From: Acidobacteriota bacterium
GTDB taxonomy: Bacteria; Acidobacteriota; Vicinamibacteria; Vicinamibacterales; UBA2999
DNA length: 64,000 nucleotides
Direction: 5' to 3'
NCBI GenBank assembly: GCA_030697165.1
Contig: JAUYQQ010000002.1
Coordinates: 257,193 to 321,192 of the forward strand
The notes under the pieces are model-generated. The model had not been told where the DNA came from. It searched no databases and saw nothing but the letters and a program-made list of their open reading frames with translations. Every line of letters begins with the position of its first letter. Positions within the stretch are counted from its first letter, which is position 1. The translations under genes were made by a program, and so were the position numbers. Below are positions 1 through 64,000 of the stretch, piece by piece.

Positions 1-1
1 G

Positions 2-1546
2 AAAGACGGCGACGCGTTCACGTTCGAAACCGGCTCGCGCCAGATCGTCAACCTCACGCAGGGCAGGACCTACACGCCGGTGCCGCTCAGCGCAAAGGAA
101 GACGAGATTCGGCAGAGCGGCGGCATCTTCGCTGTCGGCCGCCGCGAGTTCCGCTCGTCGGTCGAGCGCACACCCGAGGTGATCTTTCCGGACGCGACGC
201 TCGCGCGCACCATGTCCACCACCGCGCAGATCGTGTGGGCGCACCGGGTGGACAAGGACGCAGAGGTCGCGCCGGGCGCGACGCTGCGGGTGTACGCCGA
301 TCTGCTGCCGGCGTCCGACGGCACGGCGCCGTTCTCGATCCACACCTTCAACCAGATCACCGGCGGCAGTTCGATCCTGCCGCGCCAGGCCGCCGTCGCC
401 AACGATCACTTCGTCTTCACCGGCAAGCCAGACGATGACAAGCAGACGGGGATTGGGCGGCAGTTCGCGGCGTTTCACGACATCAAGAAGCCGTACTACG
501 CCACGCCCGGCGACGGCATCTTCCACTTCTATTTTCCCGAGCAGGGTCTGGTCGTGCCGGGGCAGTTCATTCCCGGCGCCGACTCGCACAGCCGCGCCTA
601 TGGCGCGTACGGCGCCGTCGGCATGGGCGTCGGCTCGACCACGCTCGGCTTCGGCTGGTCCACCGGCTACATCTACTTCACGATGGCGAAGGAACGGCGC
701 GTGACGTTCCGCGGCAAGCTGAGCCCGTGGGTGACCGGCAAGGACATCGTGCTCGAGTTGCTACGCCGGTGGGGCGCCAGGCAGTCGCAGGGCATGTCGG
801 TGGAACTGGTGGACGCCGACAAGCAGCTGCCGATCGCGTTCCGCAACACCATTGCGAACATGATGGCCGAGGCTGAAGCGCTGAACGGCATTTTCGCTCC
901 GGACGACATCACCTATGCCTGGTACAAGGCCAAGGGCATGACCGAGCTGCCGTATCCGAAGTTCGGCTGCGGGCCCGACGCGAGCTTCGAGATCGATGAG
1001 GAACTCGTGCTGAACGAGATCACGCCAATGATTGCCAAGCCGTTCAGCCCGGGCAACGCGTTCCCGGCCGAAGAGGTCGCGCGCGAGCGGATCGAGTTCG
1101 ACAAGGCGATGATCGGTTCGTGCACCAACGGCAGCTACGACGACCTGCTGTCGGCGGCGCTGGTGCTGGTCGCGGCGCGCGCGAAGGGACTGACGAAGGT
1201 CCAGAAAGAACTGGTGGTGTTCCCCGGCTCCGGCGGCGTCAAGCTGCTGATCGAGCGGCCGGATCCGCGGCTGGGCGGCGAGTCGATCGCCGATGTCTTC
1301 CGCAACGTCGGCGGCCAGATCCGCGCGTCGTGGTGCGGACCCTGCTTCGGGCAGGGCAGCGATGCCCTCGAGAAGGGCCAGCGCGCGATCACCTCGTTCA
1401 ATCGCAACTGGCAGAACCGGATGGGACTGGGCGGCGAAGGCTATCTCGCCTCGCCATCGGTGGTGGCAGCGTCGGCGCTGGCGGGCTACATGGCGCCGCC
1501 GACCGAACTCGGGTTGCTCTGGGATCCCGAAAAGTACGGCGTGTAA
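2..1546 (+). CDS. aconitase-family (LeuC/HacA-like) dehydratase, 5'-truncated by the window edge, with a LeuD-like swivel segment read in the same frame upstream
   Basis: The frame is open from nt 2. The first ~45 aa (KDGDAFTFETGSRQIVNLTQG..GGIFAVGRREF) resemble the C-terminal end of a LeuD-type small subunit. From MSTTAQIVWAHRV (nt 212) the sequence is a LeuC-like chain with GADSHS, GSCTNG and CGPCFG Fe-S ligand motifs. There is no stop codon between the two parts. Confidence 0.8.
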   Translation, partial: KDGDAFTFETGSRQIVNLTQGRTYTPVPLSAKEDEIRQSGGIFAVGRREFRSSVERTPEVIFPDATLARTMSTTAQIVWAHRVDKDAEVAPGATLRVYADLLPASDGTAPFSIHTFNQITGGSSILPRQAAVANDHFVFTGKPDDDKQTGIGRQFAAFHDIKKPYYATPGDGIFHFYFPEQGLVVPGQFIPGADSHSRAYGAYGAVGMGVGSTTLGFGWSTGYIYFTMAKERRVTFRGKLSPWVTGKDIVLELLRRWGARQSQGMSVELVDADKQLPIAFRNTIANMMAEAEALNGIFAPDDITYAWYKAKGMTELPYPKFGCGPDASFEIDEELVLNEITPMIAKPFSPGNAFPAEEVARERIEFDKAMIGSCTNGSYDDLLSAALVLVAARAKGLTKVQKELVVFPGSGGVKLLIERPDPRLGGESIADVFRNVGGQIRASWCGPCFGQGSDALEKGQRAITSFNRNWQNRMGLGGEGYLASPSVVAASALAGYMAPPTELGLLWDPEKYGV

Positions 1547-1580
1547 GAAGGTCCCTTCCTCACCGATGGGCGTAACGCCT

Positions 1581-2045
1581 TTAGGCGGACCGAAAGGACG
1601 GTTCGCAGCGGACCGGGAAGTTCACCGAGTTGGCGACGAAGCACAGGTGGTGCGCTTTCTCGTGAAGTTGCGCCGCCAGCGCCGCATCGCTGCCCGCCTG
1701 GAGCGTCGCCAGCGGACGCAGGATCACTTCCGTGAAGTGACCGCCCGTCTCCTTCACTTCGACCATCGTCCCCACCGCGTCATCCACGTACTCAGTCACC
1801 ACGACGCCGGCCTCGGCGCAGAGGTGGAGATACCAGAGCATGTGGCACGACGACAGCGACATGACCAGCAGTTCTTCAGGGTTGTAGCGCGTGGCGTCGC
1901 CGCGGAACGCGGGGTCTGACGAACCAGGAATCACCGGTTTGCCCGGGACCGAATACTCGTGGGTCCGCTCGTAGCCCTTGTAGTGCGCGGTCCCCGTGCC
2001 GGTGTTGCCCGTCCAGGTCATGCGAATGGGGTAAAGGTGGGCCAT
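1581..2045 (-). CDS. OsmC/Ohr-family peroxiredoxin-like protein (154 aa)
   Basis: MAHLYPIRMTWTGNTGTGTAHYKGY..SSCHMLWYLHLC..HHLCFVANS shows the two conserved Cys of the OsmC fold. The 389-aa ORF in the track is an upstream extension without a plausible protein. Confidence 0.85.
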   Translation of the reverse strand: MAHLYPIRMTWTGNTGTGTAHYKGYERTHEYSVPGKPVIPGSSDPAFRGDATRYNPEELLVMSLSSCHMLWYLHLCAEAGVVVTEYVDDAVGTMVEVKETGGHFTEVILRPLATLQAGSDAALAAQLHEKAHHLCFVANSVNFPVRCEPSFRSA

Positions 2046-2052
2046 CCCCCCG

Positions 2053-2058
2053 ATTATC
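2053..2058 (-). promoter_or_regulatory. -10-like GATAAT, 7 nt upstream of the OsmC-like ATG (leaderless candidate)
   Basis: Direct reading; no Shine-Dalgarno in the 7-nt spacer. Confidence 0.4.
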
Positions 2059-2077
2059 TGGCGAAACGCCTTCCAAG

Positions 2078-2100
2078 CCCCAGGCCCCAAGCCCCAACCC
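2078..2100 (-). repeat. G-quadruplex-type motif (GGG TT GGGG CTT GGGG CCT GGGG on the minus strand)
   Basis: Four C-tracts on the plus strand at 2078-2081, 2085-2088, 2092-2095 and 2098-2100, with a heptamer-like periodicity (AGCCCCA). Confidence 0.7.
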
Positions 2101-2108
2101 ATTTGCAA

Positions 2109-2114
2109 TAAGCT
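2109..2114 (+). promoter_or_regulatory. -10-like TAAGCT, 7 nt upstream of the beta-lactamase-like GTG
   Basis: Direct reading; a weaker hexamer. Confidence 0.3.
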
Positions 2115-2121
2115 AGGGCGC

Positions 2122-3021
2122 GTGAAACCTGTCGTTGCGCTGCTGGCGCTCGGCCTGGCCTCGTTTTCAACGGCCGAGCAAACAACGCCGCTCGGCGCGC
2201 TGCTCACGCGCGTGGCCGCAGAGTTCCCAGGGACCGCCGGCATCTGGGTGAAGCACCTCACCACCGGCGAGGCCGCGGGCGTGCGTGACGAAGAACTGCT
2301 GAACAGCGCCAGCGTCATCAAGATCCCGGTCCTGGTGCTGGCGTTCCAGATGGCCGAGCGCGGCGAGATCAAGCTGGACGAGCGCGTCACCGTCCGCAAA
2401 GAAGACATCCGCGGCGGCTCCGGCATCTTCCGACACCACGACGCCGGCCTGCAGCCGACCTTTCGCGACGTCCTGCTGCAGATGATCATCACCAGCGACA
2501 ACACCGCCACCGACCTGGCGATCGCCAGGGTGGGCGGCGTCGCGCGCGTCAACGCGTGGCTGAAGGAACAGGGGTACGGCGAGGGCTTGAAGCTGACGCA
2601 GACCACCGGCGAGCTGTTCGCGAAGTACAACGCGCTCAAGCCGACCGATGATCGTAATGGCAAGACCAATAGCGATCGATCGTACTGGCTGGGTGAAATC
2701 AGCGCCCGGGCGACCGGCCAGATGCTCGAGGCGATCGAGAAGAAGACCATCGCCTCGGCGGCCAGTTGCGACGAGATGTTGCGAATGCTGCGCGCCCAGC
2801 TGGCCGGGCAGCGCCGCCTGAATCACTATCTCTCGGTGCCCGTCGCGCACAAGACCGGCGATTTCCCGCCGGTGCTGGCCAACGATGTCGGCATCATCTA
2901 CGCGCGTTCCGGACCGATCGTCGTGTCGTTTCTGGGCAACGCGATTACCGGCAACTACGGCGAGGCCGAAGACCGCATCGGCCGCTTCGCGCAACAGCTA
3001 GTGGAGTATTTCGACAAATGA
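2122..3021 (+). CDS. class A beta-lactamase-like serine hydrolase, secreted
   Basis: Signal peptide; S-x-x-K (SVIK), SDN (ITSDNTA) and KTG (HKTGDF) motifs in the canonical order; GTG start. Confidence 0.8.
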   Translation: MKPVVALLALGLASFSTAEQTTPLGALLTRVAAEFPGTAGIWVKHLTTGEAAGVRDEELLNSASVIKIPVLVLAFQMAERGEIKLDERVTVRKEDIRGGSGIFRHHDAGLQPTFRDVLLQMIITSDNTATDLAIARVGGVARVNAWLKEQGYGEGLKLTQTTGELFAKYNALKPTDDRNGKTNSDRSYWLGEISARATGQMLEAIEKKTIASAASCDEMLRMLRAQLAGQRRLNHYLSVPVAHKTGDFPPVLANDVGIIYARSGPIVVSFLGNAITGNYGEAEDRIGRFAQQLVEYFDK

Positions 3022-5702
3022 GCAGGCGTCTTGTCTTTAGTGTTCTGGCTCTGTGTTCTCTGTGTCCTCTGTGGCTGACATCCGCGGCAGCGCAGGAACC
3101 GGCTCTGTGGCCTGGCGCGAAGTACGACCCGGCCATCCCGACCATCAAGCAGGTGCTGGGGCACGACCACGGCGAGGTAATCACGCCGCCGGAAGGCGTT
3201 GCCCAGTATCTGCAGGCGCTGCAGAAGGCCGCGCCCACCCGCTCGCGGCTGATCGAGTACGCGCGCAGTTGGGAAGGGCGTCCGTTGTGGCTGATGGTGA
3301 TCGGCAGCGCCGATCGCATTGCGAAGCTCGAACAGGTGAAGGCCGACCTGCAGCGCTTTGCCGATCCGCGCGGCGTGGCGCCGGCCGAATCCGACCGACT
3401 GGCCCGCGAGCTTCCGGTCGTGGTGTGGCTGGTGCACGGCGTGCACGGCAACGAAATCTCTTCGTCCGACGCGGCGCTGGCCGAGGCGTATCACCTGCTG
3501 GCGTCCCAGGGCGACGCCGGCGTGGACGCGGTCACGCGCGATGCGCTGGTGCTGATCGACCCGATGCAGAATCCGGATGGCCGCGCCCGGTTCGTGGCCC
3601 AGAACCTGCTGGGACGCGCCGCCACGCCCGATGCCGCGCCATACAGTGCCGAGCATGACGAGCCGTGGCCCGGCGGGCGCAGCAACCACTACCTGTTCGA
3701 CATGAACCGCGACTGGTTCGCCCAGTCGCAGCCCGAGACGCGCGGCCGCATCAAGATCGGGCTGGAGTACGTGCCGCAGGTCACCGTGGACCTGCACGAG
3801 ATGGGCGGCGACAACAGCTACTACTTCGCGCCGCCGGCCGACCCGCTGAATCCGCACATTACCAAGAGCCAGATCGCGGCGTGGGAACTGCTCGGTCGCG
3901 CCAACGGCGCCCGCTTCGACGAGCGCGGCTGGGCGTACTACATCCGCGAGGTCTACGACGCGTTCTATCCGGGCTACGGCGATTCGTGGCCGACCTTCCA
4001 GGGCTCGATCGGCATGACCTACGAACAAGCGTCGGCCCGCGGCCTGGCCTTTGCCCGGAGCGACGGCGACACGCTGACTTACCGCGACGGCGTGATGCAT
4101 CACTTCAACGCCGCCATCACTACCGCGATCACCGCGGCCCGCAACCGCGAGCGCCTGATGCGCGATTACCTCGAGTACCGGCGCAGCGCCGTGGCCGAGG
4201 GCGAGAAGGGGCCGGTACGCGAGTACCTGATCGTGCCGGGACACGATCCGTCGCGTGCCGAGCTGCTGGCCCGTAACCTGGCGACGCAGGGCATTGAAGT
4301 CCGCCGCGCCGAGGAACCGATCAAGCTGGCCTCGCGCACGTTGCCCGCCGGCACCTTCATCGTCTCCAACGCGCAGCCGACCGCGCGCATGGCGCGCAAC
4401 CTGCTGGATCCAAAAACCGACATGCCGGCCGAGTTCGTCCGCAAGCAGGAAGAGCGCCGCAAGATGCGCCTGAACGACCAGATCTACGACATCACCGCGT
4501 GGAACCTGCCGATGCTGTTCGACGTTGAGCTGGTCACCAGCCCCACCGCGGTGGCCGTCAAGACGACGGCCATGCCCTCGCAGTACGACGCGCCCATGCC
4601 GGCGCGGACGCTGGCTGCGGCCAAGGTCGGCTACCTGATGCCGTGGGGATCGGGCGCGGCGGCGGTCGCGGCTGACGCCTTGAAACAGGGCCTCAAGATC
4701 CGGAGCGTCGGCGGCGCGTTCACGCACAACGGCCGGCGCTACCCGATTGGCACCGCCTTCTTCCGCAACATCGAGAATCCGGCTGACCTCAACGCGAAGC
4801 TCACGGCGCTGGCGCGGCGTCACAGCGTCGACCTGGTGCCGATCGATTCATCGTGGGTGGACGAAGGAACCTCGCTCGGCAGCAACGACGTGCAGGCGCT
4901 GAAGGCGCCGAAAGTGCTGCTGGTCTGGGACACGCCCACGAGCACGCTGTCGGCCGGGTGGACGCGGTACACGCTCGAGCGGCGCTTCGGCCAGGACGTG
5001 ACCGCCGTGCGGACCAGCTCGCTCGGCCGTGCCAACTTCAACGACTACGACGTCATCGTGATGCCGTCGGGCAACTTTGCCGGCACCATCAACGAGGCCG
5101 TGCTGAACCGCGTGAAGGACTGGCTGCGCAGTGGCGGCACGCTGGTCACCATGGCCGAAGCCACCAGGTGGGCGACGGGCGCCAACGTCGGCCTGCTGGA
5201 GACGACGGGGCTGCTGAAAGACGGGCGGCCCGACATCCCGCCGCCCAGTGGCGCGGGTGCCTCAGGTGCCTCGGGTGCCTCAGGTGCTGCGCCCAAGCCG
5301 GGCGAGGCGTTCGATTACGACAAGGCGATCCAGCCCGATCGTGAGCGGCCGGCGTCGCAGCCCGGTGCCATCCTGCGCGTGACGCTCGACACCAATCACT
5401 GGCTGACGGCCGGCAGCGATGCCGAGACGCAGGTGATGATCGAAGGCAACCGGGTGTTCGCGCCGCTCAAGTTGAACAGCGGCCGCAACGTCGGCATCTA
5501 CGCGACCAAGGACCAGCTGATCGCCTCGGGCCTGATCTGGCCCGAAGCCCAGGACATCCTCGTGCAGAAGGCGTTCCTCATGCACCAGCCCTTCGGACAA
5601 GGCCACGTGATCGGCTTTGCCGAGGATCCGAACTATCGTGCGTTCACGGAATCCACGATGTTGTTGTTTATGAACGCGGTGTTGTTGGGGCCGGGATATT
5701 AG
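3018..5702 (+). CDS. M14-family zinc carboxypeptidase-like protein with a large C-terminal extension (894 aa)
   Basis: ATGA start/stop overlap with the upstream gene. Signal peptide MSRRLVFSVLALCSLCPLWLTSAAAQ. HxxE zinc motif (VHGVHGNEISS), NRDW, DLHEMG. The track ORF starting at 2766 includes a non-coding N-terminal extension. Confidence 0.85.
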   Translation: MSRRLVFSVLALCSLCPLWLTSAAAQEPALWPGAKYDPAIPTIKQVLGHDHGEVITPPEGVAQYLQALQKAAPTRSRLIEYARSWEGRPLWLMVIGSADRIAKLEQVKADLQRFADPRGVAPAESDRLARELPVVVWLVHGVHGNEISSSDAALAEAYHLLASQGDAGVDAVTRDALVLIDPMQNPDGRARFVAQNLLGRAATPDAAPYSAEHDEPWPGGRSNHYLFDMNRDWFAQSQPETRGRIKIGLEYVPQVTVDLHEMGGDNSYYFAPPADPLNPHITKSQIAAWELLGRANGARFDERGWAYYIREVYDAFYPGYGDSWPTFQGSIGMTYEQASARGLAFARSDGDTLTYRDGVMHHFNAAITTAITAARNRERLMRDYLEYRRSAVAEGEKGPVREYLIVPGHDPSRAELLARNLATQGIEVRRAEEPIKLASRTLPAGTFIVSNAQPTARMARNLLDPKTDMPAEFVRKQEERRKMRLNDQIYDITAWNLPMLFDVELVTSPTAVAVKTTAMPSQYDAPMPARTLAAAKVGYLMPWGSGAAAVAADALKQGLKIRSVGGAFTHNGRRYPIGTAFFRNIENPADLNAKLTALARRHSVDLVPIDSSWVDEGTSLGSNDVQALKAPKVLLVWDTPTSTLSAGWTRYTLERRFGQDVTAVRTSSLGRANFNDYDVIVMPSGNFAGTINEAVLNRVKDWLRSGGTLVTMAEATRWATGANVGLLETTGLLKDGRPDIPPPSGAGASGASGASGAAPKPGEAFDYDKAIQPDRERPASQPGAILRVTLDTNHWLTAGSDAETQVMIEGNRVFAPLKLNSGRNVGIYATKDQLIASGLIWPEAQDILVQKAFLMHQPFGQGHVIGFAEDPNYRAFTESTMLLFMNAVLLGPGY
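3049..3075 (+). repeat. three tandem 9-mers CTCTGTGTT / CTCTGTGTC / CTCTGTGGC inside the M14 signal-peptide coding region
   Basis: Direct reading. The 17 nt at 3059-3075 (TCTGTGTCCTCTGTGGC) are identical to 18033-18049 in the intergenic inverted repeat. Confidence 0.9.
5256..5291 (+). repeat. 4 x 9-bp in-frame repeat (GGTGCCTCR) encoding a GASGASGASGAA linker
   Basis: Direct reading, inside the M14 CDS. Confidence 0.9.
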
Positions 5703-5714
5703 AATGCGTCGCAT

Positions 5715-5744
5715 GGAAACACGGAAACACGGAAACACGGAAAC
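5715..5744. repeat. octamer array (GGAAACAC) x 3.75
   Basis: Direct reading. The complementary CCGTGTTTC occurs at 5803-5811, inside the signal-peptide coding region of the downstream gene. Confidence 0.9.
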
Positions 5745-5751
5745 TCATTTT

Positions 5752-6930
5752 ATGACGACCGGAATTCGACGCCTCCGCGCAGTGGCCTTTGGAGCCCTGG
5801 CTCCGTGTTTCTGTGCTTGCGTGCTTCTGTGGATGTATCTGGCGGCCGCGCCTGCCGCGCAGACTGCGCAGTACTATCCACCCGCGGGGACCTGGGAAAA
5901 GAAGGCTCCTGCGGAGTTGGGACTGGACCCCGCCAGGCTGGCCGAGGCCGTCGCCTGGGCGCAGACCCGCGAGTCGCGGCGCGAGATGGACTTCTCGGAC
6001 CAGGAGAAGATCTTCGGCACCCTGCTCGGTTCGGTCCCGACCAAGCGCGCCACGACCAACGGCCTGGTCATCTACAAGGGCTACGTGGTCGCCGAGTTCG
6101 GCGATTCGACCTGGGTCGATCCGACCTACTCGGTGGCCAAGAGCATGATGGCGACGGTCGCCGGCATCGCCATCCGCGACGGCAAGATCGCCAACCTCGA
6201 CGCGCCGGTCGGCGCCACCGTCAAGGACGGCGGCTACGACTCGCCGCGCAACGCGCAGGTCACCTGGAAGATGCACCTCCAGCAGGAAACCGAATGGGAA
6301 GGCGCGATGTTCGGCAAGAACCACGACTTCGTCGGCGCCGAGGCATTCGGCGACGGCGAACGCAAGCCTCGCGAACTGAAGCGGCCCGGTACGTTCTACG
6401 AGTACAACGACGTTCGCATCAACCGCCTCGGCATGTCGTTGCTGCAGACGTTCCGCAAGCCCGTGCCCGAGGTGTTCCGCGACGAGGTGATGGACGTGAT
6501 CGGCGGCTCCAACTCGTGGAAGTGGGTGCCGTACCACAACAGCTACGTCACCATCGACGGCCGGAAGATGCCGTCGGTCAGCGGCGGCACGCGCTGGGGC
6601 GGCGGCGTGTGGATCAACTCGTGGGACATGGCGCGCTTCGGCTACCTGTGGCTGCGCGGCGGCAAGTGGGGCGACCAGCAGATCCTGCCGCCGGCGTTCG
6701 TCAAGGCCGCGGTGTCGCCGAGCGCGAACGGTCCTGACTACGGCTACCTGTGGTGGCTGAACACGGCGGGCAAGAACTATCCGGGCCTGCCCGCAAACGT
6801 GTACGGCGCCCGCGGCGCCGGCAGCAACACCATCCTGATCTCTCCCGATCACGACCTGGTGGTGGTGTGGCGCTGGCACGCCGGCAACGAAGGGGAGTTC
6901 GCCAAGCGCATCATCGCCGCCATCAAATAG
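5752..6930 (+). CDS. beta-lactamase-fold serine hydrolase (S12-like), secreted
   Basis: Signal peptide after MTTGIRRL; S-x-x-K nucleophile motif (YSVAKS). The upstream ATG at 5704 would translate an octamer repeat. Confidence 0.7.
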   Translation: MTTGIRRLRAVAFGALAPCFCACVLLWMYLAAAPAAQTAQYYPPAGTWEKKAPAELGLDPARLAEAVAWAQTRESRREMDFSDQEKIFGTLLGSVPTKRATTNGLVIYKGYVVAEFGDSTWVDPTYSVAKSMMATVAGIAIRDGKIANLDAPVGATVKDGGYDSPRNAQVTWKMHLQQETEWEGAMFGKNHDFVGAEAFGDGERKPRELKRPGTFYEYNDVRINRLGMSLLQTFRKPVPEVFRDEVMDVIGGSNSWKWVPYHNSYVTIDGRKMPSVSGGTRWGGGVWINSWDMARFGYLWLRGGKWGDQQILPPAFVKAAVSPSANGPDYGYLWWLNTAGKNYPGLPANVYGARGAGSNTILISPDHDLVVVWRWHAGNEGEFAKRIIAAIK

Positions 6931-7051
6931 GGCAGCCCGGCGCGACGGACCCGGAAACTCCATTCCGTGTCCGTCTACCTCGGTATGCCAGGCGTTGCAC
7001 ACCTTGCTGGCGTTCGCGCGCGGGTCGCCGCTGCCAGCCCGGCAGTTGGTC

Positions 7052-7057
7052 TAGAAT
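7052..7057 (+). promoter_or_regulatory. -10-like TAGAAT, 6 nt upstream of TTG 7064 (ECF sigma)
   Basis: Direct reading. The same CTAGAAT context occurs at 30521 and on the minus strand at 22005-21999. Confidence 0.35.
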
Positions 7058-7063
7058 CGCCGC

Positions 7064-7645
7064 TTGGACCCGGGCAGCGATCCGTCCGCGACCTCTACCA
7101 TCCAGCTCGTGGCCATGGCCAAGAGCGGCGACGCCGAGGCGTTGAGCCGGCTGCTCGACCGGTTTTTGCCCCGGCTGACGCGCTGGGCCTCGGGCCGGTT
7201 GCCGCGCTGGGTGCGTGACCTGTCAGATACGGACGACCTCGTGCAAGACACGCTGGTGCGAACCGTGCGCTCCCTGAATACCTTCGAAATGCGGGGTGAA
7301 GGCGCCTTCCAGGCGTACCTGCGGCAGGCGATCCTCAATCGCGTCAAAGACGAGGCGCGCGGCCGGGCGCGCCGTCCGCACCGCGATGAGCTCGATGACG
7401 ACCTCCTCTTCAGCGGCGCCAGCCCGCTCGAGGCGACCATTGGGCAACAGACGATGGAGCGCTACGAGCGCGCGCTGCGGTTGCTCGAACCCGAAGCGCG
7501 GGAGGCGGTCATCGCGCGTGTCGAGATGGGGTGTTCGTACCAGGAGATCGCCGACTTGATTGGTAAGCCGTCGCCCGACGCCGCCCGCATGACGGTCAGC
7601 CGCGCCATCCTGCGCCTCGCCCAGGTCATGAAGAATGAAGCCTGA
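7064..7645 (+). CDS. ECF-type sigma-70 family RNA polymerase sigma factor
   Basis: Region 2 (DDLVQDTLVRTV..FQAYLRQAILNRVKDEAR) and region 4 (REAVIARVEMGCSYQEIADLIGKPSPDAARMTVSRAILRL). Start uncertain: TTG 7064 or ATG 7115. Confidence 0.85.
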   Translation: MDPGSDPSATSTIQLVAMAKSGDAEALSRLLDRFLPRLTRWASGRLPRWVRDLSDTDDLVQDTLVRTVRSLNTFEMRGEGAFQAYLRQAILNRVKDEARGRARRPHRDELDDDLLFSGASPLEATIGQQTMERYERALRLLEPEAREAVIARVEMGCSYQEIADLIGKPSPDAARMTVSRAILRLAQVMKNEA

Positions 7646-10145
7646 CCCCTTGATCGACACCGCCGGCCGGGTCGCCGATTTTGCCGGCGTCGACTGGGAC
7701 GCGGCATTCGCCGGCCTCTCGGCCGACGACCGCGCGGTGGCCGATCAGCTCGTGGCCGTGTCCCAGGTCGCCGCGGCGCACCGCCAGCTGCACGACCTGT
7801 TGCCGGGCGATCCGTCGAGCCCGGCCGACGACCGGCCGGTCGCCTCGCGCTGGGGGCATCTCGAGCTGCTCGAGCAGGTGGGCCGCGGCTCGTTCGGCAT
7901 TGTCTACCGCGCCCTCGACACCCATCTTCATCGCGAGGTCGCGCTCAAGCTGTTCCCGCGGTCCTCGCAGCCGGCCACGGTGATCGAAGAGGGCCGGCGC
8001 CTGGCGCGGGTGCGGCACCCGAACGTCGTCACGGTGTTTGGCGCCGACGTGCACGAGGGCCTGCCGGGCATTTGGATGGAGTTCGTCCGCGGCAAGCGGC
8101 TGGACCTGCTGGTCAAGGAGCAGGGGCGCTTCGGCGCGCACGAGGCCGCCTTGATCGGCCGCGATTTGTGCCGCGCGCTGGCGGCCATTCACGCCGCCGG
8201 CCTGGTGCATCGGGATGTCAAGGCGCAGAACGTGATGCGCGAGGCGGGCGGCCGCATTGTCTTGATGGACCTCGGCGCCAGCTCGGTGTTGTTGCCGGGT
8301 GATGCCGTCGCCGATCAGACCGGCACGCCGCTCTACATGGCGCCCGAGGTGCTGGCCGGCACGCCAGCGACACCGGAGAGTGACGTCTACAGCCTTGGCG
8401 TCACCCTGTTTTATCTGGCGACCGGGCAGTTTCCGATCGCCGCCGCCTCGTTGGCGGCGCTGCGCCAGGCGCACCTCGATCGGAGCGGCCGGAACCTGCT
8501 CGATGTGCGAGCGGACCTGGCCCCGGAGTTCGTTCGCGCCGTCTCTCGCGCCGTCGAGCATGACCCGGCGCGGCGCACGCGAACGGCCGGCGAGTTCGAG
8601 GCTGACCTGTCGGACGTCCTCTCGACCAGCGTGGCGACCGCCGCCGACCCGGTGACGACCGGCCGGGGCTGGCGCGGCCTGGTGCTCTGGCTGGCCGCCG
8701 CGCTTGCCGTCGTGCTGAGCGGGGCGGCGATCACCCGGTTCACCTCGGTCGAACCAAGCGACACCTCCATCGCCGTCCTGCCAATCCTCAACCGGACCGG
8801 AAACCCGGACCTCGACTACCTGACCACCGGGATGACCGAACTGCTGATTTCCAACCTCGCCAGGATTCGCTCGTTGCGGGTGCCGTCCTACGACGCCGTC
8901 CGCAATCTGTCGCCAACGGCGGAGACCGACGGCCAGGCGTCCCGCCTCGGGGTCCGTCTCCTGCTGGCGGGATCGCTTGACCAGGTCAATGACGCGTTCC
9001 GGTTGAACGTGCGCCTGTCAGAGCCGGCCACCGGAAAGACCATCTGGGGCGACGAAATCATTCGCGATCGCGCCGGCATCATCAGTGCCCAAACCGAAAT
9101 TTCCAGGCTGGTGGCCACGCGCCTGATGCTGGATCTGTCGCCCGGCGAACGGCGCGCCCTGGCGGAACGTGTGCTCAATCCCGAGGCCCAGGACGCCTAC
9201 GTCCGCGGCCTGGTGGAGACCACCATTGCGTTTGACGATCGCCGGGCCGCATTGGCAGCTTCCCTGTTCAAGCGGGCGATCGAACTGGAGCCCACCTTTG
9301 CCGAGGCCTGGGCGGAACTGGCGTTGATCGAGCATCGACTCGCCGACCTGTCGGCGTTGCCGGAGCGGGCGCCCCGAATCGAGCACGCCCGGGAACTGGC
9401 CCGTCGGTCGCTCTCGCTTGACCCCGAACTGCCGGTCGGGTTGACCGCGTTGGCCACGGTCCAGTTCTACTTCGATTGGGACTTGCCGTTGGCGGAGGAA
9501 ACCTATCGGCAGGCGATTGCGTCCAGTCCGAGTTACGCACTGGCGCGCCAGCGGCTCGCGATGCTGCTGGCGGCGCAAGGACGATTCGCCGAGTCCATCG
9601 CCATGGGCCTGGAGGCGAGGGAGCGCGAGCCCCTGATCGCCAATCGCACGACCTCCGTGGCCACCCTGTATTACTATGCGCGCGATTTCGCGCAGGCGGA
9701 ATCTGAGATGCGACGGGCCCTGTCCCTCTCGCCCGGCTACGGGGTCGCCCATTTTGGGTTGGGACGGATCTACAGCGCCCGCGGCTTGTTTGATGCGGCG
9801 ATTGCCGAAATCCAGCAGGCGCTCGCGCAAAGCCGGAACGTCGGGTGGCTGTCCGAACTGGCGCGGGTCTACCTGTCGGCCGGACGCCAGGACGACGCCG
9901 GCGCCGTGATGCAGGAACTGGAAACCAGGCGGCGCGCGGGCGAGACCCCCGGGCCCGACAGCCTGGCGTACCTGGCCGTTGCCGAGGGGCGTTTCGACGA
10001 CGCCCTGGCGATCCTCGAAGAGGCGGTGGCCCAGCGTTCGACGAATGCGTTGTGGCTTGGAGTGGACCCTCGAGTCGATCCGTTGAGGACCGATCCGAGA
10101 TTCGGTGAACTGTTGCGCCGGGCAGGACTCGGCGCACAACCCTAG
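7635..10145 (+). CDS. Ser/Thr protein kinase with TM helix, TolB-N-like periplasmic module and TPR repeats
   Basis: GRGSFGIVYRA, EVALKL, HRDVKAQNV, DLGAS, GTPLYMAPE. TM segment WRGLVLWLAAALAVVLSGAAI, then SIAVLPILNRTGNPDLDYL and TPR-like repeats. Overlaps the sigma gene by 11 nt. Confidence 0.9.
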   Translation: MKPDPLIDTAGRVADFAGVDWDAAFAGLSADDRAVADQLVAVSQVAAAHRQLHDLLPGDPSSPADDRPVASRWGHLELLEQVGRGSFGIVYRALDTHLHREVALKLFPRSSQPATVIEEGRRLARVRHPNVVTVFGADVHEGLPGIWMEFVRGKRLDLLVKEQGRFGAHEAALIGRDLCRALAAIHAAGLVHRDVKAQNVMREAGGRIVLMDLGASSVLLPGDAVADQTGTPLYMAPEVLAGTPATPESDVYSLGVTLFYLATGQFPIAAASLAALRQAHLDRSGRNLLDVRADLAPEFVRAVSRAVEHDPARRTRTAGEFEADLSDVLSTSVATAADPVTTGRGWRGLVLWLAAALAVVLSGAAITRFTSVEPSDTSIAVLPILNRTGNPDLDYLTTGMTELLISNLARIRSLRVPSYDAVRNLSPTAETDGQASRLGVRLLLAGSLDQVNDAFRLNVRLSEPATGKTIWGDEIIRDRAGIISAQTEISRLVATRLMLDLSPGERRALAERVLNPEAQDAYVRGLVETTIAFDDRRAALAASLFKRAIELEPTFAEAWAELALIEHRLADLSALPERAPRIEHARELARRSLSLDPELPVGLTALATVQFYFDWDLPLAEETYRQAIASSPSYALARQRLAMLLAAQGRFAESIAMGLEAREREPLIANRTTSVATLYYYARDFAQAESEMRRALSLSPGYGVAHFGLGRIYSARGLFDAAIAEIQQALAQSRNVGWLSELARVYLSAGRQDDAGAVMQELETRRRAGETPGPDSLAYLAVAEGRFDDALAILEEAVAQRSTNALWLGVDPRVDPLRTDPRFGELLRRAGLGAQP

Positions 10146-10154
10146 GGAGCAGGC

Positions 10155-10439
10155 ATGGCAGAGAAGCCCGTTGAGATTGTCAGTGTTGACAACAAGGAAC
10201 TGCAGGACGAAATTCAGCTCCGCATCGATCGCCTCGAGCTCCTCCGGATGAAGCTGGAGTCCGGAAATCTCTCGCTCACGGTGAAGCCGGCCGATGGGCA
10301 TCCGGCGAACACGGAACATAACGAGGCCAACACATTGGCGAAGGTGGAGGCCGCGATCGCCAGGCTGACAGAGGCTCGTGAGGCCGTTAGAGCCACTTGT
10401 GGCTGGCAGGGCTTGTTCTGCCTGTTCGAAGTGGAGTGA
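10155..10439 (+). CDS. small acidic protein (94 aa) with C-terminal two-Cys hydrophobic tail; possible precursor peptide
   Basis: GGGAG Shine-Dalgarno 5 nt upstream of the ATG, 9 nt after the kinase stop. Ends ..RATCGWQGLFCLFEVE. Its stop overlaps a GTG start (GTGA). I recognise no family. Confidence 0.6.
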   Translation: MAEKPVEIVSVDNKELQDEIQLRIDRLELLRMKLESGNLSLTVKPADGHPANTEHNEANTLAKVEAAIARLTEAREAVRATCGWQGLFCLFEVE

Positions 10440-11536
10440 CCGACTTGGAGCGCAATGGCGTGGACGAACGCTTTCGGCGTTCGTCCACGTTGACGCTGCA
10501 CTGGGAGGGGGCAGGGCTTCAGGCGACCAATTGGATGACTCACAGTGTGACGCCTCTGCCGACGCTCTGCGTGCCGATGCTGGAAGCGTTGACGGATTGG
10601 CGATCGGCGCCAGAGGTGCTCGCCGGCTGCCCGGAACTGGGCTCCCTCGAATCGACCACGCAACTGCTGACGCTGCTCGCCGATGCCTCGATCCTCGATC
10701 GCACCACCGATCCGATCCGGGATCTCAGCGTCTGGGCGCCCTGGAGTCCGGAGGCCGTGGCGTTCCACTTCGCGACCAAGGATGGCTCGTATCCAGACGA
10801 CCTGATCGCGTACGAGCAGGTGCTGCGGGCCAAGGCGGTGGTCGAGCCACCACCACCCGCGTGCAAGAAGATCGCCGGGAGTCGAACTCGCCTGGCATCA
10901 AAGGACCTGGCCACGCCGGTCACGAAGACCCTGCATGAACGCCGGACGTGGCGCAACTTCGGCGCCGGCAGCCTTCAGCGCGAGGCGCTCGAAGCACTGT
11001 TGTTCCATACGTGGGGCGTGCAGGCGTGGGGCAACGTGCCGGGGCAAAGCCGCGTGCCGCTGAAGACCTCGCCTTCGGGCGGTGCGCGGCACTCCATCGA
11101 GGCGTACGTCGCGGTTCTGGACGTCAACGGGCTCGAGCCTGGCTGGTATCACTACGATGCGGAAGCGCATGAACTGGTGGGTGTGCGCAGCGGATGTCAG
11201 CCCGCCGAACTGGTGCATTGCCTGGCCGGTCAGAACTACTTTCGTGGGGCGGCTGCGGCGATCGTCATGTGCCCGGTGTTTGCCCGCGCCATGTGGCGTT
11301 ACCCGTTCAGCCGCGTGTATCGGGCCGTGTTGATCGAGGCCGGCCATCTTGGGCAGTCCTTTTGTCTGCTGGCGACAGAGATGGGCCTGGCGCCCTTTTG
11401 CACCATGGCGTTTCGCGAGGCGGAGATCGAATCCATACTGGGCCTCGATGGCGTGACCGAATGTCCCATCTATGTTGTTGGCGTTGGCATCCAGGCCGCC
11501 GACCGGCGCCGGCACCCGGGCGGAATGTCGGAGTGA
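10436..11536 (+). CDS. SagB/ThcOx-type FMN dehydrogenase (nitroreductase superfamily) with ~165-aa N-terminal extension
   Basis: RRTWRNF, SPSGGARHSIEAYVAVLDVNGLEPGWYHYD and IEAGHLGQSFCL motifs. Start is ambiguous: GTG 10436 overlapping the upstream stop, TTG 10445 with GGAG 8 nt upstream, or TTG 10397 as in the track. Confidence 0.8.
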   Translation: MTDLERNGVDERFRRSSTLTLHWEGAGLQATNWMTHSVTPLPTLCVPMLEALTDWRSAPEVLAGCPELGSLESTTQLLTLLADASILDRTTDPIRDLSVWAPWSPEAVAFHFATKDGSYPDDLIAYEQVLRAKAVVEPPPPACKKIAGSRTRLASKDLATPVTKTLHERRTWRNFGAGSLQREALEALLFHTWGVQAWGNVPGQSRVPLKTSPSGGARHSIEAYVAVLDVNGLEPGWYHYDAEAHELVGVRSGCQPAELVHCLAGQNYFRGAAAAIVMCPVFARAMWRYPFSRVYRAVLIEAGHLGQSFCLLATEMGLAPFCTMAFREAEIESILGLDGVTECPIYVVGVGIQAADRRRHPGGMSE

Positions 11537-11542
11537 GGTGAG

Positions 11543-12415
11543 ATGGCCATTCGCGTTGAGCTGATCCTGTTCTCAGGCATTCGCAATCCGGCGTGGATGC
11601 TGAATACCGATGACCTGCCGTTATTCAAGACGGCGCTGGGGCAGCTACAGGGCGGGGCCTTCGACCTCAACGTGTCGGTCGAGTTCGCGCCGCCCGCGTC
11701 GGGCTATCGTGGATTCGATGTACGCGGCAGTGGCGAGGATAGTGAGATCTCGCTTCACGTCTGGAGCGCCCGCGCCTTGTCGGGAACAAGCCTGTTCTGG
11801 GACACTGCGGGATTACTTGAATCCTGGCTGTACGGCACCGCGCCGCTCGCCATCAAGATGTCGCTCGGCCTGACATTCGCCCAATTGTCGAGTACCCCAG
11901 CGGCGACCCACACCATCGCCGGCATCGCAAGCGGCCCGGCGGAAATCGTCTGCCCTGACGCTCCCACGTACCCTGTTTCGCCGAGTTTCTGGGATACCCA
12001 CAGAAAGAGCAACAACTGCTACAACTACGCGAACGACGTCGTGTTTGGGCAGTCCATGACGGGTGCCATGCCTGGGGGGTTGACGACGTGGGCGGACGCG
12101 GCTGAAATGCGCCGCGCCGCCGAATACGACAACCTGGTCTGGGACGGCATGCGCCCGCCAACGGTGTGCACGGGTGACGCAAACACCCATCTGCTCGCGA
12201 TCTGCCTGCGATCAAAAATGGGCATTTACCAGGACTTTCACTGTCTCCGGCTCGATGATTCCGGGGTGTGGTCCCAGAAGGATGGCCCCGATCCGGTCGA
12301 TCAAGTCGATGGCAGTAGACTCGTCATCCGCAACATCCGCAGCGCCGTATTCAACCAACCGATGACGCTGGTGGGATTCTTCTGGTCCCCGCCCGCCCGC
12401 AGCCTCAGGCCATAG
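11543..12415 (+). CDS. hypothetical two-domain protein (290 aa); C-terminal half has a papain-fold-like Cys/His signature
   Basis: GAGGTG Shine-Dalgarno, 6 nt after the SagB-type stop. NNCYNYAND (Cys159), THLLAICL (His216), DFHCLRLDD (His233, Asp238). The N-terminal ~150 aa are unassigned. Confidence 0.7.
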   Translation: MAIRVELILFSGIRNPAWMLNTDDLPLFKTALGQLQGGAFDLNVSVEFAPPASGYRGFDVRGSGEDSEISLHVWSARALSGTSLFWDTAGLLESWLYGTAPLAIKMSLGLTFAQLSSTPAATHTIAGIASGPAEIVCPDAPTYPVSPSFWDTHRKSNNCYNYANDVVFGQSMTGAMPGGLTTWADAAEMRRAAEYDNLVWDGMRPPTVCTGDANTHLLAICLRSKMGIYQDFHCLRLDDSGVWSQKDGPDPVDQVDGSRLVIRNIRSAVFNQPMTLVGFFWSPPARSLRP

Positions 12416-13340
12416 CGGCCGCCTGCGCCGGTGCGTTACCTGGGTCGTGACGGTATTCGCGGGTGCCTAGGCGTGGCCGAAGTGGGCATGCCGGCGCCCG
12501 GCGCCGGTGCGCATCCTGGCCGGTGGCGCACGGCGTCGTCGCGAAGAGCCGCGAGTCGAGGCCATCGGCCACCACCTCGCGCGCCTCGCCACGCGAGACA
12601 CCGGCGCGCTCGAGCTCGCCGCGCAGCTGGCTGAGAATGCGCTCGTAGGTCCGATACAGGCGCTTTTGATCCTGTCCCACCGTGAATGCGATCTGGCTGA
12701 CCGGCTGGCCGGTGGCGTAGCGCAACATCAGCAGCCGGCGGTCGTCGGCGCTCAACTGGCGCAGCGTGTCGAGCAGCGCGCGCGACACCGTCGCCGAGCG
12801 CGCCTTCCTGGCGTTGGCCAGTGCCTGCTCCTCCGGATTAGGTTCCTTCGATGCCGTCTCCAGCACGAGCTCGAGCGGTTCTTCGCGAACGCGCCGGCCG
12901 CTGGCCGGGTGTCCACCGGCGCGCAGCCGGGCGACCAGCGCCGCCACGCCGGCGTGGCCGCGCGTGGCCACCGCGTGAACCGGATAGCCATCGCGGAGGA
13001 TTCGTCGCTCGGCCTCGACCACTTCCGCACCGGCGCGCCGCGCGTCGGTGGACGCGCGCCACCGCCCCCAACGGCTATTGCGGTAGTCCAACAGGATCCG
13101 CTTGATCACGATTCGGATGAAGATCGGAAACGTGCAGTCGCCGCGGAATGCCGCCACCTTGCGGCTGTCGGCTTCGAGCAGCTTCATCCAGGCATACGAC
13201 TCGAAATCGCCGCGATCCTGGACCGGCAGGCGCGCGCTCCAGGCGACGGCGCGAACGGTGGCTTGAATCAGTTCGAATTGGGACTCAACCAGGCTGCGGC
13301 CTGGTACGGCTGGGCAAGTGACCGACGGTTGGGGGGCCAT
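12405..13340 (-). CDS. sigma-70 family (ECF-like) sigma factor with long inter-region linker and C-terminal tail
   Basis: Region 2-like DFESYAWMKLLE..FIRIVIKRILLDYRNSRWGRW; region 4 LSADDRRLLMLRYATGQPVSQIAFTVGQDQKRLYRTYERIL. GGAGAG Shine-Dalgarno before ATG 13340. The 3' end overlaps the convergent gene by 11 bp. Confidence 0.75.
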   Translation of the reverse strand: MAPQPSVTCPAVPGRSLVESQFELIQATVRAVAWSARLPVQDRGDFESYAWMKLLEADSRKVAAFRGDCTFPIFIRIVIKRILLDYRNSRWGRWRASTDARRAGAEVVEAERRILRDGYPVHAVATRGHAGVAALVARLRAGGHPASGRRVREEPLELVLETASKEPNPEEQALANARKARSATVSRALLDTLRQLSADDRRLLMLRYATGQPVSQIAFTVGQDQKRLYRTYERILSQLRGELERAGVSRGEAREVVADGLDSRLFATTPCATGQDAHRRRAPACPLRPRLGTREYRHDPGNAPAQAAAMA

Positions 13341-13406
13341 CTGAACTCTCCTCACCCCCCAAAACGCCGAACCGCGACGAACCGAACAGTTGGTGCTTGC
13401 CTGAGG

Positions 13407-13523
13407 CTACCAACCCGCGCCGCGCGAGTTGACCCGCGCTGCGCGCATCGCATCGACCACGGTGAATCCCAGCCTGCGGGCCTTCCGGTACGTCCTGAAA
13501 AACGACAGCAGTCGTCGGATCAT
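13407..13523 (-). CDS. possible 38-aa basic small ORF or leader upstream of the sigma gene
   Basis: ATG..TAG frame MIRRLLSFFRTYRKARRLGFTVVDAMRAARVNSRGAGW, with a TATACT hexamer 14 nt upstream of the ATG. No other support. Confidence 0.2.
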   Translation of the reverse strand: MIRRLLSFFRTYRKARRLGFTVVDAMRAARVNSRGAGW

Positions 13524-13537
13524 CTAAAGTTGCGGCC

Positions 13538-13543
13538 AGTATA
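13538..13543 (-). promoter_or_regulatory. -10-like TATACT upstream of the small ORF/leader and second sigma gene
   Basis: Direct reading. The context TATACTGGCCGC is identical to that of the APC permease promoter candidate at 48047-48036. Confidence 0.35.
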
Positions 13544-13615
13544 AGACTTCAATGAACGAACACGCGGACCCATCTGCACACTCTGACATATCGGCCAGAC
13601 CGCCTCCCACCATCA

Positions 13616-14248
13616 ATGGACGCACCGGTCCCGCGGTTTCCGCGATACCCTACTGCCGCCATGCGTGTCCTGCCACAGACGCCGCTCGATTGGGTGCTGC
13701 TCGCGGTTGCCGCCGCCACCGGTGTGATCATTGCGGTGGCGTTGCAGGATTTCTTTCTCGACTCGCGAGTCAATAGCCCCAGAATTCGCGCCTTGCAGGA
13801 CGTCGGCGTCGGCTTGGCCGTGATCCACGTCGGCGGCATTCTTCTGCTCGGATCGGTGAGCCCGCGGTGGGCCGCGGCCGGTATTGCCATGTATATGGGC
13901 GCGACGCTGTTGTTCCTGGCCGCCCTCGAATCGGCGCGCCGCGTGAAGTTGCCGCGCACTCTGGTCGACGAGCCCATGCCAAGGGCGCTCATCACCACGG
14001 GTCCCTTCGCCGTCGTGCGGCACCCGTTCTATATCGCGTACTCGCTGGCGTGGCTGGCCGCGCCGGTCGCGACCCACGGCCCGGTCATCACGATTTCGGG
14101 CCTGCTGGCGGTGGGCCTGTATGTGTTCGCGGCGCGGCGCGAGGAACGCCGGCTCGAAGCGCACTTTGGCGACGCCTATCGAGTCTACCGCGCGAAGGCA
14201 GGCGGGGTGCTGCCGTCGATTCCAGGCCTGGTCCGTTTCTTCCGCTGA
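13616..14248 (+). CDS. ICMT/PEMT-family membrane methyltransferase
   Basis: Multi-TM; ITTGPFAVVRHPFYIAYSLAWLA..REERRLEAHFGDAYRVYR. Start uncertain (13616 or 13661). Confidence 0.75.
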   Translation: MDAPVPRFPRYPTAAMRVLPQTPLDWVLLAVAAATGVIIAVALQDFFLDSRVNSPRIRALQDVGVGLAVIHVGGILLLGSVSPRWAAAGIAMYMGATLLFLAALESARRVKLPRTLVDEPMPRALITTGPFAVVRHPFYIAYSLAWLAAPVATHGPVITISGLLAVGLYVFAARREERRLEAHFGDAYRVYRAKAGGVLPSIPGLVRFFR

Positions 14249-14323
14249 ACCGCCGATTGCACACAATATTCGTGCTGGCGTGGGGGTACGCGCCAATCCG
14301 GCATTAAGCTTGCTGAGCGCCCC

Positions 14324-14896
14324 GTGTCAGCACAATTTCCCGATACCCTGCTCGAGTGGGCCCTGGCCGTCGTCGGCGGCTCCACCCTGATCGTGTTTGC
14401 CGTCGCGCTGCAGAATTTCTTTGTGCAACCGCCGACGCTCTCGCGGCCCCAGCGCTTGTTCCAGGACCTGAGCGTGTTGGTTGGCCTCACCCATGGCTTC
14501 GCCCTGCTCGTGCTGAACACCGCCACCGACCTGTGGGCGGGCGTGGGCATCGGCATGTATTCCGTGTCGCTGGCGCTGTTCCTGAGCGCGATCGAGGCGG
14601 CGCGGCGCACGCCGATGACGCGCACGTTCGTCTACGAGCCCAAGTGCGACATTATTCTCCAGACCGGTCCGTACCGGGTGATTCGCCACCCCATCTACCT
14701 CTCGTACGCGCTGGCCTGGTTAGCGGCGCCCGTGGCGATGCACAGCGTGGCGCTTGGGGTGACCGCCGTGATCATGATCGGGTGCTATGTCGCGTCGGCG
14801 CGAGAGGAAGAGCGCCGGCTCGCGACCGGGAAGCGCGCCGCCGAGTACGAGCAGTACCGCGCCCGCACCTGGCGGATGATTCCCTTCCTGTTTTAG
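14324..14896 (+). CDS. ICMT/PEMT-family membrane methyltransferase (paralog of the preceding gene)
   Basis: LQTGPYRVIRHPIYLSYALAWLA..REEERRL..EYEQYRARTWRMIPF. Shares the ALQ(D/N)FF N-terminal helix with its neighbour. Confidence 0.8.
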   Translation: MSAQFPDTLLEWALAVVGGSTLIVFAVALQNFFVQPPTLSRPQRLFQDLSVLVGLTHGFALLVLNTATDLWAGVGIGMYSVSLALFLSAIEAARRTPMTRTFVYEPKCDIILQTGPYRVIRHPIYLSYALAWLAAPVAMHSVALGVTAVIMIGCYVASAREEERRLATGKRAAEYEQYRARTWRMIPFLF

Positions 14897-14961
14897 TTCG
14901 TCCCAGCCTTTTTCGCGCTCCTGTTGACATTCGACAAGAGCCGGGCGCATTCTTCTATCGA

Positions 14962-15294
14962 ATGCCGACAAGACTCGACCTGCTCCAGGGCACGCTCGAC
15001 CTTCTCATCCTGAAGACGCTGGCGCTTGGGCCCCAACACGGATGGGGGATCTCGCAGCGCATCCAGCAGATTTCCGACAACGTGTTGCGCGTCAACCAGG
15101 GCTCGCTCTATCCGGCACTGCAGCGCCTCGAGACCGCCGGCTGGATCGACTCCGAGTGGAGCACGTCCGAGAATAACCGCCAGGCCAAGTTCTACCAGCT
15201 CACCCGCACCGGCGCCCGGCAGCTCAGGGACGAGACCGAGCAGTGGGAGCGAATGACCGGCGCGGTGGCGAAGATCCTCGCCAGCGAGGCATAG
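14962..15294 (+). CDS. PadR-family transcriptional regulator
   Basis: LLQGTLDLLILKTLALGPQHGWGISQRIQQISDNVLRVNQGSLYPALQRLETAGWI. Confidence 0.9.
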   Translation: MPTRLDLLQGTLDLLILKTLALGPQHGWGISQRIQQISDNVLRVNQGSLYPALQRLETAGWIDSEWSTSENNRQAKFYQLTRTGARQLRDETEQWERMTGAVAKILASEA

Positions 15295-15301
15295 GAAACG
15301 T

Positions 15302-17956
15302 ATGTGGAAACGCCTGCCGGCCCTGTGGCGCGGCCAACAACTCGATCGCGGCCTGAACGCCGAGATGCGGTTCCACATCGAGATGGAAACCGAGAAGAAC
15401 ATCTCGCTCGGCTTCAGCCCGGACGAGGCGCGCACGCGCGCGTTCAGGAGTTTTGGACCCATGGAAAAGCACAAGGAAGAAACCCGCGACGCCCGCGGCG
15501 TGAGCTGGCTCGAGACGCTGGTCGCCGACCTGCGTTACGGGGCCCGCGCGCTGGTCAAGCGCCCCGGTTATGCCGCCCTGGCGGTCATCACCCTCGGCCT
15601 CGGCATTGGCGCCAACACCGCCATCTTCAGCGTGATTAACGGCGTGCTGCTCAAGCCGTTGCCGTACGAGAACGGCGATCGGCTGGTGGTGCTGCAGCAG
15701 TCGCGGCCGCTCTCGGGCCAGCCCACGGTCGGCGTGGCCATCGCCGAGTACTACGACTACCGCGAACGCGCCACCAACGTGTTCGACGGTCTGGTCGAGT
15801 ACCACCAGATGAACTTCGACCTGATCAATCGCGGCGAACCCGATCGCGTTGACACCGGCGTCGTCTCGGCCAACTTCTTCGACCTGCTGGGGATCAAGCC
15901 GATCATCGGCCGCACCTTCGCTGCCACCGACGATGTCGAGGGCGCCGAGGCCGTGCTGGTGCTGAGCCACACCTACTGGCGCACCAAGTTCGGCGGCGAC
16001 CCCAACATCGTCGGCCAGGTGTTCGAGATGAACGATCGGCCGCACCGCGTAATTGGCGTGCTGCCCAACGTGCCGCACTACCCGCAGGAGAACGACGTCT
16101 ACATGCCGGTGCTGGCGTGCCCGTTTCGAGCCAATGGCGAACGGCAGATGGCGCAGAACCGCCGCGCCTTCGCCGCGCTGAACGTGTTCGGCCGTCTCAA
16201 GCCGGGGCTCGATCCCGGGGCGGCGGCCAGCGCGGTCGGCGCGATCTGCCACACCTTCACGCAGGACCACCGGCAGGTCTACCGGCCCGAGACGTCCGGC
16301 TTCCGCGCCACCACCGTGCCGGTGCGCGACGCGCTCACCAGCGGCGCCCGCGAGTTGCTGCTGATCCTGCTCGGCATCACCGGGCTGGTGCTGCTGATCG
16401 CGTGCGCCAACGTCGCCAACCTCACGCTGGCGCGCATGCTCGGCCGCGACCGCGAACTGGCCATGCGCGCGGCCCTTGGCGCCGGACGCGGGCGGCTGGT
16501 GCGCCAGCTGCTCACCGAAAGCATGCTGCTCGGCGTCTGTGGCGGCCTTGTCGGGGTCGGCTTCGCGTGGGTGACGATCGGGATGTTGACCACGTTCGTC
16601 GGCCGGTTCACGTCGCGGACCGGGGAGGTCACGCTCGATCCGGTGGTGCTGGTGTTTACGCTGGGCGTGTCGGTGCTGACGGGATTGCTGTTTGGCACGC
16701 TGCCGGCGGTCGGTAGTCGTGTCGACCTGGTGGCGGCGTTGAAGCAGGGCGGTGGCCAGGCCGGCGACGCCGGCGGCCGTCGCCGCATCCAGGGCGCGCT
16801 GATCGTGGCGCAGGTGGCGGTGTCGGTGATGTTGCTCGTGGGCGCCGGCCTGCTGCTGGCCAGCTTCTATCGGCTGCAGCGGGTCGAGACCGGCTACCGG
16901 TCGGACGGCGTGCTGTCGGCACAGATCTACGGCAACTTCTCGCGGTATCCGAACGTGAACGAACTGCGCAAGCTCTACCTGCCGGTGCTCGAGCGGCTGC
17001 AGGCCGCCCCCGGGGTCAGCAGCGCGGCGATCACCAATGCGGTGCCGCTCGGCGGTGGCGCGCCCGGCACCATCCGTTTCGACATCGAAGGCCGCGTCAG
17101 CGACGACCCTGAGCGGCGTCCGACCATGGATGTGCGCGTCGCCAGCGACCAGTATTTCAACACCATTGGCATTCCCCTCGTCAGCGGCCGCGCGTTCAAC
17201 CCACTCGACACCGACCAATCACTGAGCGTCGTCGTCATCAACCGCGCGATGGCGCGGTACTGGGAAGGCGCCGACCCGGTTGGCAGCCGCATCTCGGTTG
17301 ATCGCGGTCAGAACTGGTTCACCGTCGTCGGCGTCGTCGGTGACGTGAAGCAGTTCGGCCTGGCCCAGGAAACCGTGGCGCAGGTCTATCAGCCGCTGGC
17401 GCAGACGCGCCAGGGTTTCGCGGGCCAGGTGCTGGTACGCACCGCCGGCAATCCGGCGGCCTTTGGCAATACGCTGCGCAGCGTCATCCACTCGGTCGAT
17501 CCGAACCAGCCGGTCGAAGAGGTGCAGACGCTGGACGATCTGCGTTCCGAGGCGCTGGCCGCCCCGCGCCTCACGGCGACGCTGCTCGCGGTGTTTGCGG
17601 CGCTGGCGCTGCTCGTGACGCTCGCCGGCATCGGCGGCGTGATTGCCACGTCGGTGACCGAGCGCACCAAGGAGTTCGGCCTGCGCATGGCGCTTGGGGC
17701 GCGGCGGGAGAGCGTGCTGATCATGGTGCTGCGCCAGGGCTTGACGCTGGTCGTGATTGGCCTGGTGATTGGCATTGCCGGTGCGCTGGCCGGCGGCCGG
17801 GTGCTGTCGTCATACCTCTACCAGACCGCCCCGCGCGACCCGCTGATCTTTGCGGCCGTGGCCGTCGTGTTCGTGCTGGCGGGCGGGCTGGCGTGCCTGA
17901 TCCCGGCGCGCAAGGCGACCACGGTCGACCCGTTAATCGCCCTGCGCGCGGAATAG
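15302..17956 (+). CDS. duplicated FtsX/MacB-type ABC permease (ADOP family)
   Basis: 884 aa with two MacB-like periplasmic plus FtsX 4-TM halves and an N-terminal MWKRLPALWRGQQLDRGLNAEMRFHIEME motif. Lies 7 nt after PadR, a typical pairing. Confidence 0.9.
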   Translation: MWKRLPALWRGQQLDRGLNAEMRFHIEMETEKNISLGFSPDEARTRAFRSFGPMEKHKEETRDARGVSWLETLVADLRYGARALVKRPGYAALAVITLGLGIGANTAIFSVINGVLLKPLPYENGDRLVVLQQSRPLSGQPTVGVAIAEYYDYRERATNVFDGLVEYHQMNFDLINRGEPDRVDTGVVSANFFDLLGIKPIIGRTFAATDDVEGAEAVLVLSHTYWRTKFGGDPNIVGQVFEMNDRPHRVIGVLPNVPHYPQENDVYMPVLACPFRANGERQMAQNRRAFAALNVFGRLKPGLDPGAAASAVGAICHTFTQDHRQVYRPETSGFRATTVPVRDALTSGARELLLILLGITGLVLLIACANVANLTLARMLGRDRELAMRAALGAGRGRLVRQLLTESMLLGVCGGLVGVGFAWVTIGMLTTFVGRFTSRTGEVTLDPVVLVFTLGVSVLTGLLFGTLPAVGSRVDLVAALKQGGGQAGDAGGRRRIQGALIVAQVAVSVMLLVGAGLLLASFYRLQRVETGYRSDGVLSAQIYGNFSRYPNVNELRKLYLPVLERLQAAPGVSSAAITNAVPLGGGAPGTIRFDIEGRVSDDPERRPTMDVRVASDQYFNTIGIPLVSGRAFNPLDTDQSLSVVVINRAMARYWEGADPVGSRISVDRGQNWFTVVGVVGDVKQFGLAQETVAQVYQPLAQTRQGFAGQVLVRTAGNPAAFGNTLRSVIHSVDPNQPVEEVQTLDDLRSEALAAPRLTATLLAVFAALALLVTLAGIGGVIATSVTERTKEFGLRMALGARRESVLIMVLRQGLTLVVIGLVIGIAGALAGGRVLSSYLYQTAPRDPLIFAAVAVVFVLAGGLACLIPARKATTVDPLIALRAE

Positions 17957-18050
17957 GGCCACAGGGGACACAGAGGACACCGAGATTCGTTTCTAATACC
18001 GCGGTCCGGTATTTAGAAAAACATCCTCTGTGTCTGTGTCCTCTGTGGCC
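17957..18050. repeat. REP-like nested inverted repeat between convergent genes
   Basis: Outer arms GGCCACAGGGGACACAGAGGACAC (17957-17980) and CTCTGTGTCTGTGTCCTCTGTGGCC (18026-18050). Inner hairpin AATACCG-cggtc-CGGTATT (17995-18013). Confidence 0.85.
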
Positions 18051-18052
18051 AA

Positions 18053-19243
18053 CTACTTGGCGTCTAGCTGCTCGATGGTGGCCGTCGAAGGCGGCCGGGT
18101 TTTCTGCAGCCGCGCCGCGACGGCCTCGGCACCCTTCATCACCCGCAGCACGTTCAGGCCGAGCAGCTTCTTGAGGTCGTCGTCCGAGTAGCCGCGCCTG
18201 AGCAGCTCCGCGGTGAGATCCGGGTACTTCGAGACGTCCTCGAGGCCGAGGATGACCGAGCTGATGCCGTCGAAGTCGCCGCCGATGCCCACGTGATCCA
18301 TACCGGCGACCTTGCGAATGTGATCGATGTGGTCGGCCACCTGCGCGAGCGTGGCCCGCGGTGCGGGGCCCTCGGCCCTTTTTGCGTCGTGATCGGCCAC
18401 CGCCTGCGAGATGAACTGGGGCACGAATGTCACCATCACCACGCCCCCGTTCTTGGCGGTCAGCTGCAGCACGTTGTCGGGCACGTTGCGCGGCACGTTG
18501 CACAGCGCCTTGGCCGACGAGTGCGAGAAGATCACCGGCGCCTCGCTCACCCGCAGGGCATCTTCCATGGTCCCGGGCGACACGTGGCTCAGGTCCACCA
18601 GCATCCCCATCCGGTTCATCTCGCGGATCACCTCCTCGCCGAACTTCGACAGGCCGCCGAGCACCGGCGTGTCGGTGCTGGCGTCGGCCCAGGGCAGGTT
18701 GGCGGAGTGGGTGATGGTCATGTATCGGGCGCCGAGCGCGTAGAACATGCGCAGCGTCGCCAGCGAGTTGTCGATCGAGTGCCCGCCTTCCATGCCGATC
18801 AGCGAGCCGATGCGGCCGGCCTTGAACGAGCGCTCGATGTCGGCCGCGGTATACGCCATCTCGAAGGTCTCGGGCCAGCGCTTCGTCATGCGGTGCACGA
18901 TGTCGATCTGCTCGAGCGTGGCCCGCACCGCTTCCTTGCCCTGCATGCTCGACGGCACGTACACCGACCAGAATTGCCCGCCGACCCCGCCTTCTCGCAG
19001 GCGCGGGATATCGGTATGCAACGACGGCACCGGCTTGGAGATCTCGGCCTTGCTGAAGTCGCGCCCGGGATCGAGTCCGCGCAGCGCCCAGGGGTAATCG
19101 TTGTGGCCGTCGATGAGCGGCACCTGCTTGTGCAAGGCCCTGGCCCGTGCCAGGAGATCTCCCTGGGCCGAGGTGTGGCTGGTGGCCATGACGACGACCG
19201 CGAGCAGAGCGACGAAGGGCGAGTATCTGGGCATAGACGCCAT
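18053..19243 (-). CDS. membrane dipeptidase (peptidase family M19)
   Basis: [47 protein letters not shown]. Confidence 0.9.
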
Positions 19244-19262
19244 CCTGCCACAATCCGCGCCG

Positions 19263-19339
19263 CCCTGATCCCTGTTCCCCGATCCCCGATCCCCGATCCC
19301 CGATCCCCGATCCCTGATCCCTGATCCCTGATCCCTGAT
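19263..19339. repeat. 11 tandem heptamers (CCCTGAT, CCCTGTT, 5 x CCCCGAT, 4 x CCCTGAT); the minus strand reads ATC(A/G)GGG
   Basis: Counted directly. The array ends exactly at the response-regulator stop codon (19340) and lies 20 nt upstream of the dipeptidase ATG (19243). Confidence 0.95.
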
Positions 19340-20116
19340 TCAGATGCGCAGCAAGGTGTCGCGCAGGACCCGCGCCTGGATGCGGCTGACTGACAGCGTC
19401 TGTCCGTTCACCATCTGCACCTGGTAGGTCCCGCCCGGCATCGGGCTGACCTTCTGGATCTGATCCACTGCCGCCAGCGTGCCGCGGCTGAGACGCACGA
19501 ACCGCCGCGGGTCGAGCCGCGCTTCGAGCGCGTGCAGGCGGTGCGAGATGGTGAAGCGCTCGTTGGTCGCGGTGGTGAGGTGGAGCAGGTCGCCCTCGGC
19601 GACCACCGACGCGATCTGCCGCACCGGCAGGATCACCGTTTCCTCGCGCCGCCGCACCGGGATGCGCTCGAGATACGTCGGGCGCACGGCCGTGTCGAGC
19701 GCCGCCGACGCGGCCGCCAGTCCCTGGGCGCGCTCGGGTTCGCTCGCGCCAGCGCGCGTCCGCGCCCGATCGAGGGTGGTCGCGAGCCGGTCGCGATCCA
19801 CCGGTTTCAGCAGGTAGTCGACGGCGTTCAACTCGAACGCCTGCACCGCGAACTCGTCGTACGCCGTGACGAAGGCAATCGACGGCGTCGCCCCGGCCGT
19901 CACCAGCCGCGCCACGTCGAGCCCGCCGGCCTCCGGCATGTTGAGATCGAGCAGCGCCAGGTCGGGTTTCAGGGTCTCGATCAGGTCGATGGCATCGGTG
20001 CCATTCGCCGCCTCGCCCACCACCTCGACATCCGGGAAGGTCTTGAGCAGGTTGATCAGGAAGCGGCGGGCCGGCCGCTCATCGTCGGCCAGTACGACCC
20101 GCAACAGCTTGGGCAT
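19340..20116 (-). CDS. LytTR-family response regulator
   Basis: REC domain (RVVLADDE..DLALLDLNMP) plus a C-terminal LytTR DNA-binding domain. Confidence 0.9.
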   Translation of the reverse strand: MPKLLRVVLADDERPARRFLINLLKTFPDVEVVGEAANGTDAIDLIETLKPDLALLDLNMPEAGGLDVARLVTAGATPSIAFVTAYDEFAVQAFELNAVDYLLKPVDRDRLATTLDRARTRAGASEPERAQGLAAASAALDTAVRPTYLERIPVRRREETVILPVRQIASVVAEGDLLHLTTATNERFTISHRLHALEARLDPRRFVRLSRGTLAAVDQIQKVSPMPGGTYQVQMVNGQTLSVSRIQARVLRDTLLRI

Positions 20117-21992
20117 CTCGATCGTCCTTTTCCAGTTCGGCAGCCGTGGCGAGTGGCACCACGAGCTCGGCGACCGTGCCGCGGCCGGCCTCGGCGGCCA
20201 GTGTCAACGTCGCACTCGCGCCGTAGTGCCCCGCCAGCCGGCGCCTGACGTTATCGACGCCCACCTTCGCCCCTGGCGGGATCGTGGGCCGGCCGAGGTC
20301 GCGCAAGGCTCCTGGGTGCAGCGGCGCGCCGGTGTTGCGAACCACGATGTGCAGCCGTTCGACGCCATCGACCGCATCGAGCAGGGCCGCCACTTCGACG
20401 TCGCCGCCGGTGGTGCTCGGTGCGACGCCGTGCTTGATCGCGTTCTCCACGAGCGGCTGGACCACGAGCGCCGGAATGCGCAAGTGCCGCAAGGCCTGCG
20501 GCACGTTCACGTGCACGCGCAGGCGTTCTTCGAAGCGTTCGTGCTCGATCTTCAGGTAGTGCTCGACCAGTTCGATCTCGCGGCCCAGGGTAGTGAAGTC
20601 GCCCTCGGACCGCAACACGCCACGCAGGAGCGCCGTCAGCTGCATCAGCGTGTTCATGGCGCGTGGCGGCGCCGATTCGATCAGGTAGCCGATGGTGGTG
20701 AGCGCGTTGAACAGGAAGTGCGGATTGACCTGCGCGCGCAGCGCCTTCAGCTCGGCTTCGGCAGTCAGCTTCTGCATCTCCTCTTCGCGCAGCTGCACCT
20801 CGTAGCGCTCGTGCGTGAGCCGGATCTGGTCGATGCGCCGCGCCGCGGTGGCCACCACCGTCTCGACCAGCGCCAGGTCGTCCGACAGCAGCCGCCGGCC
20901 GCCGGTGAGCTCGCCGACGTTGACGACGTAGCGGGGCAGGTCGGTCGTCGGCACCAGCGCCTGCGTGGTCCGTGGCAGACCGCCGCCGGCCGCGGCGCCG
21001 TCCTCCCCCCACCACACGCGCCGCGCATCAAGCGCCGGCGCCAGCCGCTCGGCCACCATCTCGAGCACACCGTCGATGCTATTGCGCGCCTGCAGCGCCT
21101 GCCCGATGCCTGCCGCAAGCGCGGCGTAGTCGGTGCGGCCGAGCAGCGAGTGATCGACAAAGCGAACAATGAGCCGGTGCAGCCAGGGCGAGACGAGCGA
21201 GGTCGCGACCCATAGCGCCATCAACAGGCTGGCGGCCAGCGGGCCGGCCGGCAGCAGCGTCGCCAGGCTGTAGCCCGCGAAGGCGATCGCGACGAGCGCG
21301 ATTAGCGTGAGCGCGCGCTTCAGGAACAAGTCGGCGAGCGCGAAGCGGTAGTCCTGGTAGAGGATGGCGAACGCCAGGGGAATGGCGGCGTGGTGGCCGA
21401 CGAGCTCCACCGCCCAGCCGTCGGCCGCCGCGTGGAAGCGGCCCAGGTGCGAGGCCGACACGGCGAACAGCGCCAGCGCCAACACCCACAGCACCCGCTG
21501 GCCATTCGCCTGCGCCCGCGTGAGTACGCCGAGCGCCAGGATGATCAGGCCGTAGCAAATAGTCAGGATCAGAAAGGCGAGTGACGAAGGTTCCGGATTG
21601 CCGGTGATCACCGTCTGCAGGTGCAGCACCGAGGCAACGATGCTGCAGCCGTAGGCGATCACGGTCAGGACGACGCCGCGCGGCAGCGCGCGGGCGACCG
21701 AATGCACAACGACGGCGGCCAGCAGGCCGAGCGCCGGGAACGCGATCGCCCACAGGCCAATCGACTCGTTGAAATAGCCCAGCCGCGGCAGGGAATACGC
21801 GGCCAGTTCGCCGAGGTTCCAGATCAGGCCGAGCACGCCAGTCGCGAGCGGCAGGTACGGTGGGGGAGGGTGGTCCTGAACCTTGGCGCCAGGCGTACCG
21901 CGCAGCACCAGCGCCAGCAGCATGGCGTACAGCGCCGTGCCGGTGACGAAGCCGACCAGGTTGAGTACCTCCGCCGCGTTCGGCGCGATCAC
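20079..21992 (-). CDS. LytS/YehU-type sensor histidine kinase with multi-TM N-terminus and GAF-like region
   Basis: NPHFLFNALTTI His-kinase box, HATPase N/G boxes and more than 8 predicted TM helices. Overlaps the response-regulator start by 38 nt. GTG start. Confidence 0.9.
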   Translation of the reverse strand: MIAPNAAEVLNLVGFVTGTALYAMLLALVLRGTPGAKVQDHPPPPYLPLATGVLGLIWNLGELAAYSLPRLGYFNESIGLWAIAFPALGLLAAVVVHSVARALPRGVVLTVIAYGCSIVASVLHLQTVITGNPEPSSLAFLILTICYGLIILALGVLTRAQANGQRVLWVLALALFAVSASHLGRFHAAADGWAVELVGHHAAIPLAFAILYQDYRFALADLFLKRALTLIALVAIAFAGYSLATLLPAGPLAASLLMALWVATSLVSPWLHRLIVRFVDHSLLGRTDYAALAAGIGQALQARNSIDGVLEMVAERLAPALDARRVWWGEDGAAAGGGLPRTTQALVPTTDLPRYVVNVGELTGGRRLLSDDLALVETVVATAARRIDQIRLTHERYEVQLREEEMQKLTAEAELKALRAQVNPHFLFNALTTIGYLIESAPPRAMNTLMQLTALLRGVLRSEGDFTTLGREIELVEHYLKIEHERFEERLRVHVNVPQALRHLRIPALVVQPLVENAIKHGVAPSTTGGDVEVAALLDAVDGVERLHIVVRNTGAPLHPGALRDLGRPTIPPGAKVGVDNVRRRLAGHYGASATLTLAAEAGRGTVAELVVPLATAAELEKDDRDAQAVAGRTGRR

Positions 21993-21998
21993 GGATCG

Positions 21999-22004
21999 AT
22001 TCTA
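21999..22004 (-). promoter_or_regulatory. -10-like TAGAAT, 6 nt upstream of the histidine kinase GTG (leaderless candidate)
   Basis: Direct reading. Lies between the EEP stop (22007) and the kinase start (21992). Confidence 0.4.
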
Positions 22005-22006
22005 GC

Positions 22007-23077
22007 CTAGCGCGACGGGAGGAACTGGCCGGCGACCGGGTAGTGGTCAGAGCCGTAGCGGTCGTCGGCACGGCGCGCCTGGGCCTGCCAGCTCCCGGCG
22101 AGCCGGAAGAACAGGTAGTCGAGCCGTCCCATCAGATGGGTCCGGCGGCCATCTTCGGCGGCCAGGCTGGTGGACCATTCCCGCGCCAACGCGTATGCGC
22201 CTTCATCGTCGCCGTTTCTGATCGTGTTGAAGTCGCCGCCAAGCACCACACCCGCCGATGGGGCGGCGCCGGCCACGGCCTGGGTCGCCAGGACCGACAG
22301 GATGGCGCGCACCTGCGCGGGCCGCGGGTTGTGGAACAGCCACAACGTCCGTGGCGAACTCACCGGTTCCAGGTGCGCGCTCCACAACTGCAGACGCTCG
22401 TGGCCGCGCCGGGTGCGAACCGCCACCGTGGCTCCGGCGACGACCCGCCGCTGACGCGCGAGCGGGAGCTCCAACGCCTGCGGTGCGCTCAGCGGTTCGG
22501 TGGAGACGACCGCGCTTCCGCGATCTTCGGGCATCTCGGGCCCGTTCCGCATCGACGGGACGTACCAGACCGCCAGCCCCAGGGACACGGCCTCGGCGAT
22601 CGCGTCCGGTCCATGCGGATCGCGGGGCACGATCCCAAACGCCGCCCGCCCGTCCTCGGGAAAGGGCGGCACGTCCGCTCCCCGGCGATACGCCTCCTGG
22701 ATCAGCAGCACGAAGTGATCGACGGGGGCGCCGCCGGTCAGCGCGCCGGAACGCAACGCGCGCACCAGCTCCGGCAGCCGGCCTTCGACCAGGTGGGCGT
22801 TCCAGGTCACCACCACGAGATCTTCGAGGGCCGGGGGGGCGTCCGATTTGGGTGAGCCGGGCTGCGGCACGAGGATGGGCGGTCCTACTGCGCGGCACCA
22901 GCGGTCCAGTTGGAAGGCATCACCTGTGGGGCCTGGATGCCACGCCACCGCCTGGCCGTCGACCTGTGCCAGCCGTGCCACGCACGGTGAAGCGGAGCGC
23001 TCAGAAACGGCAGCGGTTCGGCAACCGGACGAGACGGCGAGACAGGCGCACGCGAGAGCCAGCGAGAAGACGCGCAT
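22007..23077 (-). CDS. endonuclease/exonuclease/phosphatase (EEP) family protein, secreted/lipoprotein-like
   Basis: VVTWNAHL.., LLIQEA, GGDFN, SDHYPV motifs. N-terminus MRVFSLALACACLAVSSGC. The track ORF (517 aa) carries an upstream extension. Confidence 0.8.
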   Translation of the reverse strand: MRVFSLALACACLAVSSGCRTAAVSERSASPCVARLAQVDGQAVAWHPGPTGDAFQLDRWCRAVGPPILVPQPGSPKSDAPPALEDLVVVTWNAHLVEGRLPELVRALRSGALTGGAPVDHFVLLIQEAYRRGADVPPFPEDGRAAFGIVPRDPHGPDAIAEAVSLGLAVWYVPSMRNGPEMPEDRGSAVVSTEPLSAPQALELPLARQRRVVAGATVAVRTRRGHERLQLWSAHLEPVSSPRTLWLFHNPRPAQVRAILSVLATQAVAGAAPSAGVVLGGDFNTIRNGDDEGAYALAREWSTSLAAEDGRRTHLMGRLDYLFFRLAGSWQAQARRADDRYGSDHYPVAGQFLPSR

Positions 23078-23081
23078 TCGG

Positions 23082-23087
23082 TACAAT
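23082..23087 (+). promoter_or_regulatory. -10-like TACAAT, 9 nt upstream of the E1 alpha/beta ATG
   Basis: Direct reading; no Shine-Dalgarno. Confidence 0.35.
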
Positions 23088-23096
23088 GGCGTCTGC

Positions 23097-25589
23097 ATGT
23101 CGCGTACCACTGATGCCACCCGCCTCACCGGGCTCGCCAGCCGTTTCGCCGCGTTTGTCGCCGAACGCCATCCCTTCGCCCTGAAGTTCGCCCTCGAGGC
23201 GTTCGACGCCTCGGGCATCGGCGACATCAAGAGTCGCGACGCCGTGAAGCTCGACGCGGCTCGGCCCCCGTTTCGGCGCGCGCTGACGAAGTCGCTGTAC
23301 GACCAGATCGCGGCACCGGAGGGCATTGCCGAGACCACCCCGGGCACCTCGGCCATCAAGCGGCTCGAGCAGGCGCGGGCTGAAGTGGTGGACGCGTGCG
23401 ACGGGTTCTTGCGGCGGGCCGCGATCGAGGCGTCGCTGACCAAGGCCGAGCGCAAGGAAATTCTCAAGGGGATGTGCCTCACGCGTAGCGTCGACAATCG
23501 CCTGAAGCAGTTCTTCATGGGCGGCGAGGTGCGCTGGGGCGACATGGCGTTCCAGGGCAAGGGCTTCCGCTCGCTGGGACAAGAGGCGATTTATGCCGGC
23601 GCCATTCGCCTGCACCGCGGCGCGAGCTACCGCAAGGCCGACGGCACCTGGGGCGGCGACGTGCTGGCGCCGGTGATTCGCGATCTCGGCATGACGCTGG
23701 CGATGCGTCACGACGAAGAGGCCGTGGCCATGGTGTTGCGTGCCCAGATGGGCAAGTCGGGACCGCCCATGGACGGCAAGGACCTGCACACCGGCGACTT
23801 CGAGTGGGGCGTGCTGCCGGCCGCGGCGCCGCTCGCCGTGGGCTCGCTGACCATGGCCGGCATGGCCATGGCCTTCGCGCTCGAGAAGAGTAATCGCATC
23901 GCGCTGTCGTTCATTGGCGAAGGCGGCTCGTCGCTGGGCGAATGGCACGAGGCCATCAACGCGTGCGCGGCGGCCAAGCTGCCGGCCGTTTTCTGCCTGC
24001 AGAACAACCAGACGGCGCTGTCGACGCCGGTGCGCGACAACTCCGCGACCCGCGTGTTCGCCGACAAGGCGGCCGGCTACGGCATTCCCGGCGTGACCAT
24101 CGACGGCACCGACCCGGACGAGGTCGCCGCCGCCTTCACCTGGGCCGCCGAGCGCGCGCGCGCCGGCGAAGGCGTCACGCTGATCGAAGTGGTGGCGATG
24201 CGGATGTGCGGCCACGCGCACCATGACGACATGCTGTACCTCGGCAAGGATCAGCCGCCGTCGTGGGAATATCACCAGCTGTTCGAGACCGGCTACGCCA
24301 ACCGCGAGTTGTACGAGTACTGGGCCAAGCGCGATCCCATTCCGATGTACGCGCGCCGCCTCGAGAGCGAAGGCGTGATCAAGGCCGGCGAGCTCGACGC
24401 GATCAAGGCCTGGGCCGACGAGCTGGTCGGCCGCCAGGCACAGCTCGTGATCGACGCGCCGTGGCCGCGCCCGGAAATGGCCGGCGTCGGGGTGCATTAC
24501 GACGAAGCGCCGCGCGAGCGCATCGAGGTGCTGGAGCCGGCGCTCCGGCTGGCGGTGCCCACCATCGCCGCGCTGCCGGCGCTCGAGCCGGGGCTGCCAT
24601 TCGACAAGAAGGGCAACACCTTTCTCGAAGCGGTGATGCTCGGCGTCGGCGATGCGCTCGCGGCCGATCCGCGCGTGTTCGTCTACGGCGAAGACGTCGG
24701 CGGGCACTACGGCAACGCGTTCCTGCTGTTGCGCCCGTTACTGAAGGACTACGGCAGCCGCATCCGCAACTCGCCGCTGGCCGAAGGCGCGGTGCTCGGC
24801 GTCTGCGTCGGCGCGGCGCTGGCCGGGCAGCGGCCGATCGGCGAGATGCAGTTCAACGACTTCGTGGCTACCGGCTTCAATCAACTGGTCAACAACGCCG
24901 CGAAGATTCGCTACCGGTGGGGCGGCAGCGTGCCCATGGTCGTGCGCATGCCGTGGGGCGGGTTGCGCCATGCCGGCCCGTACCACAGCCAGAACACCGA
25001 GCCGTGGTTCTACCGCACGCCCGGCCTCAAGATCGTCGTCCCCTCAACCCCGGAAGATGCCCGCGCCCTGATGGCGGCGGCGGTGGCGGATCCGGATCCG
25101 GTGCTGTTCTACGAGCACATCGCGCTCTACCGCGATCCGCGCGTCAAGCAGGCCTTGCCCGCCGACGCTCCCGCGCCGTGCCCGATCGGGAAGGCAGCGC
25201 TACGGAGGGCGGGCGCGGACCTGGTGATGATTTCGTACGGGGCCTACGTGCACCACTGCATGCGCGTGGCCGAGAAGCTGGCGGCGGAAGGCATTGAAGC
25301 GTCGGTGCTCGACCTGCGCAGCCTGGCGCCGCTCGATCGCGAGGCCATTCTCGCCGTGACGCGGCACTGCAACCGGGTGCTGATCGTGCACGAGGATTCG
25401 CGCACGGGAGGCATTGGCGAAAGCCTGGCGGCGATCATCCAGGAAGAGGCATTCGAAGCGCTCGATGCCCCCATCCGGATCCTCGGCGCGCTCGACACGC
25501 CCGTCCCGTATTCACCGCCGCTCGAAGAGGTGTTCCTGGTCAGCGAGCAGGAAATCCAGGCCGCCGCGAAGTTGTTGGTCAGCTATTAA
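23097..25589 (+). CDS. fused alpha+beta E1 component of a 2-oxoacid dehydrogenase (TPP-dependent), 830 aa
   Basis: Alpha part with TPP motif GEGGSSLGEWHEAIN..LQNNQTALS. Beta part FVYGEDVGGHYGNAF..NSPLAEGAVLG..EMQFNDF. No E2 or E3 gene is adjacent. Confidence 0.9.
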   Translation: MSRTTDATRLTGLASRFAAFVAERHPFALKFALEAFDASGIGDIKSRDAVKLDAARPPFRRALTKSLYDQIAAPEGIAETTPGTSAIKRLEQARAEVVDACDGFLRRAAIEASLTKAERKEILKGMCLTRSVDNRLKQFFMGGEVRWGDMAFQGKGFRSLGQEAIYAGAIRLHRGASYRKADGTWGGDVLAPVIRDLGMTLAMRHDEEAVAMVLRAQMGKSGPPMDGKDLHTGDFEWGVLPAAAPLAVGSLTMAGMAMAFALEKSNRIALSFIGEGGSSLGEWHEAINACAAAKLPAVFCLQNNQTALSTPVRDNSATRVFADKAAGYGIPGVTIDGTDPDEVAAAFTWAAERARAGEGVTLIEVVAMRMCGHAHHDDMLYLGKDQPPSWEYHQLFETGYANRELYEYWAKRDPIPMYARRLESEGVIKAGELDAIKAWADELVGRQAQLVIDAPWPRPEMAGVGVHYDEAPRERIEVLEPALRLAVPTIAALPALEPGLPFDKKGNTFLEAVMLGVGDALAADPRVFVYGEDVGGHYGNAFLLLRPLLKDYGSRIRNSPLAEGAVLGVCVGAALAGQRPIGEMQFNDFVATGFNQLVNNAAKIRYRWGGSVPMVVRMPWGGLRHAGPYHSQNTEPWFYRTPGLKIVVPSTPEDARALMAAAVADPDPVLFYEHIALYRDPRVKQALPADAPAPCPIGKAALRRAGADLVMISYGAYVHHCMRVAEKLAAEGIEASVLDLRSLAPLDREAILAVTRHCNRVLIVHEDSRTGGIGESLAAIIQEEAFEALDAPIRILGALDTPVPYSPPLEEVFLVSEQEIQAAAKLLVSY

Positions 25590-25654
25590 GGTTGTCGGTC
25601 AGCGATAATGGAGGGCGGGGGCTTCAGCCCCCGCCGTGTAGTGGAGAGGTACCC

Positions 25655-26665
25655 ATGACTCGAGCCCGCGTTTTTGCGTTCATCCTCCTGGTGGCGGCCG
25701 CCACCACCTCCGTCAGCGCCGACGTCCGCACCGACCAACGCGTCAAGTTCCAGTTGGGTGGCGCCATCGGCAAGCTGGTCAACATGTTTGGCGGCAAGGG
25801 CGCGCGCGAGGGCGTGACGTCAACCGTGGCCGTCAAGGGCGACCGCAAGGCCACCATGTCGGACTCGACCGGTCAGATCATCGACCTGGCCGAGGAGAAG
25901 ATCTACGACCTCGACCTCAAGAAGAAAACCTACAAGGTCACCACCTTCGCGGAGCTGCGCCAGCAGCTGGAAGAGGCGAAGCGCGAGGCCGAGAAGAACG
26001 CCCGCGAGCAGGCCAACGAGCCCGAGGAGCCGACCGAGAAGGATCCCAACGCGAAAGAATACGAGGTCGACTTCGAGATCAAGAACACGGCCGAGACGCG
26101 CACCATCAACGGCTTCGACACCACCAAGAGCGTGATCACCGTCACCGTTCGGGAAAAGGGCAAGACCCTCGATCAGTCGGGTGGCGTGGTGATGGTCACC
26201 GACACGTGGCTGACCCCCAACGCCCCGTCAACGAAGGAACTGACCGACTTCGATATGCGCTATGCCCAGAAACTCTATGGCCCGGCCGTCGCCGGCGCCT
26301 CCGCGCAGGACATGGCCATGGCGATGGCGATGTATCCACAGATCAAGCCGGCGTTCGACAAGATGCAGGCGGAAGGCGGCAAGCTTTCGGGGACGGCGAT
26401 CCTGACCGAAACCAAGGTCGAGTCGGTGCCGCCCGGCACCGCGAACCAGGCAGCCGCAGCGCCGCCACCGCCCGAGGAGCCCAGGAAGCGAGGCCTCGGC
26501 GGCATGCTCGGCGGTTTGAAGAAGATGACGCAGGGCGCCGAGAAGGGCAGCAGCACACCCGCGCGCGCGGTCATCATGACGACGTCGGTGGAAATGCTGA
26601 AGTTGACGACCGACGTCGATGCCGCGTCGGTCGCGTTGCCTGCGGGCTTTTCCCAGTCGAAGTAA
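25655..26665 (+). CDS. hypothetical secreted protein with Lys/Glu-rich central segment
   Basis: GGAGAGG Shine-Dalgarno; signal peptide MTRARVFAFILLVAAATTSVSA. I recognise no family. Confidence 0.6.
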   Translation: MTRARVFAFILLVAAATTSVSADVRTDQRVKFQLGGAIGKLVNMFGGKGAREGVTSTVAVKGDRKATMSDSTGQIIDLAEEKIYDLDLKKKTYKVTTFAELRQQLEEAKREAEKNAREQANEPEEPTEKDPNAKEYEVDFEIKNTAETRTINGFDTTKSVITVTVREKGKTLDQSGGVVMVTDTWLTPNAPSTKELTDFDMRYAQKLYGPAVAGASAQDMAMAMAMYPQIKPAFDKMQAEGGKLSGTAILTETKVESVPPGTANQAAAAPPPPEEPRKRGLGGMLGGLKKMTQGAEKGSSTPARAVIMTTSVEMLKLTTDVDAASVALPAGFSQSK

Positions 26666-26681
26666 GCCGCCGGCCGGCGGC

Positions 26682-27041
26682 CTACTTCTTCTTGGCGGTG
26701 AAGTCGGCCTGGCCCATGCCGAAATCGAGCATGCCGGTGATCGAGTCACCCTCGACCTCGCCGTTCACCTTGATCTCGAGCGGGCCCTGCGGACCGTCGA
26801 CACTGAACATCAGCGCCAGCGTCTTGCCCTTGAGCGTGCCCTTCACCGGGACCGTGCCCTGGGGGCTTTCGATGGTGCCGGTAACTTCCTCGCCCGCCTG
26901 CGCCAGGGTGGCGGCGGCGGTAATCGGGCCCTGCGGACCGTTGATGCTGAGGTCCCACGCGCCGGTCACCGAACCCTGCGCGCGCGGCGCGACCCCGAGA
27001 ACGACTGCGAACGCCACCGCCAACGACAGAACTCGGAACAT
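26682..27041 (-). CDS. hypothetical small secreted protein (119 aa)
   Basis: Signal peptide MFRVLSLAVAFAVVLGVAPRAQG and an internal duplication (NGPQGP.. / DGPQGP..). Confidence 0.6.
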   Translation of the reverse strand: MFRVLSLAVAFAVVLGVAPRAQGSVTGAWDLSINGPQGPITAAATLAQAGEEVTGTIESPQGTVPVKGTLKGKTLALMFSVDGPQGPLEIKVNGEVEGDSITGMLDFGMGQADFTAKKK

Positions 27042-27079
27042 GTAAGCCTCCAGGAAAGTGGTCGAACGAGCCTAGCAGA

Positions 27080-27391
27080 TCAATCGGTCAAGCGGACGGC
27101 GATTTCGCCGTCCGCCACGCGAACCTCGTGACGCGACACGCCCACCCGCGGGTCTTGCACCATGGTCCCGGTCGCAATCTCAAACGACCACCCGTGCCAC
27201 GGGCAGGTCACTACTCCCCGGGCGATCGGCCCCTCGCAGAGCGGCCCGCCGCGGTGCAGGCACATGTTGTCGAGGGCGTGGAAGGTGTCGCCCAGCCGGA
27301 ACACCGCCACGTGGCGGCCGCCGACCACCACCATCTTGCCCGCGCCCGGGGTGAAGTCGGCCACCCGGCCGACGTTCACGAACTCTGTCAT
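27080..27391 (-). CDS. Rieske [2Fe-2S] protein (NirD-like small ferredoxin subunit)
   Basis: CLHRGGPL .. CPWHGW Rieske ligand motifs; 103 aa. Confidence 0.85.
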   Translation of the reverse strand: MTEFVNVGRVADFTPGAGKMVVVGGRHVAVFRLGDTFHALDNMCLHRGGPLCEGPIARGVVTCPWHGWSFEIATGTMVQDPRVGVSRHEVRVADGEIAVRLTD

Positions 27392-27431
27392 CGCCGCGTG
27401 GCCGGGCCTGAAGGCCCGGCCCTCCTGGCAC

Positions 27432-29258
27432 TCACTTCCTGGCTGCCGGCGTGAGCGAGGTTTCGCGCTTCTCGCCGCCGCGCATGTAAACGACCTTCGC
27501 CGGCTGGCCGATCTTGAGCAACTCCAGCGCGAAGGTGTAGTCGTAGATGTTGGTGATCGACTGCCCGGCAATCTCGATCACGACGTCGCCCTTGGCCAGC
27601 CCGGCCTGCTCCGCGGGTCCGCCGCCGATCACGCCGCCCAGCAACAGGCCCTTCACGTCGGACGCGTAGTCGGGGATGGTGCCGGTGAACAACCGCATGC
27701 CCGCGCGCCCGCCGGTCTCGGTCTTCCGTTCGACCTTGGTGAACAGCGGCACTTCCGCCGAGTCCATCAGCCGCCGCACGATCCCGCCCGCCAGCTCGCC
27801 GACCCGGACCAGGTCCTCGTAGTTGATCTTGTCGGCGGTGTCGCTGGGCCGGTGGTACTCCGGGTGCGCGCCCGTGAAGAAGGTGAGGCACGCCACGCCG
27901 GCGGTGTTGAAGCTGCCAACGTCGGTCGGTTGGTAGGGATCTTCCTGCAGCACCAGGTCGAACCCGGCCGCGATGTTCGCCTGCTCGAGCAGCCGCGGCC
28001 ACATCGCGCTGGTGCCGGTGGCCTGCACCGTCAGCTTGTTGTCGGCCACGCGGCCGACCATGTCGAAGTTGAGATACGCCGCGTGGGCGTCGAGCGGCAC
28101 GGGCGGCGTGGTCACGTAGGCATTCGACCCGAGCAGGCCGAGCTCTTCGCCCGACCAGAAGGCGAGCAGCAGGTGGCGCTTGCGCGGCTGCTGGCTGAAC
28201 GCCTCGCCGATGGCGAGCACCGTCGCCGTGCCCGAGGCGTTGTCGTCGGCACCGTGGTGCACCTGGTTCACTTCGTCCTTGCTGGCGAGCGAATTGCCGG
28301 CGCCGCCGCGGCCGAGATGATCGTAGTGCGCGCCGACCGCGACCCACGGCTTGGCGACGCCGGTCACCGGCGCGGTCGCGGGCAGGTACGCGACCACGTT
28401 GTTGCCGGTCTGCTGCTCGCGAATCACGTTGGCCTTGAGCGTCACCGTGATGCCGGGAATGGCGAAGCCCGACACGTGCGGGTTGCCGCTGTCGAATTCC
28501 TTCTGCACCGCGTCGAGCGACTTGCCCGCCGCCGTCATGATCGGCGCAATGGCCTCGCCGCTGACGCTCGCGGCGGCAATGCCCGAGCCGGCAATCGCCG
28601 TGTCGAAGCTCATGGGCACGACCGCGCCGGCATTAGGCGAGCGCGGGCCGGTGACGACGATCATGCCCTTGGCGCCGCGCTGGCGCGCCGCCTGGGCCTT
28701 GTAGCGCAGGTCCGAGTAGCGCGCCAGGATCGCGCGGGTCTTCTGGTCCGCGTCTTCCGGGAAGTAACGGAGCACGACCACGATCTTGTCCTTGACCTCG
28801 AGGCCCACGTAGCTGTCGTAGCCGAAGTTCTGCGCTTCGGGCACGACCAGGCCATAGCCGGCAAACACGACGCGTCCCGACGCCTCGGCGTTGTCAGAAA
28901 ACGACAGCGCCTGCACGCTGGCCGCGCCCGTGACCGTCTGCGCCGTCCCGCCGTCGTTGGTGATGGTGAGCGTGGTGCCACCGTCCTTCGAGCCGGCGGT
29001 GAACGTGAACGGGATGCGGAAATCGGTGAGCCCGGGCAGCGGCTGGGCGCCCATGCGCTTCAGCTCGCTGATGAGGTAGTCGCCGGCCAGCTTCTCGCCG
29101 GGCGAACCGGTGAAGCGGCCCTCGAACTTCGGCGAGGCCAGCGTTTCAACATGCACCTGGGTGCGCGACTTGACGGCGGTGGCCGTCTGCGCGTGGGGCG
29201 CGGTCCCGAGAACGCCTGTGGCCCAGACCAGAACGACAACTTGAATGGCTTTTCGCAT
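27432..29258 (-). CDS. M28-family aminopeptidase with PA domain and C-terminal PDZ domain
   Basis: Signal peptide MRKAIQVVVLVWATGVLG; HYDHLG, GADDNASGTATVLAI, SGEELGLLGS; C-terminal PDZ-like GDVVIEIAGQSI. Confidence 0.85.
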   Translation of the reverse strand: MRKAIQVVVLVWATGVLGTAPHAQTATAVKSRTQVHVETLASPKFEGRFTGSPGEKLAGDYLISELKRMGAQPLPGLTDFRIPFTFTAGSKDGGTTLTITNDGGTAQTVTGAASVQALSFSDNAEASGRVVFAGYGLVVPEAQNFGYDSYVGLEVKDKIVVVLRYFPEDADQKTRAILARYSDLRYKAQAARQRGAKGMIVVTGPRSPNAGAVVPMSFDTAIAGSGIAAASVSGEAIAPIMTAAGKSLDAVQKEFDSGNPHVSGFAIPGITVTLKANVIREQQTGNNVVAYLPATAPVTGVAKPWVAVGAHYDHLGRGGAGNSLASKDEVNQVHHGADDNASGTATVLAIGEAFSQQPRKRHLLLAFWSGEELGLLGSNAYVTTPPVPLDAHAAYLNFDMVGRVADNKLTVQATGTSAMWPRLLEQANIAAGFDLVLQEDPYQPTDVGSFNTAGVACLTFFTGAHPEYHRPSDTADKINYEDLVRVGELAGGIVRRLMDSAEVPLFTKVERKTETGGRAGMRLFTGTIPDYASDVKGLLLGGVIGGGPAEQAGLAKGDVVIEIAGQSITNIYDYTFALELLKIGQPAKVVYMRGGEKRETSLTPAARK

Positions 29259-29302
29259 GATGCTTCTCCGTCCGCCGGGACTAAAGTCCCGGCCTTCTGG
29301 CA

Positions 29303-30448
29303 CTACTTCTTCGCTGGAGGTGTCCGCGGCGGCGCGGCTTTCAACGCTGCCATCGCCGCCTGGTGATTCCACTGTGCGAGATAAATCTGCCCGGCCGAGC
29401 CCGTGCCGCCGCCGCGGCTCGACGTGAACGCGATTTGTGTGCCGTCCGGCGACGGCACCGGCAGCCCGTCGAAGCCGTCGGTATAGGTAATGCGCACCGG
29501 CTCCCTGGCGCCGTCCTTGTCGACGATGAAGACCTCGAAGTTCTCGAAGCCCAGCTTGTTCGAGGCGAACATGAAGTACTCGCCTGACGGATGCTCGTAC
29601 GGCGCCCAACTCATGGCGCCGAAGTCGGTGATCTGCTTCTTGTCGCTGCCGTCCATCTTCATCGTCCAGACATTGGCCACCAGCCCGTTCTCCTCGAAAT
29701 GGCGCCACACGATGCGGCCATCCCTGGTGAAGAACGTGCCGCCGTCGTAGCCGGCCCAGTCGGTCAGCCGCTTCTGCTCCGAACCGTCGGCCTTCATGAC
29801 GTAGACCTCGGCGAAGTACGAGGCGTCGAGCTCGAGCTGCTTCTGTTCGGCGGCCGACAGTGTGCGGTTGTAGGCATCGCGCATCGACGAGAACACGATC
29901 CACTGGCCATCGGGCGAGTAGCCGCCTTCGGCGTCGTAGCCCTTGGCCGTGGTCAGTTGCTTCATGGCGCCGGTCTTCTCGTCATAGGCGAAGATGTCCA
30001 TCTCGGGGTCGTAATCCCACGCATACCGCCGCTGCTTGCCCGAGGCGCGGAAGTCGAGCTCGTCCTTCTGATACTGCAGCGACTTGGGATCGAGGTGCGT
30101 CGAGCCGAACATGATTTCGCTGCTGCCGGGCCGGAAGAACGCGCAGGTCGTCTTGCCCACGCCGGGCGAGATGCGCTTGGTCTCGCCGGTCGCGAAGTCG
30201 AGCACGAAAATCTGGTAGAACGGGTTGGCCGGGTCGCGTTCGCTCTGGAACACCAGCTTCTTGCCGTCGGGCGACCAGTAGCCCTCGCCGGCGCGCTTGC
30301 CGTCCACGGTCAGGCGGCGTACCCGGCTCAGGAACGACCGCTCTTCCGACGGCGCCTGGCTGGCTACCGGCACGGTCGACCACAGCAATACGGCCGCCGC
30401 GCACACGGATACCGTGGAAATCACTCTATTCGTCAAGGCGTTTGGCAT
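29303..30448 (-). CDS. TolB-like PD40 beta-propeller protein, secreted
   Basis: Repeated SPDG motifs (YWSPDGKKLVFQS, GYSPDGQWIVFSS, PSPDGTQIAFTSS). Confidence 0.8.
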   Translation of the reverse strand: MPNALTNRVISTVSVCAAAVLLWSTVPVASQAPSEERSFLSRVRRLTVDGKRAGEGYWSPDGKKLVFQSERDPANPFYQIFVLDFATGETKRISPGVGKTTCAFFRPGSSEIMFGSTHLDPKSLQYQKDELDFRASGKQRRYAWDYDPEMDIFAYDEKTGAMKQLTTAKGYDAEGGYSPDGQWIVFSSMRDAYNRTLSAAEQKQLELDASYFAEVYVMKADGSEQKRLTDWAGYDGGTFFTRDGRIVWRHFEENGLVANVWTMKMDGSDKKQITDFGAMSWAPYEHPSGEYFMFASNKLGFENFEVFIVDKDGAREPVRITYTDGFDGLPVPSPDGTQIAFTSSRGGGTGSAGQIYLAQWNHQAAMAALKAAPPRTPPAKK

Positions 30449-30521
30449 TTGGTCCCCACAAACCGGAGGCCTTCATTCTACTGGCCCCGGGGTGGCAGGG
30501 CGAAACCGGACTTGTCTGGCC

Positions 30522-30527
30522 TAGAAT
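30522..30527 (+). promoter_or_regulatory. -10-like TAGAAT, 6 nt upstream of the PQQ-propeller ATG (leaderless candidate)
   Basis: Direct reading. The protein starts directly with a signal peptide, which supports the start call. Confidence 0.45.
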
Positions 30528-30533
30528 CGGGCT

Positions 30534-31802
30534 ATGAAACCTCGGCTGTGGCTGGGCTTGGCGGCGTTGGCGGTGACATCGGTGGGGGCCGCGCCCGGCG
30601 ATGTGAAGATGATCGAGGTGACCGGCGAGGGCGCCAAGTACTGGTCGCGATGGCGCGGGCCGTCCGGGCAGGGCCAGGTGCCCGCCGGGCAATACACCGA
30701 CCGCTGGTCGGCCACGACCGGCGTGCAGTGGAAGGTCGCCGTACCCGGCAGCGGCAACTCGTCGCCCATCGTCTGGGGCGATCGCATCTTCCTGACCACC
30801 GCGCGCGACCAGGGCCAGCGCCTGTCGATGCTGGCGTTCGCGCGCAAGGACGGCGCGAAGCTGTGGGAAACCGACATCCCGCAGAACGGCGTCGAGTATC
30901 CGCACGCAAAAAACGGCTACGCCTCGGCGACCCCGGCGACTGACGGCCAGCTGGTCTACGCCTCGTTCGGCCGCCACGGCCTCGTCGCGTTCGACTTTGG
31001 CGGCAAGATTGTGTGGCACCGCAAGTTCGGCATCATCGACAACTACCACGGCCCGGCCGGGTCGCCGGTGCTCTACAAGGACCGGGTGTTCATTTACCAG
31101 GATGCCAACCCGGCACCGGGGCAGCGCGCGTTCGTCGGCGCCTTCGACAAGAAGACCGGCAAGACCATTTGGGAGACGCCGCGCAGCGAGACCGTCGGGT
31201 GGGGCACCGCCGTCGTGCTCAACACCGGCGAGCGCGACGAACTGGTGGTGAGCAGCCAGCGCCGCGTCGCCGCTTACGATCCGGCGTCTGGCAAGGAGCT
31301 GTGGACCGTGCGCGGCATGACCTTCGAGGTTATTCCCACCCCGGTGGTCGCTCATGGCCTGGTGATCGCCTCGTCTGGACGCGCGGGTCCGACGATCGCG
31401 ATTCGTCCCGGCGGCAGCGGCGACGTGACCGCCACCCACGTGGCGTGGAACTCGCCCAAGGGCTCACCTTTCGTGCCATCGGGTATCGTCGTGGATGATC
31501 TGCTGTATCTCATCAACGACATGCAGAGCATTCTCACGGTCTACGAAGCGGCCACGGGCACGCTCGTCTACCAGGAGCGCCTGGGCGTGGCGCAGCGCGA
31601 GGGGTTCTCGGCGTCGCCAGTGCACGTGAACGGCAAGATCTTTTTCACGAATGACGATGGGCAGACCTTCGTGGTGCAGAAGGGGCGCAAGTTCAACCTG
31701 CTGCACGTCAACGAGATGGGCGCGCGGACGCTCGCGTCGCCGGCGCTGGTCGATGGCACGTGGTACTGGCGAACGGATCAGGCGTTGATCGCGATTCGCT
31801 GA
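30534..31802 (+). CDS. PQQ-like (BamB-type) beta-propeller repeat protein, secreted
   Basis: Signal peptide and repeated propeller blades (SSPIVWGDRIFLTT, GSPVLYKDRVFIYQ, PSGIVVDDLLYLIN, ASPALVDGTWYWRT). Confidence 0.8.
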   Translation: MKPRLWLGLAALAVTSVGAAPGDVKMIEVTGEGAKYWSRWRGPSGQGQVPAGQYTDRWSATTGVQWKVAVPGSGNSSPIVWGDRIFLTTARDQGQRLSMLAFARKDGAKLWETDIPQNGVEYPHAKNGYASATPATDGQLVYASFGRHGLVAFDFGGKIVWHRKFGIIDNYHGPAGSPVLYKDRVFIYQDANPAPGQRAFVGAFDKKTGKTIWETPRSETVGWGTAVVLNTGERDELVVSSQRRVAAYDPASGKELWTVRGMTFEVIPTPVVAHGLVIASSGRAGPTIAIRPGGSGDVTATHVAWNSPKGSPFVPSGIVVDDLLYLINDMQSILTVYEAATGTLVYQERLGVAQREGFSASPVHVNGKIFFTNDDGQTFVVQKGRKFNLLHVNEMGARTLASPALVDGTWYWRTDQALIAIR

Positions 31803-31810
31803 TTGGTGGA

Positions 31811-31834
31811 GGCAACCCCTTCTCTGGGGTTGCC
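31811..31834. terminator. 9-bp GC-rich hairpin (GGCAACCCC-ttctct-GGGGTTGCC) between convergent genes
   Basis: Direct reading. No clear U-tract on either side, so its function as a terminator is uncertain. Confidence 0.45.
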
Positions 31835-31840
31835 TGTCCC

Positions 31841-32515
31841 CTATTTCATCTGCACGGTGAGGTCGGCCGGCTTGCCGGCCGCGACCGTGATCTTCTGCGG
31901 CGCGCCCTTCAGCGCCTCGTGCCAAACCCGCAACTCATAGGTGCCCGGCGGCACGTTGTCGATCGTGAACCGGCCGTCGGCGGCGGTGACGGCGGCGGCC
32001 TGGTCGGTCACGATCACCCAGCCGCGCATCCAGGGGTGGGTGTTGCAGCCCAGGCGCACGGTGCCCGCCGCGCCAATCGGCTTCGTGATGGTCAGGCCCG
32101 GGATTGGCAGCGCGACGTTGAACAGCGTCCGCCCGTTCTCCAGTTGCGCGTTCGTGGTGTGAAGCACGGGGTCGTTGCTGGTCGTCTTGAGGTTGCCGTT
32201 GGGCCGCATAATTTCCACGCGCGGTGCAAAGGCGCACTTGTCGTTGGTGACCATCGTTTCCGCGGGCGCGGACCCTTTTACACCCGTCAAGACGACGACG
32301 GCGTTGGCGAGGCGGCCTTGGGCGTCAACGACAATGGCGTGGTCGGGCAGTTCGTTGCCGCACACTTTCTGATCGATCGTCACGCGGACGGGCGCCAGCC
32401 CTTTCGCCGAGGTCGTAATCGTGCCCGTGACGCTGCCGGTTTGTGCCCACGCCGGCGCCGCTAGCGTGCCGCACGAAATGGCTCCAAGTATTCCCAGAGT
32501 AAGTAACCGACCCAT
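31841..32515 (-). CDS. amicyanin-type cupredoxin-like domain fused to a CarboxypepD_reg-like domain, secreted
   Basis: Signal peptide; His (VLHTTN) plus CNTHPWM (C-x2-H-P-x-M, the amicyanin loop spacing); C-terminal GRFTIDNVPPGTYELRVWHE. Confidence 0.7.
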   Translation of the reverse strand: MGRLLTLGILGAISCGTLAAPAWAQTGSVTGTITTSAKGLAPVRVTIDQKVCGNELPDHAIVVDAQGRLANAVVVLTGVKGSAPAETMVTNDKCAFAPRVEIMRPNGNLKTTSNDPVLHTTNAQLENGRTLFNVALPIPGLTITKPIGAAGTVRLGCNTHPWMRGWVIVTDQAAAVTAADGRFTIDNVPPGTYELRVWHEALKGAPQKITVAAGKPADLTVQMK

Positions 32516-33534
32516 GACACAACTTTCTCGCCGCGGTACTTGACCGGAATCGACACGCCGAGCGACGCGGCCAGTGCGCCCGTGCCGGTGAGGCCCTTGC
32601 GAACCTGCGGAGTGATCCATAGTTCCCGATTCTCGCCGTTCAGCTCTACGCCGTTCAACTCGACGCCGAGCGTCCAGGTATTTGGTGCGGCGCTGGTGTC
32701 GCGGCCGAGGTACAGGTTGTAGAGATACGCGCGGTCCACCAGCGTGTCCACGGGCAGTTCGACTTTGGCGCTCGCCTGGACGTACCAGTCGCCCAGCATG
32801 GTGCCGGCGGCGACATACGGCTCGAAAACCACCGTGCCCTTGCCGAACTCTTTGTAGACCTGTCCGGTGGGCAGCGTGGCTTCGAGGCCGAATGAGAAAA
32901 TCCGAGGCGTGGTGCTGCTGGCGTAGGCAGCGTACTTAAAGGCCACCGCCACGTCGCCGATCTCCGAGTCGCGTGCGGTTTGGAAGTCCCAGTTGTAGAA
33001 CGGAATGGCGACTTCGTACATCGCCCGCCGGCCCACGCGGCGTTCGTAGACCGCGACGAGGCTCAAGTCGGTGGCCGACGCCGATTGCGGCTCTGACTCG
33101 TGGCTGACAGCCGGCAGCAACAGAAACTCGTTCTCGGGGAACGCCTTCTCCGTGATGATCGGCCGGGGAAAATTGTTGTTGCCGCTCGGCCAGCGGGTTT
33201 CCTTGCAGAAGCTGCGCATGTGCGTAACGAATCCGGAGATCTGTTCAGGCGACAGCGAATCTTCGAAGCCAGGCATCTCGGGCGAGAGACCCACGCCCGG
33301 TCCCCCCTTGGCGATGGCGCGTTCCCAATCGGCGTCGGGTTCTGGCGAGGTGACGCGGCAATCGGTAAAGTCCATCGGCTCGACCGTGATGGTCGGCTCC
33401 TTCACCTTGCCGCTGCCATCGTCGGCATGGCAGCGCGCGCACCAGGCGCCCCACATTTCAGGGATGGTCGTAGGCCCGCCGGCCGGCAACTGGTTTGCCA
33501 GAACCAGCGTGCCGGCGAGAAGCAGTGACGTCAA
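32461..33534 (-). CDS. class I c-type cytochrome domain fused to an outer-membrane beta-barrel (MetA/phenol-degradation-like)
   Basis: CARCH heme motif with a downstream SPEMPGF Met-ligand region, then alternating beta-strand pattern (IGDVAVAFKY, FSFGLEATLPTG, aromatic C-terminus). TTG start is weakly supported. Overlaps the downstream gene by 55 nt. Confidence 0.7.
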   Translation of the reverse strand: MTSLLLAGTLVLANQLPAGGPTTIPEMWGAWCARCHADDGSGKVKEPTITVEPMDFTDCRVTSPEPDADWERAIAKGGPGVGLSPEMPGFEDSLSPEQISGFVTHMRSFCKETRWPSGNNNFPRPIITEKAFPENEFLLLPAVSHESEPQSASATDLSLVAVYERRVGRRAMYEVAIPFYNWDFQTARDSEIGDVAVAFKYAAYASSTTPRIFSFGLEATLPTGQVYKEFGKGTVVFEPYVAAGTMLGDWYVQASAKVELPVDTLVDRAYLYNLYLGRDTSAAPNTWTLGVELNGVELNGENRELWITPQVRKGLTGTGALAASLGVSIPVKYRGEKVVSWVGYLLWEYLEPFRAAR

Positions 33535-33585
33535 CGACCGAACTATGCCTGATCAGATGGCGAATCGCCAGCGGTGCCGTGTTCG

Positions 33586-34968
33586 TCAGAACGCGCCGAC
33601 GGTCGAGCCCAGAATGAGGACGACGGCCAGGGCCGCGAGCGGGCCGACGACCGAGACCATGAAGATGTCCAGGTACGACTCGCGGTGACTCAGGCGGCAG
33701 ATGCCGAGCAGCGTGATCACGGCGCCGTTGTGCGGCAGCGAGTCCAAGCCTCCGGAAGCGATTGCCGCCACGCGGTGCAGCAACTCCGGGCTGATGCCGG
33801 CCGCGGCGCCGGCCTCGGCGTAGGTCTTTCCCAGCATGCCGAGCGCGAGGCTCAGGCCGCCGGCCGCCGAGCCGGTGATGCCGGCCATGATGTTCACGGC
33901 CACCGCCTCCGAGACCAGCACGTTGGAGGAGATCGCCATCACCGCCGCCTGCACCGTGGCAAACGCCGCCAGCGACGCGATCACCGCGCCGTAGCCAATC
34001 TCTGACGCGGTGTTGAAAATCGGCAGCAGCGAGCTCATCGTGCCCTGGTTCACCGACCCTTTCAGGTCCCGCCACCGCGGCCAGTGCAGCGCGATGGCGA
34101 CGAGGATGGCGAGTCCGAGCGAGGCGACGAGCGCCCAGATGCCACGGACGTCATTCACGCCGACGCCGCCGAACCGCGGCTCGGCGAGGTACGCGAGGTC
34201 CATGGCCGGAATGACCCACCACGTCATCGCCAGGTTCACCAGCAGCACGATCGCCAGCGGGATCAGCGCGATCATCAGGGGCGGCTGATGCGGACTCTGC
34301 GAGAGGTCGAGGTCGTGTGGATGATCGCCGTACCCCTCGCCGGCGGCCACGGCCCGGCGCGCCCGGCCGTTCAGCCACCACATGCCGACCACCAGCATCA
34401 CCACGCCGGCGACGCTGCCAAGCCCCGGCGCCGCAAAGGCATCGGTGCCGAAGAACGGCATCGGGATAGCGTTCTGGATCGACGGCGTGCCCGGCATGCC
34501 GCTGAGCGTGAACGTGGCGCCGCCGAGCAGGATCGCCCCCGGAATCAAACGCTTGGGCGTGTTCGCGGCGCGAAACAACTCCACCGCCACCGGGTAGGCC
34601 GCAAACACCACAACGAACACCGACACGCCGCCGTAGGTCAGGATGCCGCAGGCCAGCACGATCGCCAGCAGCGACTGCGAGGGGCCGAGCCTGGCCACGA
34701 TCGCTCGGGCGATGCTGGTGGCCGAACCGGAGTCGCTCATCAGGCGGCCGAAGATCGCGCCGAGCAGGAACAGCGGGAAGTACTTCGCCACGAACCCGCC
34801 GAGGCTGACCATGAACACCTGCGTGTAGATCGCCAGCATGCGCGGGTCGCCGCCCATGAGCGCGGCCAGCAGCGACAACAGCGGCGCCAGCACCAGCACG
34901 TTGATCCCGCGGTAGGCGAGATACATCAGCAGAACCAGGGACAGGAGGATGCCGGCTACGCCAATCAT
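33586..34968 (-). CDS. GntP-family permease
   Basis: 460 aa, ~12 TM, typical GntP N-terminus (LLMYLAYRGINVLVLAPLL..FPLFLLGAIFGRLMSDSG). Confidence 0.9.
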   Translation of the reverse strand: MIGVAGILLSLVLLMYLAYRGINVLVLAPLLSLLAALMGGDPRMLAIYTQVFMVSLGGFVAKYFPLFLLGAIFGRLMSDSGSATSIARAIVARLGPSQSLLAIVLACGILTYGGVSVFVVVFAAYPVAVELFRAANTPKRLIPGAILLGGATFTLSGMPGTPSIQNAIPMPFFGTDAFAAPGLGSVAGVVMLVVGMWWLNGRARRAVAAGEGYGDHPHDLDLSQSPHQPPLMIALIPLAIVLLVNLAMTWWVIPAMDLAYLAEPRFGGVGVNDVRGIWALVASLGLAILVAIALHWPRWRDLKGSVNQGTMSSLLPIFNTASEIGYGAVIASLAAFATVQAAVMAISSNVLVSEAVAVNIMAGITGSAAGGLSLALGMLGKTYAEAGAAAGISPELLHRVAAIASGGLDSLPHNGAVITLLGICRLSHRESYLDIFMVSVVGPLAALAVVLILGSTVGAF

Positions 34969-35708
34969 GCGCGCCGAGGATGTCCCGCCGGCCGCGAAAG
35001 TGCAAGGAATTCGAGACGGGCCGGCGGACTGTCACAGATGGCCCGGGCGCCGGTCGCGCCCAGCTGAAGGCGCCAGGTCTGGCGCTCGATCGGCTCGCGC
35101 GACGTGAAGGTGGCGCAGGTCAGCAGCGCGACGTTCTGTCCACCGTTTGGATCGCGAACCGAACGATAGCGAAGGGCCTGCACGCCGGCCGCGCGCGCGA
35201 CGTCCGCCAATGCCTGGCACGGTTCGTAGTTGCTCGGATCCGACAGCGCCGCATCTTCATCGAAGGGAGGCTCGGTCAGGTCGAGTCCTGCCCGCGCGCG
35301 GTACCGCACCGCGAACGCCGTGTGCTCGGCGGCGTTGGCGGGCCACGGCGTGCCGGGCGACTCGGCGAAGAACAACAGCCGATGAAATGCGACCTCCGCC
35401 ATGGCGGTGGCCGGCGACTGCGAGGCGTAGAACACCCCGGGCGTCATCCCGGCCCGGCGAAACCGTGAGCCTCGCGGGTAGGGTGCGCCATAGCGAAACG
35501 GCGTGGCCAGCAGGTAATGAAGGTGGCGACACTCGGATGGGACCGGCGGCTTGTGCGCCTCGAGCAGTCGCTCGAGCAGGGCCTGCTCGGCCAGCGTATC
35601 CACCAGCTTCATGGTCGAGACGACATGTTGGGCTTCGACCACGCGCCAGCAGCGGCCGCCGAGGCCGCGCGTGCTAGACGAGAGCTCGGCGGGCGTCCAG
35701 GTAGCCAA
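34965..35708 (-). CDS. RES-domain toxin (NAD+-targeting toxin family)
   Basis: RFRRAG (R), AMAEVAFH (E) and LRYRSVRDP (S) motifs in order. Its stop overlaps the GntP start (ATGA). Confidence 0.85.
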   Translation of the reverse strand: MATWTPAELSSSTRGLGGRCWRVVEAQHVVSTMKLVDTLAEQALLERLLEAHKPPVPSECRHLHYLLATPFRYGAPYPRGSRFRRAGMTPGVFYASQSPATAMAEVAFHRLLFFAESPGTPWPANAAEHTAFAVRYRARAGLDLTEPPFDEDAALSDPSNYEPCQALADVARAAGVQALRYRSVRDPNGGQNVALLTCATFTSREPIERQTWRLQLGATGARAICDSPPARLEFLALSRPAGHPRRA

Positions 35709-36057
35709 CGACGTTCACGAGGCCGGTCAGTGACTGGATCAAGACCGCCGGGGAGCCCCCGAGCGTCGTGTGCTCGTTTTTCAACCAGGCCCGCGCCACT
35801 GCCTCGTCGCCTCCGACAATGGCATCGAGCGCGCGGAAGAGCCGGAGGAAAAGGATGGCCACTTCAAAGGTCTTGTCCGCCGGCCGCAACTCGTAGGCGC
35901 CCGAGCCCATTCGCGAAACGCTCGCTTCGGAGAGTCCCAGGATCTTTGCCAGCGACTTGTTCGAAACTTCAAGCGCGCCGGCAGCGCGAATGACGGCCTT
36001 GGTCACGACGGCCCCCTGCGCAGGGCTGGGCTCGGCCGAACTCGACAGGCTTAACAT
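35674..36057 (-). CDS. Xre-type antitoxin with DUF2384-like (MbcA/ParS) toxin-binding domain
   Basis: HTH LAKILGLSEASVSRMGSG and C-terminal WLKNEHTTLGGSPAVLI. Lies directly upstream of, and overlapping, the RES gene. Confidence 0.8.
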   Translation of the reverse strand: MLSLSSSAEPSPAQGAVVTKAVIRAAGALEVSNKSLAKILGLSEASVSRMGSGAYELRPADKTFEVAILFLRLFRALDAIVGGDEAVARAWLKNEHTTLGGSPAVLIQSLTGLVNVVGYLDARRALV

Positions 36058-36066
36058 GTTTCTGTA

Positions 36067-36090
36067 GAAATAATATTGTATTCTTATTTC
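36067..36090 (-). promoter_or_regulatory. inverted repeat GAAATAA-n10-TTATTTC in a locally AT-rich promoter region of the Xre-RES operon
   Basis: Direct reading, 10-33 nt upstream of the Xre ATG (36057), inside a ~50-nt AT-rich stretch in otherwise GC-rich DNA. Confidence 0.5.
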
Positions 36091-36253
36091 AAAAGCAAAT
36101 ACACCATCTGACTCCAGCCAGGGTCGGCCCACGCGGCCTCGCTTGGGCGGCCAGTCCGTTCATAGGCCGGAAACGACCATTCACCGGTCCACAGGCGTCG
36201 GCAGGCGGGAACTGGTAGCGGAGCGGCGCCGGCGAGGCTAGCGTAGGAAGGTC

Positions 36254-38506
36254 ATGATCCGTCTGTCAGCTGCTCTTGTCATCGGCGCCCTGGTCGTTAC
36301 GGCCGTCATCGCCCCCACCGCCTCTGCGCAAACCGGCACCACCCTCCGCGGCCGGGTCACGCAAGGTCTGACCAACCTGCCCATGCCCGGAGCCCTCGTC
36401 GTCATCGACGAGTTGCGCCGCGAGGTGCGTGCCGACGAGGACGGCAACTACGTGTTCGAAGCGGTGCCGCCCGGGCAGTACCACGTGGGCGTGCGGGCCG
36501 AGGGCTACACGACCAGGCGGACCGAGGTCACCGTGGGCACCACGCCGGCGACCCTGAATCTGTCGATCGATTTCGACCTGCACTTTGCCGAGATCCTGTC
36601 GGTCAGCCCCCACGCGCGGCCGCAGTTCGAGTCGTATCAGCCGACCTCGGTGCTGGCCGGCCAGGATCTGGCCAAGCAACTGGAGTCGACGATTGGCGCC
36701 ACGCTGGCGGAGTCGCCGGGCGTGGCCATGCGTTCCCTGGGTCCCGGCCCGGCGCGGCCGGTGATCCGCGGTCTCGACGGCGACCGCGTCGTCGTGCTCG
36801 AAGACGGCCAGCGCATGGGCGACCTGTCCAGCCAGTCGGCGGACCACGGCGTGCCGATCAATCCAGCCGCGGCCAAGCGGATCGAAGTGGTGCGCGGCCC
36901 GGCCACGCTGCTGTACGGCGCCAATGCGATTGGCGGCCTCGTCAACGTGATCACCGATCAGATTCCAACCGAGAAGACCACCAAAACCACGGGCGACTTT
37001 ACCCTGGACTTGGGCAGCAACGGCGGCCAGGCCGGGGGCGCCGGCGACGTGCACGTCGGCAATGGCACGTTCGCCTTCCACTTCGGCGGCGCCAGCCGCC
37101 GCTCGGGGAACATCTCAACGCCCGAAGGCGAGGTCGACAACTCCCAGTCGCGCATGGCCATGGGCCAGGTCGGTGGCGCGTGGACCGGCGACAACTCCTA
37201 TGTGGGTGCCAGCTACGGCTACGACGACACCAGCTACGGCATTCCGGTCGTGGAAGATGGCCAGATCAGCCTGACGCCGAAGCGCCACGCGTTCAGCGCG
37301 CGGGCGGGCGCGTCGGAGATGGGCGGATGGCTGCAGTCATACCGCGCCACCGTGGGCGTGCGTCGCTACGAGCACTCCGAGGTGGAAGGTGACGAGGTCG
37401 GCACCACCTTCAACAACGACTCGGTCGAGGGCGAGGTGCTGCTGTCGCATCGTCCCACCGGCCGCCTGGTTGGCAGCCTCGGCGGATGGTTTCTCGATCG
37501 CGCCTTCAAGGCCACCGGCGCCGAGGCGCTGTCGCCACCGGTTGACCAGCGGAGCCTGGCGGCATTCCTGTACGAAGAAGTGAAGTGGTCGCACGCGACG
37601 CTGCAGTTTGGCGGACGTGTCGATCAAACGAATTACGAGCCTGGCGGGGTGCTGCCGGCGCGTGACTTCACGGAGTGGTCGGGCTCGCTCGGCCTGCTGA
37701 TTCAGCCGGAGGCGGCCAGCGATAACTTCGTGATTGCCGCCAGCCTCGCCCGCGCGGCCCGCGCTCCGGCCCTCGAGGAGTTGTACTTCTTCGGTCCGCA
37801 CCCTGGTAACTTCTCGTTCGAGATCGGCAATCCCGACCTCGAGGCCGAGCAGGGCCTCGGTTTCGACCTGTCGCTGCGTGGTCGGTCAGACCGCTTCGAG
37901 GCTGAACTCACGTTTTTCCGTAACGACATCGCGAACTACGTGTTTCGCAATCCGGTGAGCGAAGAAGAGTTCGAGGAACGCGAGGACGAGTTTGACGAGC
38001 GTTTCGGGATCGCAGACGAGGCAGGCGGCGAGGGCGGCCACGACCACGGCGAGTTCCCCTTCGTCGAGTTCGTCGGCCGCGACAGCGTGCTGATGGGCGT
38101 CGAAGCGCACCTCGATCTCAAGCTGTCGAGCCTGTTCACCCTCGAATCGACCGCTGACTGGGTGACCGGAGAGTTGAAGGACACTGGCGAGCCGCTGCCG
38201 CGGATTCCGCCGTTCCGGGTGACGACGGGTTTGAAGTACCAGAAGAATGCCTTCCAATTAGGCGGCAGCTTCACCGTGGCATCGGACCAGACCCGCGTCT
38301 ACGGCGAAGAGACACCGACCGGCGGTTACCTGACAGCGCGTTTCTACAGCTCGTATTCGATCGCCCGCGGCGGTGCCCTGCACACCTTCACGGCGCGTTT
38401 GGACAATGCCGCGAACGAGTCGTACCGCAATCACCTGAACTACTTGAAGGACCAGTTGCTCGAAGCCGGCCGCAGTTTCAAGGTCGTCTACACGCTGGGC
38501 TTCTAA
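36254..38506 (+). CDS. TonB-dependent receptor with N-terminal CarboxypepD_reg domain
   Basis: Signal peptide, GRVTQGLTNLPMPGALVVI, plug (PVIRGLDGDRVVVLEDG) and barrel ending in an aromatic residue (VVYTLGF). Confidence 0.9.
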   Translation: MIRLSAALVIGALVVTAVIAPTASAQTGTTLRGRVTQGLTNLPMPGALVVIDELRREVRADEDGNYVFEAVPPGQYHVGVRAEGYTTRRTEVTVGTTPATLNLSIDFDLHFAEILSVSPHARPQFESYQPTSVLAGQDLAKQLESTIGATLAESPGVAMRSLGPGPARPVIRGLDGDRVVVLEDGQRMGDLSSQSADHGVPINPAAAKRIEVVRGPATLLYGANAIGGLVNVITDQIPTEKTTKTTGDFTLDLGSNGGQAGGAGDVHVGNGTFAFHFGGASRRSGNISTPEGEVDNSQSRMAMGQVGGAWTGDNSYVGASYGYDDTSYGIPVVEDGQISLTPKRHAFSARAGASEMGGWLQSYRATVGVRRYEHSEVEGDEVGTTFNNDSVEGEVLLSHRPTGRLVGSLGGWFLDRAFKATGAEALSPPVDQRSLAAFLYEEVKWSHATLQFGGRVDQTNYEPGGVLPARDFTEWSGSLGLLIQPEAASDNFVIAASLARAARAPALEELYFFGPHPGNFSFEIGNPDLEAEQGLGFDLSLRGRSDRFEAELTFFRNDIANYVFRNPVSEEEFEEREDEFDERFGIADEAGGEGGHDHGEFPFVEFVGRDSVLMGVEAHLDLKLSSLFTLESTADWVTGELKDTGEPLPRIPPFRVTTGLKYQKNAFQLGGSFTVASDQTRVYGEETPTGGYLTARFYSSYSIARGGALHTFTARLDNAANESYRNHLNYLKDQLLEAGRSFKVVYTLGF

Positions 38507-38516
38507 CCGGGTAACG

Positions 38517-38990
38517 CTACTGCTTTAATGCGGCCACGCCCGCCAGGGCCACCTGCGCGTCCTGCTGCGAGGTGACGCCACTGACGCCGACGGCGCCGAT
38601 CACGCGTCCACCGAGCATCACCGGCACGCCACCCTCGAGCGGCGTCAAACCCTCGATCGCCAGCATCACCGTGCGACCGCCCGCGACCGCGTCTTCAAGC
38701 GCCTTGGTCGGCCGCTTCATGCGCGCCGCGGTGCGCGCTTTGCCGATGGCGATGTCGATGCTGCCCACCTGGGTGTCATCCACCTTGTGGAAAGCAATCA
38801 GGTTGCCGGACTCGTCGACGACGGCGATCGCGACCGTCCACTTGTTCTTCAAGGCTTCGGCCTCGGCGGCGGCAAGGATTGCCTTGGCGCCATCAAGGGT
38901 GATGACCTTGCGATCGGCGGTTTGTGCCTGGGCTGCTGCCGCGCTGATGATCAGGGCGAGGGCGACAACGACGGGAGTGAATCGAAACAT
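38517..38990 (-). CDS. GlcG/HbpS-like (DUF336) heme-binding protein, secreted
   Basis: WTVAIAVVDESGNLIAF..GGVPV..GAVGVSGVTSQQDAQVA. Confidence 0.85.
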   Translation of the reverse strand: MFRFTPVVVALALIISAAAAQAQTADRKVITLDGAKAILAAAEAEALKNKWTVAIAVVDESGNLIAFHKVDDTQVGSIDIAIGKARTAARMKRPTKALEDAVAGGRTVMLAIEGLTPLEGGVPVMLGGRVIGAVGVSGVTSQQDAQVALAGVAALKQ

Positions 38991-39072
38991 GTGAGCTCCA
39001 TCTGCAAGCGGCCAATGGCCAGTGGAACGCCATTATCGCCCACCTGCGCCCCCAGGCTTGCCGCGCCGGCTG

Positions 39073-39095
39073 GAAGTAGGTAAAATACCTACTTC
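39073..39095. promoter_or_regulatory. perfect 10-3-10 palindrome GAAGTAGGTA-AAA-TACCTACTTC overlapping a TAAAAT -10-like box; likely antitoxin operator
   Basis: Direct reading, 13 nt upstream of the antitoxin ATG. Type II antitoxins commonly autoregulate through palindromes at their promoter. Confidence 0.6.
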
Positions 39096-39107
39096 GTGGG
39101 AGGTACC

Positions 39108-39353
39108 ATGAGCAAAGCCGTTTCGGCTGCGACCGCGAACCGAGATTTCTCCGCGCTCCTGCGCAAAGTGCGCGGCGGCGCGACGTTTACCGTCACGTCG
39201 CATGGGCGGCCCGTGGCTCGCATTGTGCCGGTGGCCGCCGGAGCTACCGTGGCTCGGTCGGCGCGCAAGACTTTGTTCGATCGCCTGGCCGCCGCCCGCC
39301 CGGTCAACGCTGGTCGCTGGACGCGTGACGAACTGTACGAGGACGAGCGATGA
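39108..39353 (+). CDS. vapB: Phd/YefM-type antitoxin of a PIN toxin
   Basis: GGGAGG Shine-Dalgarno; SAATANRDFSALLRKVRGGATFTVTSHGRPVARIVP; ATGA overlap with the PIN gene. Confidence 0.8.
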   Translation: MSKAVSAATANRDFSALLRKVRGGATFTVTSHGRPVARIVPVAAGATVARSARKTLFDRLAAARPVNAGRWTRDELYEDER

Positions 39354-39796
39354 ACGTGGCCGTGGACACGAACGTCCTCGCCTATGCCGAAGGTGTCAAC
39401 GGCGCGAAGCATCGCGACGCCGCGCTGGGCCTGCTGCAGGCGCTGCCTCCGGAATCCACCCTGGTGCCGGTGCAGGCGCTCGGCGAGCTGTTCACGGTTC
39501 TGGTCCGCAAGGCCGGCAAGTCTCGATCGGTTGCCGCGGCCGCGGTGCTCAGCTGGGGTGATGCGTTTCCCCTGATCGAGACCTCGAACGACGTGTTACT
39601 GGCGGCCACCGATCTCGCCGATGCGCACCAACTGAGCCTGTGGGACGCGATCATGCTGTCGGCGGCCGCCGACGCGCGGTGCCGGCTGTTGTTGTCCGAG
39701 GATCTCCAGGAAGGCTTCACCTGGCGCGGGGTGACCGTCACCAATCCGTTCGCCCCGCGGCGTCATCCACTGCTCGACGCCCTGGTCAGCGCCTGA
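39350..39796 (+). CDS. vapC: PIN-domain toxin
   Basis: VAVDTNVL (Asp), E in QALGELF, DAIMLSAA and SEDLQ acidic residues typical of PIN. Confidence 0.85.
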   Translation: MNVAVDTNVLAYAEGVNGAKHRDAALGLLQALPPESTLVPVQALGELFTVLVRKAGKSRSVAAAAVLSWGDAFPLIETSNDVLLAATDLADAHQLSLWDAIMLSAAADARCRLLLSEDLQEGFTWRGVTVTNPFAPRRHPLLDALVSA

Positions 39797-39818
39797 CCGG
39801 GCGGCCCGCGTCAGCACG

Positions 39819-41399
39819 TCAGGGCGTGAACGCCGCTGTGCCGAACGGATACAGCCGGCCGAGCGGCGCGTGTTCGTACCGCAACGCACCGAGCCGGGTC
39901 GTGCCGAACCAGTCGCCCGGCGCGTCGACGATCAGAATCGTCTTGGCGTAGCCGTTGTCGTCGAAGCCGCGGCGGAAATGGGCGCGGCTCTTGAGCACGA
40001 ACACGTCGAAGCGATCGGGCTCGAGATCGGCAAAGCGCAGTTGTTCGGGCATCGTGATCTGCTGATATGCCGGTGTCAGAATCAGCACGTTGCCGGCGCC
40101 GAAATCGATTACGGCCACGCGCTCGTAGCCCCAACGCGCGCCTTTCCACCTGAGCGTGCCGCTGATCCGGACTGGCGGCCCAGAAGGCTCACCCGTGTAG
40201 CCGCCCACCTCGCGTTCGAAGCGTGCGCCGGGCTGCAGGTCTGCCGCGAAGATGGCCTCGAGGGCGGGGGCGTCGGTCAGCGCCGCGTACAGCACCTTGC
40301 CGACACCGCGGTCCACCAGGGCCTTGAGCGTCCAGGTGCCGTCGCCCGGACGGTCCCAGTAGTCCGCCAGCACCACCGGCGTCGCGCCGCTCTGGATCGC
40401 CGCTTCCGTACGGCGCACCGCGTCGGCGGGCAGCGGGTAGCTTTGCGGCGCTGCATAGCGCTCCCTGAGGCGCCAGATGAGCGAGGCCACGTCATTGGCC
40501 GCCTCGTTGGCGAGCCGCGCATCGCCGTTGGTCATGACCTGAACCGTCGTGCCGATGTCGGGCACGTCGGACCACGGAAACCCGAGGAACACGCTGACGA
40601 AGACCCCGGGATACTGATCCTCCCACCGACGCGCGCGCGCCATGATGTCCAGGACCGGCGCAGCGCCGGTCCACTGCAGCACGGTCGCGGTGACCACCGG
40701 CACCGTTTTCGTGACGCGCACCGGCTGGTACTCGCCGCGCATGACCCGCCGCAGGTAGATGGCGGCGCGCTCGCCCTGGTACCACGAGTCGTAGTGGGGA
40801 AAATGCTTGGTGACAAACGAGCCCTCCGCCACCTCGAGGAACGCCTCGTCTTCGTTGCCATGCAGGTCGAACGCGCCGACGATTGGTACGTTCGGCCCGA
40901 CGACCTCGCGGAAGCGGCGCGCGATCTCCGCTTCCGGCCGCGGCACCTCGCGCACCGCCATCGCCCCGTGCAGCGCGAGATAGACGCCATCGACCGGCAT
41001 CGCCGCCCGCAGGTCGTCGAGCATCAGCCCAAGGAAATGATCGAAGGCCTCCTTCGTCGTCCAGGCGCGCGACGAGCCGCCGAACGCTTCGCCGGGTGAG
41101 GTCAGGCCAACCAGGTCGAGGTCGCCAAATTCACGTGCCATCCGCACGAAGCCCTGCACGTACGAATCATCGTCGTCGAGCAGCGCCGCACCGCCAAAAG
41201 GCGCGCGGATGCGGGTCCAATCCTCGATGCCGAGGTCGCCGCCCGGGCAGAACGTGCAGGTCTCATGCTGAAAGCGCGCGACCGCCACTTTGAAGCGCTG
41301 CGGCTCGGTGCCGCCCGCCTCTCGCCCGGCCTCTGGTTGACACGCCACGGCGCCGACCAGGGCGAGCATCAGGACAACGAAACGAAATGATCGCGGCAC
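39819..41399 (-). CDS. M81-family (MlrC-like) metallopeptidase, secreted
   Basis: KVAVARFQHETCTFCPG N-terminal motif and overall MlrC N- and C-domain length (526 aa). Confidence 0.85.
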   Translation of the reverse strand: MPRSFRFVVLMLALVGAVACQPEAGREAGGTEPQRFKVAVARFQHETCTFCPGGDLGIEDWTRIRAPFGGAALLDDDDSYVQGFVRMAREFGDLDLVGLTSPGEAFGGSSRAWTTKEAFDHFLGLMLDDLRAAMPVDGVYLALHGAMAVREVPRPEAEIARRFREVVGPNVPIVGAFDLHGNEDEAFLEVAEGSFVTKHFPHYDSWYQGERAAIYLRRVMRGEYQPVRVTKTVPVVTATVLQWTGAAPVLDIMARARRWEDQYPGVFVSVFLGFPWSDVPDIGTTVQVMTNGDARLANEAANDVASLIWRLRERYAAPQSYPLPADAVRRTEAAIQSGATPVVLADYWDRPGDGTWTLKALVDRGVGKVLYAALTDAPALEAIFAADLQPGARFEREVGGYTGEPSGPPVRISGTLRWKGARWGYERVAVIDFGAGNVLILTPAYQQITMPEQLRFADLEPDRFDVFVLKSRAHFRRGFDDNGYAKTILIVDAPGDWFGTTRLGALRYEHAPLGRLYPFGTAAFTP

Positions 41400-41400
41400 G

Positions 41401-43161
41401 CTAGTACCGCCAGCTCTTCAAGTCCGCACCGGCCGGCGCGGTCTTCAGCATCCGCTCGATGGCCTTGGGGATGAACATCTGGTGATAGCGCAGGCGCGAC
41501 AGCGCGTTCGGCCGCGTCTGATCGCCGTTCCAGCAGTGCTCGGCGCGATCGCCGTAGTCCACTTCGCCGCCGTACGGCGGCGAGGTCGTACTCTTCAGGA
41601 ACTCCTCGACCAGGTAGACGGCGTTGTTCAAGTAGTAGTTGTCCATGTCACCGACATAGATGTGGAGTTTCCCCTGCAGCTTCGCGCCAAGTCCCTTGTC
41701 CCAGTCGCGCCGCAGGATGTAGGAGAGATCGTAGTGGTCCCGCCAGTACTCGGCGACCGTCCGATCGATCGCGCCCGTGCGCCGGTCCCAGATGCGCGCG
41801 GGATACCCGTCGGGGCCGGCCGGTGAGTAGGTCGCCTCCCAGACGTCCCACTGCTGGCCCGACCGCGTCTTGGTGCCGAGCACCAGCTCGAGCTGGTTCA
41901 TCTCCTCGAGGGTCGCGTCGACGTGCCCGAGGTAATTGCGTCGCCCCGGCCGGGGCGTGCGCTTCCAGTCGCTGTCGATGTAGTAGGCGTTCGTGTCCTC
42001 GTAGAGATTGACGACCGTGAAGGCGCGGAAGTCGATCGGATCGGGACACGCGATGTAGGCGCCGTTGAAGTCGTCGGGATAGAACACCTGTGCGGCCATT
42101 GCCTCCCAGCCGCCGGTCGAGCCGCCATACATGAACCGCGACCATCCCTGCCCGAGGCCGCGATACTTCTGTTCGAGGTAGGGAATGAGCTCGCGCACGA
42201 TGGCGTCGCCGTATGGGCCCTGGTTGGCGGAGTTGACCGCGTAGCTGTCGTCGTAAAACGGCGTTGGATGCTGGATCTCGATCACGATCGCGCGCGGGAA
42301 GTTCGGTCCGGTCCACTCACGGTAGAAGTCGTAGGCGTGCTGCTGCTGGATGCGGTTGTAGCCCTCGAGGCGAAACCGCGCCGCAAAATCAGGCTTCAGG
42401 TTCGGATCGGGTGGCGTCTCCCGGAAGCCGGTGAACGTGTACGGAAAGTGGCCGTGATAGACGAACAGCGGATAGCGCGCGCCGGGGTTCGCCTCCCATC
42501 CCTCTGGCAGCAGCACGTTCGCGCCCAGGTGCATCGGGCGGCCCCAGAACTTCGTCAGCCGCTCGCTCTGAATCCGCTCATGCCGAATGTACTTGGTGTC
42601 GGCGGGCGGCGGAATAGGCGGGATCACCTGGTCGAGCACGACCTCGATGGCACCCCCACGCGCCGGATCGACGACGAGGCGCGCGGGCGTGGAGTAGAGA
42701 TTGCCGGGCGCGCGATTCCACTGCTGCCCCTCGCCGCGGTCCATCGGGAGCTTGACCGTGTGCCCGTCGGCCCGGCGAAACGTTTCGTAGCGGTGCAGCA
42801 GTGCCTGCACGGTGTAGGTCCCGGCCGGAATGTTCGCGAGGCTGGCAACCGGAAAGCCGAACACGCCCTCGTCCATCACCTGCGGCGTGCTGCCGCTCCA
42901 GCCATCCACATCGATGCCAAACACCGGCTGGGCGGTGGGTCCGTCCGACACCTGGAAGCGCGGTTCATCGCCTTCGCGCTTCGACAGCATGAGCAGCAAG
43001 CGGCCATCCAAGGGGGCGCTCGCGCGGTGCGGCGCGGCGATTGTGATCTGCACGCGCAGCGGTCCGCCGCCCTGCGCGACGAGCAGCGGCGAGCCGGCCA
43101 GCCACAGCCCGGCGGCCGCAGCGAGAAACGAGAGTAAACGGCGATGGAGGTACGGGCCCAT
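41401..43161 (-). CDS. secreted alpha/beta-hydrolase-like (esterase-type) protein
   Basis: Signal peptide; GxSxG-type YGGSTGGWEAMA. Lies 1 nt upstream of the M81 gene. Confidence 0.65.
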   Translation of the reverse strand: MGPYLHRRLLSFLAAAAGLWLAGSPLLVAQGGGPLRVQITIAAPHRASAPLDGRLLLMLSKREGDEPRFQVSDGPTAQPVFGIDVDGWSGSTPQVMDEGVFGFPVASLANIPAGTYTVQALLHRYETFRRADGHTVKLPMDRGEGQQWNRAPGNLYSTPARLVVDPARGGAIEVVLDQVIPPIPPPADTKYIRHERIQSERLTKFWGRPMHLGANVLLPEGWEANPGARYPLFVYHGHFPYTFTGFRETPPDPNLKPDFAARFRLEGYNRIQQQHAYDFYREWTGPNFPRAIVIEIQHPTPFYDDSYAVNSANQGPYGDAIVRELIPYLEQKYRGLGQGWSRFMYGGSTGGWEAMAAQVFYPDDFNGAYIACPDPIDFRAFTVVNLYEDTNAYYIDSDWKRTPRPGRRNYLGHVDATLEEMNQLELVLGTKTRSGQQWDVWEATYSPAGPDGYPARIWDRRTGAIDRTVAEYWRDHYDLSYILRRDWDKGLGAKLQGKLHIYVGDMDNYYLNNAVYLVEEFLKSTTSPPYGGEVDYGDRAEHCWNGDQTRPNALSRLRYHQMFIPKAIERMLKTAPAGADLKSWRY

Positions 43162-43167
43162 TGGCGG

Positions 43168-43173
43168 AGTATA
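43168..43173 (-). promoter_or_regulatory. -10-like TATACT, 6 nt upstream of the esterase-like ATG (leaderless candidate)
   Basis: Direct reading. Confidence 0.45.
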
Positions 43174-43236
43174 GACCCATCCGCGACCATGGGAACTTCA
43201 TGGTCAATCAAGGTCACCCGCCAGGGCGCCAGTCGA

Positions 43237-44913
43237 TCAGCGCGGCGGCAACGGTCGCCCCGCCTGCAGTTCGCGCACCATGCGGTCGTCGCCGGTCAGC
43301 TCCCAGTAGATCAGCGACGGCGGGATCATGCCGGCCTGGTTGATCTCGTCCATCACGCGCTGCAGCGTGAAGGCGTCGCCCAGCTGGCGCGCGCGTTCGG
43401 CGATGATCTCCTCCATCAACCGGCCCCCCGTGATGTAGCTGGCGCCGTAGCCGGGCTGTCGCAGGTAGAGGTGTTGTTCGAAGCCCAGCAGCGGATCGCG
43501 CCGCATCCAGCCGCGCGGGGTCCAGTTGACGTGGATGTCGGCGGCCTGCGCCATGGTCAGGTCGTTGGCGTGCGCGTAGAGGTTGCCGAGGCCGCGCGCC
43601 GCGCGCGTGATCAGCATGATCCAGACAATCTCGCGCGACCGCGGCGACTCGTCGTACAAGCCCGCGTGCATCATCCACTCTTCCATCGCCGTCGCCGTGC
43701 CCTCGGCACGGCTCATCCACACGTTGTAGAGCAGCGCCTGGCGGCGAATCGGGTTGGCATGCGGCGCCATCCGGATGCGCATGTTGTCCCACCAGTGATA
43801 CAGGTGCGTCCACAGCGGAATGGGGTCGCGCTGGGTCGCCTGCATGAAGAAGTTGCGATTGGCCTCGGCCGCGAACGGCGCCGTCCGCTCGCGCATGGCG
43901 TGCTCCATCCACGGCTCCATGGTCAGGATGCGGTTGTCGGCCATCCACTTCAGGTAACGCGGAATCGCCTTCTCCTGCAGCGCGGCGTACGCCTCAGGCG
44001 TGTCGGCCACCGGCAGCGGTGGCAGGTTCCGGTTGCGGTTCTCTTCGAGCCGCAGCGACGCGTGCCCGCGCGCCAGTTCGCGACGCAGGATCGTGACCTC
44101 GTCCTCCCACGACAGCGGCGCCAGCAGCACGTTACGCAGATACCAGGTGTACTGCTCCTTGCCGATGCCGGAAGGCCCCGTCTTCTTCGGCGCCTCGGTT
44201 CGCAGCCAGTCGGCGAAGCTGTCGGTGGCGGCCCGGGCCGCTTCTGCCGCGCTCGCCAGCGCCCCATCACTTGCCGGCACGCGCATGGCCAGAGTCCGTA
44301 ACGCCGCGCTTTGATCTTCGAAAGCCCGCACGCCGCCGACCCACAGGTCTTTGGCATTGGCCGCCGCGAGGTTCTCGCGAGCCGCGGCCAGCAACGGTGC
44401 CACGGTTCGCAGCTTCGTCGCCAGCTCGGCCGACTGCGCGGCAGAGAGCGGCTGAACGACGTCGAGACCGGTGCGCGGCCAGATCGGATAGTCGTACAGC
44501 TTGAGCGCGCCGTGGATCACCGGCCCTTCCTTGGCCGGCGTGTCGCTTTCGCTGGTGACGATCGAGGCGTAGTACGCGGGATCGCGCGCGAACGGCTGCA
44601 GCACCCGCAGGTGATACTCGAGCCCGTTCATCTCGGCGCGCACCAGGTGGTGATCGACCTGTTGGGGGATCGACCAGCCCGCCTGGTTGATTGCCTGCAG
44701 CCGCGCTTGCAGCTTGCCCAGTTCGGCCAGCCGGCGGGCATTGGTGGCCGGCGAGTAGTCGGGAATGCCGCCGTTCACGCGCGGCGGCTCTTCGAAAGCC
44801 CGCCAGTCGGCGAACACGCTGAGCAGTTGCGGATAGGTGGACGCGGGGGACTGGGCGCCAAGCACGCCAGCCGACAGGATCAAGAGTGCGCCAAGCAGCC
44901 CGTATTTCATCAT
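43237..44913 (-). CDS. DUF885-like secreted protein
   Basis: Length, signal peptide (MMKYGLLGALLILSAGVLGAQS) and the C-terminal EEWMMHAGLY..TRAARGLGN region resemble DUF885. I could not see the canonical HExxPGHH motif. Confidence 0.55.
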   Translation of the reverse strand: MMKYGLLGALLILSAGVLGAQSPASTYPQLLSVFADWRAFEEPPRVNGGIPDYSPATNARRLAELGKLQARLQAINQAGWSIPQQVDHHLVRAEMNGLEYHLRVLQPFARDPAYYASIVTSESDTPAKEGPVIHGALKLYDYPIWPRTGLDVVQPLSAAQSAELATKLRTVAPLLAAARENLAAANAKDLWVGGVRAFEDQSAALRTLAMRVPASDGALASAAEAARAATDSFADWLRTEAPKKTGPSGIGKEQYTWYLRNVLLAPLSWEDEVTILRRELARGHASLRLEENRNRNLPPLPVADTPEAYAALQEKAIPRYLKWMADNRILTMEPWMEHAMRERTAPFAAEANRNFFMQATQRDPIPLWTHLYHWWDNMRIRMAPHANPIRRQALLYNVWMSRAEGTATAMEEWMMHAGLYDESPRSREIVWIMLITRAARGLGNLYAHANDLTMAQAADIHVNWTPRGWMRRDPLLGFEQHLYLRQPGYGASYITGGRLMEEIIAERARQLGDAFTLQRVMDEINQAGMIPPSLIYWELTGDDRMVRELQAGRPLPPR

Positions 44914-44937
44914 CGTCTCTCTCAAGTCTTACTGACC

Positions 44938-45093
44938 CGTCTGTGTCTAATCGGTGTCAATCGGTGGCCCGTCGATCGTCTGTGTCTAATCGGTGTCAAT
45001 CGGTGGCCCGTCGATCGTCTGTGTCTAATCGGTGTCAATCAGTGGCCCGTCGATCGTCTGTGTCTAATCGGTGTCAATCAGTGGCCTGGCGAT
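44938..45093. repeat. 4 x 39-bp tandem repeat (CGTCTGTGTCTAATCGGTGTCAATCGGTGGCCCGTCGAT)
   Basis: Units at 44938, 44977, 45016 and 45055. Units 3 and 4 have G>A (AATCAGTGG) and unit 4 diverges at its end. Unit 4 contains the stop and last ~8 codons of the AKR-RidA gene. Confidence 0.95.
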
Positions 45094-46539
45094 TGCGTCG
45101 GCTTCGACTTCCACCAGGTACTCGTCTCCGATTAATTCGGCGCCAACCAGCGTGTTGGCCGGCTGAATCCTGCCGAAACGCTCGCCGTGGGCGCGCGCCA
45201 CCGCTTCCCAGTCGCGGACGTGCCGGACGTACACCCGGGTCCGCACCACGTCGGTGAGCGCCGCTCCAAGCGACTGCAGCGCGCCCTCGACCTTGTCGAT
45301 CGCAAAGTGCGTCTGCGAGGCGGCGTCCTGCCCGCCAATGGCCCGGTCGCCAAGCGTGGCGGTAGTGCCCGACACGGCGATGTGCTGCCCGTGGCGAATC
45401 GCCCTCGCAAAACCAGCGGCGGTCTCCCACACCGTGCCGCTGAGGCAACGCGTCCGGCCATCGGCGCCGGCGCGTGTCTCGTATGGGGCCGGCATGCTCT
45501 GGAGGTGATGGCTGAGATCGCCCGAGGCCGTGAGGAACGGCGGCGTGCGGTACTCGTCGCCGCAGTCGCCAGGGATCGGCGCAAGCGTCTGGAGCGCGGT
45601 GCGGATGTCGGCGCGGTCTTCGTCCGAAAGCGAAAACGAGAACAACCGCAGCGTATCGTCGATGTGGGCCCGCTCGCCGAGTCTCGCGCCGACAATCACG
45701 CCGGCCACGCCCGGTTGATCGAGGATGTAGCGGGTCGCGATGTTCGCGATCGAGACCCCGTGCCTGGTTGCCACCACCTTGGCCGCGGCGAGCACGCGTT
45801 GCAGCGCGTCCCATCCTCCGGCCACGCGCAGGAACCGTCCGTACTTCATCATCGACCACGTGCCCGTGCGTTCCCAGTCGGGCTCGGGCTGGCCGAGCCA
45901 CTTCTCGGTCAGCCACCCGCCGGCCACGGTCCCGTAAGCCAGCAGGCCAACGCCGCTGACCTCGCAGTAGGGCGCCAGGCCAGCGGCGGCGCGCTGATCG
46001 AGCAGCGAGAACGAGACCTGGTTCGACACCACCTCGATCCCGCTGTTCCTGACCATCCGCAGGTGCGCGGTGTCGACATTGGTCAGTCCGAGTTGGCGAA
46101 TCAGGCCTTCACGCTTCAGGTCCTGCAGGTCATAGAGGGTCTCGAGCCAACTGGGGTCGGCGTAGTTCCACGCGTGGTACTGCAGCAGGTCGAGCGACTC
46201 CGCCTGCAACCGGGCGAGGGCCCGCTCGACGGCGGTGCGCACCTCGGCCTTCGAGACGCGGCCCGGCTTCGGCACCCATTTCGTGAGGCACTGCACTGTG
46301 CCGGTGTCACGCGACCGGAAGATCCCCGCCACCAGTTCCGCCGACCCATAGTGATCGGCCATGTCGAATGTCGTCAGGCCCGCATCCACATACGGCTGCA
46401 TCGCGGTAGCCGTGCGTGCGAGATCGATCGCGCGGCCATCGCGTTCCATGTCGGCGAGCTGCCACAAGCCGGTCAGCACGCGCGAGATGGAAAGACCTGG
46501 CGCGAGATCGATTCGTGGAACCGGGAGAAACTGTGCCAT
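45064..46539 (-). CDS. aldo/keto reductase fused to a RidA/YjgF (L-PSP) domain (491 aa)
   Basis: AKR part (FDMADHYGSAE, LGLTNV, YILDQPGVAGVIVGAR). C-terminal RidA-like part (IAVSGTTA..VVRTRVYV..ANTLVGAELI..LVEVEADA). Starts 5 nt after the permease stop. Confidence 0.85.
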   Translation of the reverse strand: MAQFLPVPRIDLAPGLSISRVLTGLWQLADMERDGRAIDLARTATAMQPYVDAGLTTFDMADHYGSAELVAGIFRSRDTGTVQCLTKWVPKPGRVSKAEVRTAVERALARLQAESLDLLQYHAWNYADPSWLETLYDLQDLKREGLIRQLGLTNVDTAHLRMVRNSGIEVVSNQVSFSLLDQRAAAGLAPYCEVSGVGLLAYGTVAGGWLTEKWLGQPEPDWERTGTWSMMKYGRFLRVAGGWDALQRVLAAAKVVATRHGVSIANIATRYILDQPGVAGVIVGARLGERAHIDDTLRLFSFSLSDEDRADIRTALQTLAPIPGDCGDEYRTPPFLTASGDLSHHLQSMPAPYETRAGADGRTRCLSGTVWETAAGFARAIRHGQHIAVSGTTATLGDRAIGGQDAASQTHFAIDKVEGALQSLGAALTDVVRTRVYVRHVRDWEAVARAHGERFGRIQPANTLVGAELIGDEYLVEVEADAIARPLIDTD

Positions 46540-46544
46540 GCGGC

Positions 46545-48032
46545 TTACTCCGGCGGCAGTGCCGCAAAACGCGCCGGCAGGTCCACGCCTGCGGCCTTGA
46601 GCTTGGCGACTTCGCGCCAATAGATGACAGTGCCGGCCGCCATCACGGCCATCCACAGCCAGGTTGAACGGAAGTACCACGCCGCGGCCGGTGCCGTCAG
46701 GTCCTTGACGGTGTGGATCGCGAGGAAGCCTCCGATCACGACCACAGCGAGCACCGCGAGCGGCACGCGATGCGCCGGGTTGGGCAGCACCGTGACCGCG
46801 CTCGCAAGCAGCGGGTTCTTCCCCGGCAGCGTCAGCACCGAGACCGCCATCAACAGGAAGTTGACCAGCATCGCCGTGACGAGAATGTCCACCCCGAGAA
46901 AGAAGTCGCCGGCGAGGTGACTGCCGAGGATGCCGAGCGTCGCCATCACGCCGCTGGCGACGACGGCGACGTGCGGGGTGCGATGGCGCGGATGCACGGC
47001 GGCGACGGCCTTGGGGAAGATGCCGTCCTCGGCCCACGCGAACATCAGCCGCGAGGTCGCCAGCAGCATGGCCGGCAGGTCCTTCGCGAGCGCCACCGCG
47101 GCCGCCGACACGATCACCACCGTCCAGAACGGCGGCAGCAGGTAGCCGAGCAGACCCGGCGCCGTCACGTCGCGCCGCAGCGCCTCGTCTGCGACGTACT
47201 GCCAAGGCACCGCGTGATACACGGCGGCGGTGAACAGGAGATAGAAGAGCGCGACCGAACCGACCGCGAGGCCGATCGCCAGCGGCAGGTTGCGGCCAGG
47301 GTTGCGGGCCTCGCCGCCGGCTTGCGCAATCGCGTCGAAGCCGATGAACGACGCGAACAGCACCGCCGATGCCGACAGGAACGGCCACAGCTCGAAGCGG
47401 CTCGGCATGTCCGGAATCGCCCGGCCCTCGCGCGCCATCAGGGCAGTGGCGAAGTCGTTGGCACCAAACCAGAAGCCCGCCACGATCACCACGGCGCCGA
47501 GCGCGAAGGTCAGGAACATCAGCGGCACCACCAATCGCTGGTAGAACGCGATGCCGCGCAGGTTGGCGGCGACCGCTGCCCACAGCACGCCGAGCGAGAT
47601 CGTCAGCCGCACCGGACCGGTTTCGAGCGCGGCCGCCACGCCCGGCCACGCCGCGGCCACCGCGATGTCGCGAATGAAGGGCACCAACACGTACGACACC
47701 ACACCGATGGCCACGCACAACGCAAACCACTGCGAGAACGAGGCGACGAAGCCCAGGTAGGGGCTCAAGCCGCGGCTCGCATAGACGTAGCTGCCACCGG
47801 CGCGCGGCATGGCCGACGCCAGGATCGCGTAGGCCAGTCCGGCCAGGATGGCCGGCAGCGCCGCGAACAGAAATGCCGGCAGCACGTACGGGCCAATGCC
47901 CGGCACGTTGCGCTGAATCATGAACGGGATGATGTTGATGCCGGCGCCGACCATGGCGCAGACGCCGGTCGCCGTCAGTCCCAGCACACCCATCTCGCGG
48001 GCGAGCGTGGCCCGACCGGTAGGTTCCGACAT
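46545..48032 (-). CDS. APC-superfamily amino acid permease
   Basis: 495 aa, 12 TM, LGLTATGVCAMVGAGINIIPF N-terminal signature. Confidence 0.9.
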   Translation of the reverse strand: MSEPTGRATLAREMGVLGLTATGVCAMVGAGINIIPFMIQRNVPGIGPYVLPAFLFAALPAILAGLAYAILASAMPRAGGSYVYASRGLSPYLGFVASFSQWFALCVAIGVVSYVLVPFIRDIAVAAAWPGVAAALETGPVRLTISLGVLWAAVAANLRGIAFYQRLVVPLMFLTFALGAVVIVAGFWFGANDFATALMAREGRAIPDMPSRFELWPFLSASAVLFASFIGFDAIAQAGGEARNPGRNLPLAIGLAVGSVALFYLLFTAAVYHAVPWQYVADEALRRDVTAPGLLGYLLPPFWTVVIVSAAAVALAKDLPAMLLATSRLMFAWAEDGIFPKAVAAVHPRHRTPHVAVVASGVMATLGILGSHLAGDFFLGVDILVTAMLVNFLLMAVSVLTLPGKNPLLASAVTVLPNPAHRVPLAVLAVVVIGGFLAIHTVKDLTAPAAAWYFRSTWLWMAVMAAGTVIYWREVAKLKAAGVDLPARFAALPPE

Positions 48033-48041
48033 GGAGCGGCC

Positions 48042-48047
48042 AGTATA
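48042..48047 (-). promoter_or_regulatory. -10-like TATACT, 9 nt upstream of the APC permease ATG
   Basis: Direct reading, within a 34-bp divergent intergenic region. Confidence 0.4.
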
Positions 48048-48054
48048 GCCGTTG

Positions 48055-48060
48055 TACTAT
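48055..48060 (+). promoter_or_regulatory. -10-like TACTAT, 6 nt upstream of the S9 peptidase ATG 48067 (leaderless candidate)
   Basis: Direct reading. Confidence 0.4.
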
Positions 48061-48066
48061 TCGTCG

Positions 48067-50343
48067 ATGTTGACTGCCCCGCGCTCTGTGCTGTTCGCGA
48101 TCCTCTTTGGGCTGCCGGTCGTACCTGCTGTCGCTCAGCCAGTCGCACCGCTGACGCTCGCGCAAGTCACCTCGCGACCGAGCGTAATCGGCACGCCGCC
48201 CGCCGCGCCCGCGTGGTCACCCGACAGCCGGCGCCTGGTCTTTGCTTGGAACGATCGCGGCCTGCCATTTCGCGATCTCTGGATCGTCGCGGCCGACGGC
48301 GGCGGATTGCGCCGGCTCACCGATCTCGATCGCACCCATCCCTCGCCGCCACCACCGGACGGGCGATCGACCGCGGCACTCGCGGCACAAGCGGCGGCAC
48401 GCGCGCGCGGCGGCGTGGGCGAATACCTGTGGCTGCGCGACGGCCGCACCTTGCTCTTCACGTCCGCGGGCGCTGCTTATCGTCTCGATGCCGACGGCGG
48501 CATGCCGGCACGGCTCGACCTTGGGGGCGCCGCGTCGAACCTGGCGGTGTCGCCGGATGGCACGCGGCTGGCTTTCCTGCGCGCCGGCGACCTGTGGCTG
48601 TGGCCTCTGGATGCCAGCGCGCCTCCGTTGCGGCTGACCGAGGTCGCGGTGCCGGGCATCGCACGTGTACCGCTCGGCACCTACAACCGTGCCGATGTCG
48701 AGATCGGCACCGGCATCTGGGGCGCGAGCTGGCGCCCGTTCGCGTGGGCGCCCGACGGCAAGTCGATGGTTCTCCACCAGGTCGATCGCCGCCACATCCG
48801 CCGCGTGCCGTTTCCGTCGTACCTCGGCGACGAGACCATCGCCAGCGAGTTGCGCCGCGGCTATCCCGGTGACGAGAACGAACGTCGCACCCTGCATGTC
48901 CTCAATCTCGCGACTCGCGCCATGCGACCGATCGCACTCGAGGCGCCCGGCTACCGGGCGGTCAGCGACTTTCAATGGGCGCCCGACGGCCGGCTGCTGA
49001 TCGATCGGGTGTCAGACACCGGCACCGATCGGTGGCTGTCGGTCCTGGATCCAGGCGCGACCACGCCACGAGTGGTGTGGCACGACCAGCGCGACACGCG
49101 CATCTATCCCTCCTACGCCGCCCGCTGGCACCCCGACGGCCGCCGCATCGTCGTCCTGGCGGATCTCGTGGAGCGCGATCACCTTTACACCATCGATACA
49201 ACCGTTACAGCCGCGACGCCGGTCGCGCTGACCTCAGGCCCGTGGGACGTGACCGCGCTCGTCGAGATCGCGGCCGACGGCGCAGTGATCTTCACCAGCA
49301 CGCAGAAGAACGCCTATGAACGTCAGGTCTATCGCGCGGCACCGGGTGGCGCGGCGCCGGTTGCCCTGACCACCCTGGCGACCGGGCCGGTCGCCCTGAC
49401 GACGCTGGCCGGCACGCACGCGCCGGTGATGTCCCCCGACGGCCGCCACCTCGCCACGATCTGGACCGATGATGTGACGCCGCCGGAACTGATGATCGCG
49501 GCGAGCGGCTCGGCCACCGCGCGTCGTGTCACCACCTCGCCGCTGCCCGAGTTCTCGCGCCACGCGTGGGCCCGTCCTCGCTACGCAACCTATACCAACG
49601 CCGTTGACGGCTTCGTCGTGCATGCGCGCATTCTCGAACCGCCCGCGCTCGACAAGGCCCGCCGCCATCCCGTGATTTTCGGGCCGGTCTACTCGAATAC
49701 CGTGCGCAATCGCTGGAATGGCCTGGCTGGAACACTCCAGCAGTTCCTCGTCCAGCAGGGTTACATCGTCGTGCAGGTGGATGTGCGGGGAAGCGTCGGC
49801 TACGGTCGCGCGTTCCGCGAGGCGTTCCTGATGGACTACGGCGGCAAGGACCTCGACGATCTGCAGGCGGTGGTCGATGGCCTGAAGGCGATGCCGTATG
49901 TCGACGGTGACCGCATCGGCATCTGGGGCAGCAGCTACGGCGGGTTGCTCTCGGTCTATGCGCTGCTGAAGCGGCCCGGGGTCTACGCCGCCGGTGTCGC
50001 CGGCGCACCGGCCGTGGATCCGCACGCGTTCGGACCGGATGACATCGCGATCACCCGGACCCCGGCGTCGCATCCCGAGGCGTTCGTGCGGGGATCGGCG
50101 CTCCATCTCGGCGACGAGTTGCGCGATCCGCTGTTGATCATCCACGGCCTGATGGACGATGTGGTCCCGTTCCGCACGACCATGGCGCTGGCGGAGCGGT
50201 TGATGCTGCTCGGCAAGGATTTTGATGTCGCGACCGCGCCCGCCGCAACGCACGCGTGGACGGCGCGCGAGCACTACGCAACGTATTTCTACCGCAAGCT
50301 CGTGCAGTTTTTCGACCGCCACCTGAAGGGCCAGACCCCTTAA
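48067..50343 (+). CDS. S9-family serine peptidase (prolyl oligopeptidase/DPP-like) with N-terminal beta-propeller
   Basis: Signal peptide MLTAPRSVLFAILFGLPVVPAVAQP, SPDG propeller repeats, nucleophile elbow GIWGSSYGG, later IIHGLMDDVV and a C-terminal His. Confidence 0.85.
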   Translation: MLTAPRSVLFAILFGLPVVPAVAQPVAPLTLAQVTSRPSVIGTPPAAPAWSPDSRRLVFAWNDRGLPFRDLWIVAADGGGLRRLTDLDRTHPSPPPPDGRSTAALAAQAAARARGGVGEYLWLRDGRTLLFTSAGAAYRLDADGGMPARLDLGGAASNLAVSPDGTRLAFLRAGDLWLWPLDASAPPLRLTEVAVPGIARVPLGTYNRADVEIGTGIWGASWRPFAWAPDGKSMVLHQVDRRHIRRVPFPSYLGDETIASELRRGYPGDENERRTLHVLNLATRAMRPIALEAPGYRAVSDFQWAPDGRLLIDRVSDTGTDRWLSVLDPGATTPRVVWHDQRDTRIYPSYAARWHPDGRRIVVLADLVERDHLYTIDTTVTAATPVALTSGPWDVTALVEIAADGAVIFTSTQKNAYERQVYRAAPGGAAPVALTTLATGPVALTTLAGTHAPVMSPDGRHLATIWTDDVTPPELMIAASGSATARRVTTSPLPEFSRHAWARPRYATYTNAVDGFVVHARILEPPALDKARRHPVIFGPVYSNTVRNRWNGLAGTLQQFLVQQGYIVVQVDVRGSVGYGRAFREAFLMDYGGKDLDDLQAVVDGLKAMPYVDGDRIGIWGSSYGGLLSVYALLKRPGVYAAGVAGAPAVDPHAFGPDDIAITRTPASHPEAFVRGSALHLGDELRDPLLIIHGLMDDVVPFRTTMALAERLMLLGKDFDVATAPAATHAWTAREHYATYFYRKLVQFFDRHLKGQTP

Positions 50344-50453
50344 AACGACGATTTTGGCCGCTTTTGCGCAATTCTGACCTCTGCCGGGGCGGACCTCTTG
50401 CCTGTTCACATTTAGAGGCAATTGGCCTTAGAATCCCGGTTTGAGGTAGCCAG

Positions 50454-51845
50454 ATGTCTCTGAAGTGCGTCCGTCTCTTTCGGGCTGGGGTTCTCGTTCT
50501 TTTCGGTGCCGTCCTCGTGTCCGCGTCGGTCGCCCGCCCGGCCGCCGAGCAGCCCTTCGACTCCGCTCAGGGCCAGCAGGCTGCCGCACCGGCGTCGGTG
50601 ACCTTCACCAAGGACATCGCCCCGATCTTTCAACGCAGCTGCCTGCAGTGCCATCAGCCCGACTCGATCGGACCGATGTCACTGAAGACCTACGCCGACG
50701 TCAGGCCGTGGGCGCGCTCAATCAAGCAGAAGGTGATGTTGGGCGAGATGCCCCCCTATCGCTACGACCGCAACGTCGGCATCCAGGACCTCAAGGATGA
50801 CCTGCGGCTTAGCGAAAAGGAAATCCAGACCATTACCAAGTGGGTCGACAGCGGCGCGCCGCAAGGTAACCCGGCCGACCTGCCGCCTGCGGTGACCTTC
50901 GCCAACCCGAATGTGTGGGCGTTTGAGAAGGAAATGGGACCGCCCGATGTGATCGTCAAGACCAAGCCCTTCACGCTGGCGGCGCGCGGGCAGGACGTGT
51001 GGTGGCGCCCAATCGTCCCCACGGGCATCACGAAGGACCGCTGCATCAAGGCGGTGTCGGTGAAGCCGTCGCGCAAGGGCCGCGCTGCCGCGCACCACGC
51101 CAATACCGAGTTCGTCGAGTTCGACGAGAAGTCGGGTAACTACGTGGAAACCCAGCGCGTGTCGGAATACGCCCTCGGCAAGACCGGTGAAATCGTCCCG
51201 GCCGACGGCTGCCGCACCATGCCGGCCAACTCGCTGGTCCGCTGGGACGTGCACTACTACCCGACGGGCGAAGAGCTCAAGGACGATGTAATCGAGATGG
51301 GCATTTGGCTCTATCCCGAGGATCACAAGGGCAAATACAAGCAGGACCTGAGGCTCTACTTGATGACCATGAAAGGCGGCGATCTCGAGATTCCGCCGCA
51401 CGGCACCACCATGACGCAGGGCTTCCACACCTTCAAGACGCCCGTGCGCATCGACAGCTTCCAGCCCCACGGCCACTTCCGGCTGGTGGGCAAGACGCTC
51501 GAGATTTTCTACCCCGAGACCGGCCGGCTCGAGATGGTGAGCTCGGTCTCGAACTGGACCAACAACTGGCACACCAGTCACATCTATGCCGACGATGCCG
51601 CGCCGCTCCTGCCGGCGGGCGCCGTGCTGGTAATCACCGGCTATTACGACAACTCCTCAGCCAACAAGGGCAATCCCGATCCCGACCAATGGGTGGGCCC
51701 GGGCAGCCGGACTGCGGATGAGATGTCGCACGCGTGGATCGCGGTGACCCACCTGGACGACGAAGGCTACGCGCGGATCAAGGCCGAACGCGAGGCGAAG
51801 AAGAAGACCACCACCGACGTCGCGGCGCCGCGGGACAGGCAGTAA
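50454..51845 (+). CDS. heme-c motif protein fused to a PHM/DBH-like copper monooxygenase-type domain
   Basis: GAGGTAG Shine-Dalgarno; signal peptide; FTKDIAPIFQRSCLQCHQ (CxxCH). His/Met pattern HH-x51-H-x71-HxH-x82-M close to the PHM CuH/CuM ligand spacing. Confidence 0.7.
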   Translation: MSLKCVRLFRAGVLVLFGAVLVSASVARPAAEQPFDSAQGQQAAAPASVTFTKDIAPIFQRSCLQCHQPDSIGPMSLKTYADVRPWARSIKQKVMLGEMPPYRYDRNVGIQDLKDDLRLSEKEIQTITKWVDSGAPQGNPADLPPAVTFANPNVWAFEKEMGPPDVIVKTKPFTLAARGQDVWWRPIVPTGITKDRCIKAVSVKPSRKGRAAAHHANTEFVEFDEKSGNYVETQRVSEYALGKTGEIVPADGCRTMPANSLVRWDVHYYPTGEELKDDVIEMGIWLYPEDHKGKYKQDLRLYLMTMKGGDLEIPPHGTTMTQGFHTFKTPVRIDSFQPHGHFRLVGKTLEIFYPETGRLEMVSSVSNWTNNWHTSHIYADDAAPLLPAGAVLVITGYYDNSSANKGNPDPDQWVGPGSRTADEMSHAWIAVTHLDDEGYARIKAEREAKKKTTTDVAAPRDRQ

Positions 51846-51848
51846 AGC

Positions 51849-52727
51849 GTGCGTACACGTTCGTTTGTTCTGGGCGTCGTCCTGGTGACGGCGGCGATCG
51901 GGGTTGTGGGTGCGCAGGCGCCGCGGCAATGGCCGCTGGCGCCGACGCCGCCCGACGGTCAACGCGTCGCGCCGTTCTTCGACGGCTTCTACGAGAACGC
52001 CGACGGCAGCGTATCGCTGTCGTTCGGCTACTCGAACCTCAATGCGACGGAGGTCGTCGAGATTCCTCTCGGTCCCGACAACTTCATCGAGCCGAAGGAG
52101 TTCGACGGCCGCCAACCCACGTCGTTTCCCCCGGTTTCCGGCGGCGGGCCCACCGGCGCACGCCGCGATCGCGAGCGCGGGGTCTTCACCGTAACCATAC
52201 CGGCCACCTACAAGGGCGACGTGGTCTGGACGCTGCGGCACGCAGGGCAGACACACAAGGTGCCGGGCCGCACGAAGACCGGCGCCTACGGCCTGAAGTG
52301 GCCCATGGCGATGGGCTCAATCCCGCCGGCCCTGCGCTTTGCGGCCACGGGCCCAGAGGGCCGCGGCCCGATGGGCATTGAAGGTCCGGCGCTGCAGGCC
52401 ACCGTGGGCACCCCGCTGCCGGTGACGATCTGGATCAACGACGACAGCAAGCGCGAAGCCGATTCCATCCCGCTCAAGACTCGCGGCCCGGCTCGCCCCG
52501 CCGTCAACGTGGTTTGGTACAAACATTCAGGGCCGGGGCCGGTGAAATTCGATCCCGCCAGGACGGGCCTGACCGAATTGCAGGGCACCGTCAACTCCAC
52601 GGCCACCTTCACGCAGCCCGGCGCTTATATGCTGCGCGTGCGCGCCGACAACTTCGGCCGCCCCGACACCTCGGCCGGCAACCAGTGTTGCTGGACCAAC
52701 GGCTACATCAAGGTCACCGTCAGGTAA
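51849..52727 (+). CDS. hypothetical secreted protein, co-oriented 3 nt downstream
   Basis: Signal peptide MRTRSFVLGVVLVTAAIGVVGAQA. I recognise no family. Ends with a strong terminator. Confidence 0.6.
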   Translation: MRTRSFVLGVVLVTAAIGVVGAQAPRQWPLAPTPPDGQRVAPFFDGFYENADGSVSLSFGYSNLNATEVVEIPLGPDNFIEPKEFDGRQPTSFPPVSGGGPTGARRDRERGVFTVTIPATYKGDVVWTLRHAGQTHKVPGRTKTGAYGLKWPMAMGSIPPALRFAATGPEGRGPMGIEGPALQATVGTPLPVTIWINDDSKREADSIPLKTRGPARPAVNVVWYKHSGPGPVKFDPARTGLTELQGTVNSTATFTQPGAYMLRVRADNFGRPDTSAGNQCCWTNGYIKVTVR

Positions 52728-52744
52728 CCCCTCTGAAGCAAAAG

Positions 52745-52785
52745 AAACGGCCGGACACCCGAAGGTGCCCGGCCGTTTTCGTTTT
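52745..52785. terminator. bidirectional intrinsic terminator
   Basis: Stem AAACGGCCGG / CCGGCCGTTT with an inner CACC/GGTG extension, followed by TTTTCGTTTT on the plus strand. An A-rich tract (AAGCAAAAGAAA) precedes it. Lies between convergent genes. Confidence 0.8.
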
Positions 52786-52812
52786 GGTCTCGCGTGACTC
52801 CTGAACTCCTCC

Positions 52813-55689
52813 CTAGAAGCGGTACTTCACGCCGAGTTTGAAGACCCGCGCGGCGATGATCTCGGTGGGCTGAAGGTAGGTCGAGCCCACGCGGTTGGTC
52901 TGCGCCGTGATGGTGTTGGTGTTCAGCGAATTGAACAGGTCGAACGTCCCTTCCACCGACTGGTTGCCCCAGGTCTTGATGCGCTTCGAGATGCGGTTGT
53001 CCCAGATCTTGGTCCACTCGTAGCGGCCGGCCTGCGGGTCGACGCGGATCGGGACCAGCACGTTGTTGCCGTCACGGATCTGCACCTCGCGGAAGTAGTA
53101 GTCGCCGCTTTGCGCCATCAGTGACGTGGAGTACATCAGGCCCCACGGCAGGTTGTAGCTGCCGCTGACACGCAGTGCGTAGTTCCACGACGGACTGGCG
53201 CGCTGGAAGTTCTGCACCCCGTAGTTGTTGCCCGTGACCGTGCCGGTGCCATAGAGCGCCTCGTTCGGGTTGCGCGGCGCGTTGTTCTTGAGGTCGCGAT
53301 AGTCAGCATCGAACGACATCAGGAACGTGTAGTTGTTCGACTGCTGCTTGTTCAGCGTCGCACCGAACGCGTGGTACTGGCTGTCGCCGGTGGTCTGCAC
53401 CCGTCGCTCGATGTTCTGCCCGAAGGTCGGGTAGGTCCGCGGCACCGAGTAGACGACCAGGGTCTGGTCGTCGGCGGTTCCCGCCCGATTGTCAGGGCCG
53501 GGGTCGATGCCGGTAGTGGCCACGGTGTACGCGTCGTAGGGCAGCGCCTCGTTGATCGCGTAGTTGGCGTTGCCGTCGCGCTTGTGCACGTAGTTGAACT
53601 GCACCGTCAGCACGCGGCTCAAGCCCAGGTCGAGGCCCGCCGTGTACTCATCCACATACGGCCCCTTCAGGTCGAGGTCGATCGAACGGTTGGTGCCGCC
53701 GCCGGTGGTTGAGGTCAGGTTGGCGGGGTTTGGCACATACGGAATCACGCCGTTCCAGTTCGAGTAGGTCCGCGTGATGATCGCGTTCGGGTTGAGGTCG
53801 GCCGCGCCGGGGCCGGGGTTGGCATTGGCGCCCGAGCTGCCGCCGACATAGCGGCCGTAGCTCGCTCGCACCGCCACGCGGCCTTCGCCGGTGAGGTCAT
53901 ACACCGCCGAGATGCGCGGCACGAGCGTCTGGTAGATCGGGTAGTTGTCTTCGCCCTTGGCCGCAAAGATGTTCTCGGTGGCAAACGGGCCGGTGCCCGG
54001 GTTGCCCTGCTCGGGCAGGAAGCTCGAGTAGCGGTCGTAGCGGACGCCCACGTTCAGCGTCAGCTTGCGGCTGAGCGTGATCTTGTCGTTGAAGTACAGC
54101 GAGTTGTACCACTCGCCCGAGCCGGTCGTGTTCGGGTAGTCGAACACCTGCACCGAGTCGGGACGGGTGAAGCAGCCCTCGTAGTTGGCGGACTCGTTGC
54201 AACCCGCGTCGCCGGTCACGCTGCGGTAGCGGTACAGCTGCTGGTTTGGGTAGCCGAGGTTCTCGGTGTCGGCGATGTTCTTCCAGCCCAGGTAGCCGGT
54301 CTTCAGCTCGTGGTTGCGGCCGCCGATATCCGCAAAGTAGGCGACGGTCGCGCCGTACTGCCACCGCCGCGGCGCCCGGTCGGTCTCGAGGAACGCGCCG
54401 CGCACCGCTGTCGTGGCCAGGTCGCTCTTGCGCACGTCGCTCGTCCACGGCACGTCGGGCCACCAGTAACCGCCTCGCTGCAGGCTGGCGTCGAACGTCG
54501 CCCGCGACGACAGGATCGACAGCCACTTGAACGACGGCCCGACCAGCGACCACGAGTCCTGGTTCTGCGTCGATTCCAGCGGCACGAAGCGGCTGGCCGT
54601 GCGGTACGGCTGCCACTTGCGGCCGACCTGGAACATGCCCTCGAACTTGTTGTTCTTGGTCACCTGGTAGGTCATCTTCAGTGTGGGATCCTGCAGCTTG
54701 GTGTAGAACTCCACCTGCTGGCGGTCCGACAACTGCACGAAGCCCGGAATCAGCATGCCCGACGAGGCGTCGCGGTGACTGGCATAGAACCACAAGCGGT
54801 TCTTCAGGAGCGGTCCGCCAAGTTCGCCGTAGTAGTCGGTCTGCTTGGTGAACTTGTTGACGCCGGGCGCATAGCCCTTGTCGCGCAGAGCCTGGGTGAT
54901 GTTGTCGCTCTGGAAATCGCCCGACTGGTAATTGGCCGAGCCGAGGCCCTTGAAAATGTTGCTGCCCGACTTGACCACCAGGTTCATGGTCACGCCGGGG
55001 TTCATCGCGTCGGCGCCCTTGGCCGCCGTCGTGATCTGCGCCTCTTCGTAGGTGCCGAAGTCGCCGTAGGTCTGGTCCCAGATCATGCCGTCGTAGCTGA
55101 CCACGCCGCCGCCGGCGCGGCCGAACGTGCGCGCCGCCGGACCCGAGCCGGTGCCGAAGCTCGAGCCGCCCACGTCCATCGACGTGGCGTAAAGCCCGGG
55201 AATCATCGAGACCAACGCCGTCAGGCTGCGGCTCGATGGCAGGTCGTCGAGCTTCTGCTGATCCCAGTTGACCGCGACGTTCGCCGACTCCAGGTCAATG
55301 GTCGGCGACTGGCTGGTGACGGTCACGCTTTCCTGTAGCGACGCCACCTCCAGCTTGCCGTTGATCGTCGCGGTCGCGCCGGCGTTGAGGTTGACGCCCT
55401 CGATGTTCAGCGTCGTAAACCCGGGCAGGGTGAACGACACGACGTACTGACCGCCCGTGAGAAGGGTGAATCGATAAATGCCTTGATCATCGGTAACGGC
55501 GGTACGGGCCCCGCCAATCATGTTCGGGCTGGTAATCGACACCGTGACACCCGGGAGGGCGCCGCCGCTGGCATCCGTCGCTCGTCCGGTGATTGCCCCC
55601 GTTTGTTGCTGCGCCTCTGCCGAACCCACGAGCGCCACGGTCAGCGCCAGTGAAGTCAGCCACACCACACTCCAAGTCTTCCAATTCAT
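52813..55689 (-). CDS. Oar-like TonB-dependent receptor with CarboxypepD_reg N-terminus (958 aa)
   Basis: AAGGAG Shine-Dalgarno; signal peptide; GAITGRATDASGGALPGVTVSI..GIYRF..PGFTT; C-terminal FKLGVKYRF. Confidence 0.9.
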   Translation of the reverse strand: MNWKTWSVVWLTSLALTVALVGSAEAQQQTGAITGRATDASGGALPGVTVSITSPNMIGGARTAVTDDQGIYRFTLLTGGQYVVSFTLPGFTTLNIEGVNLNAGATATINGKLEVASLQESVTVTSQSPTIDLESANVAVNWDQQKLDDLPSSRSLTALVSMIPGLYATSMDVGGSSFGTGSGPAARTFGRAGGGVVSYDGMIWDQTYGDFGTYEEAQITTAAKGADAMNPGVTMNLVVKSGSNIFKGLGSANYQSGDFQSDNITQALRDKGYAPGVNKFTKQTDYYGELGGPLLKNRLWFYASHRDASSGMLIPGFVQLSDRQQVEFYTKLQDPTLKMTYQVTKNNKFEGMFQVGRKWQPYRTASRFVPLESTQNQDSWSLVGPSFKWLSILSSRATFDASLQRGGYWWPDVPWTSDVRKSDLATTAVRGAFLETDRAPRRWQYGATVAYFADIGGRNHELKTGYLGWKNIADTENLGYPNQQLYRYRSVTGDAGCNESANYEGCFTRPDSVQVFDYPNTTGSGEWYNSLYFNDKITLSRKLTLNVGVRYDRYSSFLPEQGNPGTGPFATENIFAAKGEDNYPIYQTLVPRISAVYDLTGEGRVAVRASYGRYVGGSSGANANPGPGAADLNPNAIITRTYSNWNGVIPYVPNPANLTSTTGGGTNRSIDLDLKGPYVDEYTAGLDLGLSRVLTVQFNYVHKRDGNANYAINEALPYDAYTVATTGIDPGPDNRAGTADDQTLVVYSVPRTYPTFGQNIERRVQTTGDSQYHAFGATLNKQQSNNYTFLMSFDADYRDLKNNAPRNPNEALYGTGTVTGNNYGVQNFQRASPSWNYALRVSGSYNLPWGLMYSTSLMAQSGDYYFREVQIRDGNNVLVPIRVDPQAGRYEWTKIWDNRISKRIKTWGNQSVEGTFDLFNSLNTNTITAQTNRVGSTYLQPTEIIAARVFKLGVKYRF

Positions 55690-55826
55690 ACACGCTCCTT
55701 GTCGCGCTCATCACGGGTACTGAGAGGAATTGCCCCCGTGACGGCCGACGAGCGGAACTTATAGCACCTATGCGAGCCCATAAGCCGTTACATACACAGA
55801 CAGAACCGCCGCTGCCAGCGCGCACT

Positions 55827-55832
55827 TATAAT
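55827..55832 (+). promoter_or_regulatory. consensus TATAAT, 7 nt upstream of the M28 peptidase ATG (leaderless candidate)
   Basis: Direct reading; no Shine-Dalgarno. The protein starts with a signal peptide. Confidence 0.5.
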
Positions 55833-55839
55833 CAAGGCC

Positions 55840-57216
55840 ATGCGGATAGTGCTCACCATCCTCTTGCTCGCCGGCAGCGCCCTCTCGATGTCACTCTCGG
55901 CGCAGGGCCGGCCGGCGTGGCTCGATCCCTATCGCGACAACGCCGGCAAGTTGATCACGGCCGCCACCGCCGGCCAGTTCGCCTGGGACCGCGTCGCCGA
56001 ACTGACCGACACCTACGGGCAGCGCATCAGCGGATCGGACAACCTGAACCGCGCCATCGCCTGGGCGGTCGAGACTATGACGAAGGACGGTCTCGAGAAC
56101 GTCCACACCGAGCGCGTGATGGTGCCGAAGTGGGTGCGCGGCGCCGAGAGCCTCGAGATCACCAACCCGCCGCATCACGTCGTGCCGATGCTGGGGCTTG
56201 GCGGCAGCATCGCCACGCCGCCGGCCGGCATCGAGGCCGAGGTCATGGTGGTGGCCAGTGGCGATGAGCTGACGAAGCGCGCGGCCGAGGCGAAGGGTAA
56301 AATCGTGCTGTTCAACGTCCCCTACACCAACTACGGCGAGACGGTGGCCTACCGATCCGGCGGCGCGCGCATGGCCGCGCAACATGGCGCCGTCGCCGCG
56401 CTGGTGCGGTCGGTGGGGCCGGTCGGCCTGCGCACGCCCCACACCGGCAACATGAACTACGGCGACGACACCGTCGCGAAGATCCCGGCCGCGGCGATCC
56501 CGGTCGAAGACGCGCTGCGCATCGAGCGCCTCGCCAACCGCGGCCTCAAGGTCCGCGTCCGCCTCAAGATGGAGGCGCGGTTCGAACCCGACGCCGAATC
56601 CTTCAACGTCGTCGGAGAAATTCGCGGCAGCGAGAAGCCGGACGAGATCGTGCTGGTCGGTTGCCACTTCGACTCGTGGGATCCCGGCACCGGCGCGTCG
56701 GACGATGGCGTGGGGTGCATCGTGACGTGGGAAGCCGCGCGGCTCATGAAGCAGCTGAACATCCGGCCGAAGCGCACGGTGCGGGTGGTGTTGTTTACCA
56801 ACGAGGAGAACGGCATGCGCGGCGGCAACGGCTATCGCGATCAGCACGCGACGCAGGCGCCCAACCACATCCTGGCGCTCGAGTCCGATTCGGGCGTCTT
56901 TGCTCCGGCGCGGCTCGGCTTCACGGGCTCCGAGGCGGCGCAGAAGATCATGGCCGACATCGGCACGCTGCTCGCGCCGCTTGGGTTGCAGGACATCGGG
57001 CCCGGCGGCGGCGGCGCCGACATCGGTCCTATCGCCGCGCTCGGCAAGGTGCCGATGATGGCCTACCAGGGCGACTCGGATAAGTACTTCACCATTCACC
57101 ACACGCCGGCCGACACCGTGGATCGCATTGCTCCCGCCGAGGTGTCGAAGGCCGCGGCCGCGATCGCCGCCGTGGTCTACGTCGTCGCCGACATGCCGCA
57201 GGCATTGCCGAAGTAA
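55840..57216 (+). CDS. M28-family metallopeptidase with PA domain, secreted
   Basis: Signal peptide MRIVLTILLLAGSALSMSLSAQG; GCHFDSWDPGTGASDDGVGC; FTNEENGMRGG. Confidence 0.85.
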   Translation: MRIVLTILLLAGSALSMSLSAQGRPAWLDPYRDNAGKLITAATAGQFAWDRVAELTDTYGQRISGSDNLNRAIAWAVETMTKDGLENVHTERVMVPKWVRGAESLEITNPPHHVVPMLGLGGSIATPPAGIEAEVMVVASGDELTKRAAEAKGKIVLFNVPYTNYGETVAYRSGGARMAAQHGAVAALVRSVGPVGLRTPHTGNMNYGDDTVAKIPAAAIPVEDALRIERLANRGLKVRVRLKMEARFEPDAESFNVVGEIRGSEKPDEIVLVGCHFDSWDPGTGASDDGVGCIVTWEAARLMKQLNIRPKRTVRVVLFTNEENGMRGGNGYRDQHATQAPNHILALESDSGVFAPARLGFTGSEAAQKIMADIGTLLAPLGLQDIGPGGGGADIGPIAALGKVPMMAYQGDSDKYFTIHHTPADTVDRIAPAEVSKAAAAIAAVVYVVADMPQALPK

Positions 57217-57246
57217 CGGGGCCTGGCACGGTTACATGGGATTTTG

Positions 57247-57633
57247 ATGACTATTCTGCGTACTGCTCTCGTCGCGCTGCTGTTGAATGTGACAGTTCTT
57301 GCACAACCGGCGCCCACGGCCACCGACGCAACGATCGTTCGGTCCGGCACGACCGCGTCGGTCTACCTGACCGTCAACAACCCGTCGATGTACGACATCT
57401 ACGTAATGTCGGCGACGAGCGATGCGGCGGGGAAGGTCGAGCTGTATTCCGGTGACAAGCCGGTCGAGAACATGACCGTCGCGGCGTACGGATCGTTGGA
57501 GTTGAAAGCCGGTGGGATGTTCCTGCGCCTGTCGGAGTTGAAGAGCGAGTGGAAGGCGGGCGAGTCGATCACCGTCACGATGCTGACCGACGGCGGCGCC
57601 ACGATCGTGGCCACCGCCGTCGTCAAACGTTAG
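57247..57633 (+). CDS. PCu(A)C/DUF461-like protein lacking the usual His ligands
   Basis: Signal peptide; the architecture matches ASVYLTVNN..VELY..M..LKAGGMFLRLSELK..GESITVTM, but the H..M..HxM copper motif positions are Tyr/Phe/Leu. Confidence 0.55.
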   Translation: MTILRTALVALLLNVTVLAQPAPTATDATIVRSGTTASVYLTVNNPSMYDIYVMSATSDAAGKVELYSGDKPVENMTVAAYGSLELKAGGMFLRLSELKSEWKAGESITVTMLTDGGATIVATAVVKR

Positions 57634-58052
57634 CCCTTCTTGATCGTGAAGGCGCCGGGTGCGCCTTCGCGGTACTTGGCGTGGCAGGTCTGGCAGGTCC
57701 CGCCGAGTTCCTTCATCGCGCCCATGATGCTTGCCGCGTCGGTGCCGTTGGCGAGGGCGTCAGCGTGCTTCATGGCCGCGCCCGCCCATTCTGCGGCCTC
57801 GGCGTTGTTGCGCGCGGTCCAGAACGCCTGGGCATCCTTGAACAGGGCGACCATCTTCGTGGCTTCCGCCGAGATGCCGGCCAGGTTCTGTTCCTTGGCG
57901 GCGCCGCGCACGCCGCCCATGGCCGCGCCGACTGCCTTCATCAAGGTGTCGTAGTCCTCATCCGTCTTGGCCTGGGCGAGTGGGCCGGCGGACATGGTGA
58001 TGGCCAGGGCCAGGGCCATGCCGGCAGCCGTGAGAAAACGAGAAAAATGCAT
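57630..58052 (-). CDS. cytochrome c' (class II, four-helix bundle) protein
   Basis: GGAGGG Shine-Dalgarno; signal peptide; helical ~130 aa with a single C-terminal CQTCH heme motif. Confidence 0.8.
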   Translation of the reverse strand: MHFSRFLTAAGMALALAITMSAGPLAQAKTDEDYDTLMKAVGAAMGGVRGAAKEQNLAGISAEATKMVALFKDAQAFWTARNNAEAAEWAGAAMKHADALANGTDAASIMGAMKELGGTCQTCHAKYREGAPGAFTIKKG

Positions 58053-58119
58053 GCAGATCCCTCCGGGACGCAAAGGGCAGCGGAATGCGGCCCAGTGCGG
58101 CGGAAGAATAGCATGAGGC

Positions 58120-58125
58120 TATAGT
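58120..58125 (+). promoter_or_regulatory. -10-like TATAGT, 6 nt upstream of the S9 peptidase ATG (leaderless candidate)
   Basis: Direct reading. Confidence 0.45.
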
Positions 58126-58131
58126 GTCCCG

Positions 58132-60204
58132 ATGATGAAGACCCTGCTCAGCTTCACCCTGATCCTGGCCCTGATGGCCCCGCTGACCCCGGCCGCGCAA
58201 TCGCGCCGCGCGCTGGTCCTGGACGACCATTCCCGCATCCTCGGGGTGGGCGATCCGCAGCGGTCGCCCGATGGCCTGTGGGTGGCGTACACGGTCACGA
58301 CCATCGATGCCGAGAAGGACCGGCGCAACACCGATGTCTGGATGGTGAAGTGGGATGGCAGCGAACAACTGCAGCTGACCTCGTCGCCCGACAGCGAATC
58401 GTCGCCGCGCTGGAGTCCCGACAACAACTACCTGGCGTTTGTCGCCTCGCGCGGCACTGAGGAAGAGAAGAAGAAGGGCGGCCAGATCTGGTTGCTGCCC
58501 CGCGCCGGCGGCGAGGCGCAGCGCGTCAGCGACGTCAAGGGCGGCGTCTCCGACATCCAGTGGTCGCCCGACAGCACCCGCATAGCATTTGTCGCGAGCG
58601 ACGAGGATCCCGCCGACGAGCCCGAGCAGATGGACGGCTGGAAGCGCAAGACCGCGCCGCCGATTGTGATCGATCGCTACCACTTCAAGCAGGATCGCGA
58701 AGGCTACCTCAAGCAGCTGTACCGTCACATTGCCATTTTCGACCTCGCCACCAGGACCTCGACCGTGATCACCAAGGGCAACACCGACGATGTGAGCCCG
58801 TCGTGGTCGCCCGACGGCAAGCAGATCGCGTTCCTGAGCAAGCGCGGCGCCGCCGATCCCGATCGCACGTCGAATGAAGACGTGTGGGTGGTCGATGCCA
58901 CGCCGTTCGGCACGCCCAAGCAGTTGACGCAGACCGCGGCCGGTGAAGCGGGCCGTCCGGCCTGGAGTCCTGACGGCAGCCGCATTGCCGCGTTGATGGG
59001 CGACAACGATCAGAACACCGCCTACGGCATGAACAAGCTGATCGTCGTGCCGGCCAATCCCCCGGCCTCGGCGGGACCGGCGACCAATCCGCCCGTCTAC
59101 ATGCCAAAGCTCGACCGCGCCGTGTCGAACGTGTCGTGGTCGGCCGACGGCCAGCACCTCGCATTCCTGCTGCAGGACGATCGCACCAATCACGTCGCGA
59201 CGGTGCCGGCCGAGAACCCCAACGGCACGGCGCAGCGCAAGTCGACCGGCCGCCGCGTGATCAGCGCGATTAGCCCGGGCCAGGACGGCCACTTCGCCGT
59301 GCTCGCGACCTCGCCGACACAGTTCACCGAGGTCTACGCGCTCGAAGGCGCGAACCTGCGGCAGCTGACGAAGCACAACGATCCGCTGGCCGCCGAGCTG
59401 CAGCTGGCGACCACCGAAGACTTCACCTCGAAGAGCAAGGATGGCGCGGTCGTCAACGGCTTGATCGTGAAGCCCGCGGGCTTCAAGGCGGGCACGACCT
59501 ATCCGACCTTGCTGATCGTCCACGGCGGCCCGAACGGGCAGGACCAGCACGCCTTCAACTTCGATCGCGAGTTCCTCGCCGCCAACGGCTACGTCGTGCT
59601 CGCCATCAACTACCGCGGCAGCGCCGGCCGCGGCAACGCGTGGCAGAAGGTGATTCACGGCGATTGGGGCAACCTCGAAGTGGTCGACCTGCTGGGCGCG
59701 GCCGATGAAGTAGTCAGGCAGGGCATTGCCGATCCCAATCGGCTCGGCATTGGCGGCTGGAGCTACGGCGGCATCTCGACCAACTACACGATCGCGACCG
59801 ACACCCGTTTCAAGGCCGCCGTCAGCGGCGCCGGCAGCTCCATGCAGTTCACGATGTACGGCATGGACCAGTACATCATCCAATACGAGCAGGAGATGGG
59901 CCAGCCGTGGAAGTCGAAGGACAAGTGGATGAAGGTGTCCTACCCGTTCTTCAACGCCGACCGGATCAAGACACCGACGTTGTTCATGGGCGGCGAGAAA
60001 GACTTCAACGTGCCGATCGCCGGCAGCGAGCAGATGTACCAGGCGCTCAAGAGCCTGGGCGTCGACACCCAGCTTGTGATTTACCCCGGCCAGTTCCACG
60101 GCCTGACCATTCCGAGCTACGAGCGCGATCGGTTGCAGCGTTACCTGAACTGGTTCAACAAGTATCTGCAGCCGGCAGCGACGACGACGGCGCGAGGCCA
60201 GTAA
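58132..60204 (+). CDS. S9-family serine peptidase with TolB-like propeller
   Basis: Signal peptide MMKTLLSFTLILALMAPLTPAAQS; WSPD repeats; GIGGWSYGG nucleophile; C-terminal Asp/His region. Confidence 0.9.
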   Translation: MMKTLLSFTLILALMAPLTPAAQSRRALVLDDHSRILGVGDPQRSPDGLWVAYTVTTIDAEKDRRNTDVWMVKWDGSEQLQLTSSPDSESSPRWSPDNNYLAFVASRGTEEEKKKGGQIWLLPRAGGEAQRVSDVKGGVSDIQWSPDSTRIAFVASDEDPADEPEQMDGWKRKTAPPIVIDRYHFKQDREGYLKQLYRHIAIFDLATRTSTVITKGNTDDVSPSWSPDGKQIAFLSKRGAADPDRTSNEDVWVVDATPFGTPKQLTQTAAGEAGRPAWSPDGSRIAALMGDNDQNTAYGMNKLIVVPANPPASAGPATNPPVYMPKLDRAVSNVSWSADGQHLAFLLQDDRTNHVATVPAENPNGTAQRKSTGRRVISAISPGQDGHFAVLATSPTQFTEVYALEGANLRQLTKHNDPLAAELQLATTEDFTSKSKDGAVVNGLIVKPAGFKAGTTYPTLLIVHGGPNGQDQHAFNFDREFLAANGYVVLAINYRGSAGRGNAWQKVIHGDWGNLEVVDLLGAADEVVRQGIADPNRLGIGGWSYGGISTNYTIATDTRFKAAVSGAGSSMQFTMYGMDQYIIQYEQEMGQPWKSKDKWMKVSYPFFNADRIKTPTLFMGGEKDFNVPIAGSEQMYQALKSLGVDTQLVIYPGQFHGLTIPSYERDRLQRYLNWFNKYLQPAATTTARGQ

Positions 60205-60206
60205 CG

Positions 60207-62546
60207 CTACGCCCGCGAGCGGCGGCTGGCCTTGTCGCGATACATCCGTTCGTCCGACACCGCGAGCAGTTCTTCGACGGTGCGCCCGTCCTCGGGGAAG
60301 CGCGCGCACCCGGCGCTGATCGACAGTTGCATCCGTACGCCCGGCCGCGGCTCGAACGGGTAGTCGCGCACCGCGGCCTGCACCTCGGCCACCCGCCGCG
60401 TTTCGTGCTCGGGACTGCAGCCCCACAGCACCACCATGAACTCGTCGCCGGCAAACCGCGCGCACAAGTCGCTTTCGCGCACCGTTGACCGTAGCGCCGC
60501 GCCGACCGCGCGCAGCGCGCGGTCGCCCGCCTCGTGTCCGTAGGTATCGTTAATCTCCTTGAGCCGGTCGAGGTCGAGCCCGATCACGCTGGCCGTGCCG
60601 CCGGCGCTGGCGGCGCCGGCGATGCAAGCGCCAAACTGCTGATCGAACGATCGGCGGTTGGGCAGGGCCGTCAGCGCATCGGTCTGCGATTCGTGTTGCG
60701 TCTGCTCGTAACGGGTCGAGTTGTAGATCACCGCCGCGGCCTGCTCGCTGACGCGGCCGAACACGCGCCGGTGTTCGTCGGTGAAGCAGGCGGGCGCGTG
60801 GTGGTAAATCACGAGGGCGCCAATGCGCCGGCCGTCGCACACCAGCGGGCAGGGTAGCAGCGCCGCCAGGTCTTGACCGCGGCCGGCCCGGCCGTCGGCG
60901 CACGGCGGCAACTGTTGCGACAGGTCGCTCCACGGCCGGCCGGTCCAGGTCAGCAGCGCCTCGGTGCCGGGACCATGGGCGTAGCGGCACGAGTAGCCGT
61001 CGCTGTCGTTGCCCAGGAACAAGGCGCAGGTCACGAACGGCACCAGGCGATTGACCTTCTCGTGGATCAGCATCATCGCGTCTTCCACGCCGAGGCTCGA
61101 GCCAAGCGCCTGCGCAATCTCGTACAAGGTCTGCTCTTCGCGATGGGTGCCGGTGATGTCGTGCAGCACGCTCTGGTTCTGGTCGGCGGCTTCGTGCCCG
61201 GCGGCGCGCTGGCCCGGCAGGGCCGCCGACAGGTGCAGCCGCGCCGTCAGCAGATCGACCAGCTCCGGATCGAAGGCCGTGCCCGCATGCTCGTGCAGCA
61301 CGGCGAGCGCCGCCACGGCGCTGCGCGCCGGCCGGTACGGACGATCGATCTGCAGCGTGCTGTAACAGTCGGCAATCGCCAGGATGCGCGCACCGACTGG
61401 AATCGCGTCGCCGCGCAGGCCGGCCGGGTAGCCGAGGCCATCCCAGCGTTCGTGATGGCAGAGCACCAGTTCCGCCACCGGCGCGCCGAATGGCACGTCG
61501 CGCAGGATCTCGGCGCCGGCGCGCGGGTGGAGCTTCACGCGCTCGAACTCTTCGGGTGTCAACGCCTCGGGCTTGGCGAGAATGTGCTCGGGCACGGCCA
61601 TGTTGCCGACATCGTGCAGCAGCGCGGCGGTCCGCACCGCCTGCACCTCGGCATCCGACAGGCCCACGGCTTCGGCCAGGGTCGCGGCGTAGAGCTGAAT
61701 CGACCGAATGTGCTCGGGCGTGCAGCCGGCCTTGGCTTCAATGGCCAGCGCCAGCGCCTCGATGGTGGCCAGCTGGACGTCCATGGCGCGGCGGGTCTCG
61801 TCCTGTTCCTCGCGCAGCCGCGCAACCACCGTGTGATAACTGCGGAACACCAGGTAGAGCGGCGCCGCGAGCAGCGCCAGCCAGGCGAAAAGGCCGCGAT
61901 CCCACACCACGGTTGCTACCGCGGCCAGGGCGGCGCCCGCCAGGTAGCTTGGCGCGCTCCACAGGAAGTTGCGCCGCCAGATCCTGATCAGCGGCTGGCG
62001 GGTGGACAGCGCAATCGCGCCCGCCACGAGGGCCGTGTTGACCAGGAAGTAGAGCGGGGCGACTACCGCGGCCGCACGCACCAGCGCGGGGAGGCCGGCG
62101 CGATCCGCGCCCATCGCCAAATCAAGCGGCAGGCCGGCCACCCACACGGTGATCGTCAAGGTCGCGATGCTGAACACTACCTGGTGCAGCGGGTTGCGGG
62201 CGGCGGTGCGAAGCGTGCACTGCGCCCAGGCACTGGCCGCGGCGATCAACACCGTGGGCGACGGCCCCAACGCCAGTAAGGCCCAGAAGTTCACCGCATG
62301 CGAAAGCGAGAGGTTCGACTTGCTGCGGCCGAGCGGCAACTCGATCTTCGCCGTCGAGGTCGCCACGGCGATCACCAGCAGCATCACGAACAGCCCGAGG
62401 TCCGGCGGCGGCAGGTTGCGCGCGGCATCAGCCAGCGCCGCGACGCCCGCGACCACGACGGCGACGACGTACGCGCGCGCCGGCCGCGGCAGCGCCATCA
62501 ACTCGGCCCGGTCGGACTTCCGCCGGCTCGGCAAACCGGAGTTCAT
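60207..62546 (-). CDS. membrane HD-GYP / GAF / GGDEF (AGDEF variant) c-di-GMP signalling protein
   Basis: ~7 N-terminal TM helices; LLHDVG and HHERWDGLGYP (HD-GYP); GAF region; GGDEF domain with RESD I-site five residues before AGDEF. Start ATG 62546 (GGAG upstream) is preferred over TTG 62573. Confidence 0.85.
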   Translation of the reverse strand: MNSGLPSRRKSDRAELMALPRPARAYVVAVVVAGVAALADAARNLPPPDLGLFVMLLVIAVATSTAKIELPLGRSKSNLSLSHAVNFWALLALGPSPTVLIAAASAWAQCTLRTAARNPLHQVVFSIATLTITVWVAGLPLDLAMGADRAGLPALVRAAAVVAPLYFLVNTALVAGAIALSTRQPLIRIWRRNFLWSAPSYLAGAALAAVATVVWDRGLFAWLALLAAPLYLVFRSYHTVVARLREEQDETRRAMDVQLATIEALALAIEAKAGCTPEHIRSIQLYAATLAEAVGLSDAEVQAVRTAALLHDVGNMAVPEHILAKPEALTPEEFERVKLHPRAGAEILRDVPFGAPVAELVLCHHERWDGLGYPAGLRGDAIPVGARILAIADCYSTLQIDRPYRPARSAVAALAVLHEHAGTAFDPELVDLLTARLHLSAALPGQRAAGHEAADQNQSVLHDITGTHREEQTLYEIAQALGSSLGVEDAMMLIHEKVNRLVPFVTCALFLGNDSDGYSCRYAHGPGTEALLTWTGRPWSDLSQQLPPCADGRAGRGQDLAALLPCPLVCDGRRIGALVIYHHAPACFTDEHRRVFGRVSEQAAAVIYNSTRYEQTQHESQTDALTALPNRRSFDQQFGACIAGAASAGGTASVIGLDLDRLKEINDTYGHEAGDRALRAVGAALRSTVRESDLCARFAGDEFMVVLWGCSPEHETRRVAEVQAAVRDYPFEPRPGVRMQLSISAGCARFPEDGRTVEELLAVSDERMYRDKASRRSRA

Positions 62547-62573
62547 CAGGCTCCGCTCACCCGGCCACGACAA

Positions 62574-62836
62574 GAATCATAGAACATGACACCAATAGAC
62601 ATTGTATGACTTTATAGTCATGTAATGACGCTCTGCATTTTACGTGCCTAGCAAGGCTATCTCGGCCAGAACATGTGTTTACTGGCCTGAAATACCTAAT
62701 AACTCGGCTAAATAGTACGATTCATGGTTAATCTGTCGCGCTCGTGTGTGTGCTTTTATGTGACAGTTGGTTACCAAGCTGCCCGCCGGCTCGGACCCTG
62801 CGACGGTCCGCGGCAGTTGGGCCATAATTCGCCATC
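62574..62836. other. 263-bp divergent intergenic region with a ~190-bp AT-rich core, palindrome and hairpins
   Basis: Composition at 62580-62770 is visibly AT-rich against the GC-rich flanks. Palindrome ATGACT-ttat-AGTCAT (62606-62621); hairpin GGCCAG-n12-CTGGCC (62664-62687). Confidence 0.7.
62823..62828 (+). promoter_or_regulatory. -10-like CATAAT, 8 nt upstream of the M14 ATG 62837
   Basis: Direct reading. Confidence 0.35.
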
Positions 62837-64000
62837 ATGCGTCGTCTTTCTGTTCCCGCCATCATCCTGATCGCCATGACCCACGCCTCGGCGCAGCAGC
62901 CGGCCGAGTTGCGCACGCGAGCCGAGCTCACCAACTACGAAGAGACCAGTTCACACGCCGATGTGCAGCGGGTGACGAACGCCCTCGCCGCGTCGAGCTC
63001 GCTGGTGCATGTCGAAAGCTTTGGCACGACCGAAGAGGGCCGCGAGCTGCCGCTCTTGGTGATCTCCGATCCGAAGGTGACGACGCCGGCCGCCGCGCGC
63101 AAGCTGGGACGGCCGCTTGTGTTTGTGCAAGCCAACATCCACGCCGGCGAGGTCGAGGGCAAGGAAGCCGTGCTGGTGCTGGCCCGCCGCCTGGTCTCAG
63201 GTGACTTGAAGCCGCTGACACGGGAGCTGGTCATCCTGATCGCGCCCAACTATAACGCCGACGGCAACGAGAAGGTCAACGTGCAGAACCGCGCGGCGCA
63301 GTATGGGCCGGTGGCCGGCGTCGGGACGCGCGAGAACGCCAAGGGTCTGGACCTCAACCGCGACTACATGAAGCTCGACTCGGTCGAGGCGCGAGCGCTG
63401 GTCGGGCTGATGAACAAGTGGGATCCCCACGTGCTGGTCGACCTGCACACGACCAACGGCTCGTATCACGCCAACCACCTGACCTACTCGCCCATCCTCA
63501 ACCCGAACGCCGATGCGCGGCTGATCGAGTTCACCCGCGAGCGCATGCTGGCGCCGATTCGCGCCGCCATGTTGAAGGATCACAATTGGCGGACCTACTA
63601 CTACGGCAACTTTGCGCCCGAGGACGGATCAAGCCGCGACAGTTCGCGCGTCGACCCCGCCAACCCCGGCAACGTCACGTGGCGCACCTTTGACCATCGG
63701 CCGCGTTTCGGCAACAACTACGCGGGCTTGCGCAATCGCATCGCCATCCTGTCGGAGGCGTATAGCTACCTGGACTTCAAGGGCCGCGTCGACGTCACCG
63801 AAGATTTCGTGGCCGAGATCTGGAAGTCGGCCGCCGACAACGCCAAGCAGATCCTCCAGCTCACCGCGCAGGCCGACCGGCAGTTCACCGCCCCGCCCAA
63901 CGCCAAGCCGGTGGAACTCGGCCTCGACTTCGAGATTCGCGCGCTGCCCGAGCGGGTGGGGATCTTCGTCGGCGACGTGAAGAAGGTGCCGAACCCGCGA
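62837..64000 (+). CDS. M14-family zinc carboxypeptidase, 3'-truncated by the window edge
   Basis: Not in the ORF track because it has no stop in the window. Signal peptide MRRLSVPAIILIAMTHASAQ; IHAGEVEG (HxxE), NRDY, VDLHTTNG. Confidence 0.85.
   Translation, partial: MRRLSVPAIILIAMTHASAQQPAELRTRAELTNYEETSSHADVQRVTNALAASSSLVHVESFGTTEEGRELPLLVISDPKVTTPAAARKLGRPLVFVQANIHAGEVEGKEAVLVLARRLVSGDLKPLTRELVILIAPNYNADGNEKVNVQNRAAQYGPVAGVGTRENAKGLDLNRDYMKLDSVEARALVGLMNKWDPHVLVDLHTTNGSYHANHLTYSPILNPNADARLIEFTRERMLAPIRAAMLKDHNWRTYYYGNFAPEDGSSRDSSRVDPANPGNVTWRTFDHRPRFGNNYAGLRNRIAILSEAYSYLDFKGRVDVTEDFVAEIWKSAADNAKQILQLTAQADRQFTAPPNAKPVELGLDFEIRALPERVGIFVGDVKKVPNPR

Follow-up and report, generated by a model that had tools for sequence, protein, structure and literature searches.

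The window, a 64-kb stretch of a 346-kb acidobacterial contig, contains five co-oriented genes, whose junctions lie between a 4-nt overlap and a 9-nt gap, followed by a convergent gene and two further forward genes:

7064..7645, + strand: ECF-type sigma factor (Pfam Sigma70_r2, r4_2 and Sigma70_ECF)
7635..10145, + strand: receptor Ser/Thr kinase (Pfam Pkinase, 1.2e-41, plus TPRs)
10155..10439, + strand: ORF1, 94-aa candidate precursor peptide (conservation and dN/dS; NCBI MDP3716620.1)
10436..11536, + strand: ORF2, predicted 366-aa SagB/ThcOx-type FMN dehydrogenase (TIGR03605, TIGR04511, AF2 model, Foldseek, PflD)
11543..12415, + strand: ORF3, 290-aa two-domain protein (profile family, AF2 model, weak Foldseek matches)
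12405..13355, − strand: sigma-70-like gene, convergent (TIGR02937, 6.9e-15)
13616..14248, + strand: PEMT/ICMT-family membrane methyltransferase (Pfam PEMT 5.3e-8, ICMT 4.8e-4)
14324..14896, + strand: second PEMT/ICMT-family membrane methyltransferase (Pfam PEMT 5.2e-7, ICMT 3e-4)

The sigma gene is the first of a conserved module, and its end overlaps the start of the kinase gene. The kinase stop (10145) is separated from the ATG of ORF1 (10155) by a 9-nt gap containing GGGAG; ORF1 and ORF2 are joined by a GTGA stop/start overlap (10436–10439), and ORF3 starts 6 nt after ORF2, preceded by GAGGTG. The three ORFs, these spacings and ribosome binding sites, and all the motifs named in an earlier note on this DNA, are present in the sequence. 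The ORF listing offers a TTG at 10397 as an alternative start for ORF2, although we favour the GTG at 10436 because of the homologue alignments and of the gene calls in two related loci (L170 and L001). A scan for promoter and terminator signals gave none above chance.

The product of ORF1 consists of an acidic helical leader (residues 1–81) and a 13-residue tail, CGWQGLFCLFEVE (10398–10436). The tail (RATCGWQGLFCLFEVE) holds Cys82 and Cys89, together with the aromatic residues W84, F88 and F91. ORF1 is conserved in P0011, P0012 and L001, with VDNK..L.D.IQ.R.DRLE and CGWQG..C.F invariant, such that the N-terminus of the leader and the tail are kept and the linker is variable. A dN/dS of 0.21–0.23 against close relatives shows that, as estimated from these alignments, ORF1 is under purifying selection. 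The gene order of the cassette is repeated in five other loci (L170, L001, L003, L010 and L011), and this synteny, with the dN/dS values, bears out the proposal that ORF1 is a real small gene. Its tight coupling to the SagB-type gene also holds beyond the GTGA overlap: a survey of the neighbourhoods of YcaO-less SagB genes identified a same-strand ORF of 45–170 aa, with Cys in its last 28 residues and ending at the SagB start, in 63 of the 75 loci with enough upstream DNA.

These candidate precursors share an architecture of a charged helical leader and a short, variable tail rich in Cys and aromatic residues. In a set of 60, Cys makes up 7.2 % of the tails vs 0.6 % of the leaders, being the most constant tail residue; at least one aromatic residue occurs in 54 tails vs 27 % of leader windows, and the motif [FYW][DE] in 19 tails vs 2.3 % in leaders. 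Scans of ORF1 with the Pfam, NCBIfam and PADLOC models gave no match, even with E values of up to 10 allowed, and at the same limit ten precursors did not match TIGR04509. ORF1 was also considered as an NHLP- or Nif11-type precursor, and rejected as such after it matched neither the NHLP nor the Nif11 models. Likewise, an intramolecular disulfide was discarded as the conserved modification, because many tails have a single Cys.

The SagB/ThcOx hallmarks ascribed to ORF2 (RRTWRNF, SPSGGARHSIEAYV, GLEPGWYHYD and IEAGHLGQ) are all present. The protein passes the SagB domain model TIGR03605 (104.2 bits, cutoff 78.4), and the best PDB match of its AF2 model (pLDDT 83) is ThcOx, over the full length (Foldseek E 3.5e-23, 374 columns). 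Its best model match is TIGR04511, annotated as a putative peptide maturation dehydrogenase, with 173.8 bits, below the cutoff of 240; the alignment is confined to residues 148–369, leaving the N-terminal 147 residues unaligned. In the AF2 model, residues ca. 12–89 of this extension adopt a beta-beta-beta, alpha-alpha-alpha topology, supporting its prediction as a peptide-binding, RRE-like winged-helix domain. This is followed by a conserved linker (W..W.PEA..FHF.T) and by the nitroreductase-fold domain (residues ca. 165–355), with the motifs RRTWR and TSPSGGARH and the dyad W-R288-Y289. The dyad is conserved in the subfamily and aligns with FWKY of ThcOx and WKY of PflD; PSGGARH is invariant in the subfamily, whereas ThcOx and 3eo7 have PSGGALY/GGLYP instead.

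We found at least 1280 homologues of ORF2. Judging by sequence, its closest characterised relative is the nitroreductase domain of PflD, not an azoline oxidase: both proteins share 32 % identity over 267 residues, conserved linker included (E 2e-29), corresponding to residues 383–647 of PflD, outside its MNIO part. The phmmer scores were 100.8 bits for PflD, 44.1 for ThcOx and 38.7 for McbC, and a subfamily profile gave 170 and 95.5 bits. The PflD domain needs no YcaO to turn the Phe of a Phe-Asp site into Z-dehydroPhe (PMC12636437). The proposal that ORF2 acts on the Cys-bearing tail of ORF1 has to be widened: by homology to PflD, an aromatic residue of the tail is at least as likely a target as Cys. 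Since the identity to PflD is only 32 %, its substrate specificity is not transferable to ORF2.

The conserved core of the system, found at 89 SagB loci and common in Acidobacteria, is composed of an ECF sigma factor, a receptor Ser/Thr kinase with TPRs, a peptide of 60–100 aa and the SagB-type enzyme. The description of the locus as a unique three-gene cassette has therefore to be given up, because ORF3 accompanies only ca. 9 % of the cassettes, while the attachment of the sigma/kinase pair was well seen: the kinase family is represented in 72 of the 89 loci, together with the small ORF and the SagB-type gene, mostly on the same strand and just upstream, and a sigma gene of the same cluster precedes the kinase in 15–16 of the 33 loci whose upstream DNA exceeds 3.5 kb. 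The kinase has an N-terminal kinase domain, one hydrophobic transmembrane stretch and a TolB_N-like and TPR sensor region; the sensor regions from six loci all matched TIGR04510 (mod_pep_cyc), at 31–62 bits for a cutoff of 400. In the comparison with L170, the sigma and kinase genes show ca. 95 % nucleotide identity and ORF1 to ORF3 only 80–88 %, with the break in identity exactly at the start of ORF1.

The absence of other modifying enzymes reported earlier was also confirmed within the range covered. A Pfam scan of the window's 20 largest other ORFs did not find YcaO, radical SAM, ThiF or lanthipeptide enzymes; of the window ORFs, four had no Pfam assignment and two lay outside the scan. YcaO-like, radical SAM, ThiF and lanthipeptide families were also absent among the recurrent neighbours of the 89 loci. 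No exporter or leader peptidase conserved across the cassette family was seen. The idea that the kinase replaces YcaO in biosynthesis, or is of the LanL type, was rejected as the main reading because the kinase has a receptor topology, with a single transmembrane stretch and its TPR sensor facing outwards, and because an ECF sigma gene usually precedes it and Ser/Thr residues are not conserved in the tails.

ORF3 comprises an N-terminal domain (residues ca. 1–125; motifs FSG..NP.W, GYRGF and D..E.WL) and a putative papain-like C-terminal domain (ca. 145–290) with Cys159, His233 and Asp238/His245/Asp256. The motifs NNCYNYAND (Cys159), THLLAICL (His216) and DFHCLRLDD (His233 and Asp238) were confirmed, although the Cys159/His216/His233 pattern holds only in part: 40 diverse family members all have Cys159 and His233, whereas His216 is not conserved across the wider family. 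In the AF2 model (pLDDT 77.5), Cys159 starts a helix (159–163) and His233 is in a strand (229–237). As had been anticipated, ORF3 has no confident match to any characterised family, with no sequence match in Pfam, NCBIfam, PADLOC or PDB; its relatives gave no Pfam or PADLOC match even at E up to 10, nor did the family profile match PDB sequences. With no PADLOC match, ORF3 was rejected as part of a known anti-phage system. Foldseek gave nothing significant for the model in PDB (best E 0.13), but the weak matches were dominated by the papain-like domains of vasohibin, USP, C39 and MOA; in BFVD, the only significant matches were uncharacterised giant-virus proteins. A papain-like (clan CA-type) fold, as suggested earlier, is probable for the C-terminal domain from the Cys/His pattern and the fit of the predicted fold, although the PDB fold matches are not significant.

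A profile search for the ORF3 family retrieved 5077 cluster representatives, and 78 of 80 genome loci of the family lack a SagB gene. The co-occurrence of ORF3 with SagB genes applies to ca. 9 % of the cassettes (ca. 5 of the ca. 56 loci that were ascertained through SagB and extend far enough downstream) but not to most of the family. Absent from ca. 90 % of the cassettes, ORF3 cannot be essential to the class and is an accessory gene. In most genomes of the family, the ORF3-like gene is followed by one for a small homologue of its own N-terminal domain, and no other neighbour is conserved. In a tree of 91 family members, 12 of the 13 SagB-linked copies fall in one pure clade, which has lost the stand-alone N-domain partner. 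In the 13 independent tree loci, as well as in L170 and the near-identical L005, ORF3 overlaps SagB or lies a short gap away from it, and the overlap or 6-nt spacing is kept at ORF3 identities of 29–79 %.

Downstream of the cassette, the reverse-strand sigma-70-like gene overlaps the ORF3 stop by 11 nt and has homologues in the same position in L002, L006, L007 and L008. In L170, a reverse gene of 278 aa occupies this position. PEMT genes follow the cassette in seven loci, five with ORF3 (the window, L001, L003, L010 and L011) and two without it (L090 and L096); in L170 there is also a PEMT gene after the cassette, but the copy corresponding to 13616..14248 is absent. The PEMT/ICMT-family methyltransferases are possible accessory tailoring enzymes. 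A CaaX-like scheme, with cleavage after Cys and carboxyl methylation by ORF3 and the ICMT-like genes, is only an idea, since the PEMT genes occur both with and without ORF3.

Taken together, we assign a probability of around 0.5 to the locus being a RiPP-like peptide-maturation operon under sigma/kinase control, in which ORF2 would dehydrogenate the tail of ORF1 and ORF3 would trim or tailor it. The five genes from sigma to ORF3 are, from their order and spacing, probably in one transcript, which the sigma factor may control. ORF1 would give a precursor of 94 aa, in which a long and charged helical leader precedes a Cys/aromatic tail of 13 residues; ORF2 would bind the leader via its RRE-like domain and its FMN would take two hydrogens from the tail. 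The most likely product, by homology to PflD, would be an alpha,beta-dehydro aromatic residue, to which, more speculatively, the class-defining Cys may add to form a thioether ring. ORF3 may act as a lineage-specific accessory papain-like Cys-His hydrolase with an N-terminal regulatory or pro-domain, whose task would be to cut off the leader, shorten the acidic tail or deamidate a Gln, and the downstream PEMT/ICMT-like methyltransferases might, as a speculation, esterify the acidic tail. A bolder and rather improbable extension is that the cassettes represent a large unrecognised class of acidobacterial modified peptides, in which ORF2 dehydrogenates a tail aromatic without YcaO or radical SAM and Cys captures it in a new thioether macrocycle; the kinase, through its TPR sensor, and the ECF sigma would sense the product in an autoinducing loop, and ORF3 would be the first functional example of a family of papain-like hydrolases with more than 5000 clusters and no model.

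The lack of an exporter or leader peptidase seen as conserved, the kinase linkage across 72 of 89 loci, often with an ECF sigma, and the long (60–80 aa), charged and coiled-coil-like leaders would also fit a circuit without a secreted product. ORF1 would then be a small cytoplasmic regulatory or redox-sensing protein, such as a modulator of the ECF sigma or the kinase, and ORF2 would tune signalling by setting its Cys redox state or by modifying it. We consider this unlikely, because hypervariable tails, differing from lineage to lineage, follow a leader of constant architecture, as is usual for RiPP precursors, because ORF2 has an RRE-like domain and homology to a proven RiPP tailoring domain, and because the cassette has diverged as one unit, separately from the kinase. 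The similarity of ORF2 to ThcOx in fold, its passing of TIGR03605, the retention of the dyad position of the azoline oxidases as Arg-Tyr and the constancy of Cys in the tails are what a classical azole pathway would call for, in which a YcaO encoded elsewhere, with or without an E1-like partner, makes thiazolines from Cys82 and Cys89 that ORF2 oxidises to thiazoles. This is very unlikely: YcaO was seen neither in the scan of the window's 20 largest other ORFs nor as a recurrent neighbour in the 89 loci, the score of ORF2 against the YcaO-independent PflD domain is about double that against ThcOx or McbC, and PSGGARH replaces the motif of ThcOx and 3eo7.

The role given to ORF3 faces a separate alternative, namely that it is a passenger, a self-contained zymogen- or toxin-like cysteine hydrolase sitting beside the peptide/SagB pair with no action on ORF1. 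The rarity of ORF3 among the SagB loci, of SagB among the loci of its family, and the stand-alone N-domain copy as the only conserved neighbour all point in this direction; however, the clustering of 12 of the 13 SagB-linked copies, their loss of that partner, the coupling kept at low identity and the divergence of ORF3 with ORF1 and ORF2 as one block speak against it, making it a doubtful proposition.

With the maturation operon as the preferred reading, the locus looks like a member of an uncharacterised modified-peptide family common among Acidobacteria, plus an additional gene, specific to its lineage, that resembles those for cysteine hydrolases. To our knowledge, SagB-type flavoenzymes are understood almost solely as YcaO-dependent azoline oxidases, and almost no RiPPs have been characterised in the phylum. 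Stand-alone, RRE-fused relatives appear to abound in soil Acidobacteria, where homologues number in the hundreds to thousands, and their pairing with a receptor kinase and with a hypervariable, Cys- and aromatic-rich peptide may be a route to new peptide chemistry and may connect peptide modification with ECF-sigma/Ser-Thr-kinase signalling. The ORF3 family, very large, without a model in the libraries searched and with a recurring pair of enzyme and N-domain genes, merits its own family definition.

The latter pair resembles SpeB/Spi of Streptococcus pyogenes, a papain-like cysteine protease zymogen with a gene for a prodomain-like inhibitor: in the ORF3 family, an N-domain and a Cys/His domain are followed by a gene homologous to the N-domain. 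Nevertheless, ORF3 has no signal peptide, and its comparison with SpeB and the MEROPS clans gave neither detectable similarity in sequence nor a significant one in fold; its SagB-linked clade also lacks the stand-alone partner. The azoline oxidases (SagB, McbC, ThcOx and BcerB) have the fold, the FMN-binding motifs and the dyad position in common with ORF2, and ThcOx also has N-terminal RRE-like domains, but they carry a Lys-Tyr dyad and PSGGALY instead of Arg-Tyr and PSGGARH; additionally, the TOMM/LAP/cyanobactin pathways use a YcaO/E1-like partner, which was found neither in the window ORFs scanned nor among the recurrent neighbours of the 89 loci.

A peptide modification system predicted purely by computation is defined by TIGR04509, TIGR04510 and TIGR04511, which we take to be the precursor, a cyclase with TPRs and SagB_rel_DH_2, respectively. 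It has a YcaO-less SagB relative of the same length (a 380-position profile), an adjoining small peptide and a signalling protein whose sensor region is similar to that of the kinase. However, the cassette scores below all the cutoffs (173.8 vs 240 bits for the enzyme, 31–62 vs 400 for the sensor and none for the peptide), and the signalling output is a cyclase in that system vs a Ser/Thr kinase and an ECF sigma here. A search of the literature on TIGR04509–11, stand-alone SagB, ECF/kinase/nitroreductase contexts and the nitroreductase superfamily gave no description of the module, in line with the earlier remark that no described system of this composition was known; TIGR04511 and PflD are precedents for a YcaO-less SagB-type enzyme.

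PflD comes from the pfl/pos RiPP clusters of Pseudomonas (Ouyang et al., bioRxiv 2025 preprint, PMC12636437), whose authors consider YcaO-free SagB-type enzymes to be rare and uncharacterised (PMC12636437). It is fused to an MNIO, with His73 as an iron ligand (PMC12636437), whereas ORF2 is a stand-alone protein with only the RRE-like and nitroreductase domains. The partners of PflD are a HEXXH enzyme and a GNAT, with an NHLP-type leader and no involvement of Cys; those of ORF2 are the kinase, the sigma factor and ORF3, with an unrelated precursor family that has Cys as its hallmark, and there is no HEXXH enzyme among the recurrent neighbours of the 89 loci. The site of PflD is an aromatic followed by an acidic residue (Phe7-Asp8), and ORF1 has L-F-E. 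PflD and ORF2 share a flavin domain of the SagB/nitroreductase type, encoded in a RiPP (for ORF2, RiPP-like) cluster that lacks YcaO, the motifs RRT.R, TSPSGG, YHY, W[KR]Y and DAGHL.Q.F, and, as in the layout proposed for ORF1, a target in a C-terminal core behind a long leader.

ORF1 (94 aa, candidate precursor peptide), ORF2 (366 aa, SagB/ThcOx-type enzyme) and ORF3 (290 aa, putative papain-like protein) are encoded on a 345,932-bp contig of an Acidobacteriota MAG, in the following arrangement in the window:

7064-7645, ECF sigma factor, upstream of the kinase and ORF1-ORF3
7635-10145, Ser/Thr kinase with a single hydrophobic transmembrane stretch and, C-terminally, a TolB_N-like plus TPR region
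10155-10439, ORF1 (NCBI protein MDP3716620.1)
10436-11536, ORF2, GTG start (MDP3716621.1)
11543-12415, ORF3 (MDP3716622.1)
12405-13355 (-), sigma-70-like gene (316 aa), converging on ORF3 and overlapping its stop by 11 nt
13616-14248, PEMT/ICMT-like membrane methyltransferase 1
14324-14896, PEMT/ICMT-like membrane methyltransferase 2

The convergent gene and the two methyltransferases are followed by PadR and MacB-type ABC permease genes. The junctions and motifs that an earlier note had quoted for ORF1-ORF3 were all found in the window sequence, and the 20 largest of the other ORFs encode ordinary metabolic functions, peptidases and transporters, with no YcaO, radical SAM enzyme or lanthipeptide enzyme among them, as that note had reported. 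Homologues of the convergent sigma-70-like gene occupy the same position in three of the loci compared with the window (L002, L006 and L007), and a reverse gene of 278 aa is found there in the close relative L170; in L002 and L007 the homologue is followed by a second sigma-like gene and then by a gene for a 1114-aa zf-HC2/CHAT protein. Peptidase genes are unusually numerous on either side of the cassette (M14, M19, two M28, M81 and two S9; 2766-5702, 18053-19243, 27432-29903, 39819-41399, 48052-50343, 55840-57216 and 58132-60204), and the part with M14, beta-lactamase-like and M19 genes keeps its synteny in one or more of loci L001, L007 and L009.

ORF2 has at least 1280 homologues, full-length including the N-terminal extension, and those with a name are annotated as SagB-type dehydrogenases of Acidobacteriota or Vicinamibacterales. 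Neighbourhoods were gathered by exact look-up and a metagenome scan, and all neighbouring ORFs were then clustered. Of the 89 SagB loci, 72 contain a member of the kinase family, nearly always on the same strand and immediately upstream, and an ECF sigma factor occurs in about half of the loci with sufficient upstream DNA; no YcaO-like family recurs among the clustered neighbours of the 89 loci. A same-strand ORF of 45-170 aa that ends at the SagB start and contains a Cys within its last 28 residues is found in 63 of the 75 loci with enough upstream DNA. The three-gene cassette put forward in the earlier note is upheld in its core of peptide and SagB, but this core belongs to a common sigma/kinase/peptide/SagB module in which ORF3 is only accessory.

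The extracytoplasmic sensor regions of cassette-linked kinases (window 7635-10145, and loci L006, L007, L109, L137 and L155) all weakly match TIGR04510 (31-62 bits), the NCBIfam model named 'peptide modification system cyclase', and also match HilA/CadC-type C-terminal regions. One and the same sensor architecture apparently serves different outputs beside SagB-like genes.

Homologues of ORF1 are scarce, with three matches in 5.8 billion clusters, the window's own protein included. Synteny is preserved: an ORF1-like small gene is kept at the equivalent position in L170 and in two further loci, L171 and L001. In the alignment, an N-terminal leader segment (VDNK.L.D.IQ.R.DRLE) and the tail (CGWQG..C.F) are invariant, and the linker between them is variable, with indels. 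The dN/dS of ORF1 against two closer relatives is 0.21-0.23, comparable to that of ORF2 and ORF3. On this sequence evidence, ORF1 is a real gene.

The peptides upstream of SagB genes have a common architecture, not a common sequence. Their leaders are helical and rich in Lys, Ala and Glu, and the first Cys of the tail lies a median of 13 residues before the C-terminus, in tails that vary by lineage (e.g. SCCTTQNCNFAYFD, MCPQQVAALFFDFD, LGSCKKILDIIWPW, PPACRKYNVG and IEGTCVPGFDIPF). Tails are enriched over leaders in Cys (7.2 % vs. 0.6 %) and in Phe, Tyr and Trp together (10.3 % vs. 2.5 %); at least one aromatic residue occurs in 54 of 60 tails, against 27 % of leader windows, and the motif [FYW][DE] in 19 of 60, against 2.3 %. 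None of ten diverse peptides matched an NCBIfam precursor family, including TIGR04509 and NHLP/Nif11. PEMT/ICMT-like genes are situated just 3' of the SagB cassette in seven loci, together with ORF3 in the window, L001, L003, L010 and L011, and without it in L090 and L096; since peptide tails at these loci have aromatic and acidic residues at their ends, carboxyl methylation by the encoded enzymes is conceivable. In locus L009, a gene for a 298-aa rhodanese-domain protein (8152-9048) replaces ORF3 in a cassette whose peptide has the tail SCCTTQSCNFEYFE, which hints at sulfur chemistry on a Cys-rich tail.

A word-based search identified nine relatives of ORF3. When 1.84 billion representatives were searched with a profile, 5077 relatives reached E up to 1e-3, and 157 reached E up to 1e-30; the family occurs in Acidobacteriota, Proteobacteria, Bacteroidota, Planctomycetota, Nitrospira, Actinomycetota and archaea. 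Among 40 diverse members, C159, Y160, G178, D196, H233, R236, K246 and D256 are invariant and N157, N158, D231, D238, W243, S244 and H245 nearly so; His216, which had been included in the proposed catalytic pattern, is not conserved in this set. In the ORF3 model (pLDDT 77.5), Cys159 starts a helix and His233 sits on a strand. A confident match to a characterised, unrelated family, which would have spoken against the earlier proposal, did not appear: no Pfam, NCBIfam or PADLOC model matches the family, the PDB contains no sequence relatives, and a Foldseek search of the PDB gave no significant match, its weak list being nearly all papain-like (vasohibin, USPs, the PCAT1 C39 domain, MOA and RavD). 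Structural matches reached significance only in BFVD, where F2Y2U4 (E 6.5e-6), M1HB16 (E 5e-4) and a Hokovirus protein (E 1e-3) were hit, all of them uncharacterised proteins of giant viruses.

Of 80 genome loci, about 55 have, directly behind the ORF3-family gene, a gene of 109-160 aa for a stand-alone copy of the N-terminal domain of ORF3, which keeps FSGRPNP.W, GYRGF and D...E.WL; the 80 loci showed no other conserved neighbour. This two-gene unit spans many phyla (L012-L089; e.g. 2482-3360 with 3363-3731 in L027, and 6001-6846 with 6943-7308 in L017), and L061 and L077 contain arrays of several such pairs. SpeB and Spi follow a protease-prodomain plus inhibitor logic, which the pairing of ORF3-family enzyme and stand-alone N-domain gene resembles.

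ORF3 is an accessory add-on to the module, because a SagB gene lies upstream of only 2 of the 80 ORF3-family loci and ORF3 is present in only about 5 of some 56 loci that were ascertained through SagB and extend far enough downstream. In a tree of 91 family members, 12 of 13 SagB-linked ORF3s fall in one pure clade; they lack the stand-alone partner and keep their translational coupling at 29-79 % identity, that of L006 being the catalytic domain alone and L003 having two tandem copies. Nucleotide identity to L170 is about 95 % in the sigma factor and kinase and 80-88 % in ORF1-ORF3, dropping exactly at the start of ORF1 and partially recovering 3' of ORF3; dS against L170 is raised 2- to 4-fold across the cassette, and GC3 is 0.74-0.77 in ORF1-ORF3 vs. 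0.85-0.91 in the flanks. Taken together, the clade and its coupling, the identity break with raised dS and the lower GC3 show ORF1-ORF3 behaving as one exchangeable block, and this behaviour supports a functional link of ORF3 to ORF1 and ORF2. The identity break, the raised dS and the lower GC3 suggest that the block was replaced by recombination.

ORF2 passes the SagB domain model TIGR03605, and its top model match is TIGR04511, 'putative peptide maturation dehydrogenase' (173.8 bits vs. a cutoff of 240, over the catalytic half only). Residues 12-89 show the beta-beta-beta, alpha-alpha-alpha topology of a RiPP recognition element (RRE) in the AlphaFold model (pLDDT 83), and the full model aligns best with the cyanobactin oxidase ThcOx (E 3.5e-23, 374 columns), which also has RRE-like N-terminal domains. 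In the ORF2 subfamily, W287 and Y289 are invariant and R288 occurs in at least 90 % of members, aligning with FWKY of ThcOx and WKY of PflD, and R288-Y289 occupies the position of the azoline oxidases' Lys-Tyr dyad; TSPSGGARH is invariant where PSGGALY otherwise stands.

A RiPP-like maturation system, which the earlier note had suggested as one reading of the locus, is most likely, although YcaO-free SagB-type chemistry is not in itself new, having one characterised case (PflD, PMC12636437). Neither the model libraries nor the literature searched describe the precursor class, the linkage to a kinase and sigma factor, what the Cys does, or the ORF3 family.

PflD is an MNIO-nitroreductase fusion from a Pseudomonas RiPP cluster without YcaO, described in a 2025 preprint by the van der Donk laboratory, and its nitroreductase domain introduces Z-dehydrophenylalanine (-2 Da) into the precursor at Phe7-Asp8; according to its authors, nitroreductases without YcaO association are rare and uncharacterised and may make other dehydro amino acids (PMC12636437). 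Using the sequence from the supplement of that work, ORF2 is 32 % identical to PflD residues 383-647 (BLASTP, E 2e-29), and phmmer scores it at 100.8 bits against PflD, 44.1 against ThcOx and 38.7 against the azoline oxidase McbC. A locally built subfamily profile of 60 homologues gave 170 bits with PflD, and one of 30 sequences (alignment A4) 95.5 bits with ThcOx. Because of these scores, and since homology to PflD continues through the conserved linker as far as the last helix of the RRE, ORF2 groups by sequence with the YcaO-independent branch that forms dehydro amino acids, not with the azoline oxidases. Given this grouping and the aromatic enrichment of the tails, the likeliest reaction would be alpha,beta-dehydrogenation of a residue in the tail, for which F88, F91 and W84 would be candidates in ORF1. 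The near-universal Cys of the tails invites the speculation that its thiol might add to the dehydro residue. PflD is the closest known relative of ORF2 and one characterised precedent for YcaO-independent SagB-type chemistry.
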